From Amycolatopsis sp. (lineage in GTDB: Bacteria > Actinomycetota > Actinomycetes > Mycobacteriales > Pseudonocardiaceae): DNA of 64,000 nt. This document shows, piece after piece, positions 1 through 64,000 of the stretch (the first letter of the stretch is position 1; each line of letters opens with the position of its first letter). The DNA lies in contig DASZNR010000154.1 in assembly GCA_035551175.1 (NCBI GenBank), positions 17,194 to 81,193 of the forward strand. Reading direction: 5' to 3'. The position numbers and the translations under genes were made by a program. Under the pieces are notes generated by a model, which ran no database searches, was not told the DNA's origin, and saw nothing but the letters and a program-made list of their open reading frames with translations.

Positions 1-757
1 GCGGATGATGACGCTGACGCAGGAGTTCTTCGGCACCGCGGACCCGGACGCGCAGCGCGAGGACGTCGAGCCGCTCACGCCCGAAGCGGCCGCGCAGCAG
101 TGGTCCGCCGCGATCAACGACTTCTACGCCTACTTCGACAAGCTGGTCGAGGACCGGCGCGCGGACCCGCGGGACGACCTGGCCACCATCATCGCCCGCG
201 CCCGCGACGAGAACGGCGAGTACTACCGCAAGGAGTTCGCCTACGGCTGGTTCATCGCGATCGCCACGGCCGGGCACGACACGACGTCGAGCACGATGGC
301 GGGCGCGATCGAAGCGCTGGCGATGTTCCCGGACCAGCTGGCCAAGGTGCAGCACCGTCCCGAGCTGATCCCGGACCTGGTCAACGAAGCCCTGCGCTGG
401 GTTTCGCCGGTCAAGCAGTTCACCCGGCGCGCGCAGGAGGACTACGTGCTGCGCGGGCAGCAGATCCGCAAGGGCGACCGGTTCATGCTGCTCTACCAGT
501 CGGCCAACCGGGACGCTGACGTGTTCGAGGAGCCGGACACCTTCCGCCTGGACCGCAAGCCCAACCGGCACATCGCCTTCGGCTACGGCCCGCACATGTG
601 CATCGGGCAGCACCTGGCGAAGCTGGAGCTGCGGATCATGTTCGAGGAACTGCTGCCGCGGATCGAGGGGGTCGAGGTGACCGGCCAGCGCAAGCCCGTG
701 GTCACCAACTTCGTCGGCGGGCTGCGGAAACTGCCGGTCCGGCTGGATCTGTCGTGA
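1..757 (+). CDS. cytochrome P450, C-terminal ~250 aa (5' end is upstream of the window); CYP108/P450terp-like by recollection
   Basis: The frame is open from the window edge to TGA 755-757. It has the ExxR motif (EALR) and the heme-thiolate loop [14 protein letters not shown]. The C-terminus [16 protein letters not shown] resembles the P450terp tail as I remember it. Confidence 0.9.
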
Positions 758-1962
758 CCGGGCGGGTGCTGGTCGTCGGCGCGGGCCACGCCGGCGCGAC
801 GGCGGCCGGCCTGCTGCGGCAGGCGGGCCACCCCGGGCCGGTGGAGCTGTTCGGCGACGAACTGGACCTGCCTTACCAGCGTCCGCCGCTGTCGAAGAAG
901 TTCGCCGAAGGACAGCTCGAACAATGGCTGCGGCCGGCGGAGTTCTACCGGGAGCAGGACATCACGGTCCGGCTCGGCGAACAGGTCACCGCGATCGACC
1001 GGGACCGCCGGTGCGTGCGGACCGACACGGGCCGGGCGCACGGCTACGAGCACCTGATTCTCGCGACCGGCGCGGCGCCGCGCCCGTTGCCGGTACCCGG
1101 TTCGGGTTTGCCCGGCGTCGTGTCGCTGCGGACGCTGGCCGACGCGCGGGTGCTGCGCAAATGCGTCGAGGAGCGGCGCGCGCTGGTCATCGTCGGCGGC
1201 GGGTACATCGGGCTGGAGGTCGCGGCGGTCGCGCGGGCGAACGGCGTGGCGGTGACGATCGTCGAACGGGAGGACCGGGTGCTCGCCCGGGTCGCCAGTC
1301 CCCGGCTGTCGGAGATCCTGGCCGCGCACCACCAGGGGCAGGGCACCCGGATCGTGACCGGCGCGGACGTCGTGCGGATCGACGGCGACGACCGGGTGCG
1401 GGCAGTCGTGCTCGGCGACGGCGGGGAAATCCCGTGCGAGGCGGTGCTGGTCGGAATCGGCGCCACGCCGCGCGACCGGCTGGCCGCGGAGGCCGGACTG
1501 GTGTGCGCGCAAGGGATCGTCGTCGATGCGCAGGCGCGTACGAGCGACCCGCACATCCTGGCGATCGGCGACGTGACACGACGTCCGCTGAGCACCGGTT
1601 CGCTGGTCCGGCTGGAAAGCATTCCGAGCGCGACCGAGCAGGCGAAGCAGGCGGTCGCCGCGATCACCGGCGCGCCGCCGGTCGCGCCCGAGGTGCCGTG
1701 GTTCTGGTCGGATCAGTTCGACCTCAAGCTCAAGATCGCCGGGCTGGTGCCGCCCGGCCCCGGCACGGTGCTGCGCGGCGATCCCGCGAGCGGCCGGTTC
1801 GCGCTGTTCCACCACCTCGGCGGCATCGTCGCCGCGGTCGAGTCCGCCAACTCCCCCGCCGAGTTCATGGCGGGCAAGAAGTTCATCGCGTCCGGCACCC
1901 GGATCGACCCGGCCCGGCTGGCCGACGCCACGGTCCCGGTGCGAGACGCGGTCATTCAGTGA
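754..1962 (+). CDS. ferredoxin--NAD(P)+ reductase (putidaredoxin/terpredoxin-reductase type flavoprotein)
   Basis: GTG 754 overlaps the P450 stop (GTGA). There are two Rossmann motifs, [10 protein letters not shown] and [11 protein letters not shown]. The ORF-track extension upstream of 754 is read-through of the P450 3' end in another frame. Confidence 0.9.
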
Positions 1963-1975
1963 ATACGGAGACATC

Positions 1976-2293
1976 ATGCCGAAAGTGAGCTACCAACTGC
2001 CCGACGGAACCACGCACGATCTCGAAGTCCCTTGTGGACAGAGCGTGATGGACGGCTCCGTGCGCAGCAACCTGCCCGGCATCGTCGCCGAATGCGGCGG
2101 CGGCTGCTCGTGCGCCACTTGCCACGTCTATCTCGAAGAAGGAGCGTCCTTTTTCGACGAACCGACGGACGAGGAGCGGGAACTGCTCGAGTTCGCCGAG
2201 GACGCGCGGCCCAACTCCCGGCTGTCGTGCCAGCTGATCCTCACCGAGTCCTGCTCGGGCGTGCGCGTCACGGTCCCCGATTCCAACGGCTAG
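1976..2293 (+). CDS. [2Fe-2S] ferredoxin (putidaredoxin/adrenodoxin type)
   Basis: 105 aa with the cluster motif CGGGCSCATCHV plus a downstream Cys in SRLSCQL. RBS-like GGAGA lies upstream of the ATG. It sits directly after the reductase. Confidence 0.9.
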   Translation: MPKVSYQLPDGTTHDLEVPCGQSVMDGSVRSNLPGIVAECGGGCSCATCHVYLEEGASFFDEPTDEERELLEFAEDARPNSRLSCQLILTESCSGVRVTVPDSNG

Positions 2294-2322
2294 CAATCCC
2301 CCACCGGACAAAGGAGTTCGAC

Positions 2323-3432
2323 ATGGACGTCACCGCCGCGGTGGCCACGGAGATCGGTGGCCCCTTCGCGATCAAGCAGCTCGCGCTCGCCGATCCGGCA
2401 CCCGGCGAGGTGCTCGTCGAGATCGCCGGGGTCGGCCTGTGCCACACCGACCTCGCTGCCAAGGACGGGCACTTGCCGTTCCCGCTGCCCGGGGTCTTCG
2501 GGCACGAAGGCAGTGGGGTCGTCACTGCTGTGGGCAGTGCGGTCACCAAGGTCGAACCTGGCGACAAAGTGGTGCTCAGCTTCGACAGCTGCGGCCACTG
2601 CACGCAGTGCGACGCCGGTGAACCTGCCTACTGCCAGGAGTTCATGGCCTACAACTTCGGCGGCGCACGCCAGGACGGCACCAGCCCGCTGAGTGACAGC
2701 GGCGAGCCTGTGGGCTCGGCGTTCTTCGGGCAATCGTCATTCGCAACCCACGCGCTCGCCCGCGAGCGCAACGTGGTCAAGGTGCCCGGCGACGCGCCGC
2801 TGGCAGTGCTCGGGCCGCTCGGCTGCGGCGTGCAGACCGGCGCTGGCGCGGTGCTCAACTCCCTGGACTGCCAGCCGGGCGGCACTCTGCTGGTGCTCGG
2901 CGGCGGTTCGGTGGGGCTGTCGGCCGTCCTCGCCGGGGTCGTACGGGAGCTGAGCCGGATCATCGTGGTGGAACCGCATGCCGCGCGGCGCGATCTCGCG
3001 CTTTCGCTGGGCGCGACCCATGTGGTCGACCCCGGTGCCGGCCCGCTGGCCGAGCAGGTGCGCGCGATCGCGGCCGAGGGCGCCGATTACGCCATCGACA
3101 CGACCGGAATCGCCGCCGTGCTGCAGGACGCGATGCAGGCGCTGGCGCATCGCGCCAAGGTCGGCATCATCGGCGTGCCCGCCGATCCCGAGGCGGCTCT
3201 GGCGCTCAACCTCATCCAGGCGCAGGTGCTCGGCGTCCGGGTGATGGGGATCGTCGAGGGCGACAGCGATCCCGACGTGTTCATCCCGGAGCTGCTGGAA
3301 CTGCACCGCACCGGCCGGTTCCCGTTCGACAAGCTCGTCACCACCATGCCGTTCACCGAGATCAACGAGGCCGTCGCCGCGCAGCACCGCGGGGACGCCG
3401 TGAAAATCGTGCTTGTGCACGGGGAGCTGTGA
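2323..3432 (+). CDS. zinc-dependent alcohol dehydrogenase (MDR family, aryl/terpenoid alcohol dehydrogenase-like)
   Basis: ATG 2323 is preceded by AAAGGAG. Motifs are GLCHTD, GHEGSG and a structural-zinc Cys cluster (CGHCTQCDAGEPAYC). The longer track ORF from 2032 is a frame artefact overlapping the ferredoxin gene. Confidence 0.9.
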   Translation: MDVTAAVATEIGGPFAIKQLALADPAPGEVLVEIAGVGLCHTDLAAKDGHLPFPLPGVFGHEGSGVVTAVGSAVTKVEPGDKVVLSFDSCGHCTQCDAGEPAYCQEFMAYNFGGARQDGTSPLSDSGEPVGSAFFGQSSFATHALARERNVVKVPGDAPLAVLGPLGCGVQTGAGAVLNSLDCQPGGTLLVLGGGSVGLSAVLAGVVRELSRIIVVEPHAARRDLALSLGATHVVDPGAGPLAEQVRAIAAEGADYAIDTTGIAAVLQDAMQALAHRAKVGIIGVPADPEAALALNLIQAQVLGVRVMGIVEGDSDPDVFIPELLELHRTGRFPFDKLVTTMPFTEINEAVAAQHRGDAVKIVLVHGEL

Positions 3433-4883
3433 TGACACTCGACTACGACCGGCTCTATCTCGCGGGCGACTGGGCCGAACCCGCTTCGGCGCAACGGATC
3501 CCAGTACGCTCGGCCACCACCGAAGAACCGATCGGCAGCGTGCCGGAGGCAGCCGAGGCGGACGTCGACACCGCTGTCGCGGCTGCGCGGCGGGCCTTCG
3601 ACGATCCCTCCGGCTGGTCCCGGAATCCACAGCTGCGCGCCGAAGCATTGGAACGCTTCGCGGCGGCGCTGGAAAGCCGGGCCGCCGAGACCTCGCGCCG
3701 CGTGACCATTCAGAACGGCATGCCGATCAGCCTGGCGCAGCAGTTCGAAGGCGGATTCCCGCCGGTGCTGCTGCGGTACTTCTCGGGCCTGGCGACGGGC
3801 TCGCCGCAGGAAGAGACTCGGCCGGGCATGCTCGGCGGCAGCTCGCGCGTGCTGCGGGAACCGATCGGCGTCGTGGCGGCGATCGTGCCGTGGAACGTGC
3901 CGCAAGCCATCACCTTCCTGAAACTGGCCCCCGCGCTGGCGGCCGGCTGCACGGTGGTGCTCAAACCGGCGCCGGAGACGGTGCTCGACGCGATGCTGAT
4001 GTGCGAGGCGGCCGCCGAGGCGGGACTGCCCGAAGGCGTGCTGAACGTCGTTCCCGGCGGTCGCGAGCTCGGCGCTTACCTGATCGCCCATCCCGGTGTG
4101 GACAAGGTCTCCTTCACCGGTTCCACCGCGGCGGGCCGCTCGATCGCGGAGACCTGCGGGCGGCTGCTGCGGCCGGTCACGCTGGAACTCGGCGGGAAAT
4201 CGGCGGCGATCGTGCTCGACGACGCCGACCTGGCGGCCACCATCGAAAGCTTCTTCGCCGCCACCTTGCTCAACAACGGCCAGATCTGCTGGCTCGGCAC
4301 GCGGGTGCTCGCGCCGCGCGCCCGCTACGCCGAGGTCGTGGACACTGTCACGGATCTCGCGCGTTCGCTGAACGTCGGCGACCCGCTGGAGGAGACCACC
4401 CAGCTGGGTCCGCTGGTCTCTGCCCGGCAGCGGGACCGGGTGGAGTCCTACATCGCCAAGGGCCTCGGCGACGGCGCCCGGCTGACCACCGGCGGCGCCC
4501 GGCCCGCCGACCGGGACCGGGGCTGGTTCGTGCAACCCACGGTGTTCGCCGACGTGGACAACAACCACACCATCGCGCAGGAGGAGATCTTCGGGCCGGT
4601 GCTGTCGGTGATCCCCTATGCCGACGAGGACGAGGCGGTCGCCATCGCCAACGCCAGCGAGTACGGCCTCGGCGGCACGGTGTGGACCGCCGACCCGGAC
4701 CGCGGCGAGGCGGTGGCCAGGCGGGTCGCTTCGGGAACGATCGGTATCAACGCCTACACCAACGATCCGGTCGCGCCGTTCGGCGGAATCAAGTCCAGCG
4801 GGATCGGCCGCGAGCTCGGCCCCGAGGGACTGCACTCCTACCAGGTGTTCAAGACCATCTACCTGGACCCCAGCAAGGGGTAG
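3429..4883 (+). CDS. NAD(P)+-dependent aldehyde dehydrogenase
   Basis: Start is GTG 3429 or ATG 3432, overlapping the ADH stop. Motifs are VPWNVP, FTGSTAAG, ELGGKS, NNGQIC (catalytic Cys) and EEIFGPV. Confidence 0.92.
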   Translation: MMTLDYDRLYLAGDWAEPASAQRIPVRSATTEEPIGSVPEAAEADVDTAVAAARRAFDDPSGWSRNPQLRAEALERFAAALESRAAETSRRVTIQNGMPISLAQQFEGGFPPVLLRYFSGLATGSPQEETRPGMLGGSSRVLREPIGVVAAIVPWNVPQAITFLKLAPALAAGCTVVLKPAPETVLDAMLMCEAAAEAGLPEGVLNVVPGGRELGAYLIAHPGVDKVSFTGSTAAGRSIAETCGRLLRPVTLELGGKSAAIVLDDADLAATIESFFAATLLNNGQICWLGTRVLAPRARYAEVVDTVTDLARSLNVGDPLEETTQLGPLVSARQRDRVESYIAKGLGDGARLTTGGARPADRDRGWFVQPTVFADVDNNHTIAQEEIFGPVLSVIPYADEDEAVAIANASEYGLGGTVWTADPDRGEAVARRVASGTIGINAYTNDPVAPFGGIKSSGIGRELGPEGLHSYQVFKTIYLDPSKG

Positions 4884-4945
4884 CCGAGCTATCCACAAAG
4901 GGGTAAATCCCTCCTCCTTCCGCACTCCGGGGCGGCGGCGCTCTT

Positions 4946-4963
4946 GATAACGCTCGTTCACAG
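4946..4963. promoter_or_regulatory. operator-like motif GATAACGCTCGTTCACAG (copy 1 of 3; core AACGnTCGTT)
   Basis: AT-rich island in the 152-nt gap upstream of the BadI-like gene. It is nearly identical to 35336-35352 and is the reverse complement of 5836-5849. It lies inside a 12-bp inverted repeat (4932-4943 / 4986-4997). Confidence 0.55.
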
Positions 4964-5035
4964 ACCTACGTTCGGTGAAGGGCGGGAGCGCCGCCGCTTC
5001 GACGTTCTTCCGACGGGGAAAGGATCGCGGTCTTC

Positions 5036-5830
5036 ATGGACGAGTTCACCGACATCAGCTACAAGGTCGAGGACGGCCTGGCCTGGATCACCATCAACCG
5101 GCCGGAGCGGTACAACTCGTTCCGCGCCCGCACGGTCGACGAGCTGGTGAAGGCGTTCAAGAAAGCCTGGGGCAGCGGCGAGGTCGGCGTCATCTGCCTG
5201 ACCGGCGCGGGCGACAAGGCGTTCTGCACCGGCGGCGACCAGAAACAGCGCGCCGAGACCGGCGACTACGGCCCCTCGGACTCCGGCCTGTTCGAGATCG
5301 ACGCTCTGCACCACGTCATCCGCGACGTGCCCAAGCCGGTGATCGCCGCGGTGAACGGCTTCGCCATCGGCGGCGGCCACGTGCTGCACGTGCTGTGCGA
5401 CCTCACGATCGCCGCGGACACCGCGAAGTTCGGCCAGAACGGGCCGCGCGTCGGATCCTTCGACGCCGGGTTCGGCACCGGCTACCTCGCCCGCATCCTC
5501 GGCGAGAAGCGCGCCCGCGAGGTGTGGTTCCTCTGCCGCCGCTACACCGCGGCCCAGATGGAGAACTGGGGCCTGGTCAACAGCGTCGTGCCGCAGGAGG
5601 ACCTGTACCAGGAGGTGCGCACCTGGGCGGACGAGATCCTCTCCCTGTCCCCCACCGCGCTCAAGGTGCTCAAGCAGTCGTTCAACACCGACACCGAGCA
5701 GTTCGCGAGCACCGGGCAGCTGGCGTACTCCTATCTGCACTCGTTCGGCGAGTCCGAGGAGGCGCAGGAGGGCATCAAGGCGTTCAACGAGAAGCGCAAG
5801 CCCGACTTCGCCCCGTACCGCGGCAACTGA
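5036..5830 (+). CDS. crotonase-superfamily MenB/BadI-family enzyme (candidate 2-ketocycloalkyl-carboxyl-CoA ring-opening hydrolase)
   Basis: 264 aa. Signature stretches [27 protein letters not shown] and [12 protein letters not shown] are typical of MenB/BadI. No men genes are nearby, and the context is catabolic. Confidence 0.85.
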   Translation: MDEFTDISYKVEDGLAWITINRPERYNSFRARTVDELVKAFKKAWGSGEVGVICLTGAGDKAFCTGGDQKQRAETGDYGPSDSGLFEIDALHHVIRDVPKPVIAAVNGFAIGGGHVLHVLCDLTIAADTAKFGQNGPRVGSFDAGFGTGYLARILGEKRAREVWFLCRRYTAAQMENWGLVNSVVPQEDLYQEVRTWADEILSLSPTALKVLKQSFNTDTEQFASTGQLAYSYLHSFGESEEAQEGIKAFNEKRKPDFAPYRGN

Positions 5831-5835
5831 GCGGA

Positions 5836-5849
5836 AACGAGCGTTATCA
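5836..5849. promoter_or_regulatory. operator-like motif AACGAGCGTTATCA (inverted copy of 4945-4958)
   Basis: Exact 14-nt reverse complement of 4945-4958. It occupies the 21-nt gap between the BadI-like stop and the ACAD start (ATG 5852). Confidence 0.5.
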
Positions 5850-5851
5850 CG

Positions 5852-6988
5852 ATGCGTTTCACGAAGGAACAGGAAAGCTTCGCCGCCGCGGTGCGCGCGT
5901 TCTGTGAAGCCGAGTGCGGCACGCTCGCCCAGCGGGACGCGCTCACCGACGGCGGGAAGCTCTCCAACAGCCCGGAGATCCTGCGCAAGCTCGCCGCACA
6001 AGGCTGGCTCGGGGTCTCGATCCCGGAGGCGTATGGCGGCGGCGGGGCCGGCATGGTCGAAGAGTGCCTCTTCCTGGAGGAGACCTCGCGCGGGCTGGCC
6101 CCGATCACCGGGTACTCCACCGGTCTGACCGCGGGCCAGACTTACCTGCGGTACGGCACCGAGGAACAGAAGAAGGACATCCTCGGCGGGCTGTGCGCCG
6201 GGGCACTGGAGGCGATCGCGCTGTCCGAGCCGGGTGCGGGCTCGGACCTCGGTTCGGTGCGGATCAAGGCCGTGCCGGACGGCGATCACTACGTCGTGGA
6301 CGGGCAGAAAACCTGGACGTCCGCGGCGCACGTCGCCAAGCACCTGCTGTTGCTGGCTCGCACCGACTCGAGCGGGCCGAAGCACCAGGGCCTGACGCTG
6401 CTGATCGTGCCGACCGACGTGCCGGGTCTGGAGATCCGGCCGATCGAGACGATGGAAGCGCACACGGTCAACGACCTGTTCTTCACCGGCGTGCGGATCC
6501 CGGCGGCGAACGTCGTCGGCGAGGTGGGCCAGGCTTGGAAGCACCTGATGCGCGGGCTGAGCGTTGAACGGCTCATCATCGCCGCGATGTCGCTCGGCGC
6601 GGCCGAGCGTTCGCTGGACGACCTGCTCGGCTACGTCAAGCAGCGCGAGCAGTTCGGCCGCACCATCGGCAGTTTCCAGGCGGTGCGGCACCGGATCGCC
6701 GATCTGGCCACCGAAATCGCCTACGCCAAGGCGTTCGTCTACGACGTGGCCGCCCGGATCGACGCGGGCGAGGAGGACCAGCTCGCCCGGGAAGGATCGA
6801 TGGCCAAGCTCAAGTGCACGGAGATCGCCAAGCACACCGCACTGGAGGCCATGCAGCTCATGGGCGGCTACGGCTATGCCCGCGAGTACGGCATGGAAGG
6901 CCAGGTCCGCAAGGCGCTGGCACCGCCGATTTACGGCGGTACGAACGAAATCCAGCGCGAGATCATCAGCAAGAGCTTCGGGCTCTGA
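5852..6988 (+). CDS. acyl-CoA dehydrogenase
   Basis: 378 aa. It has an ACAD fold signature (ALSEPGAGSD, QKTWTS) and a C-terminal IYGGTNEIQREIIS with the canonical catalytic-base region. Confidence 0.9.
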   Translation: MRFTKEQESFAAAVRAFCEAECGTLAQRDALTDGGKLSNSPEILRKLAAQGWLGVSIPEAYGGGGAGMVEECLFLEETSRGLAPITGYSTGLTAGQTYLRYGTEEQKKDILGGLCAGALEAIALSEPGAGSDLGSVRIKAVPDGDHYVVDGQKTWTSAAHVAKHLLLLARTDSSGPKHQGLTLLIVPTDVPGLEIRPIETMEAHTVNDLFFTGVRIPAANVVGEVGQAWKHLMRGLSVERLIIAAMSLGAAERSLDDLLGYVKQREQFGRTIGSFQAVRHRIADLATEIAYAKAFVYDVAARIDAGEEDQLAREGSMAKLKCTEIAKHTALEAMQLMGGYGYAREYGMEGQVRKALAPPIYGGTNEIQREIISKSFGL

Positions 6989-7004
6989 CACGAGGGACCA
7001 TCGC

Positions 7005-7901
7005 ATGGCAACGACGAAGTCCGTGTTCGCGCCCGATCTCCTGGCGGGGCACCGCATCCTGATCACCGGCGGCGGCACCGGCCTCGGCCGGGGCGTCGCC
7101 GGGCACCTCACCGCGCACGGCGCGCAGGTCCATCTGTGGGGCCGCCGCGAAACGGTGCTCGCCGAAGCCGCCGAGGAGGCGGGCGAGCCGGGCACGGTGC
7201 ACTACCAGACCGTCGACGTCCGCGACGCGGACCAGGTGGACGCCGCGATGGCGGAGATCTGGTCCGGGCACGGGCCGCTCACCGGAGTGATCAACAACGC
7301 CGCCGCGAATTTCATCGCACCCACGAAGTCGTTGAGCGCGCGCGGTTTCGAGGCGGTCAGCTCGACGGTGATGAACGGTTCGTTCAACACCACGCACGCC
7401 GCGGGCCGGCGCTGGATCGAACAGGGCCTGCCGGGAGTGGTGCTGTCGACGCTGACCACGTGGGTCTGGAGCGGCTCGGCTTTCGTGGTGCCCTCGGCCA
7501 TGGCGAAAGCGGCCGTCCACGCGATGACGATGTCGCTGGCGGTGGAGTGGGCGCGGTACGGGATCCGGCTCAACGCGCTGGCTCCCGGGCCGATCCCGAC
7601 CGACTACGCCTGGGAAATGCTCAACCCGACCGACAAGAGCGGCGTCGGCGCGACCCAGGCCGACCAGGTGCCGATGGGCCGGATGGGCACGGTGGAGGAA
7701 TTGGCGAACCTGACCGTCTTCCTGCTGTCCGACGCTTGCCCGTACCTGACCGGCGAGACGATCGCGATGGACGGCGGCCAGCGGCTGGCCGGGCCGGGCA
7801 CCTTCGCTGGCCTGACCGCACTGTCCGACGAGGACTGGACGGAAATCAGGGAACAGAGCAAGAAGGCCAGCGCGGCGGCGAAGGCACAGCGCAGCGTGTG
7901 A
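7005..7901 (+). CDS. 2,4-dienoyl-CoA reductase-type SDR (DECR-like)
   Basis: ATG 7005. Motifs are ITGGGTGLG, NNAAANFIAPT, GSAFVVPSAMAKAAV and GRMGTVEELANL, which closely recall eukaryotic DECR1/2 from memory. Confidence 0.85.
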   Translation: MATTKSVFAPDLLAGHRILITGGGTGLGRGVAGHLTAHGAQVHLWGRRETVLAEAAEEAGEPGTVHYQTVDVRDADQVDAAMAEIWSGHGPLTGVINNAAANFIAPTKSLSARGFEAVSSTVMNGSFNTTHAAGRRWIEQGLPGVVLSTLTTWVWSGSAFVVPSAMAKAAVHAMTMSLAVEWARYGIRLNALAPGPIPTDYAWEMLNPTDKSGVGATQADQVPMGRMGTVEELANLTVFLLSDACPYLTGETIAMDGGQRLAGPGTFAGLTALSDEDWTEIREQSKKASAAAKAQRSV

Positions 7902-7908
7902 ACGGGTC

Positions 7909-7940
7909 GGGCCGCTTGCCTCGGGCGAGGCAAGCGGCCC
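7909..7940. terminator. bidirectional hairpin between convergent genes
   Basis: Perfect 14-bp stem GGGCCGCTTGCCTC / GAGGCAAGCGGCCC with loop GGGC. It lies between the SDR stop (7901) and the amidase stop (7944). There is no clear T-tract. Confidence 0.6.
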
Positions 7941-7943
7941 AGC

Positions 7944-9485
7944 TCAGCGCCCGCAGTCGAAGCCGCCGCTCGGGTCGGCGTAGCGGGCCTCGGACACGTT
8001 CGCCAGCGACTCCCCCAATTCCACCAATCCCGTTGAAATAGCGGCTACCGCTTCGTCTTCGGCGCCCTGCGCCGTACGCATCGGGGCGGCCGCGACCGGA
8101 GTCGGTGGCTCGTCGAGGTGGAACGCCGTGCGCTGCTGCACCGCGTCGCCGGCCCGCACGACCAGCCCTTCTTCCCACCGCCGCCCGGCCAGCGACAACG
8201 CGAGCGGCAGTCCTAGCCCGGAGAGCCCCATCGGGAGCACGAGCACCGGATTGCCCAACGGATTCCAATACGCCGTGTGCAGCGAGGTCATCACGCTGGT
8301 CGGGTCCAGGCCGGTGACCTCCGCCAACGACGGTGCGCCGAGGTGTCCCATCGGTGTGGCGATCAGGTCGACGGTCTCCAGCAGCGCGTCCATTTTCGCC
8401 TGAGCGACACGTCGGACCCGCATCGCTTGCAGGTAGTGCGCCGCAGTGATCGCCCGCGCGCTGCTGAGCAACACCCGGGTCGCCTGTCCGTAGTCGGCGC
8501 CGCGGGCACGCAGATCTCCCTCGTGGTAGCTGAGCGCCTCGGCGAGCATCACCACCGAGTCGATCGCCTGCAGTTCGGGGTACATCGGCAGGTCCACCGG
8601 CACGAGTTCCGCGCCCGCGTCGGCCAGCACGCCAAGCGCCGCCGCGAAGCAGCGCCCCGTCTCCGGGTCAGCCCGCGGGGCAAAGCGGTCGAGGTCGTCG
8701 ACTCCGACCCGCACGCCCCGGAGGTCGCCGGTGAGGCCGCCCAGGTAGTCGCCGGGCTTCGTCTCCGCGGCGTATGGGTCGGCTGGATGGTGCCCGGCCA
8801 GCACCGACAGCAGCAGCGCGCAGTCCCGTGCGCTGCGCGCCAGCGGACCGACATGGTCGAGGGTGTAGCTCAGCGGCACCATCCCCGCCTTCGGAACGCG
8901 GCCGAAGGTCGGCTTGAGCCCGGTGACACCGTTGAATCCAGCGGGCATCCGGATGCTGCCCGCGGTGTCGGAGCCGAGCGCGCCCAGCACCATCCCGGAC
9001 GCGACGCCGCTGCCGCATCCGGAACTTGAGCCACCGGCGTAGTGGGCGGAGTTCCACGCGTTGCGGGGCACCGGAAACGGCTTGCCGGGGTCGGGCACGC
9101 CGAGGGCGAACTCCATGGTGGTGAGCTTCCCGAGCACGATTCCGCCTGCGCGCCGCAGCCGGGCGACGGCCGGGGCGTCACCGATCCCTTCCGCCCAGCC
9201 GCGATCCAGCACCAGGCTTTGCGCCGTCGTGGGGCCGCCCTCGGCAGCCAGGATGTCCTTGACCCCCAAGGGAATGCCGTCGAGCGGGCCGACGGGCTCG
9301 CCGCGCGCGAACCGGTCGTCGGCCGCGCGGGCCGCCTCCCGGGCGCCGGCGTCGTCACGATGCAGGAAGACCCCGAGCACCGGGTCGAACGCATCCGCCC
9401 GCGCTATCGCCTCCTCGACCAGTTCCGCCGCGCTCGCCCGGCCCGCGCGCAGATCCGCCGCGGCACCGGTGATCGTCCTGATCAC
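7944..9485 (-). CDS. amidase (amidase-signature family)
   Basis: GTG 9485 overlaps the upstream stop (GTGA). It has the AS motif GGSSSGCGSGVA and the Ser-cisSer-Lys context GVKD...GSDTAGSIR. The longer track ORF to 10433 is a frame artefact. Confidence 0.85.
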   Translation of the reverse strand: MIRTITGAAADLRAGRASAAELVEEAIARADAFDPVLGVFLHRDDAGAREAARAADDRFARGEPVGPLDGIPLGVKDILAAEGGPTTAQSLVLDRGWAEGIGDAPAVARLRRAGGIVLGKLTTMEFALGVPDPGKPFPVPRNAWNSAHYAGGSSSGCGSGVASGMVLGALGSDTAGSIRMPAGFNGVTGLKPTFGRVPKAGMVPLSYTLDHVGPLARSARDCALLLSVLAGHHPADPYAAETKPGDYLGGLTGDLRGVRVGVDDLDRFAPRADPETGRCFAAALGVLADAGAELVPVDLPMYPELQAIDSVVMLAEALSYHEGDLRARGADYGQATRVLLSSARAITAAHYLQAMRVRRVAQAKMDALLETVDLIATPMGHLGAPSLAEVTGLDPTSVMTSLHTAYWNPLGNPVLVLPMGLSGLGLPLALSLAGRRWEEGLVVRAGDAVQQRTAFHLDEPPTPVAAAPMRTAQGAEDEAVAAISTGLVELGESLANVSEARYADPSGGFDCGR

Positions 9486-10498
9486 GAGGCCGCTTGCTCG
9501 GCCGCTGCCAGGAACGACTTCACGAGTCCGGAGTCCGCGTAGTACTCGTCCCCCACACCTTGCACGGCCCGCCGTCGCCCGTATTCGTACAGGACAGCCA
9601 GCTTCCACAGCGCCAGCGCGGTGTACCAGCCCAGGCCGGACAGATCCCGTCCGGTCTGGTCCGCATACCGCTCGGCCAGCTCGGCCCGCGTGGGATAACC
9701 CTCCTCCAGCGCCGCGACCCCGAGGTCTTCGGTCGGCGTCCGCACCTGTCCGGCGACCGGCCAGGACGCCAGGAAGTAGCCGACGTCGAACAGCGGGTCC
9801 CCGAGCGTGGCCAGTTCCCAGTCGAGCACCGCGAGAACACGTCCTGGCGAATCCGGGGCGACGATCACGTTCCCCAGCCGGTAGTCGTTGTGCACGATGG
9901 TCGCCCCCGCCTCGGCGGGCACGTGCGCGGCGAGCCACGCGTCGATCGCGGCGAATTCCGCGGGCGGCTTGCCGTCGCCGTCGGCGATGAGACGACCCAT
10001 CCGGCGGAAGTGCCGGGCGTTGAACCCCTCCGGCCGGCCGAGATCTCCCAGCCCGCGCGCGACCCAGTCCACTGAGTGCAGGGTGGCCAGGGTGTCCGCA
10101 AGGGACTCGCCGATCCGCCGCCGGTCGGCCGGAGTGTCCAGCTCGGGAGGCGTGCGTTCGGTGATCACCGGCCCCTCGACGTAGCTCATCACGTAGAACG
10201 GCACGTCGAGCACTTCGCCCGGTTGTCCGGTGGCGAGCACCTCGGCCACCGGAACGCCGGTCCCCGCCAGCGCGCCGATCAGCTTCGCCTCCCGCAGCAT
10301 GTCGTGCGCCCCGGGCGGGGTCGGCGGCGGAGGCGGACGGCGCACGACGGCCTGCCGCTGTCCGTCGCTGACCAAGAACGTCAGGTTGGAGTGCCCGTCG
10401 CCGATCCGCCGCGTGCTGACCGGACCCGAGCAAATCCCTTTCCGGGCGAGGAAATCGGCCAGCAGGGCGCGCTGCTGCTCGCTCCAGTCCCAGCTCAT
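9482..10498 (-). CDS. phosphotransferase-family kinase (APH fold, ACAD10/11-N-terminal-like)
   Basis: ATG 10498 overlaps the upstream stop (ATGA). Motifs are GHSNLTF, HNDYRLGN (catalytic loop) and DWE. Confidence 0.85.
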   Translation of the reverse strand: MSWDWSEQQRALLADFLARKGICSGPVSTRRIGDGHSNLTFLVSDGQRQAVVRRPPPPPTPPGAHDMLREAKLIGALAGTGVPVAEVLATGQPGEVLDVPFYVMSYVEGPVITERTPPELDTPADRRRIGESLADTLATLHSVDWVARGLGDLGRPEGFNARHFRRMGRLIADGDGKPPAEFAAIDAWLAAHVPAEAGATIVHNDYRLGNVIVAPDSPGRVLAVLDWELATLGDPLFDVGYFLASWPVAGQVRTPTEDLGVAALEEGYPTRAELAERYADQTGRDLSGLGWYTALALWKLAVLYEYGRRRAVQGVGDEYYADSGLVKSFLAAAEQAAS

Positions 10499-11427
10499 CG
10501 ACCGCTCTCGATCAGGTGCTGCAGGTACTGGCCGGGCCAATGCGTCTCGAACTGCCCCGCACCTTCCTCGCCGTCGATGGTGACAGTGCAGGCGGCCTCG
10601 GTGATCACGGTGCCCATGGGGTCCTTGGTGGGCAGCTTGATCACGCCGTACGCGTCCATCACCAGCCGGGTGGTCTCGCCGGTGATGTCCACGACGTCCG
10701 CTTCAAGGTGCTTCTGCGTCATGTCGTCGTGGTACTCGGCGTGGTGCTTGATGTGCGAGACCGGCACCGTGACCCCGTCTTTGACCACGTACCCGGCGAA
10801 GCCCCATTCGCCGCGGGCGATCCAGATCCAGCCGTTGACGACCCGGCCGGATTCGGTGTAGGCGATGAACCACTTCCAGTGGTGCGGCACGCCCCAGTCG
10901 CGGGTGCCCCACGAATGGTCCCGGTGCCCCTTGCGGTCCAGGGAAATCCGCCGTCCGCCGGCCTCCAGGAACCCGGTCACGTGCCCGGTCTGCTCCAGCC
11001 GGTTGGCGGCGAACCACGACGGCAGCCCGTCGGGATTGCTCTTGTAGCTGAACGCGTCGTGCAGCGCGGTGAAGTCGAACTGCAGGTTCACTTCGTCGCT
11101 GACGTAGCTGACCTGCGCGGTGCGGCGCAGTTCCGGCTGCTTGACCGAGAGACCCTCGAACTCGAAGTTGTCCAAGTCCATCTCGTCGCCGACGGAGCCC
11201 TGCGCGAGCTTGAGCGCGACCGGTTCCTTGTCTGGGCCCCAAACCGAGACGTTGTAGCCGGTCTTGCCTCGGTTGGTCAGGTACAGGTAGACCTGCATGC
11301 CGAGGTGCTCGTCGGGCAGGATCATCTCCCAGAACAGCGAATCCCGCATCCGGCCGCCGGGCTCCGGCCAGTGCCGCAGGTCGTCGTGCGGACCGAAACC
11401 CGGGTCGATGTCGCCTAGGGTCACCAT
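10495..11427 (-). CDS. conserved hypothetical protein (possible AttH/CrtC-like beta-barrel; DHSWG motif)
   Basis: ATG 11427 gives 310 aa with strong G/C third positions and no TM segment. The motif HRDHSWGTRDWG is reminiscent of the DHxWG of AttH/CrtC-type hydratases. The family assignment is uncertain. Confidence 0.7.
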   Translation of the reverse strand: MVTLGDIDPGFGPHDDLRHWPEPGGRMRDSLFWEMILPDEHLGMQVYLYLTNRGKTGYNVSVWGPDKEPVALKLAQGSVGDEMDLDNFEFEGLSVKQPELRRTAQVSYVSDEVNLQFDFTALHDAFSYKSNPDGLPSWFAANRLEQTGHVTGFLEAGGRRISLDRKGHRDHSWGTRDWGVPHHWKWFIAYTESGRVVNGWIWIARGEWGFAGYVVKDGVTVPVSHIKHHAEYHDDMTQKHLEADVVDITGETTRLVMDAYGVIKLPTKDPMGTVITEAACTVTIDGEEGAGQFETHWPGQYLQHLIESGR

Positions 11428-11432
11428 CTTCG

Positions 11433-12248
11433 TCACCTTCCCGTGAACTGCGGCGCGCGCTTGTCCTTGAACGCCGCCAATGCCTCGGTCATGTCGTCGC
11501 AGCGGGTCAGCAGCGCCTGCCCGCGGTTCTCCAGCTCCAATGCCCCGGCGTAGCTCGCGACTTCTTGGTTGCGCTGCAGTGCCCGCTTGGACATCCGCAC
11601 GCCGCCGGGCGAGTTCCCGGCGATCTGCCGGGCTGTCTCCAGCGCCTCGTCCATCAGGTTCCCGCTCGGGACGACGCGGTTCGCCAAGCCGATCCGTGCC
11701 GCTTCCTCGGCGGCGACAACCCTTGCCGTGTAGGCGATCTCGGCCGCCCGGCCCGGACCGACGAGCCGGGTCAGCTGCCACGACGTGCCCAGCTCCCCCG
11801 CCGAAAGGCCGACCTTGACGAAGGCGGCGTTGAACTTCGCCGTCGGCGCGGCGAGCCGGATGTCCGCCGCCAGCGCGAGCGAAAGACCGCCGCCCGACGC
11901 GGCGCCGTGCACCGCCGCGATCACCGGGAACGGCAGCTCGCGGATGGCGGCCAGGCCACCGGTCGCGGTCTCCTGGAAGTGCAGGAACTCCCGCACGCCC
12001 ATCCGCGTGATCACGTCGATCTCGTCCAGGTCGAACCCCGCGCAGAACGCCCGCTCGCCGGCACCGGTCACGATCAGCGCGCGGGCCTTGCTGTCCCGCA
12101 TCGCCCTGGCCGCCGCGAGGAATTCGCCGAACATGCGCACCGTCATGGAATTCATCCGGTCCGGCCGGTTGATCCGCAGCACCAGCACGCCTTCCTCGGG
12201 CGATTCGAGCGTGAGGGTCCGCAGTTCCGGGACCTCGAAGTCGATCAT
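11433..12248 (-). CDS. enoyl-CoA hydratase/isomerase (crotonase)
   Basis: 271 aa with FCAGFDL and AAVHGAASGGGLSLALAADIR (oxyanion hole). Confidence 0.9.
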   Translation of the reverse strand: MIDFEVPELRTLTLESPEEGVLVLRINRPDRMNSMTVRMFGEFLAAARAMRDSKARALIVTGAGERAFCAGFDLDEIDVITRMGVREFLHFQETATGGLAAIRELPFPVIAAVHGAASGGGLSLALAADIRLAAPTAKFNAAFVKVGLSAGELGTSWQLTRLVGPGRAAEIAYTARVVAAEEAARIGLANRVVPSGNLMDEALETARQIAGNSPGGVRMSKRALQRNQEVASYAGALELENRGQALLTRCDDMTEALAAFKDKRAPQFTGR

Positions 12249-12259
12249 GGCGGGCTCCC

Positions 12260-13066
12260 TCAGCGTCCAGTGAACTTCGGCGCGCGCTTCTCCTTGAAGG
12301 CAGCCAGCGCTTCGGGCATGTCCTCGCTCCGGGTGAGCAGTGCCTGCCCGCGGTTCTCCAGTTCCAGCGCGGCGGCGTACGAGGTGATCTCCAGGTTCGC
12401 CTGCAGCGCCCGCTTGGACAGCTGCACGCCGCCGGGCGAGTTGGCGCGGATCAGCCGGGCCATCGCGATGGTCTCGTCCAGCAGCTTCTCTCCGGGCACC
12501 ACGCGGTTGACCAGCCCGATCCGCTCGGCCTCCTCGGCGAACACGAACCGTCCGGTGTAGGCGATTTCCGATGCGAGCGCGGGGCCGATCAGCCGCGGCA
12601 GCAGCCAGGACGAGCCGAGATCGCCCGCCGACAGTCCGATGCGGACGAAGGCGGCGTTGAACTTCGCCGACTCGGCGGCCAGGCGGATGTCCGCGGCCAG
12701 CGCGAGCGCCAGACCGCCGCCCGCGGCCGCCCCGTTGACCGCGGCGAGGACCGGGATGCGCAGCGACCGCAAGGCCGACAGCGCGCGGACCGCGTGTTCC
12801 TGCCGTTCCAGCATGCCCAGCGCGGTCAGCCCGGCCAGCTCGTCGGCGTCGTCGAGGTCGTATCCGGCGCAGAACGCCTTGCCGGCGCCGGTGACGATCA
12901 GCACCCGGGTGTCATCGTCGTCGCCGAGCGCGAAGGCCAGTTCCTCGAGCTCGGCGAACATGCGCACCGTCATCGAGTTCAGGGACTCCGGGCGGTTGAG
13001 CGTCGCCACCACGATGCCCTCTTCGGGCCGGGACAGCTCCAGCGTCTCCGGTTTCAGCTCCGCCAT
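12260..13066 (-). CDS. enoyl-CoA hydratase/isomerase (crotonase), paralog of 11433-12248
   Basis: ATG 13066 overlaps the upstream stop (ATGA). Motifs are FCAGYDL and AAVNGAAAGGGLALALAADIR. The two share the same C-terminal ...AFKEKRAPKFTGR. Confidence 0.9.
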   Translation of the reverse strand: MAELKPETLELSRPEEGIVVATLNRPESLNSMTVRMFAELEELAFALGDDDDTRVLIVTGAGKAFCAGYDLDDADELAGLTALGMLERQEHAVRALSALRSLRIPVLAAVNGAAAGGGLALALAADIRLAAESAKFNAAFVRIGLSAGDLGSSWLLPRLIGPALASEIAYTGRFVFAEEAERIGLVNRVVPGEKLLDETIAMARLIRANSPGGVQLSKRALQANLEITSYAAALELENRGQALLTRSEDMPEALAAFKEKRAPKFTGR

Positions 13067-14082
13067 CAGCGCATTCCCTCCACAATGGACTCTGTCGCGT
13101 CCTCGGCTTCTTCGGGCTTGAGCCCCCACGGCACGCTGACGAGGTTCAGATGGTCGTAGTCGCGCGCGTGCACCGCCACGCGTTCCTTGAGTTCGCCGGG
13201 ACGGCAGGCCACTCCGACGGCGTCGATCGCCTCGTCCGGCACCGCAGCGGCCATCGCCTCGGGATCCCGGTTCCGCGCCGCCTCCCGGATCCGGTCCTGA
13301 GCTTCGGTCCAGCCGTGTAGCGCGAAAAGCCGGTCGTACACGCGGGAAGCGGCGTACTGCGCGACGGCGAAGGCCAGGCGGCGGCGTGCCGCCTCTTCGT
13401 CGGAATCCACTGCGCACATGAGGATGCCCATCAGCTGCACGTCGCTCGCCGCGCGGCCGGAGTCCGTCAGCCCCTTGGCCAGGCCCGGCCGCACGACCTC
13501 CCGCACGTAGGCGGAGGTGAACATCGGATGCCCGACCAGCCCGTCCGAGACCCGGCCCGCCACGCGCAGCATCAGGGGGTTGACCCCGGCGGTCCAGATC
13601 GGCAGGTTCTCCTGGACCGGCGGCGGGGTGTCGGAGGTGGGCTTGAGCCGGACCCGGTAGAACCGACCCTCGTGCTCGACCGGCCCCTCGTGCAGGCGCC
13701 AGAGCTTGCGCAGCACGGTGACCAGCTCCTCCATCCGGGCGGCCGGGGCCTCGCCGCTGACGCCGTGCCAGTCCTCCATCATCCGCGGGGTTCCGTTGCC
13801 CAGCCCGAGGGTGAGCCTGCCGCCGGACAGCTCGTCGAGGTCGCGCGCCTCGGCGGCCCACACGAGCGGGGTGCGGCCGACCCCGTAGGCGATGTTGCTG
13901 CCCAGCCGGACCCGGCTGGTGGCGTTCGCCAGCACCGCGAGCGGCACGGTCACCGACCGGTTGTACAGCTCGTTGGCCCACACCGCGGAGAATCCGGCCT
14001 TCTCGGCCCTGGCCGCGAGGCCGGCGAGCCGCCGGTAGCGCTCGGGTCCGCTGCCCGCGCTGAACACGGTCAGTCCGTACAT
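13066..14082 (-). CDS. luciferase-like (LLM class) flavin/F420-dependent oxidoreductase
   Basis: 338 aa with an N-terminal pattern typical of LLM enzymes (AEKAGFSAVWANELY ... RLGSNIAYG ... RLTLGLGNG). Confidence 0.85.
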   Translation of the reverse strand: MYGLTVFSAGSGPERYRRLAGLAARAEKAGFSAVWANELYNRSVTVPLAVLANATSRVRLGSNIAYGVGRTPLVWAAEARDLDELSGGRLTLGLGNGTPRMMEDWHGVSGEAPAARMEELVTVLRKLWRLHEGPVEHEGRFYRVRLKPTSDTPPPVQENLPIWTAGVNPLMLRVAGRVSDGLVGHPMFTSAYVREVVRPGLAKGLTDSGRAASDVQLMGILMCAVDSDEEAARRRLAFAVAQYAASRVYDRLFALHGWTEAQDRIREAARNRDPEAMAAAVPDEAIDAVGVACRPGELKERVAVHARDYDHLNLVSVPWGLKPEEAEDATESIVEGMR

Positions 14083-14092
14083 TCCTGTCCTC

Positions 14093-15262
14093 CTAATCCG
14101 CGACCGCGATCGCGCCCGACCGCCGCCAGTCCCGCATCCGCTGCCCGCTCACGCCCCAGTCCCGCAGCGCTTGTTCCGTGTGCTCTCCCGGCGCGGGCGG
14201 CGGATGGCCGAGCGCGGCCGGGGTCCGGCTGAATTTCGGCGCCGGCGCGGGCTGCACCAGCCCGTCTTTGTCCACAAAGGACTTCCGCGCCACGTTGTGC
14301 GGATGTCGCGGTGCTTCGTCCACGTCGAGCATCGGTGCCACGCAGGGAGTTCGCCCCTCGGCGAGCCGCACCCACTCGTCCCGTGTGCGGGTGCGCACGG
14401 CGTCGGCGAACAGCTTCCGCAGCCGCGGCCAGCCGGTCTTGTCCTCGCGATCGGGCCGGTCGGCGGGCAGGCCGAGCAAGTCGGCGAGATCGTCGTAGAA
14501 CCGCTCTTCCAGCGCAGCCACGGAAAGCCAGCGCCCGTCCGCGGTCTCGTAGACGTCGTAGTACGGCGCGCCGCTGTCGACCAGGTTCGTGCCGCGCTCG
14601 GGATTCCACGCGCCGGTCTGCGCGAAGCCGAAGAACGCCGTGCCCAGCAGCGCGGCTCCCTCGACCATCGCCGCGTCGACCACCTGTCCTCGCCCGGACC
14701 GCTGCCGTTCCAGCAAGGCCGCGAGCATTCCGAGCGCCAGCAGGTATCCGCCGCCGCCGAAGTCGCCGACGAGGCTCAGCGGCGGAGTCGGCGGCTGTCC
14801 CTGGCGGCCGATCAGCGAAAGCACCCCGGACAGCGCGACGTAGTTCAGGTCGTGCCCGACCGCCTGCGCCAGCGGGCCGTCCTGGCCGAAACCGGTCATC
14901 CGCCCGTAGACGAGCGCCGGATTGCGCGCCAGGCACTCTTCGGGTCCGATGCCCAGCCGTTCGGCAACTCCGGGGCGGAACCCTTCCATCAGGGCGTCGG
15001 CCCGCTCCACGAGGTCGAGTACCACGGCAGCGCCGTCGGGGTGCTTGAGGTCGACCGCGACCGACCGGCGACCGCGATGCAGCAACTCGGTGCGAAAATC
15101 CGCGTTCGGCCCGACCAGCGCGGCACCCGCTGCGCGGTCGATCCGGAGCACGTCGGCGCCGAGATCGGCCAGCAGCATGGCGCAGAACGGTCCCGGGCCG
15201 ATCGAGCCGATCTCGATCACCCGGATGCCCGCGAGCGGTCCTGCCACGGCGTCGCTCCTCAC
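14093..15262 (-). CDS. mcr: alpha-methylacyl-CoA racemase (family III CoA-transferase fold)
   Basis: GTG 15262 overlaps the upstream stop. It shows long collinear similarity to M. tuberculosis MCR as I recall it (GIRVIEIGSIGPGPFCAMLLADLGADVLRIDR, GFRPGVAERLG, GHDLNY, LVGDFGGG, GQVVDAAMV). Confidence 0.85.
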   Translation of the reverse strand: MRSDAVAGPLAGIRVIEIGSIGPGPFCAMLLADLGADVLRIDRAAGAALVGPNADFRTELLHRGRRSVAVDLKHPDGAAVVLDLVERADALMEGFRPGVAERLGIGPEECLARNPALVYGRMTGFGQDGPLAQAVGHDLNYVALSGVLSLIGRQGQPPTPPLSLVGDFGGGGYLLALGMLAALLERQRSGRGQVVDAAMVEGAALLGTAFFGFAQTGAWNPERGTNLVDSGAPYYDVYETADGRWLSVAALEERFYDDLADLLGLPADRPDREDKTGWPRLRKLFADAVRTRTRDEWVRLAEGRTPCVAPMLDVDEAPRHPHNVARKSFVDKDGLVQPAPAPKFSRTPAALGHPPPAPGEHTEQALRDWGVSGQRMRDWRRSGAIAVAD

Positions 15263-16026
15263 GCGAAATTCGGCGGCCGCTTCGCCAGGAAGGCAGAGAG
15301 CCCTTCCTGCGCCTCACCGGACTCGAACAGCTCCTGTTCCTGCTCGACCTCGAACCGGAAACCCTGCTCCAGCGGCAGATCGAACGCGGCGTCCACGGTG
15401 CGGATCACCGCCTGCTGCGCGGGCAACGACAGCCCGGCCAGCTCTCCGGCGAGGTCGAGCGCGGCCTTCTCCGCCGTCCCGGCGGGCACCAGCCGGTCGA
15501 TCAGGCCCATCGCGTGGGCTTCCTCGGCGGGCACCTGGCGTCCGGTGAGCATGATGTCCAGCGCACGGCCCCGGCCGACCAGCCGCGGCAGCCGCTGGGT
15601 GCCGCCCGCACCGGGGATGAGGCCGAGTTTCACTTCCGGCAGCCCGAATTTCGCGGCGGCCGAGCCGACCCGCAGGGAGCAGGCCATCGCCAGTTCCAGC
15701 CCGCCGCCGAGGGCGAGGCCGTCCACCGCGGCGATCGTGATCCGGTCCGGCGAAGCCACCCGGTCGAGCAAGCCACGCAGCTTGTCGCCGTACTCGGTGA
15801 ACGACTTCGCGTCGATCGAGGACATGTGCTTGATGTCCGCGCCCGCGGCGAAGAAGCCCGGCACCTCGGACGAGATGACCACGACCTTCGCGTCCGCCGC
15901 CTCGTCGAGCGCGGCATGCAGCCCGTCGATGATGGGCAGTCCCAGCGCGTTGGCCGGCGGGCGCTTCAGCGTGCAGACCTCGACCCCCGCCCCGGCGGAG
16001 CGGCGCACGACCACGTTGTCGCTCAT
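15259..16026 (-). CDS. enoyl-CoA hydratase/isomerase (crotonase)
   Basis: ATG 16026 gives 255 aa with FFAAGADI and AAVDGLALGGGLELAMAC. Confidence 0.9.
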   Translation of the reverse strand: MSDNVVVRRSAGAGVEVCTLKRPPANALGLPIIDGLHAALDEAADAKVVVISSEVPGFFAAGADIKHMSSIDAKSFTEYGDKLRGLLDRVASPDRITIAAVDGLALGGGLELAMACSLRVGSAAAKFGLPEVKLGLIPGAGGTQRLPRLVGRGRALDIMLTGRQVPAEEAHAMGLIDRLVPAGTAEKAALDLAGELAGLSLPAQQAVIRTVDAAFDLPLEQGFRFEVEQEQELFESGEAQEGLSAFLAKRPPNFA

Positions 16027-16039
16027 GATGAACCTTTCG

Positions 16040-16864
16040 TCAGGGACGGCGCGGGAACCGGCCGAAGTCCGGCGTGCGCTTGTCCTGGTAGGCCTCGCGG
16101 CCCTCCTTGGCTTCCTCGGAGGCGTAGAAGAGCAGGTTGGCGTCGTGCGCCAGCTGCTGGATCCCGGCCAGCCCGTCCTCGGCGGCGTGGAAGCTCGCCT
16201 TGAGCATCCGCAGCGCGAACGGCGAAAGCGCGAGCATTTCCCGGCACCACCGCACGGTCTCGGCCTCCAGGTCCGCCAACGGCACGACGGTGTTGACCAA
16301 GCCCATCTCCAGTGCCTGCCGGGCGTCGTACTGGCGGCACAGAAACCAGATTTCCTTGGCCTTGCGAGCGCCCACCAGGTTCGACAGGAGTCCGGCGCCG
16401 AACCCGCCGTCGAACGAGCCCACCCGCGGCCCGGTCTGCCCGAACCGCGCGTTGTCGGCCGCGATCGCCAGGTCGCAGACCAGCTGGAGGACGTGCCCCC
16501 CGCCGATGGCGTATCCGGCGACCATCGCGACCACCGGTTTCGGCAGCCGCCGGATCTGCACATGCAGGTCGGTCACATGGAACCGGCCGGGCTTTCCCGG
16601 CTCGGACAGATACCCGGTGTCGCCGCGCACCCGCTGGTCGCCGCCGGAGCAGAACGCCAGATCTCCCTGCCCGGTAAGGACGATCACGCCGATTTCAGTG
16701 TCTTCGCGGGCCGCTTCGAGCGCGTCGGAGATTTCGACGAGCGTCTGCGGGCGGAACGCGTTGCGCACCTCCGGACGGCAGATGGTGATCTTGGCGATGC
16801 CGTCCCCGCTGTAGTCGAGGCGGATGTCGTCGTAGTCGCCGATCTTCTTCCAGTCCACGCTCAC
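16040..16864 (-). CDS. MenB/BadI-family crotonase (second paralog; candidate beta-ketoacyl-CoA ring hydrolase or DHNA-CoA-synthase-like)
   Basis: GTG 16864 overlaps the stop of the BadH-like SDR (GTGA). Motifs are [27 protein letters not shown] and [12 protein letters not shown]. Confidence 0.85.
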
Positions 16865-17619
16865 GCCATGGTCAATCCGCCGCTGACGGACAGGGTCTGG
16901 CCGGTGATGTACTCGGCGGCGTCGGAGGCGAAGAACGCCACCGCGGCGGCGACGTCGCTCGGTTTGGCCAGCCGCTTCATCGGCACGCTGCGCACCATGC
17001 CGCCCAGGACCTTGTCCGCGTCCTGGCCGGAGCTGTCGGCGAACTTGCGCAACGCCGGGGTGTCGGTCGGGCCGGGGCACACCGCGTTCGCCGTGATGCC
17101 CTTGGTGGCGACTTCGCGGGCGAGGGTCTTGGTAAAGGCGATGATGCCGCCTTTCGCGCCCGAGTAGACCGCTTCGAGCGACGAACCGACGCGGCCGGCG
17201 TCCGAGCCGATGTTGACCACCCGGCCGAAGCCGCGCTCGATCATGCCCGGCACGACGGCCTGGATGACCCTCAGCGCGCCCTTGAAGTTGATGTCCAGGA
17301 TGCGGTTCCAGAAATCCTCGTCGGTGTCGACGAACTTCATGAAGTCGTCCCAGCCGGCGTTGTTCACCACCACCTCGATCGGGCCGAGTTCGTCGGTCAC
17401 GGTCTTGACCGCGGCCCGGACCGACGAGGTGTCGGTGATGTCGGTCCGCACGGCGAGGGCGGTGCCGCCGGCCTCGGTGATGGCCTTGGCGGTCGACTGC
17501 GCTGCTTCGAGGTTCAGGTCGGCGATGGCCACCTTGAAGCGCTGTTCGCCCAGGGTCAGCGCGATGCCCTGCCCGATGCCCTGCGCACCGCCGGTGACGA
17601 GCGCGACGCGGTTGCTCAT
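16861..17619 (-). CDS. SDR, 2-hydroxycyclohexanecarboxyl-CoA dehydrogenase (BadH)-like
   Basis: 252 aa with [38 protein letters not shown] and [14 protein letters not shown]. This pattern matches my memory of R. palustris BadH closely. Confidence 0.85.
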
Positions 17620-17632
17620 GAGGTGTTTCCTC

Positions 17633-18550
17633 TCAGTTCCAGTTGACGGGTCCGGCGACGATGGAATGGCTGGTCAGCTTGCGGCCCAAGGTGTCCTGCG
17701 CGGCGCGCGCGGCGTCGATCAGGCCGGGCAGCGACAGGCCGGTCTCCACGCCCATTTCGTGGAACATGCTCACCAGGTCCTCGGTGGCGATGTTGCCGGT
17801 GGAGCCGGGCGGAACCGGGCAGCCGCCCAGCTCGCCGAAGCTGGACTCGAAGCTGGCGCAGCCCGCTTCCAGCGCGGCGAAGGCGTTGGCCAGGCCCTGT
17901 CCTCGGGTGTTGTGGAAATGCGCGGTCACCTCGACGCCGGGCAGCCGCTCCAGCGCCGCGGCGAAGAACTCCGCTACATAGGCCGGATTCGCCATGCCGG
18001 TGGTATCGCCGAAGCCGATCTCGGCGGCCCCGGCCTCAGCGAACCGCTCAGCGAGCCCGAGCACCCGCTCCAGCTCCACCTTGCCCTCGTACGGGCAGCC
18101 GAACGAGGTGGCGATCACCGCGGCGCAGTCCAGGCCCTCGGTGTTGATCCGGGCGGCCATCTTGTCGTTGTCGGCCATGGTTTCCGCGACTGTGCGGTTG
18201 ACGTTCTTCTTGTTGTGCGTCTCCGAAGCGGACACGAAGATCGCCGCCTCGTGGAACTTCTCGCGCACTTTCAGCGCGTTGTCCAAGCCCCTGCTGTTCG
18301 GGATCAGCACCATCAGCTTCACGTCGTCGGGCACGTCGATGCCGTGCAGCACCTCGATCCCGTCGGACAATTGCGGGATCACGTCCGGCCGGACGAAGCT
18401 GGCCACCTCGATGCGCTTCAGCCCGGCCTGGGCCAGCGCGTTGATCAGCCGGATCTTGTCCGCCGTCGGGATGTGCTCCGGTTCGTTCTGGAAACCGTCG
18501 CGCGGGCCGACTTCGCGGACGTGCACGCGGCTCGGTCGCCGGCTGGTCAT
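17633..18550 (-). CDS. hydroxymethylglutaryl-CoA lyase-like (HMGL family)
   Basis: ATG 18550 overlaps the upstream stop (ATGA). Motifs are EVGPRDGFQNE, HFHNTRG and GGCPVPPG..GN. Confidence 0.85.
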   Translation of the reverse strand: MTSRRPSRVHVREVGPRDGFQNEPEHIPTADKIRLINALAQAGLKRIEVASFVRPDVIPQLSDGIEVLHGIDVPDDVKLMVLIPNSRGLDNALKVREKFHEAAIFVSASETHNKKNVNRTVAETMADNDKMAARINTEGLDCAAVIATSFGCPYEGKVELERVLGLAERFAEAGAAEIGFGDTTGMANPAYVAEFFAAALERLPGVEVTAHFHNTRGQGLANAFAALEAGCASFESSFGELGGCPVPPGSTGNIATEDLVSMFHEMGVETGLSLPGLIDAARAAQDTLGRKLTSHSIVAGPVNWN

Positions 18551-19770
18551 GGCTGGACTCCTTTCGACAGGGCTTCCCGGTGCTCGGGCGCGGCGATCGC
18601 GACGAGCCGCCGTGCCCGTTCGGCCGGGTCGCAGCCGCGCAAGGCGGCCGCGCCGTACTCGGTCACCACATAGTCCACATCGGACCGCGAAGTCGTGACC
18701 ACGCCGCCGTGCAGCGCCGGGACAATCGTGGAATGCGCGCCGGCGCGAGCTCGCACGGTGATGATCGACCGCGCCCCGGTGAGCGCGGCGGCGCGGCTGA
18801 AGTCCGCCTGGCCGCCGACCGCGCCGAGGTAGGCGCCTCGGGCGATCTCGGCGCCGACCTGGCCGGTGAGATCGACCTCGATCGCGGAATTGATCGATGC
18901 CAACGAGCGCAGGCCGGCCAAAGTGGACGGTGCGTGGGTGTAGCTGGCGGGCCGGAATTCGACCGGCAGCTCCGGCAGGCGGTCGTAAAGGTCGGTGGTG
19001 CCCAGTGCTGCGCCGGTGACGATGACGCCGGGGTCGATTTCCTTGCGGGCACCGGTGAGCACGCCCTTGTCGACCAGCCGGAGGACTCCGTCGGAGATCA
19101 TCCCGGAGTGGAAGCCCAGGTCGGTGTGCCCGGTCAACGCGTCCAGCACCGCCGAGGGCAGCGAACCGACGCCCATCTGCAGGGTGTCGCCGTCCTCGAC
19201 CAGTTCGGCGACGTGCCGGGCGATGGCCAGTTCGACGTCGTCCGCGGCCTTGGCCGGGGCTTCGGCGAGCGGCCGGTCGGTTTCCACCGTGGCGGCGAAC
19301 CGCTGCAGGGGGATTTTGGGCGTGCCGGTGGTGACCGGCATCCGGTGGTTGATCTCGGCCAGCAGGACCGGAGTGTGCTCGACAGCGTCCGCGGCGTAGT
19401 CGGCGCCGACGCCGAGCGAGCACCGGCCGTCGGCGTCGGGCGGCGACACCTGGACCAGGCCGACGTCGCTGGGCAGCGAGCCTTCGGCGAACAGCCGGGG
19501 CAAGGCCGAATAGTGGCAGGGCACGACGGTCAGCCGTCCCGCCCGGCTGAGCTTGCGCAGTTCGCCGAGCGCCCCGTAGGACATCAGCTCCAGCTCGGAC
19601 GGCAGTTCGCGGGTGAGCCGCTGGTCCCAGGTGAGACCGCAGAACGCCCGGTGCGCGCCGAGGTCGCCGACCTGGTCGAGCAGGGCGTGCACGAGCGGCG
19701 TGGGCTCCGCGCTGGCCTGGCCCCACCAGATGCCGGCGCCCTCGGGAATGAAGAGCTTGAGGTCGATCAT
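18547..19770 (-). CDS. acetyl-CoA hydrolase/transferase-family CoA-transferase
   Basis: ATG 19770 overlaps the thiolase stop. 407 aa with motifs typical of 4-hydroxybutyrate/succinyl-CoA:acetate CoA-transferase C-domains (LQMGVGSLP, GGQADF). Confidence 0.8.
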   Translation of the reverse strand: MIDLKLFIPEGAGIWWGQASAEPTPLVHALLDQVGDLGAHRAFCGLTWDQRLTRELPSELELMSYGALGELRKLSRAGRLTVVPCHYSALPRLFAEGSLPSDVGLVQVSPPDADGRCSLGVGADYAADAVEHTPVLLAEINHRMPVTTGTPKIPLQRFAATVETDRPLAEAPAKAADDVELAIARHVAELVEDGDTLQMGVGSLPSAVLDALTGHTDLGFHSGMISDGVLRLVDKGVLTGARKEIDPGVIVTGAALGTTDLYDRLPELPVEFRPASYTHAPSTLAGLRSLASINSAIEVDLTGQVGAEIARGAYLGAVGGQADFSRAAALTGARSIITVRARAGAHSTIVPALHGGVVTTSRSDVDYVVTEYGAAALRGCDPAERARRLVAIAAPEHREALSKGVQP

Positions 19771-20957
19771 CCGTCGAGCCGCTGGATCAGGGTGGCGGTG
19801 CCCAGGCCGCCGCCGCAGCACATGGTCACCAGGCCGAGTTCGGCGTCCCGGCGTTCCAGCTCGGCCAGGATGGTGGCCGTCAGCCGGGAACCGGTCGCGC
19901 CGACCGGGTGGCCGAGCGCGATCGCGCCGCCGTTCACGTTCACCCGGTCCATGTCCGGCTTCAGCTCGCGCTCCCACGCCAGCACGACCGAACTGAACGC
20001 TTCGTTGACCTCGAACAGGTCGATGTCGTCGACGCTCAGCCCGTTGCGCTCCAGTATCTTCCGGGTCGCCGGAATGGGACCGGTGAGCATGATGACCGGA
20101 TCCACGCCGACGGTGGTCTGGTCGAGGATGCGAGCCCGTGCGCGCAAGCCGTGCTCGGCGGCCGCCTCCCGGGAGGCGAGCACCACGGCGGCCGCGCCAT
20201 CGGAGATCGGCGACGAACTGCCTGCGGTGATCCGACCGTTTTCCTTGCGGAAGGCGGGTTTCAGGCCCGCCAGCTTCTCCAGGTCGGTGCCGGGCCGGAT
20301 GCTCTGGTCGCCGTGCAGGTCGCCGAACGGCACGGTCTCCGCGTCGAACCGGCCTTCCGCCAGCGCCTCGGCGGCCAGCCGGTGCGAGCGGACCGCGAAC
20401 TCGTCCATCTCGGTGCGGCCGATGCCCCAGCGGTCGGCGATCAGTTCGGCGCTTTCTCCTTGGTGCACGAAGGAATACAGCTCGCGCAGTTCCTCGGGCC
20501 ACGGGTCGCCGTACAGTTCGGCGATCTTCCCTGGAGAGTCGATCGGCACGTGTCCCATGTGCTCGACTCCCCCGGCGATGACGAGGTCGTGCGTTCCCGA
20601 GCCGACCAGCCCGGCGCCCATCGCGATCGCGGTCTGCGCCGAACCGCAGCGCCGGTCGAGGGTCACTGCGGGCACTTCGGGCGGGTACCCGGCCTGCAGC
20701 CAGGCGTTGCGGCCGATGTTGCGGGACTGCTCGCCGAACGGCGCGGTGCAGCCGATCACGAGATCCTCGACCGCGCCCGGTTCGAGGCCGGTGCGCTTGA
20801 CGAGCTCGGTGTAGCAGGCGGCCAGCAGCGCGTTCGGGTGTGTGTCGCGGTACCAGCCGCGCTCCGGGTGCGACTTGCCGATCGGAGTGCGCACGGCCTC
20901 GGCGAGGAGCACCTCGCGGCCCGCCGCGAGCATCGGGCTCTTGGTGTGCTTGCTCAT
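19767..20957 (-). CDS. acetyl-CoA C-acyltransferase (thiolase)
   Basis: ATG 20957 overlaps the upstream stop. It has the active-site Cys context LDRRCGSAQ, NEAF, GGAIALGHPVGATG and the C-terminal CCGGGLG. Confidence 0.9.
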   Translation of the reverse strand: MSKHTKSPMLAAGREVLLAEAVRTPIGKSHPERGWYRDTHPNALLAACYTELVKRTGLEPGAVEDLVIGCTAPFGEQSRNIGRNAWLQAGYPPEVPAVTLDRRCGSAQTAIAMGAGLVGSGTHDLVIAGGVEHMGHVPIDSPGKIAELYGDPWPEELRELYSFVHQGESAELIADRWGIGRTEMDEFAVRSHRLAAEALAEGRFDAETVPFGDLHGDQSIRPGTDLEKLAGLKPAFRKENGRITAGSSSPISDGAAAVVLASREAAAEHGLRARARILDQTTVGVDPVIMLTGPIPATRKILERNGLSVDDIDLFEVNEAFSSVVLAWERELKPDMDRVNVNGGAIALGHPVGATGSRLTATILAELERRDAELGLVTMCCGGGLGTATLIQRLDG

Positions 20958-21697
20958 CACATCACCGTCCCGCCGTCGACCGGCAGTACCTGGCCGGTGA
21001 TGTACCCGGCCGCGCCGGACGCCATGAACACGAAGCTGCCCGCGATCTCGTCCGGATAGGCCCAGCGCCCCAGCGGAATCCGCGCGAGGGTCTTCGCTGC
21101 GAGCTTCTCGTTGCTGCGGATGTTTTCCGTCATCGGTGTGGCGGCCAGCGGCGCGAGCGCGTTCACAGTCACCTGCCGCCGGGCGAGTTCCTTGGCCAGC
21201 GACTTGGTGAGGCCGATGATGCCTGCCTTGGCGGCGCCGTAGTTCGCCTGGCCGATCGTCCCTTCCAGCCCGGCAGCGGAGGTGACGTTGATGATCCGGC
21301 CCGTGCCGTCGTCGGGCAGGTAGTCCAGCACGGCTTGGCTGCACACGAAGCTGCCGACGAGGTGGATGTCGACGATGCGCCGGAACGCTTCCTCGGTCAT
21401 CTTCGGGAACATCGCGGGCGCGATCGCCCCGGCGTTGTTGACCAGAATGTGCAGCGTGCCGTCTGTAAGAGCCGCGGCCTGCTTCGCCGCCTCTTGCGCA
21501 CCAGCGGCGTCGCGGACGTCGAGGGCGCGGTACTCGGCCTTCTCGCCAATGCTCTCGGCCGTGGCTTTCGCGGCCTGCTCGTCGATATCGGTGACCAGCA
21601 CGCGCGCCCCGGCGGCGGCGAAGGCACGGGCCACGGCGGCGCCGATCCCGCTGCCGGCCCCGGTGACGAGCGCGGATCGGTTGTCCAGTCCGAACAT
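20957..21697 (-). CDS. SDR (3-hydroxyacyl-CoA / 3-oxoacyl reductase-like)
   Basis: 246 aa with TGAGSGIG, NNAG, YGAAKAG and ITGQVLPVDGG. Confidence 0.9.
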   Translation of the reverse strand: MFGLDNRSALVTGAGSGIGAAVARAFAAAGARVLVTDIDEQAAKATAESIGEKAEYRALDVRDAAGAQEAAKQAAALTDGTLHILVNNAGAIAPAMFPKMTEEAFRRIVDIHLVGSFVCSQAVLDYLPDDGTGRIINVTSAAGLEGTIGQANYGAAKAGIIGLTKSLAKELARRQVTVNALAPLAATPMTENIRSNEKLAAKTLARIPLGRWAYPDEIAGSFVFMASGAAGYITGQVLPVDGGTVM

Positions 21698-22863
21698 CAG
21701 TAGCTCCTCGGCAGTCCGAGCACGTGCGAGCCGAGATAGTTGAGCACCATCTCCTGGCTCAGCGGTGCGATCTTGAGCAGGCGGGCCTCGCGGAAGTACC
21801 GGGCGACGTGGTACTCCTCGGAGTAGCCCATCCCGCCGTGTGTCTGCAGCGCGCGGTCCGCAGCCTGGAAACCTGCGTCAGCACAGAGATACTTGGCGGT
21901 GTTCGCCTCGCGGCCGCAGGGTTTTCCGTTGTCGTAGAGCCAGGTCGCCTTGCGCAGGGCCAGTTCCGCCGCGTCGAGCCGCGCCAGCGAGTCCGCGAGC
22001 GGGAACTGCAGCCCCTGGTTCATCCCGATCGGACGGCCGAACACCTCGCGTTCGTTGCCGTAGCGCACCGCGGCGCGCAACGCCGCCCGGCCGAGCCCGA
22101 GCGCTTCCGCGGCGACCAGCATCCGCTCCGGGTTGAGCCCGTCGAGGATGTACTTGAACCCCTTGCCCTCTTCGCCGACCCGGTCCTCGGCCGGGATCCG
22201 CAGATCGTCGATGAACAGCTCGTTGGAGGTGACTGCGTTGCGGCCCATCTTCTTGATCGGCCGGATGTCCACTTTGGACCGGTCGAGATCAGTCAGGAAC
22301 AGGGTGAGCCCGTCGGTCTTCTTCTCCGCGTCCTCGAACTTCGTGGTCCGGGTCAGCAGCAGGATCTTCTCCGACTCGACAGCCTTCGAGATCCATACCT
22401 TGCGCCCGTTGACCACGTACTCGTCGCCTTCGCGGCGAGCGAACGTGGTGATCTTCGTGGTGTCCAGGCCCGCGCCGGGCTCGGTGACACCGAAGCACAC
22501 GTGCAAGTCGCCGTTGACGATCCGCGGCAATGTGCGCCGTTTCAGCTCCTCGGACCCGTGCACGATCACCGGATGCATGCCGAAGATCGACAGGTGCATC
22601 GAGCTGGCCGCGTTCATCCCGCCGCCGGACGCGGAGACCTCTTCGAGCAGCAGCGCCGCCTCGGTGATGCCGAAACCGTGGCCGCCGTACTCCTCCGGCG
22701 TGGTGATGCCGAGCCAGCCGCCTTTGGCGAACGCGTCGTAGAACTCGGCGGGGAACTCGTGGGCAGCGTCCTTCTCGAGCCAGTACTGGTCGTCGAATTT
22801 CCCGGCCAGCTCCGCCACCGCCTTGCGGATGGTGGCCTGGTCCTCGGTCAGCTCAAAGTCCAC
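21697..22863 (-). CDS. acyl-CoA dehydrogenase
   Basis: I prefer GTG 22863 (VDFELTEDQ), which is preceded by GGGAGAA. The track start 22881 is also a GTG. ACAD motifs are GVTEPGAGLD and GRKVWIS. Confidence 0.9.
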   Translation of the reverse strand: MDFELTEDQATIRKAVAELAGKFDDQYWLEKDAAHEFPAEFYDAFAKGGWLGITTPEEYGGHGFGITEAALLLEEVSASGGGMNAASSMHLSIFGMHPVIVHGSEELKRRTLPRIVNGDLHVCFGVTEPGAGLDTTKITTFARREGDEYVVNGRKVWISKAVESEKILLLTRTTKFEDAEKKTDGLTLFLTDLDRSKVDIRPIKKMGRNAVTSNELFIDDLRIPAEDRVGEEGKGFKYILDGLNPERMLVAAEALGLGRAALRAAVRYGNEREVFGRPIGMNQGLQFPLADSLARLDAAELALRKATWLYDNGKPCGREANTAKYLCADAGFQAADRALQTHGGMGYSEEYHVARYFREARLLKIAPLSQEMVLNYLGSHVLGLPRSY

Positions 22864-22885
22864 AGCGGTTCTCCCAAGCACTTGA

Positions 22886-22918
22886 TTTGGGCTAACTATA
22901 TCAAAGGACTGACCAAAA
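22886..22918 (-). promoter_or_regulatory. promoter/operator module (class 1): minus-strand TTTTGGTCAGTCC-N-TATAGT-TAGCCC
   Basis: AT-rich island 23 nt upstream of GTG 22863. It is collinear with the module at 28023-28057. It contains the GntR/FadR-like half-palindrome GGTCAGTCC and a -10-like TATAGT. Confidence 0.5.
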
Positions 22919-22962
22919 CTGTAGGCGTCGGCCAGCGCGCGGCGGAACGGAATCAGGGTCGG

Positions 22963-24012
22963 TCAGGCCGCGGGCAACAGGGGCAGTTCGCGCGCCAGCC
23001 GCTCGTTCCACACCGCCGGGGCGCCGAACAGGCTGCCGTTGAGCTTGGCGCGCTTGTAGAACAACTGCAGGTCGTGTTCCCAGGTGTAGCCGATCGCGCC
23101 GTGCATGGTCAGCGCGCTGTCCGCGGCACGCACTGCTTCGGCGCACACCTGAGCCTTCGCCGCCGCCGCGTGCAGGACGTAGTCCTCGTGCTCCTGCTCG
23201 ACCGCCGCGGCGGCGTAGTAGACCAGCGACCGGGCCGACTCGACGGTGACCAGCATCGTCGCCGCGGCGTGCTTGACCGCCTGGAACGACCCGATCGGAA
23301 CGCCGAACTGCTTTCGCTGCTTGCTGTACTCCACCGCGAGTTCGAGCATCCGCTCCGCGGCGCCCAGACTGTCCGCGGCGACGAGAACCGCTGCCCGCAG
23401 CGCGATTCGCGACAGCTCAGCGACAGGCAAGGACAACTCGGTCCCGTGTGCGCCGTCGAGCACGACATCCGCCACCGAGCGGCTGCGGTCGAGCAACGCG
23501 CGCCGGGTGAGCGAAGCCTCCTCGGCGTCCACCAGGTAGAGCCGCCCGCCGGCGGGCACCACGAACCGGCGGGCCCGGTCCGCCGCGAGCACCAGGGGCA
23601 CAGTGCCGCGCAGGGTTCCACCCTCGGCGACCACCGTCGTCGCAGCGTCGACCGGCTTCCCCGCGCTGACCGCGAGCGCCACGAATTCCCCCTCGGTCAA
23701 GCAGGCTTCCGCCGTCTCGGCGGGCAGCACCGGTGCCGCCAGCACCGAAGCCAGCCACGCCGAAGAAGGCGCCGCCGCCCTGCCCAGCTGTTCCGCCGCC
23801 AAAGCCAGGTCCAGCAAACCGCCGCCCTGGCCGCCCAGCGATTCCGGCGATCCGACGGAAAACCAGCCTTCCTCGACGAACCGCCGCTCGAAGGGGGCGC
23901 TGTCGCCGCTGTCGAGCCAGCCGCGGACGTCTTCGGCGGCGGCGAAGCGTTCCAGCCAGCCCCGGAAGGCGTCCTGGAACAGCTCCTGATCTTCGGTCAA
24001 TGTCCACCGCAT
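22963..24012 (-). CDS. acyl-CoA dehydrogenase-family protein, probably a non-catalytic beta-type subunit
   Basis: 349 aa. The C-terminus HGAIGYTWEHDLQLFYKRAK lacks the YEGT catalytic region and resembles FadE27/29-type beta subunits of heteromeric ACADs (from memory). Confidence 0.85.
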   Translation of the reverse strand: MRWTLTEDQELFQDAFRGWLERFAAAEDVRGWLDSGDSAPFERRFVEEGWFSVGSPESLGGQGGGLLDLALAAEQLGRAAAPSSAWLASVLAAPVLPAETAEACLTEGEFVALAVSAGKPVDAATTVVAEGGTLRGTVPLVLAADRARRFVVPAGGRLYLVDAEEASLTRRALLDRSRSVADVVLDGAHGTELSLPVAELSRIALRAAVLVAADSLGAAERMLELAVEYSKQRKQFGVPIGSFQAVKHAAATMLVTVESARSLVYYAAAAVEQEHEDYVLHAAAAKAQVCAEAVRAADSALTMHGAIGYTWEHDLQLFYKRAKLNGSLFGAPAVWNERLARELPLLPAA

Positions 24013-24084
24013 TGCTCGTGCCTTTCGCCGTTGACGTCACGATTGCTGGTTCAATACGACCCGACCCGGGAAAAATGGTAACTT

Positions 24085-24095
24085 AGGTCAGACCT
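24085..24095. promoter_or_regulatory. perfect palindrome AGGTCAGACCT (FadR/GntR-type operator candidate)
   Basis: It lies in the 109-nt divergent gap between ACAD (start 24012, minus) and the GntR gene (start 24122, plus). The core TGGTCnGACC-like sequence fits the FadR box as I recall it. Confidence 0.6.
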
Positions 24096-24121
24096 TTAGG
24101 CCAAAGAGTGGGGAGACTGAC

Positions 24122-24901
24122 ATGGCGGGCACCCGCCCCCCGGCAACCAGCACCGGCCGCTCGGCGGTGCGCCTGGCGCCCATGGAGGTGCCCAAGGCTT
24201 CTGATGTGCTGGCCGACGACCTGCGGGAACGCATCCTCGAGGGCGAGTTCGAGGAAGGCACCGCGCTGCCGACCGAGCGCGACCTCGTCACCCAGACCCG
24301 GATGAGCCGCACCACCGTCCGCGAGGCACTGCGCATCCTGGAGGTCCAGGGCCTGGTCCGGATCAAGGCCGGCCGCGGCGGCGGCGCCTTCGTCCAGCGG
24401 CCGGGCAAGGAGTCCGTGGCCAGCTCGGTGAACCTGCTCATCCGCGGCCAGCGGGTCCGGCTCGCCGCCCTGCTGGAGACCCGCGAAGCGATCGAGCCGT
24501 TCTGCGCGAAGCTGGCGGCGCAGCACCGCACCGACGCCGACCTGGCCCGGCTCGACGCGGCCAACAAGGCGATCGCGGACGAAACCGGCAGCCTGGCCGA
24601 TTTCCTCCAGGCCAACGTCGACTGGCACGTCGCGGTCGCCACCGCCAGCCACAACGAGCTGCTGATGGGGCTGATGTCGGCGCTGTCCACGGCGATCTAC
24701 ACGGCCACCGAGAACGAGACGTTCGTCGACGACGAGGTCCGCCGCACCACGGTGCGCGCGCACAAGTCGATCACCACGGCCATCCGGGCCAAGGACCCGG
24801 ACGCCGCGGTCCGCCGGATGAACCGGCACGTGCACTCCTACGCCCAGGCGGTGCTCGAGGTGGACGAACGCACGGAGATCCCGGTCCCCGGCGAGAACTG
24901 A
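24122..24901 (+). CDS. GntR-family transcriptional regulator, FadR/FCD subfamily
   Basis: The N-terminal wHTH is LPTERDLVTQTRMSRTTVREALRILEVQGLV, followed by an all-helical C-terminal domain. An alternative start is at MEVPK (24182). Confidence 0.85.
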   Translation: MAGTRPPATSTGRSAVRLAPMEVPKASDVLADDLRERILEGEFEEGTALPTERDLVTQTRMSRTTVREALRILEVQGLVRIKAGRGGGAFVQRPGKESVASSVNLLIRGQRVRLAALLETREAIEPFCAKLAAQHRTDADLARLDAANKAIADETGSLADFLQANVDWHVAVATASHNELLMGLMSALSTAIYTATENETFVDDEVRRTTVRAHKSITTAIRAKDPDAAVRRMNRHVHSYAQAVLEVDERTEIPVPGEN

Positions 24902-24903
24902 GC

Positions 24904-26826
24904 TCACGGCCGCACGAGCGCGCGGATCTCCCCGACCGCCTCGGGGTTTTCCGCGCCGGACAGGTCGCCGGGGTCGGTGCCCAGCACGGCGGCCCGGACC
25001 GCGCGGCGCAGGATCTTCGCCGAGCGAGTCTTGGGCAGCTGCGCCACGCGGTACACCGCCGACGGAGCGAACGGCTTGCCGAGTTCCTCGGCGACCATTT
25101 CGCGCAGCTTCGCCGACACGTCCTCCCCCGCCCCCGGGCGGGGGACCCAGAACGCCCAGACCGCTTCGCCCTTCTTAGCGTCGGGCACCCCGACCGCGGC
25201 GGCTTCGGCGACCGCGGGATGCGCGGCGAGCACCGCTTCGACCTCGGCAGGGGCGAGCCGTTTGCCCGCCACGTTCATCACGTCGTCGGAGCGGCCGCGC
25301 AGGAACCACTGCCCGTCAGCGTCGACCAGCGCGTAATCGCCGTGCCGCCACATCCCGGGGAACGTCGACCAGTACGCCTCCAGGTAGCGCTCGTCGTCCT
25401 TCCACACCCCGCGGGTCATCGCGGGCCACGGCTGGCGGCAGACGAGTTCGCCGATCTCGCCGCGGACCGGTTTCCCGGCGTCGTCGACCACGTCCACGTC
25501 CATGCCCAGCGAAGGGCCGCCGAGCGAGCAGCTGCGGATTTCCTCCACCGGGTACGGCGCGAGGAACGAGCCGCCCACCTCCGTGCCGCCGGAGAAGTTG
25601 ATGATCGGCACCCGGCCGCCGAACACGTCGCGGGCCAGCCATTCGTAGGAGTCCGGGTCCCAGGGTTCGCCGGTCGAGCCGAGCACATGCACCGCGGACA
25701 GATCGAACCCGCTCAGATCGGCCTTCTCGCTCGTGCGCAGGGTGCGGATGAGCGTCGGCGACACGCCGAGCATGGTCACCCGGTGCCGCTGCGCCAGATC
25801 CCACAACCGGTTCAAGTCCGGCACGTCCGGCGAGCCCTCGTAGAGCAGCAGGGTCGCGCCGTTGGCGTGCGTGCCGACGATCGACAGCGGGCCCATGATC
25901 CAGCCCATGTCGGTGACCCAGCAGAACACGCCGCTCTCGCTGACGTCGAAGGAATAGGCCACCTCGCTGGCGGTCTTCACCAGGAACCCGGCGTGCGTGT
26001 GGACCGCGCCCTTGGGCTTGCCGGTGGTGCCGGACGTGTAGGCCAGCAGCAACGGATCGGCGGCGGACATCGCCTCGACCGGCCCCGGGTCGCCAGCGGG
26101 GAGCTGCGACCACAACACGTCCTTCGGGGTGCTGGGTTTCGGCTCCGCGGTCAGGTTTCCGACGAGCAGCACGTGCTCCACGGTCGGACACGACGCCAAA
26201 GCCTCGTCCAGCAACGGCTTCATCGCGACTTCCCGGCGCCGGCGCACGGTTCCGTCGGCGACGACGACCGCTTTGGCGTCGGCGTCCTGCAACCGCGACG
26301 CGATCGCCGTGGGCGCGAATCCGGAGAACAAGGGAACAAGCACTGCTCCGAGACGCGCCACGGCGTAGACGGCCACCACCGCTTCCGGGATCATCGGCAG
26401 GAACAGTCCCACCGCGTCGCCGCGGCCGATGCCCAGCGCGCGCAGTCCGGCGGCCACCCGCTCCACTTCGGACACCAACTCGCCGTAGGTCAGCTTCCGG
26501 ACCGTGCCGTCCTCCGCCTCGTGCACGACGGCGTCGCGCTCGGGCGGCTTCTCCGCCCAGCGCGTCAGGCAGGCGTCGACGATGTTCAGCTCGCCGCCGA
26601 CGAACCAGTCCGGCCACTCCGCACCGCGCGACAGGTCCACCACCTGCGAGTACGGCTTACGGAAGGGCAGGCCGAGGTCTCGCACGACGGCGTCCCAGTA
26701 CCAGCCGATGTCCTCGACCGACCGCGCGCGCAGTTCGGCCAGGGAGTCCGCGCCGTGCGTGCGGGCGAGCCGCGTGACGTTGGCGTTCTCGACGTAGTCG
26801 TCGGTGGGAACCCAGGTGTAGACCAC
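24904..26826 (-). CDS. AMP-forming acyl-CoA synthetase (Acs / acetoacetyl-CoA-synthetase-like, 640 aa)
   Basis: Motifs are YTSGTTGKPKG, GEPW, DVMNVAGKR and the C-terminal KTRSAKILRR. Confidence 0.9.
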   Translation of the reverse strand: MVYTWVPTDDYVENANVTRLARTHGADSLAELRARSVEDIGWYWDAVVRDLGLPFRKPYSQVVDLSRGAEWPDWFVGGELNIVDACLTRWAEKPPERDAVVHEAEDGTVRKLTYGELVSEVERVAAGLRALGIGRGDAVGLFLPMIPEAVVAVYAVARLGAVLVPLFSGFAPTAIASRLQDADAKAVVVADGTVRRRREVAMKPLLDEALASCPTVEHVLLVGNLTAEPKPSTPKDVLWSQLPAGDPGPVEAMSAADPLLLAYTSGTTGKPKGAVHTHAGFLVKTASEVAYSFDVSESGVFCWVTDMGWIMGPLSIVGTHANGATLLLYEGSPDVPDLNRLWDLAQRHRVTMLGVSPTLIRTLRTSEKADLSGFDLSAVHVLGSTGEPWDPDSYEWLARDVFGGRVPIINFSGGTEVGGSFLAPYPVEEIRSCSLGGPSLGMDVDVVDDAGKPVRGEIGELVCRQPWPAMTRGVWKDDERYLEAYWSTFPGMWRHGDYALVDADGQWFLRGRSDDVMNVAGKRLAPAEVEAVLAAHPAVAEAAAVGVPDAKKGEAVWAFWVPRPGAGEDVSAKLREMVAEELGKPFAPSAVYRVAQLPKTRSAKILRRAVRAAVLGTDPGDLSGAENPEAVGEIRALVRP

Positions 26827-26830
26827 GGTG

Positions 26831-28003
26831 TCAGCTCCTCGGCATGCCGAGCATCCGCTCGGCCAGGATGTTGCGCTGGATGAAGGTCGAACCGCCCGCG
26901 ATGGCGGTGCCGCGGGCCTGGTAGGCCAGCCGGAGCCACCGCGAGCCGGCTTGCTCGTCGTCGAGGCCGAACTGGTCGCCGAGCGGATCCAGCGACAGCC
27001 GGAAGTCGGCGAGATCCTCCACCAGCGGGCAGAAGTACAGCTTGCCGATCGAGGTGACCGGCCCGGGCGGGCCGCCCTCGGCGGCGAGCGTGACCACCCG
27101 CTGGCCGATCAGCCGGTGCGTCAACGCGCGGCCGTAGAGATCGGCGATCTTCTGCCGGACCACCGGGTCCGCGCCGAGCGGCTCGCCGTTTTCGCCGGTG
27201 CGGGCGGCGATGCCGGCGACGATGTCCTCCACCGCGCGGCGCGTGTTGACCCGGCCGGTCGCGATGGCGACCCGCTCGTAGCCCAGCGTCCCCATCGCGA
27301 CCCGCCAGCCGCCGTCGACTTCCCCGACGACGAGCTCATCAGGGATGAACACGCCGTCGAGGAAAACCTCGTTGAATTCGGCCTCGCCGAGCATGTGCTC
27401 CAGCGGCCGCACGGTGACCCCCGGGCTGTCCATCGGCAGCAGGAAGTACGTGATGCCCTTGTGCCGCGGGCCGCCGCCGGTGCGGGCGAGCAGGATCGCG
27501 TGCGCGGCCAGCTGCGCGCGGCTGGTCCAGATCTTCTGCCCGTCGATCCGCCAGCCGCCCTCGGTCCTGGTCGCCTTGGTGCGCAGCGAGGCCAGGTCGG
27601 AACCGGCCTCGGGCTCGGAGAACAGCTGGCACCAGATCTCTTCGCCGGTCAGGATCGGGCGCAGGAACCGTTCTTTCTGCGCGTCGGTGCCGAAGCCGGC
27701 GATCGTGGGCCCGGCGAAGTCCTCGCCGATGATGTTGAGCCGCTCCGGCGCGCCCGCGCGGTCGGTTTCGTCGGTGAACACCGCGCGCAGTTTCTCGTCG
27801 ACGCCACGGCCGCCGTATTCGGCAGGCCAGGACAGCCCGGCGTAGCCGGCGTCGAACAGCATCTGCTGCCACTGCCGCCAGAACGGCAGCTTTCCCTCCA
27901 GGTCCGGCGGTTCGGGCCAGGGCAGTTTCGGCAGCGCGCTGCCGAGCCAGTCCCTGATCTCCGCCCGGAACCGGGCCTCTTCGGGCGAGTCCGCGAGCTC
28001 CAT
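26831..28003 (-). CDS. acyl-CoA dehydrogenase (FadE26/28-like alpha-type)
   Basis: 390 aa with CQLFSEPEAGSD and GQKIWTS. The C-terminal AGGSTFIQRNI has Gly where the MCAD-type catalytic Glu sits, as in ACADs that use an alternative base. Confidence 0.9.
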   Translation of the reverse strand: MELADSPEEARFRAEIRDWLGSALPKLPWPEPPDLEGKLPFWRQWQQMLFDAGYAGLSWPAEYGGRGVDEKLRAVFTDETDRAGAPERLNIIGEDFAGPTIAGFGTDAQKERFLRPILTGEEIWCQLFSEPEAGSDLASLRTKATRTEGGWRIDGQKIWTSRAQLAAHAILLARTGGGPRHKGITYFLLPMDSPGVTVRPLEHMLGEAEFNEVFLDGVFIPDELVVGEVDGGWRVAMGTLGYERVAIATGRVNTRRAVEDIVAGIAARTGENGEPLGADPVVRQKIADLYGRALTHRLIGQRVVTLAAEGGPPGPVTSIGKLYFCPLVEDLADFRLSLDPLGDQFGLDDEQAGSRWLRLAYQARGTAIAGGSTFIQRNILAERMLGMPRS

Positions 28004-28022
28004 GGGTCAACCCTTCACGTCG

Positions 28023-28057
28023 TTTCGGGCTAATGATACTATAGGTCAGACCAAAAA
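28023..28057. promoter_or_regulatory. divergent promoter/operator module (class 1) with GGTCAGACC palindrome
   Basis: TTTCGGGCTAATGATACTATAGGTCAGACCAAAAA lies in the 64-nt gap between ACAD (28003, minus) and the MaoC gene (28068, plus). It has face-to-face -10-like TACTAT/TATAGT boxes and is collinear with 22886-22918. Confidence 0.55.
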
Positions 28058-28067
28058 GGGAGGTGCG

Positions 28068-28484
28068 ATGGACGTCCTCGACGAGGTCTCCTTCGACGTC
28101 GAACGCGGCAAGGTCCGGGAGTTCGCCCTGGCCACCCGCGCGGCCGACCCGGTGCACGTCGACCGCGCCGCCGCCGGTGCCGCGGGTTTTCCCGACGTGC
28201 CCGCCACGGCCACGCATGTGGTGGCGGCCGGGCATTTCCGCGATCAGCTGGCGTTCGTGGCCAAGCTGGGGCTGGCGTTCGAGCGGGTCGTCGTGGGTTC
28301 GGTGAAGTGGACTTACTTCCGGCCGTTGTGCGCCGGGGACTCGGTGCACGGCGTGCGCCTCGTCGCCGATGACACGCCGAAACGCGGCATGCGCTTCGTG
28401 ACCCTGGAAACCGACTACCTCGACGCGTCCGGGGAATGCGCCGTCCGCGTGCGGGAAGTCCTGATCGAGCGGAGTGCCCAGTGA
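28068..28484 (+). CDS. MaoC-like hot-dog protein, N-terminal-type subunit (ChsH1-like)
   Basis: ATG 28068 is preceded by GGGAGG. 138 aa with a hot-dog fold pattern and no hydratase motif. Confidence 0.8.
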   Translation: MDVLDEVSFDVERGKVREFALATRAADPVHVDRAAAGAAGFPDVPATATHVVAAGHFRDQLAFVAKLGLAFERVVVGSVKWTYFRPLCAGDSVHGVRLVADDTPKRGMRFVTLETDYLDASGECAVRVREVLIERSAQ

Positions 28485-28879
28485 GGAATCCCGTCACCGT
28501 GACTGCCGGCGAGGTCTTGCCCGACGGGGAAACCGGGCCGGTCACCCAGACCGACGTCGTGCGGTTCGCCGGTGCGGGCGGGGATTTCAACCCGCTGCAC
28601 CACGATCCGGAGTTCGCCGCGGCCGCCGGCTTCCCCGGAGTGCTGGCGATGGGCCAGTTCCAGGCCGGGCTGCTCGCCGCGTGGCTGACCGACTGGTGCG
28701 GCATCGAGCACCTGCGCGAGTACGAGGTCCGGTTCGTCGCGCCGGTCTTCCTCGGGAACCGGCTGCGGTTCTCCGGCGAAGTCACCGCGGTCGAGGCCGG
28801 GGTCGCCGACCTGACGCTGCGGGTGACGCGCGGCGACGAGGAGATCGTCCGCGCCGCCGCGCGGGTCGCCGTTGCCTGA
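28481..28879 (+). CDS. MaoC-like (R)-specific enoyl-CoA hydratase subunit (ChsH2-like)
   Basis: GTG 28481 overlaps the previous stop (GTGA). It has the hydratase motif GDFNPLHHDPEFA. Confidence 0.85.
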   Translation: MRNPVTVTAGEVLPDGETGPVTQTDVVRFAGAGGDFNPLHHDPEFAAAAGFPGVLAMGQFQAGLLAAWLTDWCGIEHLREYEVRFVAPVFLGNRLRFSGEVTAVEAGVADLTLRVTRGDEEIVRAAARVAVA

Positions 28880-28885
28880 GCGCGG

Positions 28886-30496
28886 TCAGGCAAACCGCTG
28901 CCGGAGCTTGTACTTGAGGATCTTGCCGCCGACCGTCTCGGGCATCTCCGCCACGAAGAAGATCCTTTTCGGACACTCGTACCCGGCCAGCTGTTCGCGC
29001 GCGTAGGCGATCAGCTCCGCATCGGTCACCTCGGCGGTCTTGATGACGACGGCGGCGACCAGCTCGCCCCACTTCTCGTCCGGAACGCCGATCACGGCGA
29101 CCCGGCCGACCGCGGGATGCCCGGCCAGCACCGTCTCCACCCGGAGGCTGGACACGTTCTCGCCGCCCGTCTTCACGATGTCCTTGAAGCGGTCCACCAT
29201 GATCTGCTGGCCGTCGTCGTCGAAGACGCAACTGTCGCCGGAGTGGAACCAGCCGTCCCGGAAGGCCGCGGCCGTCGCCTGCTCGTCCCGGTAGTACCCG
29301 GCAGTCAGCGCCGGAGACCGGTACACCGCCTCGCCCGGCTCCCCCGGTATCCCGCGCAGGCTCCGGCCCGTCTCGTCGACGATGTCCGCGGCCAGCACCG
29401 GATTCGGCGCGCCGACGTGATTCACGCCGTTGAGCGCCTGCTCCCGCTTCGCCGGGTAGCGATCCGGCCAGAACCGGTAGCAGGACATCGATTCGGTTTG
29501 CCCGAACACTTCCAGCAGCGCGACGTCCTCGCCGCACACCTCGCGCATCCGGTCGAAGAGGTCGGGTTTCATCGCGCCCCAGGAGAACATCGCGACGGTG
29601 AGGCTGCGCAGGTCCACCTCGCCGGGCCGTGCGAGCGCTTCGTCGACCAGCTTCTGCAGCCACAGCGGCGATCCCGCCCAGAGCGCCGTTACACGCTCGC
29701 GGGTGACGGTGTCCGCGAGCACCCCCGCGTCAGGCCTGCGGCTGAGGACCATCCGGCCGCCAGCGAAGAACGCGGGCAATAGCGCCGAGTTGTGGCCGCA
29801 GTGGTAGACGATCGGCAGGAATGTGCACAGCCGAAGATCTTCTTCGTAACGCAAGCCGCGGGTCAGCGACAGGGCGTAGCTGTAAGCGGTCAGGTACGAG
29901 TAGGTGTGCGTGGCCATCGAGGCTTTCGGCATCGCCGTGGTGCCGGACGTGAACACCAGGCTCCACACGTCGTCGCCGTGGATCTTGACCTCGGCCTCGT
30001 GGTCCGGACGGCCGCGGATCCACTCCGCGAACCCGTCGCCGATCACCACCGGTTCCGGCAGGTTCGCCCCGGCCAGCAGCGGGGCGGCTCGCTCGGCGAA
30101 CTCGGCGTCCATCACGGCGAAGGCGGCTTCGGTGTGGCCGAGCACCCAGGTCAGCACGTCCGGCGCGAGCAGCGGGTTCACCGGCACCGCGACCAGGCCC
30201 GCCTTGGCGATGCCGAACAGGGTCACGATCGCTTCGACCGAATTGTCGCAGTACAGCAGCACGCGATCGCCGCGCTTCAGCCCTTCGCCCAGGAGCGCGT
30301 GCGCCACGCGGTTTGCCGCCTCGTCGGCCTGTTTGTATGTCAACTCCCGGAATTCCGGGCTGCTGAAAGCCCCTGGCGCACCGATGATCGCGGGCTGATC
30401 GGGCCTGCTCCAGGTGAGCCGTTCGAGCACATCGCCGACGGCCGTCCGGTTCCAGCGGTCGTCGGCCCGGCGACCGTACAGAGTGGTGACGTCCAT
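28886..30496 (-). CDS. acyl-CoA synthetase (FadD-like AMP-binding enzyme)
   Basis: ATG 30496 gives 536 aa with FTSGTTAMPKA, GQTE, DRFKDIVKTGGENV and GKILKYKLR. The track ORF to 32077 is a frame artefact. Confidence 0.9.
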   Translation of the reverse strand: MDVTTLYGRRADDRWNRTAVGDVLERLTWSRPDQPAIIGAPGAFSSPEFRELTYKQADEAANRVAHALLGEGLKRGDRVLLYCDNSVEAIVTLFGIAKAGLVAVPVNPLLAPDVLTWVLGHTEAAFAVMDAEFAERAAPLLAGANLPEPVVIGDGFAEWIRGRPDHEAEVKIHGDDVWSLVFTSGTTAMPKASMATHTYSYLTAYSYALSLTRGLRYEEDLRLCTFLPIVYHCGHNSALLPAFFAGGRMVLSRRPDAGVLADTVTRERVTALWAGSPLWLQKLVDEALARPGEVDLRSLTVAMFSWGAMKPDLFDRMREVCGEDVALLEVFGQTESMSCYRFWPDRYPAKREQALNGVNHVGAPNPVLAADIVDETGRSLRGIPGEPGEAVYRSPALTAGYYRDEQATAAAFRDGWFHSGDSCVFDDDGQQIMVDRFKDIVKTGGENVSSLRVETVLAGHPAVGRVAVIGVPDEKWGELVAAVVIKTAEVTDAELIAYAREQLAGYECPKRIFFVAEMPETVGGKILKYKLRQRFA

Positions 30497-30501
30497 TCGG
30501 G

Positions 30502-32145
30502 TCACACCGTCGTCTCGGCGGCCTTCACCTTCTCCGCGATATCCGCTCGCAGCCGGTGTTTCTGGATCTTCCCGGTGGCCGTCATCGGCAACTCGGGCAC
30601 GACCTCCAGCCGTTCGGGCATCTTCTGGATCGCCAGCCCCTGCCCCAGCAGGAAGTCCTTGATCTCGTCGAGCGTCACGTTCTCGTGGCCGGGCCTCGGC
30701 ACCAGATACAGGCAGATGCGCTCGCCGAGCCGCCGGTCCGGCATCCCGACCACGGCCGCGGCGGCGATCGCCGAATGCCGGGTCAGCAGGTCCTCCACCT
30801 GGCGGACGCTGATGTTCATCCCGCCGCGGATCACGATGTCCTTCAGCCTGCCGGTGACCCGGAGGTAGCCGTCCGCGTCCATCACCCCGAGGTCGCCGGA
30901 ACGGGAGTAGCCATCGGGCGTGAACAGCGCTTCGGTCTCCGTGGGATTGCCGATGTATTCGAGCATGTGCATCGGGCCGCGGTAGGCGATGTCGCCCTCC
31001 TGCCCACGAGGCACCTCCTCGCCCAGTTCGTCGACGATCTTGACCGAACTGCCCGGAAGGACCCGCCCGTCGGAGGTCGACGACCGGGCCGGATCGTCCT
31101 CGACCGTGCACATGCTGGTGGTCACGTTCTCGGTGCGGCCGTAGAGGCTCAGCACCCGGCAGCCGGGCAGCAACCGAGCGGCCTGCTCGACGAACGCGGC
31201 CGGAATCGGCGCGCCCGCCGCGACCCACAACCGCAGGCTGCTCGCGTCGTGCCGGGCCGGGTCGTACACGTCCATCAGCATCTGCAGGAACGTCGTCGCG
31301 GTGACGGACACCGTGCACCCGAAGCGGCGGATGTGGTCCAGCCCGGCCTCCGGCTCCCACACCTCCATGACGTGCGACGCGGCGCCGTGCATGAGCGGGA
31401 GCAGAATGCTGGTGACGAGGCCCGTGGTGTGCGTGATCGGCGACGGCCCGAATTGGACGTCGGTGTCCTGGTAGCCGAATCCCTGGGCCAGCAACCGGGA
31501 TCCGCACGCCAGCGTGTTGAAAGTGTGGAGGCAGCCCTTCGGCCGCGAGGTGGTGCCCGAGCTGTACACGATCACGAAGTGGTCGTCGGCTCCGACTCCC
31601 GGGCCGAGATCGCGGTCGTCGTCGGCTTCCAGCGACGCGAGCGGGATCGTGCCTTCCGCTTCCCCGCGCACCAGCACGAGGGTTTCCAGACCGGCCACGT
31701 CCTGCTGGATGGTGCGATACATGGCGGCATAGTCGAATTTCTTGAAGCTCTGGCAAGTGATCGCCATCTTCGCGCCCGAGTTGCGCACGATGTAGCCGAC
31801 CTCGTCCAGGCGGTAGATCGGCATGATCGGCACCATGATCGCGCCGATCCTGGACAGCGCCACGGCGATCTGCGCGAACTCGACCCAGTTGGGCATCTGC
31901 ACGCACACCCGGTCTCCGACGCCGATCCCCTTGCCCCGGAGGCCTTTCGCCAGCCGGATCGCTCCGTCGCGCAGTTCGCGGAAGGTGAGCGACCGGGTGT
32001 CGTCGGTCAGGAACACCTTGTCCGGCCGCAGTTCCGCCTGCTGTTCGAGCAGCTCGAAGAACGTCTCCCGCCGCCACCGGCCGGTGGCGTGGAAGTGCTC
32101 GATCTCCTCGGCCGAGTAACGATCAGTGACTCGCGCGAACTCCAT
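30502..32145 (-). CDS. acyl-CoA synthetase, cyclohexanecarboxylate-CoA-ligase (AliA)-like
   Basis: ATG 32145 is preceded by AAGGAAG. 547 aa with YSSGTTSRPKG, VPIMPIYR, GRLKDIVIRGGMNIS and TATGKIQKH. It is a paralog of 39304-40929. Confidence 0.9.
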   Translation of the reverse strand: MEFARVTDRYSAEEIEHFHATGRWRRETFFELLEQQAELRPDKVFLTDDTRSLTFRELRDGAIRLAKGLRGKGIGVGDRVCVQMPNWVEFAQIAVALSRIGAIMVPIMPIYRLDEVGYIVRNSGAKMAITCQSFKKFDYAAMYRTIQQDVAGLETLVLVRGEAEGTIPLASLEADDDRDLGPGVGADDHFVIVYSSGTTSRPKGCLHTFNTLACGSRLLAQGFGYQDTDVQFGPSPITHTTGLVTSILLPLMHGAASHVMEVWEPEAGLDHIRRFGCTVSVTATTFLQMLMDVYDPARHDASSLRLWVAAGAPIPAAFVEQAARLLPGCRVLSLYGRTENVTTSMCTVEDDPARSSTSDGRVLPGSSVKIVDELGEEVPRGQEGDIAYRGPMHMLEYIGNPTETEALFTPDGYSRSGDLGVMDADGYLRVTGRLKDIVIRGGMNISVRQVEDLLTRHSAIAAAAVVGMPDRRLGERICLYLVPRPGHENVTLDEIKDFLLGQGLAIQKMPERLEVVPELPMTATGKIQKHRLRADIAEKVKAAETTV

Positions 32146-32195
32146 GGGCGATCTTCCTTGATCTGAAGAGGAATACGGTGCACGACCCGCTTGTC

Positions 32196-32220
32196 GGTCC
32201 AACGCTAATATTGTTGGACC
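32196..32220. promoter_or_regulatory. inverted repeat GGTCCAAC-N9-GTTGGACC (class 2 operator, GGTCC-N15-GGACC)
   Basis: Perfect 8-bp arms around the AT-rich GCTAATATT, about 50 nt upstream of the AliA-like start 32145. It has the same architecture as 39233-39261. Confidence 0.6.
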
Positions 32221-32242
32221 AAAAACGCAATGGTGCCAATGT

Positions 32243-32284
32243 GGCGAAACCTCAAGGAACGCAAGCCTGCCAGGAGGTTTCGCC
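32243..32284 (-). terminator. possible stem-loop downstream of the enoyl-CoA hydratase gene
   Basis: Perfect 11-bp stem GGCGAAACCTC / GAGGTTTCGCC with a large 20-nt loop. A minus-strand T-run follows only after about 12 nt, so this is a weak terminator call. Confidence 0.3.
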
Positions 32285-32353
32285 GCGACGCGGCATGCGA
32301 GAAGCAGCCGCAGGACGGCCAATGGCTATGTGCGGGACAGTGCGGAGCGCACT

Positions 32354-33139
32354 TCAGCGCCGCTGCCACTCCGGACGCCGTTTCTCCCGGAACGCCGCAA
32401 CGCCCTCCCCGAGATCCTCCGTCGTGAAGGCCAGCGCCAGCTGTGCCTGCAACACGTCCAGCGCCTCCGGCAGGCCGAGGTCGCGCGTGGAGTCGATCGC
32501 GTTCTTGCCGAGTTTCATCAGCAGCGGGGACTTTTCCGCCACCCGGTGCGCCCAGGACCGCACGGTCTCGTCGAACTCCGCGTCCGGGACGACCTTGTTC
32601 ACCACGCCGAGGTCCCGCGCCTCGGCGGCGGTGATCTTGTCGCCGAGCATCATCAGTTCGTTGGCCTTCATCCGGTCGACGTTGCGGTAGATCAGCGCGG
32701 AGATCATGAACGGGAACGCCCCGACGTTGATCTCCGGGCAGCCGAACCGCGCGGATTCCTTGGCCAGCACCAGATCGCACGCCAGCGCGAGACCGAAGGC
32801 CCCGGCGAGAACATCGCCGCCCGCCGCGCAGATCACCGGTTTGCCGAGCGCGCCGATGAGCTTGAACAAGCGCGGGAACCGATCGAGCCCGGCATATTTG
32901 ACGATCGGCGGGCGCTTGTCGGCGAAGGCTTTGAGATTGCCGCCGGACGAGAACACCCGGTCGTGCGAGGAGCCCAGCACCACAACCCGGACCTCGTCGT
33001 CCGCGCGGGCGGTTTCCAGTGCCCGCAACAGTTCGTCGAGGAGTTCGTCGCTGAGCGCGTTGCGGGTCGCCGGATCGTCGAGCGTGACGTAGGCCGCGCC
33101 GGCGGCGTCGACCTCGTATCGGACCAGAGCGTCAGTCAT
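32354..33139 (-). CDS. enoyl-CoA hydratase/isomerase (crotonase)
   Basis: 261 aa with FSSGGNL and AAGGDVLAGAFGLALACDL. Its start overlaps the upstream gene by 8 nt. Confidence 0.9.
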   Translation of the reverse strand: MTDALVRYEVDAAGAAYVTLDDPATRNALSDELLDELLRALETARADDEVRVVVLGSSHDRVFSSGGNLKAFADKRPPIVKYAGLDRFPRLFKLIGALGKPVICAAGGDVLAGAFGLALACDLVLAKESARFGCPEINVGAFPFMISALIYRNVDRMKANELMMLGDKITAAEARDLGVVNKVVPDAEFDETVRSWAHRVAEKSPLLMKLGKNAIDSTRDLGLPEALDVLQAQLALAFTTEDLGEGVAAFREKRRPEWQRR

Positions 33140-34112
33140 GCCGCAGAACCACCTTTCCGAAGCCGCCGCCCTGTTCCAGGTAGCGGTGCGCGGCCGCCGC
33201 CTCGTCGAGCGGGAAGACCCGGTCGACGACCGGCGGCGCGATCGACCGGCTGTCCAGCAGGGCGAGCAGCCCCGCGAAATCGCGCGGGCTGCCCATCGTG
33301 GTGCCCAGCAGGCTGTACTGCCCGAAATAGAACGGCCGCACGTCGAGTGGAGCCTTTTCCGCCGCGGAAGCGCCCAGCACCACGAGCCGACCGCCCGGAC
33401 GCAGCGCCTGCACCGACTCCGGCCAGCTGCCGACCGAGTCGAGCACGAGGTCGAAGCCCTTGCCGCCGGGCGAAAGCGCCTTCGCCTGCTGCGCCCAGTC
33501 GCTTTCGGTGTAAAGCACCCCGCCGTCGGCGCCCAGTTCGCGAGCCTGCGAGATCTTGCTCTCCGACGAGGACGTGACCACGACCGAAGCGCCTGCGCCG
33601 CAACCGAAAGCGACTGCCGTCGTCGCGATACCGCCGCCCGCGCCCAAGACGAGCAGCGACTCGCCTTCGCGCAGCCCGCCGCGGCTGAACAACGCCCGGT
33701 AGGTGGTCAACCCGACCAGCGGCAACGCGGCGGCCTGCTCCCAGCTGTATCCGGCCGGACGCGGGGCCACGCACTCCGCAGGCACCTGTACCACCTCAGC
33801 GTAAGTGCCGGGCCGGTGATCCCCGAGGATCTCCCAGCCCGGCGCGGGCGCGGATTCGTCGTCGCCCCACCACAAGGACGGGACGACGACCACCTCTTCG
33901 CCGGTGTCCGTCCGGACGCCAGCACCGTCGGCACCGGGCACATGCGGCAACGGCGATCCATACTGGCCACGCCGGACCAGCACGTCATGCCAGTTCAGCG
34001 CACTCGCCTTGAGCCGGACGGCGACGCAGCCCGGCTCCGGTTCCGGATCGGGCACTTCCTCCGGACGCAGCACGTCGGCAGTCCCGAACTCCCGCAGCAC
34101 GATCGCCCGCAC
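33132..34112 (-). CDS. NADPH:quinone-oxidoreductase-like MDR (zinc-free alcohol dehydrogenase family)
   Basis: GTG 34112 is preceded by GGAGGTGG. It has the GAGGGIAT nucleotide-binding loop and the typical C-terminal GKVVL. Confidence 0.85.
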   Translation of the reverse strand: MRAIVLREFGTADVLRPEEVPDPEPEPGCVAVRLKASALNWHDVLVRRGQYGSPLPHVPGADGAGVRTDTGEEVVVVPSLWWGDDESAPAPGWEILGDHRPGTYAEVVQVPAECVAPRPAGYSWEQAAALPLVGLTTYRALFSRGGLREGESLLVLGAGGGIATTAVAFGCGAGASVVVTSSSESKISQARELGADGGVLYTESDWAQQAKALSPGGKGFDLVLDSVGSWPESVQALRPGGRLVVLGASAAEKAPLDVRPFYFGQYSLLGTTMGSPRDFAGLLALLDSRSIAPPVVDRVFPLDEAAAAHRYLEQGGGFGKVVLRHD

Positions 34113-34126
34113 CCGCCACCTCCGCC

Positions 34127-34150
34127 TTAGGTTTAACTATTGGACCATAA
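34127..34150 (-). promoter_or_regulatory. promoter/operator-like AT-rich element (minus strand TTATGGTCCAATAGTTAAACCTAA)
   Basis: It lies 15-38 nt upstream of GTG 34112. It shares the TGGTCC plus TAGT-type -10-like box with the other modules, but the second half-site is degenerate. Confidence 0.35.
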
Positions 34151-34188
34151 TTCGCGGACGGCTCGCGTTCAAGGCCCCGCCCGGGTTT

Positions 34189-35289
34189 TCAGAGACCCCG
34201 GTCGCCCATGGTCAGCCGGAGATACCGCGAAATGGCCTCCGCCCGGTTCTCCACGCACAGCTTCCGCAAGATGCGCTTGACGTGCGACTTCACCGTGCCG
34301 TCCGCGATCACCAGCTCGTCGGCGATCCGGCTGTTCGTCGCGCCGGTGGCCATCAGCGCCAGCACCTCGAGCTCACGCCCGGTGAGCAGTGCTTCGAGCG
34401 TGGCCGAGGAGCGGGCCGGGGCTGGCGCGGGGCGCAGTGAGTGAAGCGGCCGGGCGGCGAGTTCGATCTCCGCGGACGCGAGGTCCTCGAGCACGGCCTC
34501 CACCGTCCGCATCGCTTCCCGCACCTGCTCCCGTTGTTCCCGCAGGCGACGCAGCAGAACCGCGCGTTCGAAGAGGCGGCCGAAGGCGTCCGCGAACGCG
34601 CCGAGGATGTCCCGGTCCAGTTCGGCGACCGGGCGAGACTCGCAGTCCGCGTGCAGGAAACCGATCACCCGGCCGGTCGGCATCAACGGAGCCGCGACAT
34701 AGGAATTGAGCCCGGAAGCACGCAGCAGCGGCTGGTATACGCGCGGGTCCCCGCGCGGGTCGGTCACCAATGCTGCTTCCCTGCGCCGGACCATCTCGGT
34801 CTCCAGCACCAGGTTGTCCAGCCGGATCTCCGGCACGGTGCGCATCCATTCGCGAAACGCTCGTTCCGGATCGGCGTCGGTCACGGCGAAACTCTTCCAC
34901 GGCCGCCACAGCGAACCCTCGACCTTGGACAGCATCACGCGGTCGAACCCGCACGACCGGACCACCGCCTCGCAGGCACGCGCCAGCAGGCTGTCCGGAT
35001 CGGACACCTTCCGCAACTGGGAGAGCCCATCGTCCAGCGCGTCCAGTCTGCGCGCCCGCTGACCGTCGAGCCATTCTCTGATCTCGTACCGCAAATCCTG
35101 CGTATCAGCGAGGAGGACTGCCAACTGCGGCGCTTCCGGCAACTGCTCGCGCAGCGCAGCGGCGAGGGCGGTGAGCGGCCCGTCGAAACCGGCCAGGCCG
35201 ATCGGTTCGGGCAGCGCCACGCCGGCCCTCGCCGCCGCTTCCCGCAGCAGCGCGCGGCCCCGCTCGGCCAGTTCGGCTTCCGTGCGCAC
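34189..35289 (-). CDS. LuxR-family transcriptional regulator with N-terminal GAF-like sensor domain
   Basis: GTG 35289. The C-terminal HTH is LTGRELEVLALMATGATNSRIADELVIADGTVKSHVKRILRKL. Confidence 0.85.
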   Translation of the reverse strand: MRTEAELAERGRALLREAAARAGVALPEPIGLAGFDGPLTALAAALREQLPEAPQLAVLLADTQDLRYEIREWLDGQRARRLDALDDGLSQLRKVSDPDSLLARACEAVVRSCGFDRVMLSKVEGSLWRPWKSFAVTDADPERAFREWMRTVPEIRLDNLVLETEMVRRREAALVTDPRGDPRVYQPLLRASGLNSYVAAPLMPTGRVIGFLHADCESRPVAELDRDILGAFADAFGRLFERAVLLRRLREQREQVREAMRTVEAVLEDLASAEIELAARPLHSLRPAPAPARSSATLEALLTGRELEVLALMATGATNSRIADELVIADGTVKSHVKRILRKLCVENRAEAISRYLRLTMGDRGL

Positions 35290-35335
35290 CTCGCCGTGCC
35301 CTTCCGCTCGTCCCCGCCTGCCGAGTCTAACCGCA

Positions 35336-35352
35336 ATAACGATCGTTCACAG
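35336..35352. promoter_or_regulatory. operator-like ATAACGATCGTTCACAG (perfect palindrome AACGATCGTT), copy 3
   Basis: It lies in the 81-nt divergent gap between the LuxR (35289) and TetR (35371) starts. It matches 4947-4963 at 16 of 17 positions. Confidence 0.6.
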
Positions 35353-35370
35353 TCGTGCTAGATTCGGCCG

Positions 35371-35922
35371 GTGGACAGGGACCGCAAAATCCTGGACACC
35401 GCCGCCGCGGTCTTCTACGAGAAGGGCTTCCACGGCGTCGGTGTCGACGAGCTCGGCAAGCGCGCCGGCCTGTCCGGGCCCGCGCTGTACCGCCATTTCT
35501 CCGGCAAGGACGAAATCCTCGCCGCGCTCTTCAACGAGGCGCTGGACGAGCTGCTCAGCGCCACCGCGCCGGTGCACGAGGACCCGGCGAAGGATTTGGA
35601 GCGGCTGATCCGCCACCACGTCGGGTTCGCGGTCGGGCACCGGCATCTGGTCAACATCTACCAGCGCGAGGACCGCTCGCTGGCGGAACCGTGGAAACGC
35701 CAATTCGACCGGCGGCGGCGCCAGTACGTGGACCGCTGGGAGACCGCGGTCGCCCGGTGTTACCCCGATGCCGCCGCTGACGCGATCTCCGCGGGCACCC
35801 AGGCGTGCCTCGGGGTCATCTTCTCCATCGCGTACTGGCCGGCGAAGCTGGCGCAGACCCCGGCGCTCAGCGATCTGATCGCTGGCTTCGCCGGCAACGG
35901 CCTGGCCACGCTCCGCCGCTGA
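35371..35922 (+). CDS. TetR-family transcriptional regulator
   Basis: GTG 35371 gives 183 aa. The N-terminal HTH is FYEKGFHGVGVDELGKRAGLSGPALYRHF. Confidence 0.9.
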   Translation: MDRDRKILDTAAAVFYEKGFHGVGVDELGKRAGLSGPALYRHFSGKDEILAALFNEALDELLSATAPVHEDPAKDLERLIRHHVGFAVGHRHLVNIYQREDRSLAEPWKRQFDRRRRQYVDRWETAVARCYPDAAADAISAGTQACLGVIFSIAYWPAKLAQTPALSDLIAGFAGNGLATLRR

Positions 35923-35924
35923 GG

Positions 35925-37163
35925 TCAGCTCTTCCGGAAGCCGAACAGCGAACCGGCGATCCGGCGCAGCTGCAGTTCGTCGGAGCCTTCGGTGATGCGG
36001 TAGCGGCGGTGGTGCCGGTAGATGTGTTCGAAGGGCAGATGCCGGGTGTAACCGGTGCCGCCGTGGATCTGCATCGCCCGGTCCGCGGCGCGGCAGGCCA
36101 GCTGGTTGCCGCGGATGTTGACCATGGAGACCTTGTCCGTGACGCCGGTGCGGCCGTGCGTGTCCATCAGCCAGGCGGTCTTGTACAAGGTGTTGCGCAC
36201 CAGTTCGGCGTCGGTCTGCAGTTCGACGAGTTGCCACTGGATGCCCTGCTGCTCGTGCAGCGCTTTGCCGAACACCGTCCGCTCCCCCGCGTAGCGCACG
36301 CTGCGGTCGATGCAGAACTGCGCGGCACCGAGTGACGAAGCAGCCTGCCGGATCCGGTTCTCGTGCACGAAGAGCTGCGCGCAGTCGAGGCCGCGGCCCT
36401 CCTCGCCGAGAATCGCCGACGAGGGCACCCGGACCTCGTTCAGCCGGACCTCCGCGTGATCGCTCGGCATGTTCAATGTCCAGTGGTAGTACGGAATCTC
36501 GAAGCCCGGCGCGTTCGTCGGCACGAGGAACGCGGTGATCCCGGCCGCCTTGCCCGGCTCGCCGGAGGTCCGGGCGAACACCAGATCGACTTCGGCCACG
36601 TCCACCACGCTGTTGAACCGCTTGGCGCCCTCGATCACCCAGTCGTCCCCGTCGCGGCGCGCAGTGGTCTCCAGGTAGGTCGCGTCGCTGCCGTGGCCGG
36701 GTTCGGTGAGTCCGAAGGCCATCTCCAGCTCGCCTGAGACGAGCCGCTCCAGGTACGCCTCCTTCTGCGCGGGCGTGCCGTACTCGTGCAGCACCAGGGC
36801 GAGCGGAAGATTCGCCACCACGGACGCCTCGTGGCTCAGCTCCGCGTGGAGCCCGGGTCCGAGCCCGGCGAGGTGCTCGCGGATGACGGCCATCGCCAGG
36901 TTGGTCCCGTCCTTGCCGCCGAGGGCGGACGGCAGCGGGTACCGGTAGAACCCGGCGGCGTCGGCCCGGCGGCGAGCTTCGCGCATCAGTTCGCGCCAGC
37001 GGCGGGTGGGGATGCCGTCGCGGTCCACGTCGGTGCGGGTGAACTCGCGGCGGTGGTCAAACAGGTCCGGATTGTCCGCTTCCAGCGGCTTGATTTCGGC
37101 CTCGATGAACCGGTCGAGGTCCTGGACGAACTGTTCGACGTCGGCGGGGATGGACCACTCCAT
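35925..37163 (-). CDS. acyl-CoA dehydrogenase, FadE2 / ACAD10-11 C-domain type
   Basis: ATG 37163 is preceded by GGAGGAA. 412 aa with FIEAEIKPLE, MAFGLTEPGHGSDAT, HENRIRQAASSLGAAQ and FEHIYRHHRRYRITEGSDE, typical of the FadE2 clade as I recall it. Confidence 0.9.
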   Translation of the reverse strand: MEWSIPADVEQFVQDLDRFIEAEIKPLEADNPDLFDHRREFTRTDVDRDGIPTRRWRELMREARRRADAAGFYRYPLPSALGGKDGTNLAMAVIREHLAGLGPGLHAELSHEASVVANLPLALVLHEYGTPAQKEAYLERLVSGELEMAFGLTEPGHGSDATYLETTARRDGDDWVIEGAKRFNSVVDVAEVDLVFARTSGEPGKAAGITAFLVPTNAPGFEIPYYHWTLNMPSDHAEVRLNEVRVPSSAILGEEGRGLDCAQLFVHENRIRQAASSLGAAQFCIDRSVRYAGERTVFGKALHEQQGIQWQLVELQTDAELVRNTLYKTAWLMDTHGRTGVTDKVSMVNIRGNQLACRAADRAMQIHGGTGYTRHLPFEHIYRHHRRYRITEGSDELQLRRIAGSLFGFRKS

Positions 37164-37180
37164 GTGGATTCCTCCAGTGG

Positions 37181-38215
37181 CTAGGTTGACTGGGCGAGGA
37201 TGTCCCGGCCCCGTTCGATCACTCCGGGCAGGCTCTCGGCCGCGGTGACGAGGCGGGCCTCGGGAGCGGCGCTGCGCCGGTTCCGCTTCACGAACACCGA
37301 CAGCGTCGCCGCCGCTTTGTAGTGGCAGTAGGCGAGAAACCACGGCAGGCCGGGGAGATCGTCGCCGCGGACCTCCTGGTAGGCGTCCAGCAAGGCGGCC
37401 CGCGACGGCATTCCGCGGCCCGCCCGAACGTTCGCCTCGTCGCGGTATTCGTGGAAGCGGTGCGGCGGATCGGTGTGCATCAGCAGCCAGGCGAGATCCG
37501 CCCGGGGATCGCCGACCGACCAGATCTCCCAGTCGATCACCGCGGCGAGCCGTTCCCCGGTGAACAGCATGTTGGCCAGCCGGTAGTCCCCGTGCGACAA
37601 GCACGGCGCGACCGGAGCCGGAACACGGGCGGCAAGCTCGCGGTAAAGCTGCTCGTGCCGGGGCGCGATTCCCGGGTCGACCGTGTCGAGCAGTCGCGCC
37701 CAGCGATCCAGTTCGTCGCGGACGGGTATCGCCCGCTCCCTCGGCGGCGGCACCTTCTGCAGCCGCGCGAGGGCCCGGGCCGCCGCGAGCACGCGGGCCG
37801 TGACCACGCTCGGCGACGGAGGTTGCGCAGTGACGTCCAGCAACGGTTCGTAGGACTGGCCCGGCACCAGGGTCATCGCGAACAGCGGCGGGCTGTCGTC
37901 GTCCTCGGCCAGCACCTCGGGTACCGGCACGCTGCCGTCCGCACCCAGCAGTCTCAGGATTCTGGCCTGGCGCAACACATCCCGGTTGCGCACCGGAGCA
38001 AGACCGGGCGGGGCCACCTTGAGCACCACACGGGTGTCGGGTCGCTCCGGCCGACGCAGAACCGAGGCGAAGGTCAGGCTGGAAACGCCGCCGGGCAGCC
38101 GGTGCAAGCCAGTCAGTTCGCTGCCGGGCCAGTGCCGCACCACCCGGCGGCGCAGTTGATCGTGATCGAGTTCCGGCACCGCCTCACTGTGTCCAGCGGG
38201 CCACCAAGCACGCAA
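37181..38215 (-). CDS. phosphotransferase-family kinase (APH fold, ACAD10/11-N-like)
   Basis: It has the catalytic loop SHGDYRLANML and DWE. The start is uncertain (TTG 38215 in the track; GTG 38179 is possible). It lies 18 nt upstream of the FadE2-type ACAD. Confidence 0.8.
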   Translation of the reverse strand: MRAWWPAGHSEAVPELDHDQLRRRVVRHWPGSELTGLHRLPGGVSSLTFASVLRRPERPDTRVVLKVAPPGLAPVRNRDVLRQARILRLLGADGSVPVPEVLAEDDDSPPLFAMTLVPGQSYEPLLDVTAQPPSPSVVTARVLAAARALARLQKVPPPRERAIPVRDELDRWARLLDTVDPGIAPRHEQLYRELAARVPAPVAPCLSHGDYRLANMLFTGERLAAVIDWEIWSVGDPRADLAWLLMHTDPPHRFHEYRDEANVRAGRGMPSRAALLDAYQEVRGDDLPGLPWFLAYCHYKAAATLSVFVKRNRRSAAPEARLVTAAESLPGVIERGRDILAQST

Positions 38216-38303
38216 CAGCCCGGCGACGCGGCACTGGAGATCTCGACAGTCGCCGCTTTGCGCGAACGCGAGACGTCCGGGCCAGGCGTGTTAGAAGCGG
38301 AGG

Positions 38304-39050
38304 ATGAACCGATTTCGTCTCGACGGCAAAGTCGCCATCGTGACCGGGGCGTCCTCCGGACTCGGTGTCGCGTTCGCCCTCGCTCTCGCCGAGGCAGGCG
38401 CTTCGGTCGCGCTCGGCGCCCGCCGCGAAGAGCAGCTCCGGGAAACCGCGCGGGCTGCCGGGAAGAACGCACTGGCAGTGCGCACCGACGTCACCGACAT
38501 CGACGACTGCAACGCACTCGTGGCCGCAGCGAAGCAGAAGTTCGGCAGGGTCGACATCCTGATCAACAATGCCGGCACGGGCGGGGAATACCACCCGGCG
38601 ACCGAAGACCCGCCGGAACAGTTCCGGTCGGTGGTGGAACTGAACCTCTTCGCGGCCTACTGGATGGCGCAGGCCTGCGGCCAGGTGATGGGGCCGGGTT
38701 CGTCGGTGGTCAACATTTCCAGCGTGATGGCGCTGACCACGGCGAAGATGCCCGCCGCCGGATACAGCGCGAGCAAAGCCGGGGTGCTGGGCCTCACCCG
38801 GGACCTCGCCGCGCAGTGGGGCCCGCGCGGGATCCGGGTGAACGCGCTGCTGCCCGGCGTCTTCCCCAGCGAGGCGACCGCGCACTACAGCGAGAACTAC
38901 CAGCGCAAGATCATCGACGCGAAGATCCCGCTCGGCCGGATCGGCGACCCGGCCGACGTCGCCGCGGCCGCCGTCTTCCTGGCCTCGGACGCGAGCGCCT
39001 ACATCACCGGGGTCAGCCTTCCGGTGGACGGCGGCGTGCTGATCAACTGA
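38304..39050 (+). CDS. SDR oxidoreductase
   Basis: 248 aa with TGASSGLG, NNAG, YSASKAG and ITGVSLPVDGG. Confidence 0.9.
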   Translation: MNRFRLDGKVAIVTGASSGLGVAFALALAEAGASVALGARREEQLRETARAAGKNALAVRTDVTDIDDCNALVAAAKQKFGRVDILINNAGTGGEYHPATEDPPEQFRSVVELNLFAAYWMAQACGQVMGPGSSVVNISSVMALTTAKMPAAGYSASKAGVLGLTRDLAAQWGPRGIRVNALLPGVFPSEATAHYSENYQRKIIDAKIPLGRIGDPADVAAAAVFLASDASAYITGVSLPVDGGVLIN

Positions 39051-39214
39051 CCCTCCGCCTTGCGCGGCGCGGTCACCGCCCGGAAACAGAACGCACACGC
39101 GGGCACCCGTGCTCCGGTTCGCGGGGCGAGCGGCACCGTCAGGCCGGGCATGGCGTTCACGCTGCAGATGCTGGGGTCGTGGCCGAGCGGGCGGCACAGG
39201 CACTGACATTCCAT
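38999..39214 (-). CDS. hypothetical small Cys-rich protein (71 aa), speculative
   Basis: ATG 39214. In the non-overlapping part about 85% of third positions are G/C by my count (47/55), which is coding-like. It has six Cys (CxCxC, C17, CxxC). Its last 17 codons overlap the convergent SDR 3' end, which argues against it. Confidence 0.25.
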   Translation of the reverse strand: MECQCLCRPLGHDPSICSVNAMPGLTVPLAPRTGARVPACAFCFRAVTAPRKAEGQLISTPPSTGRLTPVM

Positions 39215-39232
39215 CCGGCCATGCTTGCATCT

Positions 39233-39261
39233 TTGGTCCGATCATTATAAGTTTGGACCAA
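39233..39261. promoter_or_regulatory. inverted repeat TTGGTCC-N15-GGACCAA (class 2 operator)
   Basis: 7-bp perfect arms flank the AT-rich GATCATTATAAGTTT (-10-like TATAAG), 43 nt upstream of ATG 39304. It has the same GGTCC-N15-GGACC geometry as 32196-32220. Confidence 0.6.
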
Positions 39262-39303
39262 CTTGAGTGACGCACACCACTCGCTCATGGGAAGGGCACA
39301 CGC

Positions 39304-40929
39304 ATGTCAACGCCGACCGTGCGGGACCGCTATCGCGAGGACGAGATCCAGGCCTTCTACGAGGCCGGTTACTGGCACCGGGACGGATTGGCCGAACTCC
39401 TGGAAACCCGGAGCCGGACCCACGGCGCCAAAGTCTTCGTCTCCGACGGAACGACCAGCCGCAGTTACTCCGCGGTGCGTTCGCAGAGCCTGCGGCTGGC
39501 CGGCGGGCTGCGCGAACTGGGCATCGGGCGGGGCGACCGGGTCGCCGTCCAACTGCCCAACTGGACCGAGTTCGCCGTCATCGCCGCCGCCGTCAGCAGG
39601 CTCGGCGCGGTGCTGGTCCCGATCATGCCGATCTACCGGGCGACCGAGGTGGGCTACGTGCTCGGGCACTCCGGCGCCAAGGTCGCGATCACCTGCGAAG
39701 AGTTCAAGGGTTTCGGGCATCTGGAGATGTTCTCCGCGCTGCGCAAGGAAAATCCGGCGTTCGAATCGCTGGTCGTCGCACGCGGCCAGCACGGGTCCGC
39801 CGCCTCGCTCGACGACCTGATGGCCGGGCCGGAGCCGGACCTGGCCCCGCCGCCCTCGGCGGACGACGGGTTCCTCATCGTCTACACCTCCGGCACCACC
39901 TCGCGCCCCAAGGGCTGTTTCCACACCTTCAACACGCTGCGCGCCAGCGCCGAGGCCATCGCGAAATCCGTGCAGTACGCCGAGGATGACGTCCAGTTCG
40001 GCCCGTCTCCGGTCACCCACAGCACCGGGCTCGTGACCAGCGTGGTGCTGCCGCTCCTCGCGGGCGCGTCCTCGCACTTCATGGAGGCGTGGGAGCCGGA
40101 GGAAGGGCTGCAGCGCATCGCCAAGCACGGCTGCACTGCCGCGGTCACCGCGACGCCGTTCCTGCAGATGCTCACCGCCGCCCACGATTCCGATCGGCAC
40201 GACGCGAGCAGCCTGCGGCTGTGGGTGTGCGCGGGCTCGCCCATCCCCGGCTCGATCGTGCGCCGCGCGGCCGAGAAGTTCGCCGGCTGCCGGGTGCTGA
40301 GCCTGTACGGGCGCTCGGAGAACTTCCTGACCACCATGTGCACGCTGGACGATCCGCCGGACCGCTCGGCGACCTCCGACGGCAGCGCGGTCGCCGGAGC
40401 CGCGGTGAAGATCGTCGATGAGACCGGCGCCGAAGTGCCGCGCGGCACCGAGGGCGACATCGCCTACCACGGGCCCAGCCACATGCTGGAGTACTACCGC
40501 GACCCGGAACAGACTTCAGCATTGTTCACGGCTGAGGGGTATTCCCGCTCCGGCGATCTCGGTTTCATGGACGAGGACGGGTACGTGCGGGTCACCGGGC
40601 GGCTCAAGGACATCGTGATCCGCGGCGGCCTCAACATCAGCGCACGCGAGCTGGAGGATCTGCTGCTCGAACATCCCGCCGTCGGGGCGGTGGCCGTGGT
40701 CGGCATGCCGGACGAGCGGCTCGGCGAACGCGTCTGCGCCTACGTCGTGCCCGCGGGCGACGCGGCTCCGGCGCTCGCGGACCTGACCTCCTACCTCCGG
40801 GAGCGCGACGTCGCCACGCCGAAGCTCCCGGAACGGCTGGAGGTGGTCGCCGAACTGCCGATGACCGCCACCGGGAAAGTGCAGAAACACGTGCTGCGCG
40901 CCGAAATCAAAACCAAACTCGCCCAGTGA
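39304..40929 (+). CDS. acyl-CoA synthetase, AliA-like (paralog of 30502-32145)
   Basis: 541 aa with YTSGTTSRPKG, VPIMPIYR, GRLKDIVIRGGLNIS and TATGKVQKH. By eye it is about 60-70% identical to the paralog. Confidence 0.9.
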   Translation: MSTPTVRDRYREDEIQAFYEAGYWHRDGLAELLETRSRTHGAKVFVSDGTTSRSYSAVRSQSLRLAGGLRELGIGRGDRVAVQLPNWTEFAVIAAAVSRLGAVLVPIMPIYRATEVGYVLGHSGAKVAITCEEFKGFGHLEMFSALRKENPAFESLVVARGQHGSAASLDDLMAGPEPDLAPPPSADDGFLIVYTSGTTSRPKGCFHTFNTLRASAEAIAKSVQYAEDDVQFGPSPVTHSTGLVTSVVLPLLAGASSHFMEAWEPEEGLQRIAKHGCTAAVTATPFLQMLTAAHDSDRHDASSLRLWVCAGSPIPGSIVRRAAEKFAGCRVLSLYGRSENFLTTMCTLDDPPDRSATSDGSAVAGAAVKIVDETGAEVPRGTEGDIAYHGPSHMLEYYRDPEQTSALFTAEGYSRSGDLGFMDEDGYVRVTGRLKDIVIRGGLNISARELEDLLLEHPAVGAVAVVGMPDERLGERVCAYVVPAGDAAPALADLTSYLRERDVATPKLPERLEVVAELPMTATGKVQKHVLRAEIKTKLAQ

Positions 40930-42395
40930 CCGCGGAAACGTGGCGGGCGCTGCTGGACCAGGCGCCGGTGGTCGCCGGGTTCGGGAGCGCACACCTGCGC
41001 TGCCCCGGCGAAGTCAGCACCGGGATCAGCCACGACGCCGCGGGAACCGTCGTTTCCGTGCCGGTGGGCACGGCCGCGGTGCTCACCCTCACCGACCCCG
41101 CGTACATCACGGTCGACGACCAGGTGCTCGAACGCCTCACCGCGCTCGCCGCGCTGGCGTCCGCCGCGCTTGCCGAATCCGGTCGGCTCGCCGCGGAGAC
41201 GGCCGCCGAACGACGCTTGAGCGAACTCGTCGTCGGCCCCGGCGGCCTCGCCGCGCTAGTCGCCGCATGCGCCGAACTCACCGGCAAGGTCACCGCGCTC
41301 TTCGACGTCCAAGACCGGCTGATCGCGACGGAAAGCCCGCCCGGTGCAAGCCCGATCCGCCTGCGCTCCCTCGCCGAAATCGGGGAACGGGACGGCCTCG
41401 TGCCCGCGAGCCGGCACGGGCTCACCCGGCGGCATCTCGTCGTTCCCGCCGTCCATCGCGGCGAAACCTTCGGCTGGCTCGTGCTGGTCGAGCATCCTTC
41501 CGTGCTCCGTCCCGAGGACCGCCTCGTCGCGGAACGCACCGCTGTGCACGCGGGTACCGAGTTCGCGGTGCAACGCCGGGTCGCCGCGGCGGCGTGGAAC
41601 GCCCGTTCGTCGCTGGCGCGCCAGCTGATCCGGGGTTCCTCCACCATGGACGACCTGCGGGCGAGCGGCGAGTACCTCGGCGTCGACACCAAGGCCCGGC
41701 GGGTGCTCGCGTACGTCATCGGTTGCGCGAACGCCGAGCGGCTCGCGCACGCCGTCGAGGAACGGCTCGGTGCCGAGGTGCTGGCCACCCGGGGCTCGGA
41801 GGGCGTGTTGCTGCTGATCGAGGCGACCGAAACCGGCATGGCCGCGCGCACGAAGGCGGCTCTGCGCGCGGTCGCCGCCGAACTGCCGGGCTGCGCCGGC
41901 CTCGTCGCCGGAGTGTCGCCCGTGAGCGAACCGGCCAAACTCGGGCGCGCGTATCGGGAGGCGCAGGAGGCGGCGCGGTGTGTGAACCGGTTCGTCGGTC
42001 CGTCGTCGCCGCGAGTGCTGGCCGCCGACGATCTCGGCCCGGCCCGGCTGTTCGTCGCGAACAGTGCGGTCGCGGCCGTTCGCGAGTACCTGCACGACAT
42101 TCTCGGCCCGCTGCTGACCGGCGAGACCGCCGAAGCGGATCTGCTGTCGACCTTGCAACAGTTCTTCGACAGCGGCCGCAGCGTACGCGTGTCGGCCGCG
42201 CGGCTGGGCGTGCACGAGAACACCGTCCGGCTGCGGCTGGCGCGGGTGCGCCACGCCACCGGGCTCGACGTCGCAGCCGATGCGAACGATCAGCTCAGCG
42301 TGCAGACGGCCTTGCTCGTGCTGCGGTTGCAGGGACATCCGGCGCTGCCGTCGTTCGACGAGGGCCTATCCGACCACGGAAGGAAAACAGCGTGA
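40926..42395 (+). CDS. PucR/CdaR-family transcriptional regulator
   Basis: GTG 40926 overlaps the ligase stop (GTGA). The C-terminal PucR-type HTH is SVRVSAARLGVHENTVRLRLARV. Confidence 0.8.
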   Translation: MTAETWRALLDQAPVVAGFGSAHLRCPGEVSTGISHDAAGTVVSVPVGTAAVLTLTDPAYITVDDQVLERLTALAALASAALAESGRLAAETAAERRLSELVVGPGGLAALVAACAELTGKVTALFDVQDRLIATESPPGASPIRLRSLAEIGERDGLVPASRHGLTRRHLVVPAVHRGETFGWLVLVEHPSVLRPEDRLVAERTAVHAGTEFAVQRRVAAAAWNARSSLARQLIRGSSTMDDLRASGEYLGVDTKARRVLAYVIGCANAERLAHAVEERLGAEVLATRGSEGVLLLIEATETGMAARTKAALRAVAAELPGCAGLVAGVSPVSEPAKLGRAYREAQEAARCVNRFVGPSSPRVLAADDLGPARLFVANSAVAAVREYLHDILGPLLTGETAEADLLSTLQQFFDSGRSVRVSAARLGVHENTVRLRLARVRHATGLDVAADANDQLSVQTALLVLRLQGHPALPSFDEGLSDHGRKTA

Positions 42396-43090
42396 AGCTC
42401 AAGGCACTGGTCACCGGGGCGGCCCGCGAGGGCGGGATCGGGCAGGCGATCGCGGCGCGGCTGGCGGCCGACGGCGTCGTGGTCGAGACGCTGGACCGCG
42501 AGCCGGGCTGCACCTACCAGGCCGACATCGCCGCCGGCGAGCTTCCCGCGCTGGACGACATCGACGTCTACGTCGGCAACGCCGCACTCACCACGATGTT
42601 CGGTTCCGCGCACCGGTTTTCCCTGGAGCGTTGGGAGAAGGACCTGGCAGTCAACCTGACCGGCACGTTCCGGGTGCTTCAGGCCTGCCTGCGCGGGATG
42701 CGAGAGCGCGGGTTCGGCCGCGTAGTGCTGGTCTCCAGCACCGCCGGCACGCAGGGCCTGCCCGGTCAGGTCTCGTACAGCACCAGCAAAGCCGGGCTGC
42801 TGGGGATGATGAAGACAGTCGCGGCGGAGAACGTCACCGCCGGGATCACGGCCAACGCCGTCCTGCCGGGCATGACCGCCAGCTCCGGCGTGCTGTCGAT
42901 GCCGCCGGACATCGTCGACGCCTGGCGGGAAAGCATGCCGGGCGGCCTGGTGCGGCCCGAGGACATCGCCGAAGCGGTCGCCTTCTTCGCCTCGCCCGCC
43001 GCGTCGCGGGTGACCGGCCAGGTGCTCACCGTCGACGGCGGCGACAGCCTCAACATCCGATCGGTCACGTCGCCGAAGGTGCGGAGCTGA
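42392..43090 (+). CDS. SDR oxidoreductase
   Basis: GTG 42392 overlaps the regulator stop and is preceded by GGAAGGAAAA. Motifs are VTGAAREGGIG, YSTSKAG and VTGQVLTVDGG. Confidence 0.85.
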   Translation: MKLKALVTGAAREGGIGQAIAARLAADGVVVETLDREPGCTYQADIAAGELPALDDIDVYVGNAALTTMFGSAHRFSLERWEKDLAVNLTGTFRVLQACLRGMRERGFGRVVLVSSTAGTQGLPGQVSYSTSKAGLLGMMKTVAAENVTAGITANAVLPGMTASSGVLSMPPDIVDAWRESMPGGLVRPEDIAEAVAFFASPAASRVTGQVLTVDGGDSLNIRSVTSPKVRS

Positions 43091-43092
43091 TC

Positions 43093-44070
43093 ATGCGGGG
43101 CTTTCTTGTCACCGAACTGACCGGCCCCTCCGGCGGCTCCGTCGCCGAGGTGCCCGAGCCCGACGGCGCGCATCCCTGGGCGGACGGGCGGCTGCTGATC
43201 GAGGTGCACGCGGCCGGAGTGTCCTTTCCGGACCTCCTGCAGACCCGAGGCCAGTACCAGCACGGCGCGCCGCCGCCGTACGTCGCGGGCGGCGAAGTGG
43301 CCGGGGTCGTAAGGGAGGCCCCTGCGGGCTCCGGCTTGCGACCGGGAGACCGGGTGGCGAGCCTGTCGGTCTGGGGCGCGCTCGCCGAGCGCGCGCTTGC
43401 GATCCCGCACTACACGGTGAAACTGCCAGACGATTTCGACTTCACCGCGGGCGCAGCGCTGTACCTCAACTACGCGACCGCGTGGTTCTCCTTGCACCGC
43501 GTCGGATTCCAACGGGGTGAGCAGGTGCTGGTGCACGGTGCGTCCGGCGGTGTCGGCACCGCGACCCTCCAACTGGTGCGCGCGCTGGGCGGGCATCCGA
43601 TAGCCGTTGTCTCCACAGTGGACAAAGAACGCGTCGCGAGGGAGGCCGGTGCCGAGGAGGTGCTGCGCACCGGCGACGACTGGCCGGAGAAGGTCCGGCA
43701 GCTGACCGGCGGCGGCGCGCAGATCGTCGTCGATCCCGTCGGCGGCGACCGGTTCACCGATTCCCTCCGCTGCCTCGACGTCGGCGGACGGCTGGCCGTG
43801 GTCGGCTTCGCCGCCGGGACGATCCCGACGGTGAAGGTGAACCGGCTGCTGCTGCGGGACCTGAGCGTAGTCGGCGTGGCGCTGGACCCCTACGTGGCGA
43901 GATTCCCCTCCGTGGTCCGGAATTTGGCGCGCGAGCTGGAGAACCTGGCGGCCTCGGGCGCGATCCGGCCGCTCGTCGGGCACGTCCTCGACCTAGCCGA
44001 AGCGCGCCGGGCCCTGGAACTGCTCGACACCCGGCGGGCCACCGGCAAGGTGGTCGTGCGGATCCGCTGA
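43093..44070 (+). CDS. NADPH:quinone-oxidoreductase-like MDR (paralog class of 33132-34112)
   Basis: ATG 43093 gives 325 aa with VHGASGGVGT and the C-terminal GKVVV. Confidence 0.85.
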   Translation: MRGFLVTELTGPSGGSVAEVPEPDGAHPWADGRLLIEVHAAGVSFPDLLQTRGQYQHGAPPPYVAGGEVAGVVREAPAGSGLRPGDRVASLSVWGALAERALAIPHYTVKLPDDFDFTAGAALYLNYATAWFSLHRVGFQRGEQVLVHGASGGVGTATLQLVRALGGHPIAVVSTVDKERVAREAGAEEVLRTGDDWPEKVRQLTGGGAQIVVDPVGGDRFTDSLRCLDVGGRLAVVGFAAGTIPTVKVNRLLLRDLSVVGVALDPYVARFPSVVRNLARELENLAASGAIRPLVGHVLDLAEARRALELLDTRRATGKVVVRIR

Positions 44071-44096
44071 CCGGCACGACCACCGTGCGCGGGGCG

Positions 44097-45068
44097 TCAG
44101 CCGCGTTTGACCAGCGGCAGCTCGGGCCGCCGATCCGAGACCCCGGCCTTGTCCGCGAGTTCGCCGGACACCGTGCCGGACGAGAAGAACTCGTGGAAGA
44201 CCGGGTTGAACAAGTCCGGCCGGTCGGTCTGGCCCTGGTGCCCGCAGTCGTCGGGGTAGAAGAACTGGACGTTCGGCAGGTGGTCCTCCTGCGTGTAGCC
44301 CCATTCGACCGGCGTCAGGATGTCCTGGCGGCCGTAGAGGTAGATGCCGGGGATGTCGAGCCGGTCGAGACGGCCCTTGGTGACCAGCCGCGCGGCGCGG
44401 TTCTGGTCCGTCCACGGCGCGAGGTGGCGGTACTGCAGCAGCGTCGGCCAGAACTGCCGGTGCGCCTCCATCCGGTCGCGGGCCGACCGGAACCGCATCT
44501 CCACGAGGTCGTCGCTGACCGCCTCGGTGCGGTGGATGATCGACTCCATCATCGAGCGCATGCCCTCGCGCGTGCCGTCGTAGGCGGTCATGTGGAACTG
44601 GCCGCGCGGCGGCGGGACGTCCTCGGGCACGACGTCGCCGATGTCGCCGGCGATCAACGCGAAGCTGGCCACCCGGTCCGGATGCGCCACCGTGTAGTTC
44701 ACCGTGTTCATGCAGCCCATCGAGTTGCCCGCGAGGTGGAACCGGTCCAGGCACAGCGCGTTCGCGAACTCGTGGACGAAATCGACGAAGTCCTCCATCC
44801 CGCGCGGCCAGTGTTCCGGGCGCGGGTCGGAGAGGCCGAACGCCGGCATGTCCGGGCAGTACACGCGGAAGCCGCGCTCGCCGAGATACGGGGCCATGAA
44901 CCGCCAGCCCGCCAGCCCGGAGGACCCGGGAAGCCCGCCGTGCAACAGGATCACGGCCGGGCCGGCGTCCCCGGCGGTCATGTAGTGCGCCCGCGCGCCG
45001 CTGGCCAGGCGGACCCACCGGCTCGCCAGTCCCGGCACCTCGACCAGGTCTTCGCTCGTCAACGTCAT
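44097..45068 (-). CDS. alpha/beta-fold hydrolase (C-C bond / meta-cleavage-product hydrolase-like)
   Basis: ATG 45068 overlaps the upstream stop (ATGA). It has the HGGLPG oxyanion region, the nucleophile elbow GNSMGC and a C-terminal His (DDCGHQGQ). Confidence 0.85.
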   Translation of the reverse strand: MTLTSEDLVEVPGLASRWVRLASGARAHYMTAGDAGPAVILLHGGLPGSSGLAGWRFMAPYLGERGFRVYCPDMPAFGLSDPRPEHWPRGMEDFVDFVHEFANALCLDRFHLAGNSMGCMNTVNYTVAHPDRVASFALIAGDIGDVVPEDVPPPRGQFHMTAYDGTREGMRSMMESIIHRTEAVSDDLVEMRFRSARDRMEAHRQFWPTLLQYRHLAPWTDQNRAARLVTKGRLDRLDIPGIYLYGRQDILTPVEWGYTQEDHLPNVQFFYPDDCGHQGQTDRPDLFNPVFHEFFSSGTVSGELADKAGVSDRRPELPLVKRG

Positions 45069-46075
45069 CGCTGTGCTCCTTCGTTCGCGTTCGGTGCCGG
45101 CAGGCCCAGGAATTCGAAAGCGTTCGCCGCCAGGAATTCGTGGCCGGCGCGCCGGGGAAGGGCCTCGCTTCGCAGCCCTGATTGGATCGATGCCATCGAT
45201 TTCGCCATCTGGTCCGGGAAGAACGGGGCGTCGCTGCCCAGCAGCAGCCGCTCCGCGCCGAAGCGGTGGACCAGCAACCGCAGGTGCTCGTCGTCGAAAA
45301 CCAAGGTGTCGGCGTACAAGCGGCGCGCCTCGCGGTCCCAGTCCTCGGCGGTGTCCCCTCGGGACAGAGCGGCGGCGACGCGGAGACGGGGATAGGCCCA
45401 CGGGAACACGCCACAGCCGTGCGCCAGCGCGACCCGCAGCCCGCGGTACCGCCCGAGAACACCGCCGAACACCAACGCCGACGCGGCGATCGCGGTGTCG
45501 GTCAACATGCCGAGTCCGAGGTCGTACGGTGCGCCCGCACGCCGCACGACGCCCTTCCCGCCCTCCACCGGATGCACGAAGACCGCTGCCCCGAGGTCGT
45601 CGCACGCCGCCCAGAAGGAGTCGAGTTCGGAAGCGTCGAGATCGAGTTCGCCGACTCTCGTCCCGATCTCGACTCCGCGCAAGCCGATCCGGCGGCACCG
45701 CTCGAGCTCTGTTCTCGCGGATTCGCCGTCGGCCAGCGGGAGGCAGCCCAATCCGAACAGGCGGCCACCGGCGGCCTCGCATGCCGACGCGATCGAATCG
45801 TTCGTCGCGGCGGCGTAGGCGGGCTGCTCGGCGGCGTACTCCATGGCGACCGGCACCGGGGAGATCACCTGATGGGAAATCCCGGCCCGGTCCATCTCCG
45901 CGAGCCGCCGGGGCACGTCCCAGAGCACCGGCGACACCACCCGGAAAGTGTTCTCCCCGCGCATGATCCGCCCGCTGTCCCCGTCGAGCACGAGCCGGGG
46001 CGCGTCGCCCGCGGGCAGCGGCAGGTCCGTCCCGAAGTGGTGCGCGTGCGCGTCGACGGCGGTGCGAGCGGTCAT
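45065..46075 (-). CDS. amidohydrolase-2 family metal-dependent hydrolase/decarboxylase (ACMSD-like)
   Basis: 336 aa with an N-terminal DAHAHH metal motif and a late GSDAPF motif. Confidence 0.85.
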   Translation of the reverse strand: MTARTAVDAHAHHFGTDLPLPAGDAPRLVLDGDSGRIMRGENTFRVVSPVLWDVPRRLAEMDRAGISHQVISPVPVAMEYAAEQPAYAAATNDSIASACEAAGGRLFGLGCLPLADGESARTELERCRRIGLRGVEIGTRVGELDLDASELDSFWAACDDLGAAVFVHPVEGGKGVVRRAGAPYDLGLGMLTDTAIAASALVFGGVLGRYRGLRVALAHGCGVFPWAYPRLRVAAALSRGDTAEDWDREARRLYADTLVFDDEHLRLLVHRFGAERLLLGSDAPFFPDQMAKSMASIQSGLRSEALPRRAGHEFLAANAFEFLGLPAPNANEGAQR

Positions 46076-46187
46076 GCGACGGACGTTAACCGCGGCGACG
46101 CGCCTCGGGCGCGCACGGTTTCAGTGGCCGGAACTCGGTCCCCGGGCGGCATTCCCACCGAGGTCTCCCCTGGTCGCTGTGGACGGG

Positions 46188-46235
46188 CAAAACGAAAGAC
46201 CGCGGCACCGGGTTCGCACACCCGGCGCCGCGGTC
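46188..46235 (-). terminator. intrinsic terminator after the aldehyde dehydrogenase gene (end of the mce-MMPL string)
   Basis: 16-bp stem GACCGCGGCACCGGGT / ACCCGGCGCCGCGGTC (1 mismatch) with a 6-nt loop, followed on the minus strand by CTTTCGTTTTG. Confidence 0.65.
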
Positions 46236-46246
46236 CGCGGTTTCCG

Positions 46247-47692
46247 CTACCGCCGGTCCAGATAGACCGACTGGAGCTGCTGATAAGCCGCCAGCCCTTC
46301 CGGCCCGAGCTCGCGGCCCATCCCGCTCGCCTTGACCCCGCCGAACGGCGCGGTCGGATCGGGCAGATAAGCGTTGACCCCGATGGTGCCCGTATTGACC
46401 CGCTTGGCGACCTCCGCCCCGCGTCCGGGATCCGCCGTCCACACCGAGCCGCCGAGGCCGTAGTCGGAATCGTTGGCGATGCGCACCGCGTCGTCGACCC
46501 CGTCGTAAGGGATGACCGACAGCACCGGGCCGAAGATCTCCTCCTGCGCGATCGTGAAGGCGTTGTCGACGTCGGCGAACACCGTCGGCTGTACGTACCA
46601 CCCCTTGTCCAGCTTCTCGGGCCGTCCGCCGCCCGCGGTGAGCCGGGCACCTTCAGCCTTGCCCTTGGCGATGTAGGACTCGACCCGGTCGCGGTGCCGG
46701 GCGCTGGCCATCGGGCCGATCTGGGTCGCGTGGTCCAGCGGGTCGCCCACCGCGAGGCCGCCGGCCAAGCCGGAGAACAGGTCCACGACCTGGTCGTAGA
46801 TGCCGCGCGGGGCCAGGATCCGGCTGCCCAGGTAGCAGGTCTGGCCGTTGTTGATGAACGACGTGGCGAAGAGCTGCTCGACGCTCCCGGAGAGGTCCGC
46901 GTCGTCCAGCACGATCACCGCGGACTTGCCGCCCAGTTCCAGCGTCACCGGGCGGAGCAGCCTGCCGCACGCCTCGCCGATCGCCCGGCCGGCCGCGGTC
47001 GACCCGGTGAACGCGACCTTGTCCACACCGGGGTGCGAAACCAGGTAGGCGCCGACCTCCCGTCCGGCGGGCACGAAGCTCAGCACCCCCGGCGGAACAC
47101 CGGCCTCCTCCGCCGCTTCCGCGAGCAGGAACGTGTCCAGCACCGTCTCCGGCGAAGGCTTGACGACGACAGTGCACCCGGCCGCCATGGCCGGTGCGAC
47201 CTTGAAAAAGGTAAGTGCCTGCGGGAAGTTCCACGGCACGATCGCCCCGACCACGCCGATCGGCTTCTTCCGGACCAGGGTCGTCCCGCCGAGCAGCCCC
47301 GGCCGTTCCTCCTCGGCGGCGCTCTCGCGAGCCAGATTCGCGTAGTAGCGCAACAGCATGCTGGGGAACGCGCCCTCCAGCTGCTCCGCGACGACGATCG
47401 GCATCCCGTTCTGCGCGCTGATCCGGCGCACCATCTCGTCCTTGCGCACGTCGAGCGCGTCGGCGAGGCGCTCCATCACCTCGGCCCGGCGAGCCGGTTC
47501 CCAGGAAGACCAGCCCGACGGGTCGTCGAACGCCCGGCGCGCGGCCGCGACCGCGTCGTCGATGTCCGCCTCGACGCCCAGCGGCACCGAGCCCAGCGGC
47601 TCTTCGGTCGACGCCGACACGACCTCGATGACGTCGCGGCCGTGCGGGTTCGTCCACTCCCCGCCGAGGTAGAGCTTGTCGTACTGCACCAT
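46247..47692 (-). CDS. NAD(P)+-dependent aldehyde dehydrogenase (paralog of 3429-4883)
   Basis: ATG 47692 gives 481 aa with VPWNFP, FTGSTAAG, ELGGKS, NNGQTC and EEIFGPV. By eye it is about two-thirds identical to the first ALDH. The track ORF to 48913 is an artefact. Confidence 0.92.
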   Translation of the reverse strand: MVQYDKLYLGGEWTNPHGRDVIEVVSASTEEPLGSVPLGVEADIDDAVAAARRAFDDPSGWSSWEPARRAEVMERLADALDVRKDEMVRRISAQNGMPIVVAEQLEGAFPSMLLRYYANLARESAAEEERPGLLGGTTLVRKKPIGVVGAIVPWNFPQALTFFKVAPAMAAGCTVVVKPSPETVLDTFLLAEAAEEAGVPPGVLSFVPAGREVGAYLVSHPGVDKVAFTGSTAAGRAIGEACGRLLRPVTLELGGKSAVIVLDDADLSGSVEQLFATSFINNGQTCYLGSRILAPRGIYDQVVDLFSGLAGGLAVGDPLDHATQIGPMASARHRDRVESYIAKGKAEGARLTAGGGRPEKLDKGWYVQPTVFADVDNAFTIAQEEIFGPVLSVIPYDGVDDAVRIANDSDYGLGGSVWTADPGRGAEVAKRVNTGTIGVNAYLPDPTAPFGGVKASGMGRELGPEGLAAYQQLQSVYLDRR

Positions 47693-47733
47693 CGATGTTT
47701 CCTTTCCCGTGAACTTCGGATCGCCCGGAACTG

Positions 47734-47934
47734 TCAGGCGAGATTGGCGACAACGGCGATCGCGAACAACGCCGCGACCGCCTCGCAGCCCAGCGCTCCC
47801 CGCCGCAGCACCGCCTCCCGGTGCTCCCGGCCCGGGCCCGCTCCGGACAGGACCCGGGCGTTGCGCCGGCCCCATTCCCCGACGAGCCCCAATGCGCCCG
47901 CCAGCGCGAGCTGCAGGACGGCCAGCATCCACAT
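47734..47934 (-). CDS. hypothetical small membrane protein (66 aa, two hydrophobic segments)
   Basis: ATG 47934 lies 9 nt after the PPIase stop. Third positions are high in G/C. The protein has hydrophobic N- and C-terminal segments separated by an Arg-rich loop. The RBS is weak. Confidence 0.35.
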   Translation of the reverse strand: MWMLAVLQLALAGALGLVGEWGRRNARVLSGAGPGREHREAVLRRGALGCEAVAALFAIAVVANLA

Positions 47935-47943
47935 AGGACAGAC

Positions 47944-49179
47944 CTACTTGCCCGCCGGAGCCGGGACCGGTGCCGCGGGCTGCCCGTCCAGGCCGGTCGG
48001 CGGCGGCGCGTCCGGGTCCGCCGGCCGGTAGTCGTCGGCGTACTGCACGGCAGCCGACCGGATCTGCTGGGTCAGCCAGTCCTGCCAGCGGCTCATCAGC
48101 TGTTCGTTGGTCAGCTGCAGCTTCAGCTTGTCCTTCACCGCGTCGAATTGCGCCGGCACTGCGGGCACCACCGACACGACCTTGCCCACATTCCACCCGT
48201 GCGAGGTCTGCACCGGACCGAACACTGCGCCCGACGGCGTGGCGAAGGCGGCTTTGGCGTATGCCGGGTCGAGCTGATCCGCGGTCAGCGCGCCGAGATC
48301 CCCGCCGGAGGCGCGAGTCTGGTCGTCCAGGCTGGATTTCTTCGCGAGGCCCTCGAAAACCGCCCCCGAAGAGACCTGGCCGAGGAGTTGCTTGGCCTCG
48401 TCCTGGGTGCGTACGACGATGTTGCGGATCTCCCGCTTCTCCGGGGTGCCAAGCGAGGCCTGCCGCTTCGGGAAGGCGTCGCGGACCTGCTGGTCGCTGA
48501 CCGCGACTCCGTGCGTCTGCTGGCCGAAAAGCTGGTTGACCGCCAGCATGTGCTTGATCTCGTCGAGGACCGCCTGCTCCGAGGTGCCCGCCGCGCCGAG
48601 GCCTTGCACGAAGTTCGCTTTGGCGTCGGCGCCGTCGCCGGACTGCTGCGAGACGTACCGGGTCAGCACGTCCTGCGCGGTTTTGTCGGCGACGACGATC
48701 CCGTGCTGCCGGGCTTGGCCGTCGAGAATGATCCGCACCGCGTCGGCTTTCGCGACCGCGCGGCGGAATCCGTCGAGTTTGGCCGGGTCGGTCGGGACCT
48801 GGAGCCCGTACAGCGCGCGCAGCCGGTCCGCCTCGGCGTTGAGCTGATCGACCGTGACGACCGTGCCGCCGACCCGGAACGCCGCTCCGGCGGGCAACCG
48901 CCCGGCGTCCCACCAGAAGTAACCGCCGGTTCCGCCGCCGACGAGCACCGCCAGCACGAGCACCGCGACAATCCGGCCCTTCCGGGTGCGCGGCAGCCGC
49001 ACCGCGCGGCGCACCCGGGAAAGCACCGAACGGATCCAGGACTGCCGAGACGGCTCCGCGTCCTCGCCGCCGCGGGGAAGGCCGGATTCCTCTTCCACGG
49101 CCTCGACGTCGTCGTCCTCGGCCACGACCGTGGCGACCCCGCTGCGGGCGGTCTCCTCGGTTTCGTCGTCGGCTGGCAT
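47944..49179 (-). CDS. membrane-anchored parvulin-type peptidyl-prolyl isomerase (PrsA/SurA-like foldase)
   Basis: ATG 49179 is preceded by GGAGGTG. It has an acidic N-terminus, one TM (IVAVLVLAVLVGGG), a SurA-N-like helical part, and a rotamase domain (REIRNIVV...GGDLG...SHGWNVGKV). Confidence 0.8.
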   Translation of the reverse strand: MPADDETEETARSGVATVVAEDDDVEAVEEESGLPRGGEDAEPSRQSWIRSVLSRVRRAVRLPRTRKGRIVAVLVLAVLVGGGTGGYFWWDAGRLPAGAAFRVGGTVVTVDQLNAEADRLRALYGLQVPTDPAKLDGFRRAVAKADAVRIILDGQARQHGIVVADKTAQDVLTRYVSQQSGDGADAKANFVQGLGAAGTSEQAVLDEIKHMLAVNQLFGQQTHGVAVSDQQVRDAFPKRQASLGTPEKREIRNIVVRTQDEAKQLLGQVSSGAVFEGLAKKSSLDDQTRASGGDLGALTADQLDPAYAKAAFATPSGAVFGPVQTSHGWNVGKVVSVVPAVPAQFDAVKDKLKLQLTNEQLMSRWQDWLTQQIRSAAVQYADDYRPADPDAPPPTGLDGQPAAPVPAPAGK

Positions 49180-49181
49180 GG

Positions 49182-51494
49182 TCAACGCACCTCCTCGAGT
49201 GTCTTCAGCGCGGGTTTCCTTGCGGTGGGTGTTTCTCTCTTTCGCGGCGGCCCGGGCACCGACACCGCGACCACGCAGGCCGCGGACAGCAGAGCCAGCA
49301 CGACGGAACCGGCGAGCAGAAGCCCGAACTGCTGGATGACCGCCAGCTTCGACACGACCAGCGCCGCATAGCCGGCCGCGGACGTGATAGCAGCGAGGAC
49401 GACCGAGCGGCGCAACGCCGGGTTGCCCGTCCGGACCGCCGCCGCGAGCACGACGGTGAACTCCGCGCCCACCGCGGCGGTCAGCGAGCCGAGCGCGACA
49501 GTGATCGGGCTCAGCGGGATTCCGCCCGCCCACAGCGCGAAAAGCCCGAGCCCGGTCGCGGCCGTCGCGGCGGCGACCGCTCGCAGCGCGTCGCTCCGCC
49601 TCCGCAGGCCGACGGCGAGCACCAGTCCCGAAGCGACGATGCCGAGCACGTTGGACCAGACCCGATCGCCGGAAATCAATTCGGAACCGCGCACGGCGGC
49701 CATCGGCAACCCCGTCAGGTCCGCCCGATACCCGGCGGGCGGGTTCGGCAGCCGCCGCAGCACGTCGTCTCTCAACTGCCGCAACGCGCCCAGGTCATTG
49801 GTCCGCGCACCGAACACGAGCACGGAGCTGGTGCGGTTCTCGCTTGCCACCGCGGAGCTGAGATACGGCGGCAGCAATCGCATCCCGGCACTGACCTGCT
49901 CGGCTGTCGCGTCGCCGCCCAGGAACGTGAGAAGCGACGGGAGCGAAATAGCGGGGCGAAGCTGGTCGCCGTGCTCGGTGACCACGGAATCCTGCGCTTG
50001 CCGCATCCACCGCAGCGCGGCCGGGGACGTCACGTCCGGCCCGCGCAGGACGAGGTCGACCTCGCCGGACGATCCCAGTGCCCGCTCGACTTCGGCCGCG
50101 TCGGCCAAGGACGGCAGCCCGGTCGCGAAAGCCTCCACATTCGCCTGCAACGGCAAGGAAGGCAGCGAATACCAGCCTGCCGCCGCGAGCGCGGCGGCGA
50201 GCACCGCCATCGCGACACCGCGTTTCCGGTGCACCGCCTTGACCGGGGCAACGGGGACGGGCTCCGCGGACGCGAATCGCCGCAGCAGCAACGCGCCCGT
50301 CACCGCCGAAAGGACCACGCCTACCGAAAGCGTCATCCCGAGATCTCGGACGAACGGCAGCGGGGACACCATCAGCATCGCGAAGCTCGCAGCACTCGCC
50401 GCCGCGACCACCAGCACGGTGCGACGCTTGGCGCGCTGGACGAAGTAAGCCGGGTAGTAGCAGCCGACGCCGAGAAGCACCGACAGAAACGCCACCACGC
50501 CAAGGGAAAGCGTCTTGCCGGACCACCCGAAGAGACCGAGTGTGAGCAGGATCGAGATCAGAGTCACCAGCAGCGGCGGCAGCCGGTGCCGGCGGCGCGT
50601 CCACGGCACCAGCCACAGTGCGAGGGCAACGGAGGCCAGCGCGACCGCCCCGATCACCGGAAGCTCCCTGGCGATTTGCTCCGCGATGGACGACGCCACT
50701 GCGGGCACGCCGGAAACGGTCACCCGGTCCGCACCGGCGGGAGCCTGCCCGACCGCCGCGCGCACTCCGGCCGCCAGCCGGGCAGTCGCGTCCTGGTCCA
50801 TGCCCTCTCGCGGGCGGACCAGCACCGCCACCGAATTCTGCGACGGAACCACGAAATGCCATTGCGCGCGGACCCCGCCGTCGCCGGAATACATGACCGA
50901 ATCCACGAAACGCTGATTGCTCAAGGTCGGCAGCCCGGCAGGCATACCCTGGACCAGAAGCGAGCCGTAACGGCGATCGAACTCGTCCTGTGCGCGCTGC
51001 CCCGCGGCTTGGGCCTTCTCCGGTGCCGCGCCCTTCGCTGCAGCCTCCTGGACCGCTTGCTGACGCACAGCGTCCCGGCGGCCGGTCAGCTCGGCCAGCA
51101 AGTCCTGCGCGCGCCCGGCGAGCTGATTCAGCACAGTCCCGGGCCCGTAGACGCTCGCCACGTCGGGCAGTCCGGCCAGCTTCCCTTCGAGACCGACCAG
51201 CTGATCGAGGTTCCGGCCGCTCAGCATCGCTTTGGGCGCCCGGGATTCGAGCAGCACCACGATCGGATCCCCGCCGAACGACCGCGCCTTTTCGTCGAGC
51301 TGTGTCACGCTCGGGTCGCCGGAGGGCAGAAACGACTCGACCGTCGTCTCCACGCGAAGTCTCGCCAAGCCGCCCGCGCCGAGACCGGCGACGCAGACCA
51401 CTGCGAGCACAAGGCACCACCCGCGCACGGTCCAAGTGCGCGGCGCCCACCGGCGCGCGAGAGCCGCCCGCGTGGCGATCCGCTGGCCGCTCAT
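49182..51494 (-). CDS. MMPL/RND-superfamily membrane transporter (770 aa, ~12 TM, two extracytoplasmic domains)
   Basis: ATG 51494 overlaps the mceF stop (ATGA). The topology read from the sequence is TM1, ~250-aa soluble domain, 5 TM, TM7, ~170-aa soluble domain, 5 TM. Confidence 0.85.
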   Translation of the reverse strand: MSGQRIATRAALARRWAPRTWTVRGWCLVLAVVCVAGLGAGGLARLRVETTVESFLPSGDPSVTQLDEKARSFGGDPIVVLLESRAPKAMLSGRNLDQLVGLEGKLAGLPDVASVYGPGTVLNQLAGRAQDLLAELTGRRDAVRQQAVQEAAAKGAAPEKAQAAGQRAQDEFDRRYGSLLVQGMPAGLPTLSNQRFVDSVMYSGDGGVRAQWHFVVPSQNSVAVLVRPREGMDQDATARLAAGVRAAVGQAPAGADRVTVSGVPAVASSIAEQIARELPVIGAVALASVALALWLVPWTRRRHRLPPLLVTLISILLTLGLFGWSGKTLSLGVVAFLSVLLGVGCYYPAYFVQRAKRRTVLVVAAASAASFAMLMVSPLPFVRDLGMTLSVGVVLSAVTGALLLRRFASAEPVPVAPVKAVHRKRGVAMAVLAAALAAAGWYSLPSLPLQANVEAFATGLPSLADAAEVERALGSSGEVDLVLRGPDVTSPAALRWMRQAQDSVVTEHGDQLRPAISLPSLLTFLGGDATAEQVSAGMRLLPPYLSSAVASENRTSSVLVFGARTNDLGALRQLRDDVLRRLPNPPAGYRADLTGLPMAAVRGSELISGDRVWSNVLGIVASGLVLAVGLRRRSDALRAVAAATAATGLGLFALWAGGIPLSPITVALGSLTAAVGAEFTVVLAAAVRTGNPALRRSVVLAAITSAAGYAALVVSKLAVIQQFGLLLAGSVVLALLSAACVVAVSVPGPPRKRETPTARKPALKTLEEVR

Positions 51495-52798
51495 CGCGGG
51501 GCCGGGAGCGGGTTCACGTGCGGGTACTGACCGCTGAACGGAACCGGCTGCACCGCGCCGGGCGCGGGGTACGGATTCCGTTCGTTCAGCGGACCCACGT
51601 TCGTGTTGAGCGGAACGCCGGTGACGGCTTGCCGGTTCAGCACCGGCAGCAACCGCAGTGCCTTCCCGTCCTTGTTGCCGGTCATCAGCGAGGCTCCCCA
51701 GTTCACGAACAGGTGCGCGATGTCCTGGCCGTAGGGCTCCAGGTAGGTCAGCATCGGGTTCAGCTGCAGCAGATCGTTCTGCAGCGACGGGATCAGGGCA
51801 TCCAGGTCGGCGGCGGCCGGCTGGATCCGCTGCACGGTCGCCGGGGCCTTGCCGAGCACCTGGTCGAGCGCCGGGAGAATGCCGCGCAGGCCGCTCGCCG
51901 CCCTCGGCAGCTGCTCGAGGGCCGTGGTGAGGTCGGGTGCGGCCGTGCGCAGGTCCCGCGCCACCGGCGCCAGCGCGCCCGAGAGCTTCGACAGGCTCGC
52001 GGTGGCCCCGTTGGCCGAGTCGAGGACCCCGGGCAGCTTCCGCACCACCTCCTGCAAGCTCTGGCCGTTGTCCGCGGTCGCCGCCGCGAGCCGGTTGGCG
52101 TTGTCGACCAGGTCCGCGATCTCGCCCTGCCTGGTGTCCAGCGCGGCGAGGAGGGTCGCCGTGCCGCCGGTCAGCTGCTTCAGGTCGGCGGACTGCGCGG
52201 CGAGTGCGTCGAGCGCGGTCTTCCCGTTCCGGCCCAGCTGGCCCAGCCCGCTCAGCGCCCGGTCGATGTCCTGCCTGCGGTCCTGCGTGGCCATGCCGAG
52301 GGACCGCAGGCTCTCGCCCAGCGCCTGCCGGGTGCCGCCGTCGAGGCTGACCAGCACGTCGTTCAGCTCGACCGCCGGTTTGGCCGAGCCGTCCGGCAGG
52401 CTCGCCCCGTTCGCCAGCGCCGCGCCCTTGCCGTCGGCGACCTCCAGGAACGTCTCGTCGACCAGCGTCTTCTGCCGGACCTGAACAGTGGCGCCGCCGT
52501 GCAGCGGCGCGTTGCTGTCCAGCTGAAGCGTCGCTCGCGCACCGTTGCCGACGACCTCCAGCGAAGCGACCTTGCCGACGGTCACGCCGGCGATCGTCAC
52601 GTCCGAGTTCTCGACCAGGTTCGACGCCTTCGGGAGGTTCAGGCTCACCCGGTAGCCGGTCTTGCTGACCAGCGGCAGCCTGCCGCCGGCGTTGACCCAC
52701 AGGTAGCCGAAGATGACGACGCAGACGAGGGCGAACACGCCGAGCACGATCAGCCGGATCTTCGGCAACGCGGCATGGGGAATGTTCATCGGGACCAC
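51491..52798 (-). CDS. mceF: MCE-family substrate-binding protein (sixth of six)
   Basis: It has an N-terminal TM (IRLIVLGVFALVCVVIFGYL) followed by an MlaD/MCE domain (VTIAGVTVGKV). The start is GTG 52798 or ATG 52789. The symbol is positional only. Confidence 0.85.
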   Translation of the reverse strand: MVPMNIPHAALPKIRLIVLGVFALVCVVIFGYLWVNAGGRLPLVSKTGYRVSLNLPKASNLVENSDVTIAGVTVGKVASLEVVGNGARATLQLDSNAPLHGGATVQVRQKTLVDETFLEVADGKGAALANGASLPDGSAKPAVELNDVLVSLDGGTRQALGESLRSLGMATQDRRQDIDRALSGLGQLGRNGKTALDALAAQSADLKQLTGGTATLLAALDTRQGEIADLVDNANRLAAATADNGQSLQEVVRKLPGVLDSANGATASLSKLSGALAPVARDLRTAAPDLTTALEQLPRAASGLRGILPALDQVLGKAPATVQRIQPAAADLDALIPSLQNDLLQLNPMLTYLEPYGQDIAHLFVNWGASLMTGNKDGKALRLLPVLNRQAVTGVPLNTNVGPLNERNPYPAPGAVQPVPFSGQYPHVNPLPAPR

Positions 52799-54079
52799 CT
52801 AGCGCGGGGAGTGCGGGAACCGGTACGGAGCGGCCGGCGTGGACAGCGGCAGCAGCGCGTTCGTGCCGAGCGTCTGCGGGGTCAGCACGAGGAAACCGCG
52901 CAGGATGCCGCCGTTTCCGTCTTTCATGCTGGTCAGCGATCGGGTGTTGACGAAGAACGCGCCGAGATCGGACAGGCTCGACACCGCCGCGCTCGTGACT
53001 CCGTTCAGCCTGCTGGTCGACGCTCGCAGGTCCGGGAGCGTCGCCTGCAAATCCGACGCCACCGGGCGGAGGTCCTGCACCACCGGCCGCGCCTTCTGCA
53101 CGACCGGCATGCCCTTGTCGACGGTGCTGCCGAGATTGCCGACGGTGTTGCTCAGCTTGTTCAACGCTCCGGGAAGGGTGCCCGCGGCGTTCTTGAGGTT
53201 GTCCAGCGTCGGGTCCAGCTGGCCGCTGAGCGACTGCACCGCGTCAGTGGCCTGCTTGAGCTGCCGGGTGAAGTCCGGCAGCTGGCCGAGCACCGATTTG
53301 AGGTCGCCGTTGTGCGCGCCGACGGCCGCCAGCGTGGTGTTCAGATCTCCGGCGAGGCGGCCGAGCCGGTCGCCGTCGCCGCCGACCGCCTGCGAGATCT
53401 GCGACAACGCCGTCACCAGCCGCTGCAACGCGTCCCGGCGGGACTGCAGCGATTCGACGACCGGCTGCAGCTTCTTGGCCACCTCATCCGTCATCCGGAC
53501 ACCGCCGGGCAGGTTCTGCGGCGCGGCGGCCAAGGCGACGTCGGACTCCTGGAGAAGGGTGGCCAGCGCCTGCCGGGTGTTGTCGTCGAGGTGACCCAGG
53601 ACCTCGTCGATCTGAACCGGGCGCTGTGACTGCGAAACGGGCAGCACGCCGTCGGCGTCCAGCTTCGGCGCGGGCGGGCCGCCGGGACTCAGCTCGACGT
53701 ACATCTCGTTCAGCGGGCTCTTCGGCCGCAGGACGACGGTCGCGTTCTGGTACACGGGATAGCGGGAATCGATCGACAGCTCCAGCCGGGGCCGTCCGCT
53801 GTCGTCCAGGCCGGCCGCCTCGATCTCCCCCACCTGCACCCCGGCGATGCGCACTTCCTGGCCGTGGCCCGGGCTGACGCCCGGCGTGTCCTCGAACGTC
53901 GCGGAGAAGGTGAACCGGTCGTTCCACGGCCAGGAGAACCGCTGGTTGGCCAGGATGATGCCGCCGACCAGTGCCGCCAGCACGATCAACGCCGCCAGCA
54001 CCGCGACGTTGCGGAACAGCCCTGGTTCGGTGCGGACCCGCTGCCAGCCCCGTCCGATCTTGCCGAGCCGCGCGTTCAT
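52799..54079 (-). CDS. mceE: MCE-family substrate-binding protein (fifth)
   Basis: ATG 54079 overlaps the mceD stop. It has a TM segment followed by an MCE domain (VRIAGVQVGEI). Confidence 0.85.
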   Translation of the reverse strand: MNARLGKIGRGWQRVRTEPGLFRNVAVLAALIVLAALVGGIILANQRFSWPWNDRFTFSATFEDTPGVSPGHGQEVRIAGVQVGEIEAAGLDDSGRPRLELSIDSRYPVYQNATVVLRPKSPLNEMYVELSPGGPPAPKLDADGVLPVSQSQRPVQIDEVLGHLDDNTRQALATLLQESDVALAAAPQNLPGGVRMTDEVAKKLQPVVESLQSRRDALQRLVTALSQISQAVGGDGDRLGRLAGDLNTTLAAVGAHNGDLKSVLGQLPDFTRQLKQATDAVQSLSGQLDPTLDNLKNAAGTLPGALNKLSNTVGNLGSTVDKGMPVVQKARPVVQDLRPVASDLQATLPDLRASTSRLNGVTSAAVSSLSDLGAFFVNTRSLTSMKDGNGGILRGFLVLTPQTLGTNALLPLSTPAAPYRFPHSPR

Positions 54080-55431
54080 CGGCCCCCCTGCTGGTTGAGG
54101 TGGATCTGCTGCTGAAGCTGGTCGAGGAAGTGCTGGAGGTTCACCGGCAGCCCGCCCGCGGTGCCCAGCCCGAACCCGACCTGGATCGCGATCGCGTGCC
54201 CGTTCGGGTCGAACAGCGACGAGGTCTTGTCCAGATTCGTCACCGCGCCGCCGATCTCCTGGTACATCGGAACGTCCGAAGTGGACTGGGCGTACTCGCC
54301 GGCGCCGTGGTACTTGCTGTACAGGAAGTCCTTGACCGGACCGTTCAGCCGGTCCAGCACCGGCCCGCGCACGTCGGAGAGAACCCCGGTCGCGTCGCGG
54401 CTGACCGGGACGAGCTGATTCACCAGCGGTCCCGCGTCGGCGAGAAGAGCATTGGTCTGCCGGACGAACGGCTCTGTCTTCGCGAGGACCGGGTCAAGGC
54501 GCGTGAGCGCGGCGGACAACTGCTTGACGGTCGGCCGCGCGACGTCCGAAGTGTCACGCAGCTTGCCGAGGCTGGTGTCGAGCCGGTTCAGTCCCGCGTC
54601 GGCGGAGCGCAGCGTCGCGGGCAGATCCCGGACTGTCGCGGCGATTTCACTGCTCTCCTCGCCCAGGGTGGAGCTGACCTTCGCCAGGTTCGAGACTGTC
54701 GAATCGAGCTGTCCCTGATGCTCGGACAACCTCGCGGACGCGGATTCCAGACCGGTGACCAAGTTCGGCAAGTCAGTGCCGGGGTGCTGGCCGCGCGCCG
54801 CGTCGAGCACGTTCCCCGCCGGTTCGAGAACGTCCGGGGCGTCCGCCAGGAGCTGGTCGATCGCCTGCCGCCCGCCGCCGCGCAACGTCTCGTCCGTCTT
54901 GCCGACCGTGTGCTGCAGCCCGGCCAAAGCGTCCGGCTGCACCGTGTTGGCCACCTGGTCGAGTTCCACCGGAAGCTGCGTCCGCTCCACCGGGATGCCG
55001 GAATCGGCCAGCTCGCCCGGAGCACCGCCCGGCTGGAGATCGACGAAGTAGTTGCCGCCCAGCAGAGTGGTCGGGCGGATCGCCGCGCTCGGCTTGGACC
55101 GCAGTTTCGCCAGCGTTCCCTTGTCCAGCTTGAGCGAAACCACCGCGCTGCCGTCGGTCTGCTCGTCCACCCCGGTGACCGTGCCGACCGGCGCGAACCC
55201 GACCTTGACCTGGGATTGGTAAGGCTGCAACCGATAGTTCCGGGCGAAGTGCGCGGTGATCGTGTCGCCGGGCGACAGCGTCGTGACGATCTGGGATTTC
55301 GCGAACAGGCCGATGCCGACCAGCAGAATCAGCACCACGAAGAGGCTGCCCAGCTTGACCGGGGAGATCCGCCGGCGAACGCCGTCCGGGCGGGCGCCGC
55401 CGAACAGCCTGCGAAGCGTCGACTCGGTCAT
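54076..55431 (-). CDS. mceD: MCE-family substrate-binding protein (fourth)
   Basis: ATG 55431 overlaps the mceC stop. It has a TM (LGSLFVVLILLVGIGLF), an MCE domain and a helical repeat region. Confidence 0.85.
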   Translation of the reverse strand: MTESTLRRLFGGARPDGVRRRISPVKLGSLFVVLILLVGIGLFAKSQIVTTLSPGDTITAHFARNYRLQPYQSQVKVGFAPVGTVTGVDEQTDGSAVVSLKLDKGTLAKLRSKPSAAIRPTTLLGGNYFVDLQPGGAPGELADSGIPVERTQLPVELDQVANTVQPDALAGLQHTVGKTDETLRGGGRQAIDQLLADAPDVLEPAGNVLDAARGQHPGTDLPNLVTGLESASARLSEHQGQLDSTVSNLAKVSSTLGEESSEIAATVRDLPATLRSADAGLNRLDTSLGKLRDTSDVARPTVKQLSAALTRLDPVLAKTEPFVRQTNALLADAGPLVNQLVPVSRDATGVLSDVRGPVLDRLNGPVKDFLYSKYHGAGEYAQSTSDVPMYQEIGGAVTNLDKTSSLFDPNGHAIAIQVGFGLGTAGGLPVNLQHFLDQLQQQIHLNQQGGR

Positions 55432-56726
55432 TGGCCCGCTCCTGTCGTCCCGGCCGCCGAACCGCGACGCTGCCCGCCAGCCGTCCCTGGCGGGGCATAG
55501 GGGTCACGAGCTGCGGTCGGATCCTTGAGCCCGACCAGACCGGTCACCGATTCGGTGTCGATCGGGGTGTAGATCCGGAGGAAATGCCCTGCCGCGTCGC
55601 CGTATTTCATGGCGTCGGCGAAATCGGAGAAGAACTCGGAGATCTCCGGCGAATAGGGGGCGATCTGCTCCAGCGGCTTCCGTGCCGTGGTGACCGCGGA
55701 CGTCAGCAGCGGGGCCAGCGGCCGCGCGTCGGCCAGCGTGCCGGTCAAGGCGCCGACCGCCGGTTGCGCCTGATCCGCCACGCCGGGAACCCGTTGCAAC
55801 GGCGGAATGCTCTCGCGCAGCACGCCGCGGACGTCCGGAGTCGCCTTGCCGAGCGCGTTCGCACCCGGCCGCAACGCGGTCACCGCCGCCTCCGTGTCGG
55901 ACAACGGACCGTGCAGGTCCCGCAACGCGCCACGGACCTTCTCCAGCGTGCCCGGCGCCCGATCCATCGTGTCGCTCAGCGGCTTTCCGTTGTCCGCGTC
56001 CAGTGCGCGCAAGGTGGTGTCCAGCCGTCCGGCCAGTTCGCCGAGTTGCTGCTGCCTTCCGGAGAAGCCCCCGGCGAAATGGTTGGCGACCTGCAGCAGG
56101 CGAGTCAGGTCCTGTCCGGACCCCGCGCTCAGCGCCCGCGAAACCGTGCCGAGGTCGGGCACGATCGCGGGCAGCGCACCCGCCGCGTCGGAAAAGTCCT
56201 TCACGTGTCCGGCCGCGCCGCCGCCGACCTCGCGGACGGTCGAGCCGAGCGCCTGCCGGGTGGGTGCGTCAAGCACCGCCAGCACGTCCGAAAGCTCTTG
56301 TGCCCCGACTGTTTTGGTCGCCGGAATCACCGCGGCCGAGTCGAGTTTGCCCGCTTTCGGATCCCCGGGATTCAGGTCGACGTACTTCTGGCCCAGCGCG
56401 GACCTCGCCCCGACGGACGCGGTCACCGCCGACGCGTCCCGGAAGACCTGCCGATCGTCGTCGAGCCGCATGGTGACCCGCGGCTTCCCGTCGACCAGAT
56501 CGATCGCGCTCACCTGGCCCACCCGCACGTTCGCGATCCGGACGTCGTCGCCCGCCCGCAGCGCGCCGACGTCGTCGAACGTGGCGCGCACTACCGTCCC
56601 GGAGGCGCCGGGCAGTCCCGAACTCGCGGTGAGCGCGAGGTAGAGCGCGCCGCCGAACACGACGGCGATCGCCCCGCCCAGCAGCATGGCCCGCCGCCGC
56701 GCCCACTTCCCGCTTCCAGTGGCCAT
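55428..56726 (-). CDS. mceC: MCE-family substrate-binding protein (third)
   Basis: ATG 56726. It has a TM followed by an MCE domain (VRIANVRVGQV). Confidence 0.85.
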   Translation of the reverse strand: MATGSGKWARRRAMLLGGAIAVVFGGALYLALTASSGLPGASGTVVRATFDDVGALRAGDDVRIANVRVGQVSAIDLVDGKPRVTMRLDDDRQVFRDASAVTASVGARSALGQKYVDLNPGDPKAGKLDSAAVIPATKTVGAQELSDVLAVLDAPTRQALGSTVREVGGGAAGHVKDFSDAAGALPAIVPDLGTVSRALSAGSGQDLTRLLQVANHFAGGFSGRQQQLGELAGRLDTTLRALDADNGKPLSDTMDRAPGTLEKVRGALRDLHGPLSDTEAAVTALRPGANALGKATPDVRGVLRESIPPLQRVPGVADQAQPAVGALTGTLADARPLAPLLTSAVTTARKPLEQIAPYSPEISEFFSDFADAMKYGDAAGHFLRIYTPIDTESVTGLVGLKDPTAARDPYAPPGTAGGQRRGSAAGTTGAGQ

Positions 56727-56729
56727 CAG

Positions 56730-58103
56730 TCAGTTCCCTCCGAGCAGGAATTGCAGTGCACCGTTTTCCTGGCCCTGCGACATTCCGGTGACGCTCCCGT
56801 CTGGGCCGGTCTTCGGAGCCAGCAGCCCGCCGAGCGGCGCGGGGGCCGCAGCCGGAGGCTTGCCCGCGGCCGGTGCCTGCCCGGTGGGCGCGGGGGCGGC
56901 AGTTTGCGGCTGCCCCGCCAGCGACGGCAGGAGGCCGGTCGCGATTCGCGGGTCGACGACGAACAGCGCCCGGAAGTAGTGGGAAAGGCCGTCGCTGCCG
57001 TTGGTGCTCAACGCCCAGCCGCGGACGAAGTTCATGACGTCGCCGATGTTGTTCGCCAGCTCGGCCGTGACCGGCTTGAGCGCGGCCGCGTCCGCCCGCA
57101 GCGGAGGGCTTGCCTTCAGCAGTTCCTGGGTGACCGGCCTCGCCGCGTCGAGCAGCGCCTGTGCCTTGTCGAGCACCGGCTGCGCATGCGTCAGCGCCGG
57201 GTCGGCGCTTTCGGTGAACCGGGTGATCTCGTCGCTGATCGCCTGGAGGTTCCCGGTGACCGGCCGGATGTCGGCGAGCACCGGGGTCGCGGCGCCGGCC
57301 GTCCCGGCGAGCTGCGACAACGTCGAGCGCGCTTGGGCCAGAGTCGCGGGCAGCTGGGCGAGCGTCTGCTGCACCTGCTGTTGCTTGCCCGCTGTCGTGG
57401 CGAGAAGGTTGTGAGTCGACTCGACCAAGGAGTCCAGCGTCTGGCCGTTGTCCCGCGCGAGCGACTGCGCGACCGGCTCGACGTTGTCCACCAATTGGTT
57501 CAGCGTCGTGTTCTGCTCGTTGAGCACCTTGGCGAGCCCGCTCGCGTCGGTCATCGCCGGTGCCAACGCCTTGATCGTGTCCGCGACGTGGGTGCCATTG
57601 CCTTGCATGCCCTGGCCCAGCATGGTGACCAGAGCCGCGAGCGCATCGCCGGTGTTCTGGTCGAACACGTTGAGCACCTGGTCGAGGTCGGTGTTCTGAG
57701 TCGTGTGCGCGAGGGGGATCACTCCGCCCGGGCGCAGCACCGGAGCCGCGGGCGTGCCGCGGCCGAGGTCGAGAAAGCGCTCGCCGAGAAGGCTTACCGG
57801 GCGGACCGCCGCGGTGGCGTCGACGTGCAGCGGCAGGGCTCGTTCGTCCACCGTGAACGTGACGGCCGCGTGACCGTCCACAACGGACATCGCGGTCACC
57901 GTTCCGACGGCCACCCCGTCCACTTTGACGTCGTTGCCCACCAGCAGCGGACTGGCGTCGGCGAACTGCGCGACGACAGTCTGCGGCTCGTGATGCCCCG
58001 CGGCCTCCGCGCCCAGCACCGACCAGCCGAGGCCCACCGCTGCGACCACGACGACGCTGAGCAGCCGCAACCGGCGTGCCGCCCAAGACCCGATCCGCTT
58101 CAT
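56730..58103 (-). CDS. mceB: MCE-family substrate-binding protein (second), with Pro/Ala-rich C-terminal tail
   Basis: ATG 58103 overlaps the mceA stop (ATGA). It has a TM followed by an MCE domain (VKVDGVAVGTV). The track ORF to 59369 is an artefact. Confidence 0.85.
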   Translation of the reverse strand: MKRIGSWAARRLRLLSVVVVAAVGLGWSVLGAEAAGHHEPQTVVAQFADASPLLVGNDVKVDGVAVGTVTAMSVVDGHAAVTFTVDERALPLHVDATAAVRPVSLLGERFLDLGRGTPAAPVLRPGGVIPLAHTTQNTDLDQVLNVFDQNTGDALAALVTMLGQGMQGNGTHVADTIKALAPAMTDASGLAKVLNEQNTTLNQLVDNVEPVAQSLARDNGQTLDSLVESTHNLLATTAGKQQQVQQTLAQLPATLAQARSTLSQLAGTAGAATPVLADIRPVTGNLQAISDEITRFTESADPALTHAQPVLDKAQALLDAARPVTQELLKASPPLRADAAALKPVTAELANNIGDVMNFVRGWALSTNGSDGLSHYFRALFVVDPRIATGLLPSLAGQPQTAAPAPTGQAPAAGKPPAAAPAPLGGLLAPKTGPDGSVTGMSQGQENGALQFLLGGN

Positions 58104-59332
58104 CGCACTCCACTCCCCCACGCGTCTTTCCACGGCTGGTTGGCGTTCGCGCCGGGCAGCGGATACGGCTCGTTCTGGGTTCCCGGCGGCAGCACCCCCG
58201 GGTTGTCCGCGAACGTCGTGGCGCCCTCTTGCAGATAGAACCGGACGAAGTGGCCGTTCGCGTCGTAGTTGCCGCCGTTGGACGACCATTCCGAAACCCA
58301 GCCGGCGAGTTCCGGGGTGAACGGCCGCAGGTAATTCAGCACCGGGCCGAGGTAGCTGGCCGTGCCCGCGACCCCGGGCACCGTCTGGTGCGCGACGTCG
58401 AGCAAGCCCGGCGTGGCGTCGAGCAACTGGTTCGCTCCGGCCAAGGTCGGGGCCAGTTTGTCCAGCAGTGGCGGGATCTGCTGCAGCACCGGCGAAAGCT
58501 TCCTCGCCACCGACGGCAGCTGTTGCGTCGCCGGTTGGAGGTCTTGCAGCAGCGGAACCGCCTTGTCCGCGGTCGCCGGCACAGTGCCGAGCACCCGGTT
58601 GGCAGTGTCCAAAGTCCCCGGAAGCTGTTTGAGCGTGCTCGCCAGCTGCTGCCGCTGTTGAACCGTCAGCGCCGTCGTCTTCGACAGCGAGTCGATGATC
58701 GCGCGCACGTCTCCGTCGTGTTTGGACAGTGTCCCGACCATCGAGTTGACCTGGGTGACGAGATCGCGCACAGCGGGGCCGTCCCGCCCGATCCCGCTCA
58801 GCACCTGTCCGAGGGACGACAGCGCGGGACCGGCGGCACGCAAGGTGTCGCTGGCGTTCCGCTCGTTCCCGTGCACGGTCTGGTCGAGCTGGTTCACCAA
58901 CGACGAGAGGTGCTCGCGCGTCGGCTTGTCCAGCGCGGCCAGCACGTCGTCGAGGTTCGTCGGAGCGATTTGCGAGCCGGGGAGCATCCCGCCGTCCGGG
59001 ATCGCCGCGTTGGCGGGCGCGCCGTCCTTGATTTCGACCCACCGCTCCCCCAGCAGGGCTTTCCACTCCACGGTCACCTTCGCGCCGTCGTGCAGCGGGG
59101 CGCTCTTTTCGTCGAGCGCGAGCCGCAGCATCGCTTTCCCGTCCTGGACCGAGATCGACTCGACCTTCCCGGCCGGAAAGCCGTTCATGGTGACCTCGCC
59201 GCCCTCGTGCAGGTTCGTCGCCGAAGCCAGCACGACGCCCACTCGGTAGACCCGGCTGTCCACGGCCCAGACGAGGCCCGCGGCCACCAGGACGGCGACC
59301 GCGATCACTCCAGCAAGCACTCCTCTGCGCAC
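58100..59332 (-). CDS. mceA: MCE-family substrate-binding protein (first)
   Basis: GTG 59332. It has a TM (VLAGVIAVAVLVAAGLV) followed by an MCE domain (VTMNGFPAGKV). Confidence 0.85.
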   Translation of the reverse strand: MRRGVLAGVIAVAVLVAAGLVWAVDSRVYRVGVVLASATNLHEGGEVTMNGFPAGKVESISVQDGKAMLRLALDEKSAPLHDGAKVTVEWKALLGERWVEIKDGAPANAAIPDGGMLPGSQIAPTNLDDVLAALDKPTREHLSSLVNQLDQTVHGNERNASDTLRAAGPALSSLGQVLSGIGRDGPAVRDLVTQVNSMVGTLSKHDGDVRAIIDSLSKTTALTVQQRQQLASTLKQLPGTLDTANRVLGTVPATADKAVPLLQDLQPATQQLPSVARKLSPVLQQIPPLLDKLAPTLAGANQLLDATPGLLDVAHQTVPGVAGTASYLGPVLNYLRPFTPELAGWVSEWSSNGGNYDANGHFVRFYLQEGATTFADNPGVLPPGTQNEPYPLPGANANQPWKDAWGSGVR

Positions 59333-59337
59333 CGGAA

Positions 59338-60189
59338 TCAGTCCATTCCCAGCGGCCCCGCGGAATCACCCGCGAGGAACTGCCGGACGAACGGGTCCTG
59401 CGACGCGAACGCCTCCTCGGCCTCGCCGTAGTGCACCACTTTGCCCTTCCAGATCAAGCCCACGTAGTCGCTGACTTTGCGCGCGCTGCGAATGTCGTGG
59501 GTCACCACGAGATAGGTGCCCTTGTGCCGCTCGTGCATCTGCAGGATGAGATCGCACAACAGGCTGGTGCGCACCGGATCCAGCCCGGAATCCGGCTCGT
59601 CGAACAACACGATCTCCGGGTTCATCACCAGCGCCCGCGCGAAGCCGGCGCGCTTGCGCATCCCGCCGGAGATCTCGCTCGGGTGTTTGGTCAGCGCTGC
59701 TTCGAGGCCCACCTCGATCAGCCGCTCCATGACGATGTTCTCGATCTCGGCCTCGGGCAGATCGGTGTGCTTGCGCAACGGGAACGCGACATTGTCGTAA
59801 ATGTTCATCGAGCCGAACAGCGCGCCGTCCTGGAACAGCACCCCGAACCGCTTCCGCAGTTCGTAGCGCTCGTGCTCGCTTATCCGCCAGATGTCCTTGC
59901 CGAAGATCAGCACCTCGCCGTCGTCCGGTTCGAGCAGTCCGACCAGATGCTTGATGAGCACGCTCTTGCCGGTGCCCGAAGGGCCGAGGACAGTCGTGAT
60001 CGCGTCGTTGGCGAACTCCAGATTGAGCCCGTTGAGCACGTGGAAATCGCCGAACGCCTTGTGCACGTCGCGCACCTGCATCGTGTGCGCGGGCCTTCCG
60101 ACCGCCGGGGCGACGCTCCCGAACGGAACCGTCGGGTCCGGATCGGACACCGCCCGCGCGGCGGGGATCTTCGCGCTTCCGGAATTCAC
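59338..60189 (-). CDS. mceG: ABC-transporter ATPase (MceG/Mkl/MlaF-like)
   Basis: GTG 60189 is preceded by GAGGAGG (alternative ATG 60081). It has Walker A GPSGTGKS, signature ISGGMRKR and Walker B VLFDEPDSGLD. Confidence 0.88.
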   Translation of the reverse strand: MNSGSAKIPAARAVSDPDPTVPFGSVAPAVGRPAHTMQVRDVHKAFGDFHVLNGLNLEFANDAITTVLGPSGTGKSVLIKHLVGLLEPDDGEVLIFGKDIWRISEHERYELRKRFGVLFQDGALFGSMNIYDNVAFPLRKHTDLPEAEIENIVMERLIEVGLEAALTKHPSEISGGMRKRAGFARALVMNPEIVLFDEPDSGLDPVRTSLLCDLILQMHERHKGTYLVVTHDIRSARKVSDYVGLIWKGKVVHYGEAEEAFASQDPFVRQFLAGDSAGPLGMD

Positions 60190-60236
60190 CGGACCTCCTC
60201 TTCGTCGGCACAGCTGGGGGTTTCGGGGACGGGCGG

Positions 60237-61100
60237 CTAATTCGCGATCGGCGCGTTCGGGCTGAGCCCCCAGAACAACTGGGTGCCGAGCAATCCGACG
60301 ACGTGGATCAGCACCATGGACAGCATCATGGATTTCGCGGTGTTCTTGCCGACGCCGACCGGCCCGCCGCCCGCGGTGTAGCCGTAATAGCAGCCGACGA
60401 ACACCACGACGGTGCCCATCGCCAGCGCCTTCGCCAAGGAGTACAAGAAGTCCAGCGGATTCTGGAACAGCCAGAAGGTGTACAGATAGCCGCCGGAGGA
60501 GACCCCGCTCAGCTGGACGACCGTGACCAGGTACATCGACAGGTACATCAGGCCGAGCCCGACCGTGAACAGCAACGGCATGGCGATCCAGGTGGCCACG
60601 ATCCGGGTGCCCACGAGGTAGCTGCGCGACCGGATCCCCATCACCTCCATCGCGTCGATCTCCTCCGCGATGCGCATCGACCCGATCTCCGCGACCAGGC
60701 CACAGCCGACCTTCGCCGCGAAGATGTAGCCCCACATGTACGGAGCCATTTCCCGGGTTCCGCAATAGGTGTTGAAGATCCCGCTGTAGATCGGCGCGCC
60801 GATCTGCTTGAGCGTGTAGCTCGCTTCCAGCCCGCACACCGAGCCCATCACGAACTGCATCATCCAGATGATCAGGCCGCTGGACAGGATGAGAATGCCC
60901 GCCTGGTGGAAGATTTCCGAGAAATAGCGGCGAACCTGCGGCAGCGCGCGGGCGGTCTGCCCGGAGAACCGGGCGATCTCTCCGCCGGTGGCGAGCGCCT
61001 CGCGCATTTTCGCGCCGATGTTCGCCGCAGAAATGTGGACGTCAGGCGGTTTCGGCGCGCGCGACACGCGTGCCGGAGGGAGGTCTTCGTCGATCGACAT
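60237..61100 (-). CDS. yrbEB: MlaE/YrbE-family permease
   Basis: 287 aa, polytopic, with the conserved EEIDAMEVMG motif. Confidence 0.88.
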   Translation of the reverse strand: MSIDEDLPPARVSRAPKPPDVHISAANIGAKMREALATGGEIARFSGQTARALPQVRRYFSEIFHQAGILILSSGLIIWMMQFVMGSVCGLEASYTLKQIGAPIYSGIFNTYCGTREMAPYMWGYIFAAKVGCGLVAEIGSMRIAEEIDAMEVMGIRSRSYLVGTRIVATWIAMPLLFTVGLGLMYLSMYLVTVVQLSGVSSGGYLYTFWLFQNPLDFLYSLAKALAMGTVVVFVGCYYGYTAGGGPVGVGKNTAKSMMLSMVLIHVVGLLGTQLFWGLSPNAPIAN

Positions 61101-61109
61101 GCGCCGGCC

Positions 61110-61946
61110 TTACTTGTAGACCTGCATCTGCGGGTTGAGCCCGAGCAGGATGGTCGTGAAGACGTAATCGATGATCCAGATGGCGGCGAACGCGCTCACC
61201 ACCGCCTGGTTGACCGCGCGGCCGACCCCGATCGGGCCGCCCTTCACATGGATGCCCTTGTAGCAGCACACGACGCCGATGATGAAACCGAACACGGTCG
61301 TCTTGGCCACGCTGCCCCAGATGTCGATGGTCGTCGCGTTGTCGAAGAAGCTGGCGAAGAAGCTCGCCTGGTTCGCCCCGAAGACCACCACCCCGGCGAG
61401 ATAGCCGCCGACGACGCCGAAGACCAGCGCCACCAGGTCCATCAGCCCGGTCATGAAGGTGACCGCCAAGACCCGGGGCAGCACCAGATCCCGGATCGGG
61501 TCGACGCCGAGCACTTCCATCGCGTCGATCTCTTCCCGGATCCGCCGGGCCCCGAGGTCCGCGGTCATGGCGGTGCCGACCACCCCGGCCACCACCATCG
61601 CGTTGATCCACGGCGCGAACTCGCGCACGCTCGCCATGATGAAGAACGAGCCCAGCCGCTCCGGAATGCCGAACAGCAGGAAGATGTTGCCGCCCTGCAA
61701 GCCCGGCGCGCCCAGGCCGAACGCCGTCGTGGACACGGCCATCGGAAGCCAGCACAGCCGGAGGATGCCGAACATCTGGTCGCGCACCGAACCCCAATAG
61801 CCGACCGGATGCCGCACCGCCGACCGCACCACCTCGCCCGCGAGCTGCACCATCTCGCCGGCTTCCGCCAGCGGGGAACCAGTCTTGGCGAGGAACCCGC
61901 CGCCGAGCGGCTTCCGTTTCGGCTTCGCAGCCGCTGGCGCGGTCAT
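61110..61946 (-). CDS. yrbEA: MlaE/YrbE-family permease
   Basis: ATG 61946 overlaps the upstream stop (ATGA). 278 aa with the EEIDAMEVLG motif. Confidence 0.88.
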   Translation of the reverse strand: MTAPAAAKPKRKPLGGGFLAKTGSPLAEAGEMVQLAGEVVRSAVRHPVGYWGSVRDQMFGILRLCWLPMAVSTTAFGLGAPGLQGGNIFLLFGIPERLGSFFIMASVREFAPWINAMVVAGVVGTAMTADLGARRIREEIDAMEVLGVDPIRDLVLPRVLAVTFMTGLMDLVALVFGVVGGYLAGVVVFGANQASFFASFFDNATTIDIWGSVAKTTVFGFIIGVVCCYKGIHVKGGPIGVGRAVNQAVVSAFAAIWIIDYVFTTILLGLNPQMQVYK

Positions 61947-62341
61947 GTCCGCTCCCTTCGCCGGGCTCCGGCGAAGCCCGCCGCCGCGCCCACCGCGAGC
62001 GCGACCGCGGCGGTCAGCCCGATCCAGCCGAGCCCGGCGGCTCCGCCTCCGCCCGCGAGGACCAGGGGCAGAACGAGGAGATACGAACTGACCGCAGCCA
62101 CTATGCCTTGCACCACCGGGTGTTCGCTGCCGCCGACCCGCACGCCCCCGACGGCGAATGCCGCCACCGCCACCGCCGACAGCCAGCAAGGCCCGATGAC
62201 GGGGAGCCGTCCGGCCAGCGGCGCCAGCAAACCGCCGAGCACCAGCACCGTGAATCCCCGGGAGCAGCCGCGAATCAGCGCCTCGGCGTCGATCCCGCCC
62301 CAGAGCGCGAGACCGGTCCGGTCGCGGTGAGCTGAACTCAT
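61943..62341 (-). CDS. hypothetical polytopic membrane protein (132 aa, ~4 TM)
   Basis: ATG 62341 is preceded by AAAGGAAAC. The protein is Gly/Ala/Leu/Val-rich with hydrophobic segments. I see no zf-HC2 (HxxxCxxC) anti-sigma motif. Its stop overlaps the yrbEA start. Confidence 0.6.
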   Translation of the reverse strand: MSSAHRDRTGLALWGGIDAEALIRGCSRGFTVLVLGGLLAPLAGRLPVIGPCWLSAVAVAAFAVGGVRVGGSEHPVVQGIVAAVSSYLLVLPLVLAGGGGAAGLGWIGLTAAVALAVGAAAGFAGARRRERT

Positions 62342-62358
62342 CGTCCGTTTCCTTTCTG

Positions 62359-62985
62359 TCACGCCGAGACCTCCTCCGGCGCGAGCAGTTCGGCGAGATT
62401 GCGCGTCGCGCGCAACTGCAGCTGCCGCAACGCGGTCCGGCTGCGGCCCAGTGCGAGTGCTGTCTCCGCAACCGAACGACCCTCGAGAAATCGCAGGTAC
62501 AGACACTCCCGCTGGGCCGGGGCGAGTTGTGCCAGCCTGGTCCAGACCACGTCCCGGGCCAGCCGCCGCAGCACCAGATCTTCCGCGCTCGGTTCGGCCG
62601 GGCCGGTGTCGTCGGGCGCGCTCACCGGTGTCACCGAGCGCTGGTACCGGGACTTCGCGTGGTCGAAGACCATATTCCGGCCGATCGTGAACAGCCAGGC
62701 GCGGAACTTTCCTTTCTGGAACCGCACCCCGTCCAGCGATCGAAGCATCCGCACGAACACTTCGCTGGTCAGGTCGTCCGCGAGGTCAGGACTCGCCACC
62801 TTCGACCGGATGAAGCGCCGCACCGCGCCGACGTGCGCGCGGTAAAGCGCCGCCACCGACTCGATATCGCCGCGCCGCGCCGATTCGAGCAGCGCCCAGG
62901 ACTCCTCGTCGGGGAAGAAGTCCCGCTCCCGCAGCGGATCAGAATCGGATGACGCCGCGGATGTTGCGGCCGGCGAGGAGATCAT
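62359..62985 (-). CDS. ECF-type sigma-70 family RNA polymerase sigma factor
   Basis: Region 2 is ARRGDIESVAALYRAHVGAVRRFI...DDLTSEVFVRM. Region 4 HTH is SVAETALALGRSRTALRQLQLRA. ATG 62985 is the only plausible start and lies 47 nt inside the upstream ADH gene. Confidence 0.85.
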   Translation of the reverse strand: MISSPAATSAASSDSDPLRERDFFPDEESWALLESARRGDIESVAALYRAHVGAVRRFIRSKVASPDLADDLTSEVFVRMLRSLDGVRFQKGKFRAWLFTIGRNMVFDHAKSRYQRSVTPVSAPDDTGPAEPSAEDLVLRRLARDVVWTRLAQLAPAQRECLYLRFLEGRSVAETALALGRSRTALRQLQLRATRNLAELLAPEEVSA

Positions 62986-64000
62986 CGTAGCCCTCGTTCA
63001 GGTCCTCGAGCCGGTATTCGGTGGTCACCAGCTCGTCCAGTTTGAGCAGGCCCGCGTTGTACATCTCCAGGTATCGCGGGATGTCGAACCGCGGATTCGA
63101 CGACCCGAAAAGCGCGCCGCGGATGGACTTCTCGTACAGCGTCAGCTCGAACAGCGAAGCCGCCACCGAGGTTTCGGCGGGATGGCCGAGCGCCGTGACG
63201 ACAACCCGGCCTTGCTTGCCGACGAGGCTCAGCGCTTCCCCGACCTGGTAGCCCTCGGCGTTGTCCGTGGTGATGATGCAGGCGTCCGCCAGCCTTCCGC
63301 GCGTGAGCTCGGTGATCGCCGGCAGCGCGTCGGCAACTGATCCGAACGTGTGCGTCGCACCGAATTCCTTGGCCTTGTCCCGCTTGAACTCTTGGGGATC
63401 GATGGCGACGACGTAGCTGGCGCCCGCGTTCTTCGCGCCTTGAACGGCATTGACCCCGATGCCGCCCGCGCCCATGACCACCGCGCAGTCGCCGTGGCGA
63501 ATCTCGCCCTTGTTCACCGCGCTCCCATAGCCCGTCGGCACGCCGCAGCCGACGAGGACCGCCTTGTCGAGCGCGGTGCCGGGATCGACCTTGACGACCG
63601 ACGCTTGGGGCACGACGGTGTACTCGGAAAACGTGCCCAGCAAACACATCTGGCCGACGCCCTGGCCGCGGCTGTGGAACCGGTGCGTGCCGTCCAGCTG
63701 CGGACCGAGGATCACCGACGCGCCCAGATCGCAGAGATTGGTCATTCCCTGTGCGCAGTAGCCGCATTGCCCGCAGGCGGGCAGGAAGCTCAGCACCACG
63801 GAATCGCCCTCTTCGACACCGGTGACCCCCGGCCCGACTCCGGCCACGACGCCGGCGCCCTCGTGCCCGCCGACCACCGGATAAGGCATCGGCATGTCGC
63901 CGGTCACCAGGTGGTAGTCCGAGTGGCACAGCCCGCTCGCGGTCAGCTTGACCAGTACTTCGCCGTCCCGGGGCGGATCGAGTTCGATCTCCTCGATCTG
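62939..64000 (-). CDS. zinc-dependent alcohol dehydrogenase, class III / NDMA-dependent-like (5' end beyond window)
   Basis: The frame stays open to the window edge (…LTASGLCHSDYHLVTGDMPMPYPVVGGHEGAG). It has a structural-zinc Cys cluster CGQCGYCAQGMTNLC and the GAGGIG nucleotide loop. Confidence 0.88.
   Translation of the reverse strand, partial: QIEEIELDPPRDGEVLVKLTASGLCHSDYHLVTGDMPMPYPVVGGHEGAGVVAGVGPGVTGVEEGDSVVLSFLPACGQCGYCAQGMTNLCDLGASVILGPQLDGTHRFHSRGQGVGQMCLLGTFSEYTVVPQASVVKVDPGTALDKAVLVGCGVPTGYGSAVNKGEIRHGDCAVVMGAGGIGVNAVQGAKNAGASYVVAIDPQEFKRDKAKEFGATHTFGSVADALPAITELTRGRLADACIITTDNAEGYQVGEALSLVGKQGRVVVTALGHPAETSVAASLFELTLYEKSIRGALFGSSNPRFDIPRYLEMYNAGLLKLDELVTTEYRLEDLNEGYDDLLAGRNIRGVIRF

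Follow-up and report, generated by a model that had tools for sequence, protein, structure and literature searches.

An RND-family permease as a candidate dedicated component of an actinobacterial Mce system, encoded by a gene overlapping mceF in Amycolatopsis sp.

Mce systems represent the main route by which actinobacteria, pathogens and pollutant degraders among them, acquire nutrients that do not dissolve in water, such as sterols and fatty acids. In the 64,000-nucleotide stretch of Amycolatopsis sp. DNA analyzed here (contig DASZNR010000154.1; referred to as the window), the last of six mce genes overlaps a gene encoding a predicted RND permease, which raises the question of whether this permease is a working part of the uptake system or a gene that happens to share its operon. 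The original prediction read the overlap as implying stoichiometric co-production and offered three functional suggestions, i.e., a combined import/efflux valve for a toxic hydrophobic substrate, an accessory of the Mce needle, or envelope remodeling needed for uptake. The evidence presented below argues that the RND protein is a dedicated functional component of the Mce system, a reading to which we assign a probability of roughly 0.85.

The mce region of the window (Table 1) comprises a pair of genes for MlaE-type permeases and, behind them, six genes whose products harbor MlaD domains, together with a gene for a cognate MlaF-type ATPase, and is thus a Mce operon. Two YrbE proteins, six MCE genes in the fixed order A to F, and an MlaF/Mkl-type ATPase are likewise found in the canonical systems (Mycobacterium Mce1-Mce4 and the Streptomyces mce cluster), as are overlapping stop and start codons and an association with the catabolism of hydrophobic nutrients (PMC1810536; PMC13492129). 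The locus departs from these systems in the position of the ATPase gene, which lies between yrbEB and mceA rather than upstream (Mkl) or elsewhere (MceG), and in the genes that follow mceF. In canonical actinomycete operons, Mkl precedes the mce genes and Mas genes follow them (PMC1810536), whereas no Mam/Mas gene was recognized downstream of mceF in the window, as judged against the ~160-aa Mas domain described in PMC1810536; this region instead encodes the RND protein, a parvulin-type (PrsA/SurA-like) protein, a 64-aa peptide with two predicted transmembrane (TM) helices, and an aldehyde dehydrogenase. The aldehyde dehydrogenase gene is probably the last of the same transcription unit as the mce and RND genes, and the first strong terminator-like hairpin (17-bp stem; 46236-46197) is located past it. 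The original prediction was silent on the parvulin-type protein and the two-TM ORF behind the RND gene, and on the in-operon MlaF-like ATPase.

Table 1. Predicted features of the Mce-RND operon in the window, listed in the direction of transcription
Feature	Coordinates	Strand	Remarks
yrbEA, MlaE-type permease	61110..61853	-	Pfam MlaE 199 bits; start uncertain, ATG 61853 or ATG 61946
yrbEB, MlaE-type permease	60237..61100	-	Pfam MlaE 196 bits
MlaF/Mkl-like ABC ATPase, between yrbEB and mceA	59338..60189	-	Pfam ABC_tran; NCBIfam MlaF PRK11831 214 bits; start GTG 60189 or GTG 60150
mceA	58100..59332	-	MlaD + Mce4_CUP1
mceB	56730..58103	-	MlaD; ATG 58103 overlaps mceA stop by 4 nt
mceC	55428..56726	-	MlaD
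mceD	54076..55431	-	MlaD; ATGA overlap with mceC
mceE	52799..54079	-	MlaD; ATGA overlap with mceD
mceF, 435 aa, sixth of six MCE genes	51491..52798	-	MlaD + Mce4_CUP1; TIGR00996 129 bits, just below the 140.5 cut-off
ATGA stop/start overlap, mceF-RND	51491..51494	-	no SD-like sequence upstream; ATGA/GTGA kept in 45/78 loci
RND permease, 770 aa, 12 TM	49182..51494 (stop 49184-49182)	-	Pfam MMPL 25.3 bits, partial; TIGR00921 HAE3 ~130 bits
membrane-anchored PrsA/SurA/PpiD-like protein, 411 aa	47944..49179	-	SurA_N-like + parvulin; ATG 2 nt past RND stop; own GAGGAGG
64-aa 2-TM hairpin ORF	47734..47928	-	conserved motif WGRRNA...LRRGA
aldehyde dehydrogenase	46247..47692	-	Pfam Aldedh 510 bits; 41-nt gap
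terminator-like hairpin, 17 pairs (13 G-C), then T-rich tail	46197..46236	-	

The junction between mceF and the RND gene was found as originally described: both genes are read from the minus strand (...CCG CGA TGA), where the stop codon of mceF (TGA, 51493-51491) and the RND start codon (ATG, 51494-51492) share a 4-nt ATGA, and the same arrangement recurs among the mce genes themselves, namely, at mceA/B, mceC/D, and mceD/E. Within the 30 nt that precede its ATG, the RND gene shows no SD-like motif, while the following parvulin-type gene is preceded by GAGGAGG; the overlap coupled with the lack of a ribosome-binding site of its own marks mceF and the RND gene as a putative translationally coupled pair. 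No terminator-like hairpin separates the two genes, and a sigma-70 promoter scan returned no hit, a result that is weakly informative for high-GC actinobacteria. Among 78 related loci, the junction is formed by an in-frame ATGA overlap in 32 and by GTGA in 13; given that A occupies 4.6% of third codon positions in mceF, the binomial probability of this many overlaps is ~1e-22, with the caveat that the loci are not phylogenetically independent. The overlap permits translational coupling but does not establish the implied 1:1 stoichiometry; overlapping stop and start codons are common in operons and are no proof of stoichiometric assembly. Alternative in-frame starts at GTG 51428 and GTG 51410 are disfavored, given that sequences from other loci align as far as residues 1-19 and that GTG 51410 is located within TM1. 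The 1172-aa ORF listed for this region represents the RND frame remaining open across mceF.

Orthologs unlinked from mce loci and an internal promoter or terminator had been named in the original prediction as observations that would count against the hard-wired pairing, and neither was found. Eighty related loci, gathered from species-representative genomes by similarity to the RND protein, span Pseudonocardiales, Nocardioidaceae, Frankia/Protofrankia, Streptomyces humicola, Actinomycetospora, and one Mycobacterium metagenome-assembled genome, and a same-strand mceF was located upstream of the RND ortholog in all 78 for which upstream DNA was available. The order yrbEA-yrbEB-ATPase-mceA..F-RND-parvulin gene is shared by all loci with the exception of L039, in which a foldase-like gene and a small ORF are placed between mceF and the RND gene; at least 56 of 79 loci carry the two-TM small ORF, which usually accompanies the parvulin gene. 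Twelve sampled genomes harbor two to four RND loci each, with mceF upstream of every copy that has upstream DNA. Deep-branching relatives, represented by Nitriliruptor (L086) and a metagenome contig (L087), retain the same operon at an RND identity of 31-39%. Members of a second RND clade, with identities of 28-31%, are likewise encoded behind six mce genes in 5/6 loci (L088, L089, L090, L092, and L093), the order MceA-F being orthologous between the two clades. The sixth locus of this clade (L091) tells against a fixed arrangement, as the ATPase gene there is followed immediately by the RND gene at the edge of a contig and no mce gene intervenes. In every locus examined, the RND gene adjoins Mce-system genes. 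A tblastn search of the RND protein against 72,556 plasmids gave no match, and a metagenome scan with a single MceF protein recovered one 1.4-kb contig. Within the collected loci, pairwise identity of the RND protein correlates with that of MceF (r=0.89), MceA (r=0.90), and the foldase-like protein (r=0.87), and the RND protein and MceF share the same nearest neighbor in 57/72 loci.

The product of the RND gene displays the topology of the RND superfamily, i.e., 12 TM helices in a two-fold repeat (hydropathy places TM1 at residues 20-48, TM2-6 at 274-405, TM7 at 426-445, and TM8-12 at 612-750), with large periplasmic loops following TM1 (46-262) and TM7 (447-610). Its AF2 model (pLDDT 86) is best matched in Foldseek by MmpL4/5, HpnN, and MmpL3, followed by NPC1L1 and Patched (TM 0.6-0.65; probability 1.00 to MmpL/HpnN/NPC1-type RNDs), and the modeled fold is thus that of an MmpL/HpnN/NPC1-type lipid transporter. 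The designation "MMPL" is nevertheless a loose one: PF03176 (MMPL) matches marginally, over a single partial stretch (residues 213-355) at 25.3 bits versus a cut-off of 20.5, while the scores for TIGR00921 (HAE3; 129.8 versus 351.9), TIGR03480 (HpnN; 29.2 versus 751.9), and TIGR00833 (actII; 26.9 versus 874.7) all fall below their cut-offs, HAE3 being the nearest named family without this amounting to membership. Neither SecD nor SecF was matched in the NCBIfam or Pfam output or among the top 50 Foldseek matches, all of which are lipid or sterol RNDs, and an analogy to SecDF accordingly finds no support in sequence or fold.

As in MmpL3, MmpL4/5-MmpS, and HpnN, the GxxxD/E-F/Y motif occurs in the TM4/TM10 helices, yet identity to these proteins is only 13-17%, and none of them has been described in a Mce-adjacent gene position. 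Glu678 in TM10 is Glu in 77/80 members and in all members of the second clade, whereas the TM4 motif reads YY in the window protein and DF in half of the family (the position splits 40 D to 36 Y); because Tyr replaces the TM4 Asp, the proton relay of the window protein would be reduced to one carboxylate. In our alignment, HpnN similarly has a single Asp across the two motifs, albeit at TM4 (GVDF) with Ala at the equivalent TM10 motif (GVAF), and the RND protein thus differs in carrying its carboxylate in TM10. Loop 1 (PD1) contains the most near-invariant positions of the protein, 41 of its 217 positions being at least 95% conserved. The motif VYGPxTxLN within this loop is common to both RND clades and, as a signature of its own, sets the protein apart from MmpL and HpnN, while a helical hairpin (118-183) is reminiscent of the periplasmic coiled coil of MmpL4/5. 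Also reminiscent of the MmpS arrangement is the adjacent gene for a small or anchored periplasmic partner.

This adjacent gene encodes a protein with SurA_N_3 and Rotamase domains, profile matches to PrsA (E=9e-23) and SurA, and a single TM helix (residues 68-89), consistent with an extracytoplasmic protein of the PrsA/SurA/PpiD type. The parvulin histidine pair is incomplete, since the GWH that contributes the second His in SurA domain P2 reads GWN, with Asn; this Asn (N330) and N253, which we take to occupy the position of the first parvulin His on the basis of alignment to Par10, are invariant in 29 homologs. In the second RND clade, the partner is a thioredoxin-fold protein in place of the parvulin-type one, and CxxC is absent from these thioredoxin-fold partners. 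The presence of GWN instead of GWH, coupled with the missing CxxC, renders catalytic folding by either partner doubtful. Natural fusions join the RND protein to its partner in both clades, i.e., an in-frame RND-parvulin fusion (P0184, on a singleton contig and the only RND-parvulin fusion counted) and an RND-AhpC/TSA fusion (P0273). A further candidate, P0147 (1113 aa), was rejected as a probable frameshift artefact because its RND match ends at residue 551, its parvulin match begins at 811, and the two genes occupy different reading frames in the window.

The RND protein is best read as a member of an uncharacterized RND lineage dedicated to Mce systems, and the operon as representative of a distinct actinobacterial Mce class composed of YrbEA, YrbEB, an in-operon MlaF-like ATPase, MceA-F, the RND permease, a PrsA/SurA-like protein, and a two-TM mini-protein. 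As to mechanism, we tentatively propose, with a confidence that falls somewhat short of an even chance, that the RND protein is a proton motive force (PMF)-driven, envelope-side partner of Mce uptake. Ribosomes terminating at mceF would re-initiate at the overlapping ATGA, no separate ribosome-binding site being present, and the RND protein would be inserted in the membrane beside the YrbEAB/Mce base, with which it may be in physical contact. Conservation of Glu678 as the proton-relay carboxylate in TM10 suggests an active PMF-driven engine and not a passive scaffold, although the Tyr at TM4 in the window protein counts against this proposal. On the wall side, the conserved loop 1 with its helical hairpin and the tethered chaperone-like partner would service the uptake machine, which could involve the shuttling of lipid or a hydrophobic substrate between the Mce tunnel and either the wall or the outer leaflet, and/or stabilization of the MceA-F needle; the RND module would thereby take the place of the Mam/Mas accessories of canonical Mce operons.

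The alternative that the RND protein acts as a safety valve, co-expressed with the importer but not in complex with it and expelling excess hydrophobic substrate or toxic intermediates during import, is considered unlikely, although several observations agree with it. The closest solved folds are those of the lipid or siderophore exporters MmpL3/4/5 and HpnN, so that an efflux role fits at least as well as uptake, and the conserved TM10 Glu agrees with a pump. In addition, the operon resides in catabolic islands for membrane-active substrates, with beta-oxidation genes in the window, AlkB-rubredoxin in L087, P450/ADH/ALDH in L086, and Rieske/LigB in L001. A precedent is provided by Pseudomonas putida, in which solvent-efflux RND genes adjoin catabolic operons (ttgDEF next to tod) and an RND pump is thus encoded beside genes for the degradation of membrane-toxic hydrophobic compounds; those pumps are, however, tripartite HAE1 systems of a diderm, tied to enzymes, with no importer, no overlap coupling, and no chaperone partner. 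The catabolic context, and presumably the substrate, of the RND loci varies widely: in 69 loci, the two genes nearest downstream form a heterogeneous set that includes GAF-LuxR regulators (16/130), CoA ligases (8), MCC-like carboxylases (5), and LigB (5), and no single substrate was assigned to the module. The RND periplasmic loop remains highly conserved regardless, and the divergence of the protein follows MceA/F and not the enzymes; its gene also adjoins Mce-system genes in every locus examined. On these grounds, an accessory or partner of the Mce machine is favored over a substrate-specific efflux valve; a valve, moreover, could do without both a chaperone-like partner tethered to it and translational coupling to mceF, and partner fusions exist. 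Among the functions originally suggested, the accessory role is thus tentatively preferred to the valve, while envelope remodeling needed for uptake received no specific support.

A role in assembly is accorded a similarly low probability. SecDF belongs to the RND superfamily, YajC is a small protein of the membrane, and PpiD combines a membrane anchor with SurA_N and parvulin domains; the RND protein, its PrsA/SurA-like neighbor, and the two-TM peptide could form a comparable trio which draws on the PMF and on chaperone activity to export, fold, or maintain the six large MceA-F subunits with no contact with the lipid substrate. The parallel in make-up extends to a PMF-driven RND-superfamily protein and a chaperone with a probably non-catalytic parvulin domain, and the partner resembles PrsA/SurA by sequence (E=1e-22 to PrsA), has a counterpart in the second clade from another folding-catalyst family, and is fused to the RND protein in a manner indicative of joint action. 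Conservation of the module is independent of substrate context, and the module replaces the Mam/Mas proteins, which stabilize Mce complexes (PMC13492129). Opposed to this are the lack of a SecD/SecF model match and of SecDF among the top 50 structural matches, the invariant GWN and missing CxxC, the location of the module in a lipid-transporter operon and not with sec genes, and the consideration that assembly factors act sub-stoichiometrically and would not require coupling to mceF. Least tenable is the notion of an unrelated passenger which exports an envelope lipid for its own purpose and shares only a promoter with the mce genes, as actinobacterial MmpL-type proteins generally export cell-envelope lipids but the position of this one is kept in 78/78 loci and in the second clade, its divergence tracks that of MceA/F, and duplication affects the module as a whole, which makes this reading very improbable.

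Returning to the dedicated Mce component favored here, a more speculative extension, which we regard as possible but doubtful, is that the ATP-driven Mce tunnel and the proton-driven RND protein constitute one supercomplex in which the tethered partner, of the parvulin type or with a thioredoxin fold, serves as a chaperone-like adaptor. The RND protein would then load, clear, or gate the route that the hydrophobic substrate takes across the thick wall. Such an arrangement would represent the first RND protein acting as an obligate importer subunit in bacteria and an unrecognized dual-energized class in monoderm Actinomycetota; cooperation of ATP-driven and PMF-driven lipid engines in uptake may itself be without earlier example. 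The Gram-negative PqiAB(C) and LetAB systems also combine, in one operon, an MCE tunnel protein with a polytopic inner-membrane protein other than an ABC permease (PMC13492129), although PqiA and LetA have no relationship to the RND superfamily and replace the ABC engine, whereas the RND protein described here is added to a complete one. The accessory factors known for Mce systems comprise MceG, LucA/B, Mam/Omam, and Mce1N, and a 2026 review of the field mentions neither RND nor MmpL (PMC13492129). No prior description of a Mce-RND operon was found in the searchable literature, and matches in the M. avium literature place MCE and MMPL genes at separate loci. A class in which an RND module stands in for the usual accessories bears on how substrates enter or leave the Mce tunnel and on the role of accessory proteins, and it provides a natural experiment as to what is missing from the Mce core; Glu678, the VYGPxTxLN loop, and the natural fusions offer genetic handles on this uncharacterized lineage.

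The analysis also has a bearing on annotation, as proteins of this family are at present named generically as "RND transporter," "MMPL family transporter," or "hypothetical protein." At least one RefSeq relative, WP_240690890.1, has 742 aa against the 770 aa predicted here, a difference of 28 residues, and its length is that obtained from GTG 51410, i.e., it corresponds to a start inside TM1.

The genes of the window (69.8% G+C) were mapped by Pfam and NCBIfam scans together with codon-position G+C. The original prediction, that the gene of the RND permease is joined to mceF by the same ATGA overlap which joins the mce genes to one another, was read on the sequence and the gene map and is therefore confirmed as written: the mceF 3′ end reads CCG CGA TGA on the minus strand, its TGA being overlapped by the permease ATG at 51494-51492, and the same overlap was seen at mceA/B, mceC/D, and mceD/E. 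No Shine-Dalgarno-like sequence lies upstream of the permease start, and GAGGAGG precedes that of the following, parvulin-encoding gene. The 90%-identity cluster of the permease includes a RefSeq protein from an unclassified Amycolatopsis, its best named relative being a protein of A. acidiphila (85% identity). The RefSeq relative WP_240690890.1, of the same cluster, is annotated as a 742-aa product, corresponding to a start at GTG 51410, which is located within the first transmembrane helix (TM1) and would hide the mceF overlap. Similarity in other loci extends to residues 1 to 19, and ATG 51494 is the only candidate start which fits both this N-terminal homology and an intact TM1.

Predicted features of the Mce-RND module and its downstream flank (basis: a, Pfam/NCBIfam scans and codon-position G+C; b, codon-position G+C)
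Feature	Position	Strand	Basis	Remark
yrbEA	61110-61853	-	a	
yrbEB	60237-61100	-	a	
MlaF-like ATPase	59338-60189	-	a	
mceA	58100-59332	-	a	
mceB	56730-58103	-	a	
mceC	55428-56726	-	a	
mceD	54076-55431	-	a	
mceE	52799-54079	-	a	
mceF	51491-52798	-	a	435-aa MCE protein
RND permease	49182-51494	-	a	770 codons
SurA_N/parvulin protein	47944-49179	-	a	
64-aa ORF	47734-47928	-	b	2 TM helices
Aldehyde dehydrogenase	46247-47692	-	a	
Strong terminator-like hairpin	46236-46197	-		After aldehyde dehydrogenase

An alignment of permease homologs was scanned against one genome per GTDB species, and the best 80 of 265 stretches were retained, their ORFs all being classified by comparison with the window's own proteins. 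These loci derive from Amycolatopsis, Pseudonocardia, Haloechinothrix, Saccharopolyspora, Sciscionella, Actinophytocola, Actinomycetospora, Nocardioides, Marmoricola, Aeromicrobium, Frankia, Protofrankia, Streptomyces humicola, and one Mycobacterium MAG. Among loci thus sampled by permease similarity, linkage to Mce is obligate: an MceF ortholog is encoded upstream on the same strand in 78 of the 78 loci with upstream DNA (two of the 80 being without it), the order yrbE-yrbE-ATPase-six mce-RND-parvulin is retained in all of these save L039, and the parvulin protein was found in 79 of 80. The overlap is conserved without a separate ribosome-binding site, the mceF/RND junction being an in-frame ATGA in 32 and GTGA in 13 of the 78 loci; just 4.6% of mceF codons have A at the third position. 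The permease also co-diverges with the Mce subunits, its pairwise identity correlating with that of MceF (r = 0.89), MceA (0.90), and the parvulin protein (0.87), and less closely with that of YrbEB (0.63) and the ATPase (0.67), while the nearest neighbor by permease and by MceF identity was the same in 57 of 72 loci. Of the genomes behind these best 80 stretches, 12 carry the entire module in two to four copies. Locus L039, from one Pseudonocardia MAG, has the permuted order mce6-parvulin-small ORF-RND, and in Amycolatopsis acididurans (L056) a second yrbE-yrbE-ATPase-mce operon begins directly after the first module.

The permease belongs to the RND superfamily, and its operon to the Mce operon family. 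It matches the Pfam MMPL model marginally and over only part of its length, its best NCBIfam match (HAE3, TIGR00921) reaches 130 bits versus a 352-bit cut-off, the HpnN and actII models score below 30 bits, and SecDF returned no match in the Pfam/NCBIfam scans; it falls outside the curated HAE3, HpnN, and SecDF families, and probably outside MMPL (actII) as well. A direct sequence search of the PDB likewise returned no match. Hydropathy and the AF2 model (pLDDT 86.3, pTM 0.79) predict 12 TM helices with periplasmic loops at residues 46 to 262 and 447 to 610, and the model points to a lipid-RND fold, its structural matches being MmpL4/5, HpnN, and MmpL3, followed by NPC1L1, Patched, and NCR1 (TM-scores of 0.6 to 0.65 at 12 to 17% identity). 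Alignment of the 80 retained members shows a conserved TM carboxylate, Glu678 (TM10) being kept in 77; at the TM4 position, 40 members have Asp and 36 have Tyr, as does the window protein. In the profile alignment, HpnN carries Asp in its TM4 motif, the equivalent TM10 motif having Ala instead. Near-invariant positions are most numerous in periplasmic loop 1 (41 of 217 at ≥95% in the 80 members), which contains a helical hairpin (residues 118 to 183) and the motifs VYGPxTxLNQ, GRRD, FDxRYG, and GLPTLxN, and which is conserved whatever the catabolic context.

The parvulin protein comprises a cytoplasmic tail, one TM helix (residues 68 to 89), a SurA_N-like domain, and a parvulin domain (residues 249 to 332), with profile matches to PrsA (9e-23), Cbf2/PEB4, and SurA. 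Active parvulins carry xHILV and G(W/F/Y)H (GWH in SurA), whereas this domain carries RNIVV and GWN, N253 and N330 being invariant in 29 homologs; the protein may therefore serve not as an isomerase but as a chaperone or adaptor, its parvulin domain probably having a chaperone role without catalysis, as has been reported for that of PpiD. The parvulin gene is followed, usually with a 4-nt overlap (L004 to L083), by an ORF of 62 to 84 aa (64 aa in the window) with two TM helices and a conserved basic loop (WGRRNA...LRRGA), which was recognized in no fewer than 56 of the 79 parvulin-bearing loci and matches no Pfam family.

An exhaustive profile-free search delimited a compact permease family of approximately 45 full-length 50%-identity clusters at ≥39% identity, below which a drop to proteins of approximately 25 to 37% identity was apparent. 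Two deep members, from Nitriliruptor alkaliphilus (L086) and a metagenome contig (L087), possess the same operon. A more distant clade (clade 2; 804 to 1188 aa, 28 to 31% identity, annotated as HAE3) was represented by six members, all on metagenome contigs of 67 to 71% G+C; among its further listed relatives, one bears a taxon name, Solirubrobacteraceae. In five of the six (L088, L089, L090, L092, and L093; permease of 804 to 911 aa, at approximately 8001-11700), the permease directly follows six mce genes whose best matches run from MceA to MceF in the window's order, and in L091 it follows an MlaF-like ATPase at the contig end. This retention of mce linkage in clade 2 and the deep members indicates that the association is old. 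The TM10 Glu recurs in clade 2, as does the loop-1 motif in the form VYGPGTF(L/I)N, and the TM4 Asp is retained. Its partner in L088, L092, and L093 is no parvulin, being instead a membrane-anchored thioredoxin-fold (Redoxin/AhpC-TSA) protein in which CxxC is absent and whose gene shows a 4-nt overlap in two of the three. The RND-Mce link is, therefore, the constant element, and the periplasmic partner varies by clade. Such partners are physically tethered to the permease in two independent fusions, namely P0184, a single 1112-aa RND-parvulin ORF on one singleton contig (L085, 950-4288) with a lipobox-like extra TM segment (LLLSGC) at the junction and the small ORF next downstream (4-nt overlap), and P0273 (L091), an RND-AhpC/TSA fusion with the MlaF-like ATPase upstream. 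A B3_4-domain protein is also encoded downstream of the permease in L088, L092, and L093.

Pfam/NCBIfam annotation depicts the whole 64-kb window as a catabolic island, with at least seven acyl-CoA dehydrogenases, at least six enoyl-CoA hydratases, five CoA ligases, a thiolase, CoA-transferases, an HMGL-like lyase, a luciferase-like monooxygenase, Zn-ADHs, two ALDHs, an amidase, a MaoC pair, two APH-like kinases, and GAF-LuxR, PucR-like, TetR, and GntR regulators. The island spans positions 1-47700 and 62939-63907, its content suggesting a hydrophobic acid or hydrocarbon as substrate. Adjoining small FAS1_DH_region and MaoC_dehydratase ORFs (28068-28879, + strand) are reminiscent of the heteromeric ChsH1/ChsH2-type hydratases that act in the breakdown of steroid side chains. 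Elsewhere, the module neighbors Rieske, LigB, and hydrolase genes (L001), ALDH, P450, and ferredoxin genes (L003 and L086), AlkB-rubredoxin (L087), or MCC-like carboxylases, thus behaving like a portable cassette for the uptake of different hydrophobic substrates.

We tentatively propose, at a probability of roughly 45%, that the permease is a proton motive force-driven, envelope-side partner of uptake, which would handle substrate or lipid at the tunnel base or entry and/or stabilize the needle. It would thereby represent an active proton-driven component which cooperates with the Mce machine from the wall side and takes the place held by Mam/Mas proteins in the operons of canonical systems (PMC1810536; PMC13492129). 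Since a Mce1 complex contains a single copy of each subunit (PMC13492129), the coupling to mceF would be compatible with one permease per machine. An efflux safety valve would suit the exporter-like fold, but is unlikely given that the permease is conserved independently of substrate and in a Mce-only genomic context. A SecDF-YajC-PpiD-like assembly module is suggested by the composition of the trio and by partners from folding-catalyst families, yet no similarity to SecDF was seen and these partners have non-canonical active sites, which renders it similarly improbable. That the permease is a mere passenger of the operon is very hard to credit.

The system would function like a canonical Mce importer to which an MmpL/HpnN-like engine and a PpiD/PrsA-like adaptor have been added. 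Known Mce accessory factors comprise MceG, LucA/B, Mam/Omam, and Mce1N according to a 2026 review, in which RND and MmpL are not mentioned (PMC13492129), and a 2007 phylogenomic survey reported only Mkl upstream and Mas downstream (PMC1810536). The Mce-RND operon is broadly distributed. No relevant description of it was found in the literature searched, which covered sources outside subscription journals, and an earlier mention may exist.

An ECF sigma factor gene (62359-62856, - strand), located 505 nt upstream of yrbEA, possibly encodes a dedicated regulator; in L054, L060, and L083, the module is itself closely followed by ECF-like genes. A proline-rich motif, (N/E)PYPxPG, is present close to the C-termini of MceA (residues 387 to 394) and MceF (residues 408 to 414), with a variant, DPYAPPG, at that of MceC. 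It is near-invariant among MceF orthologs (N408, P409, P411, and G414) and may represent a distal-tip or partner-docking motif.
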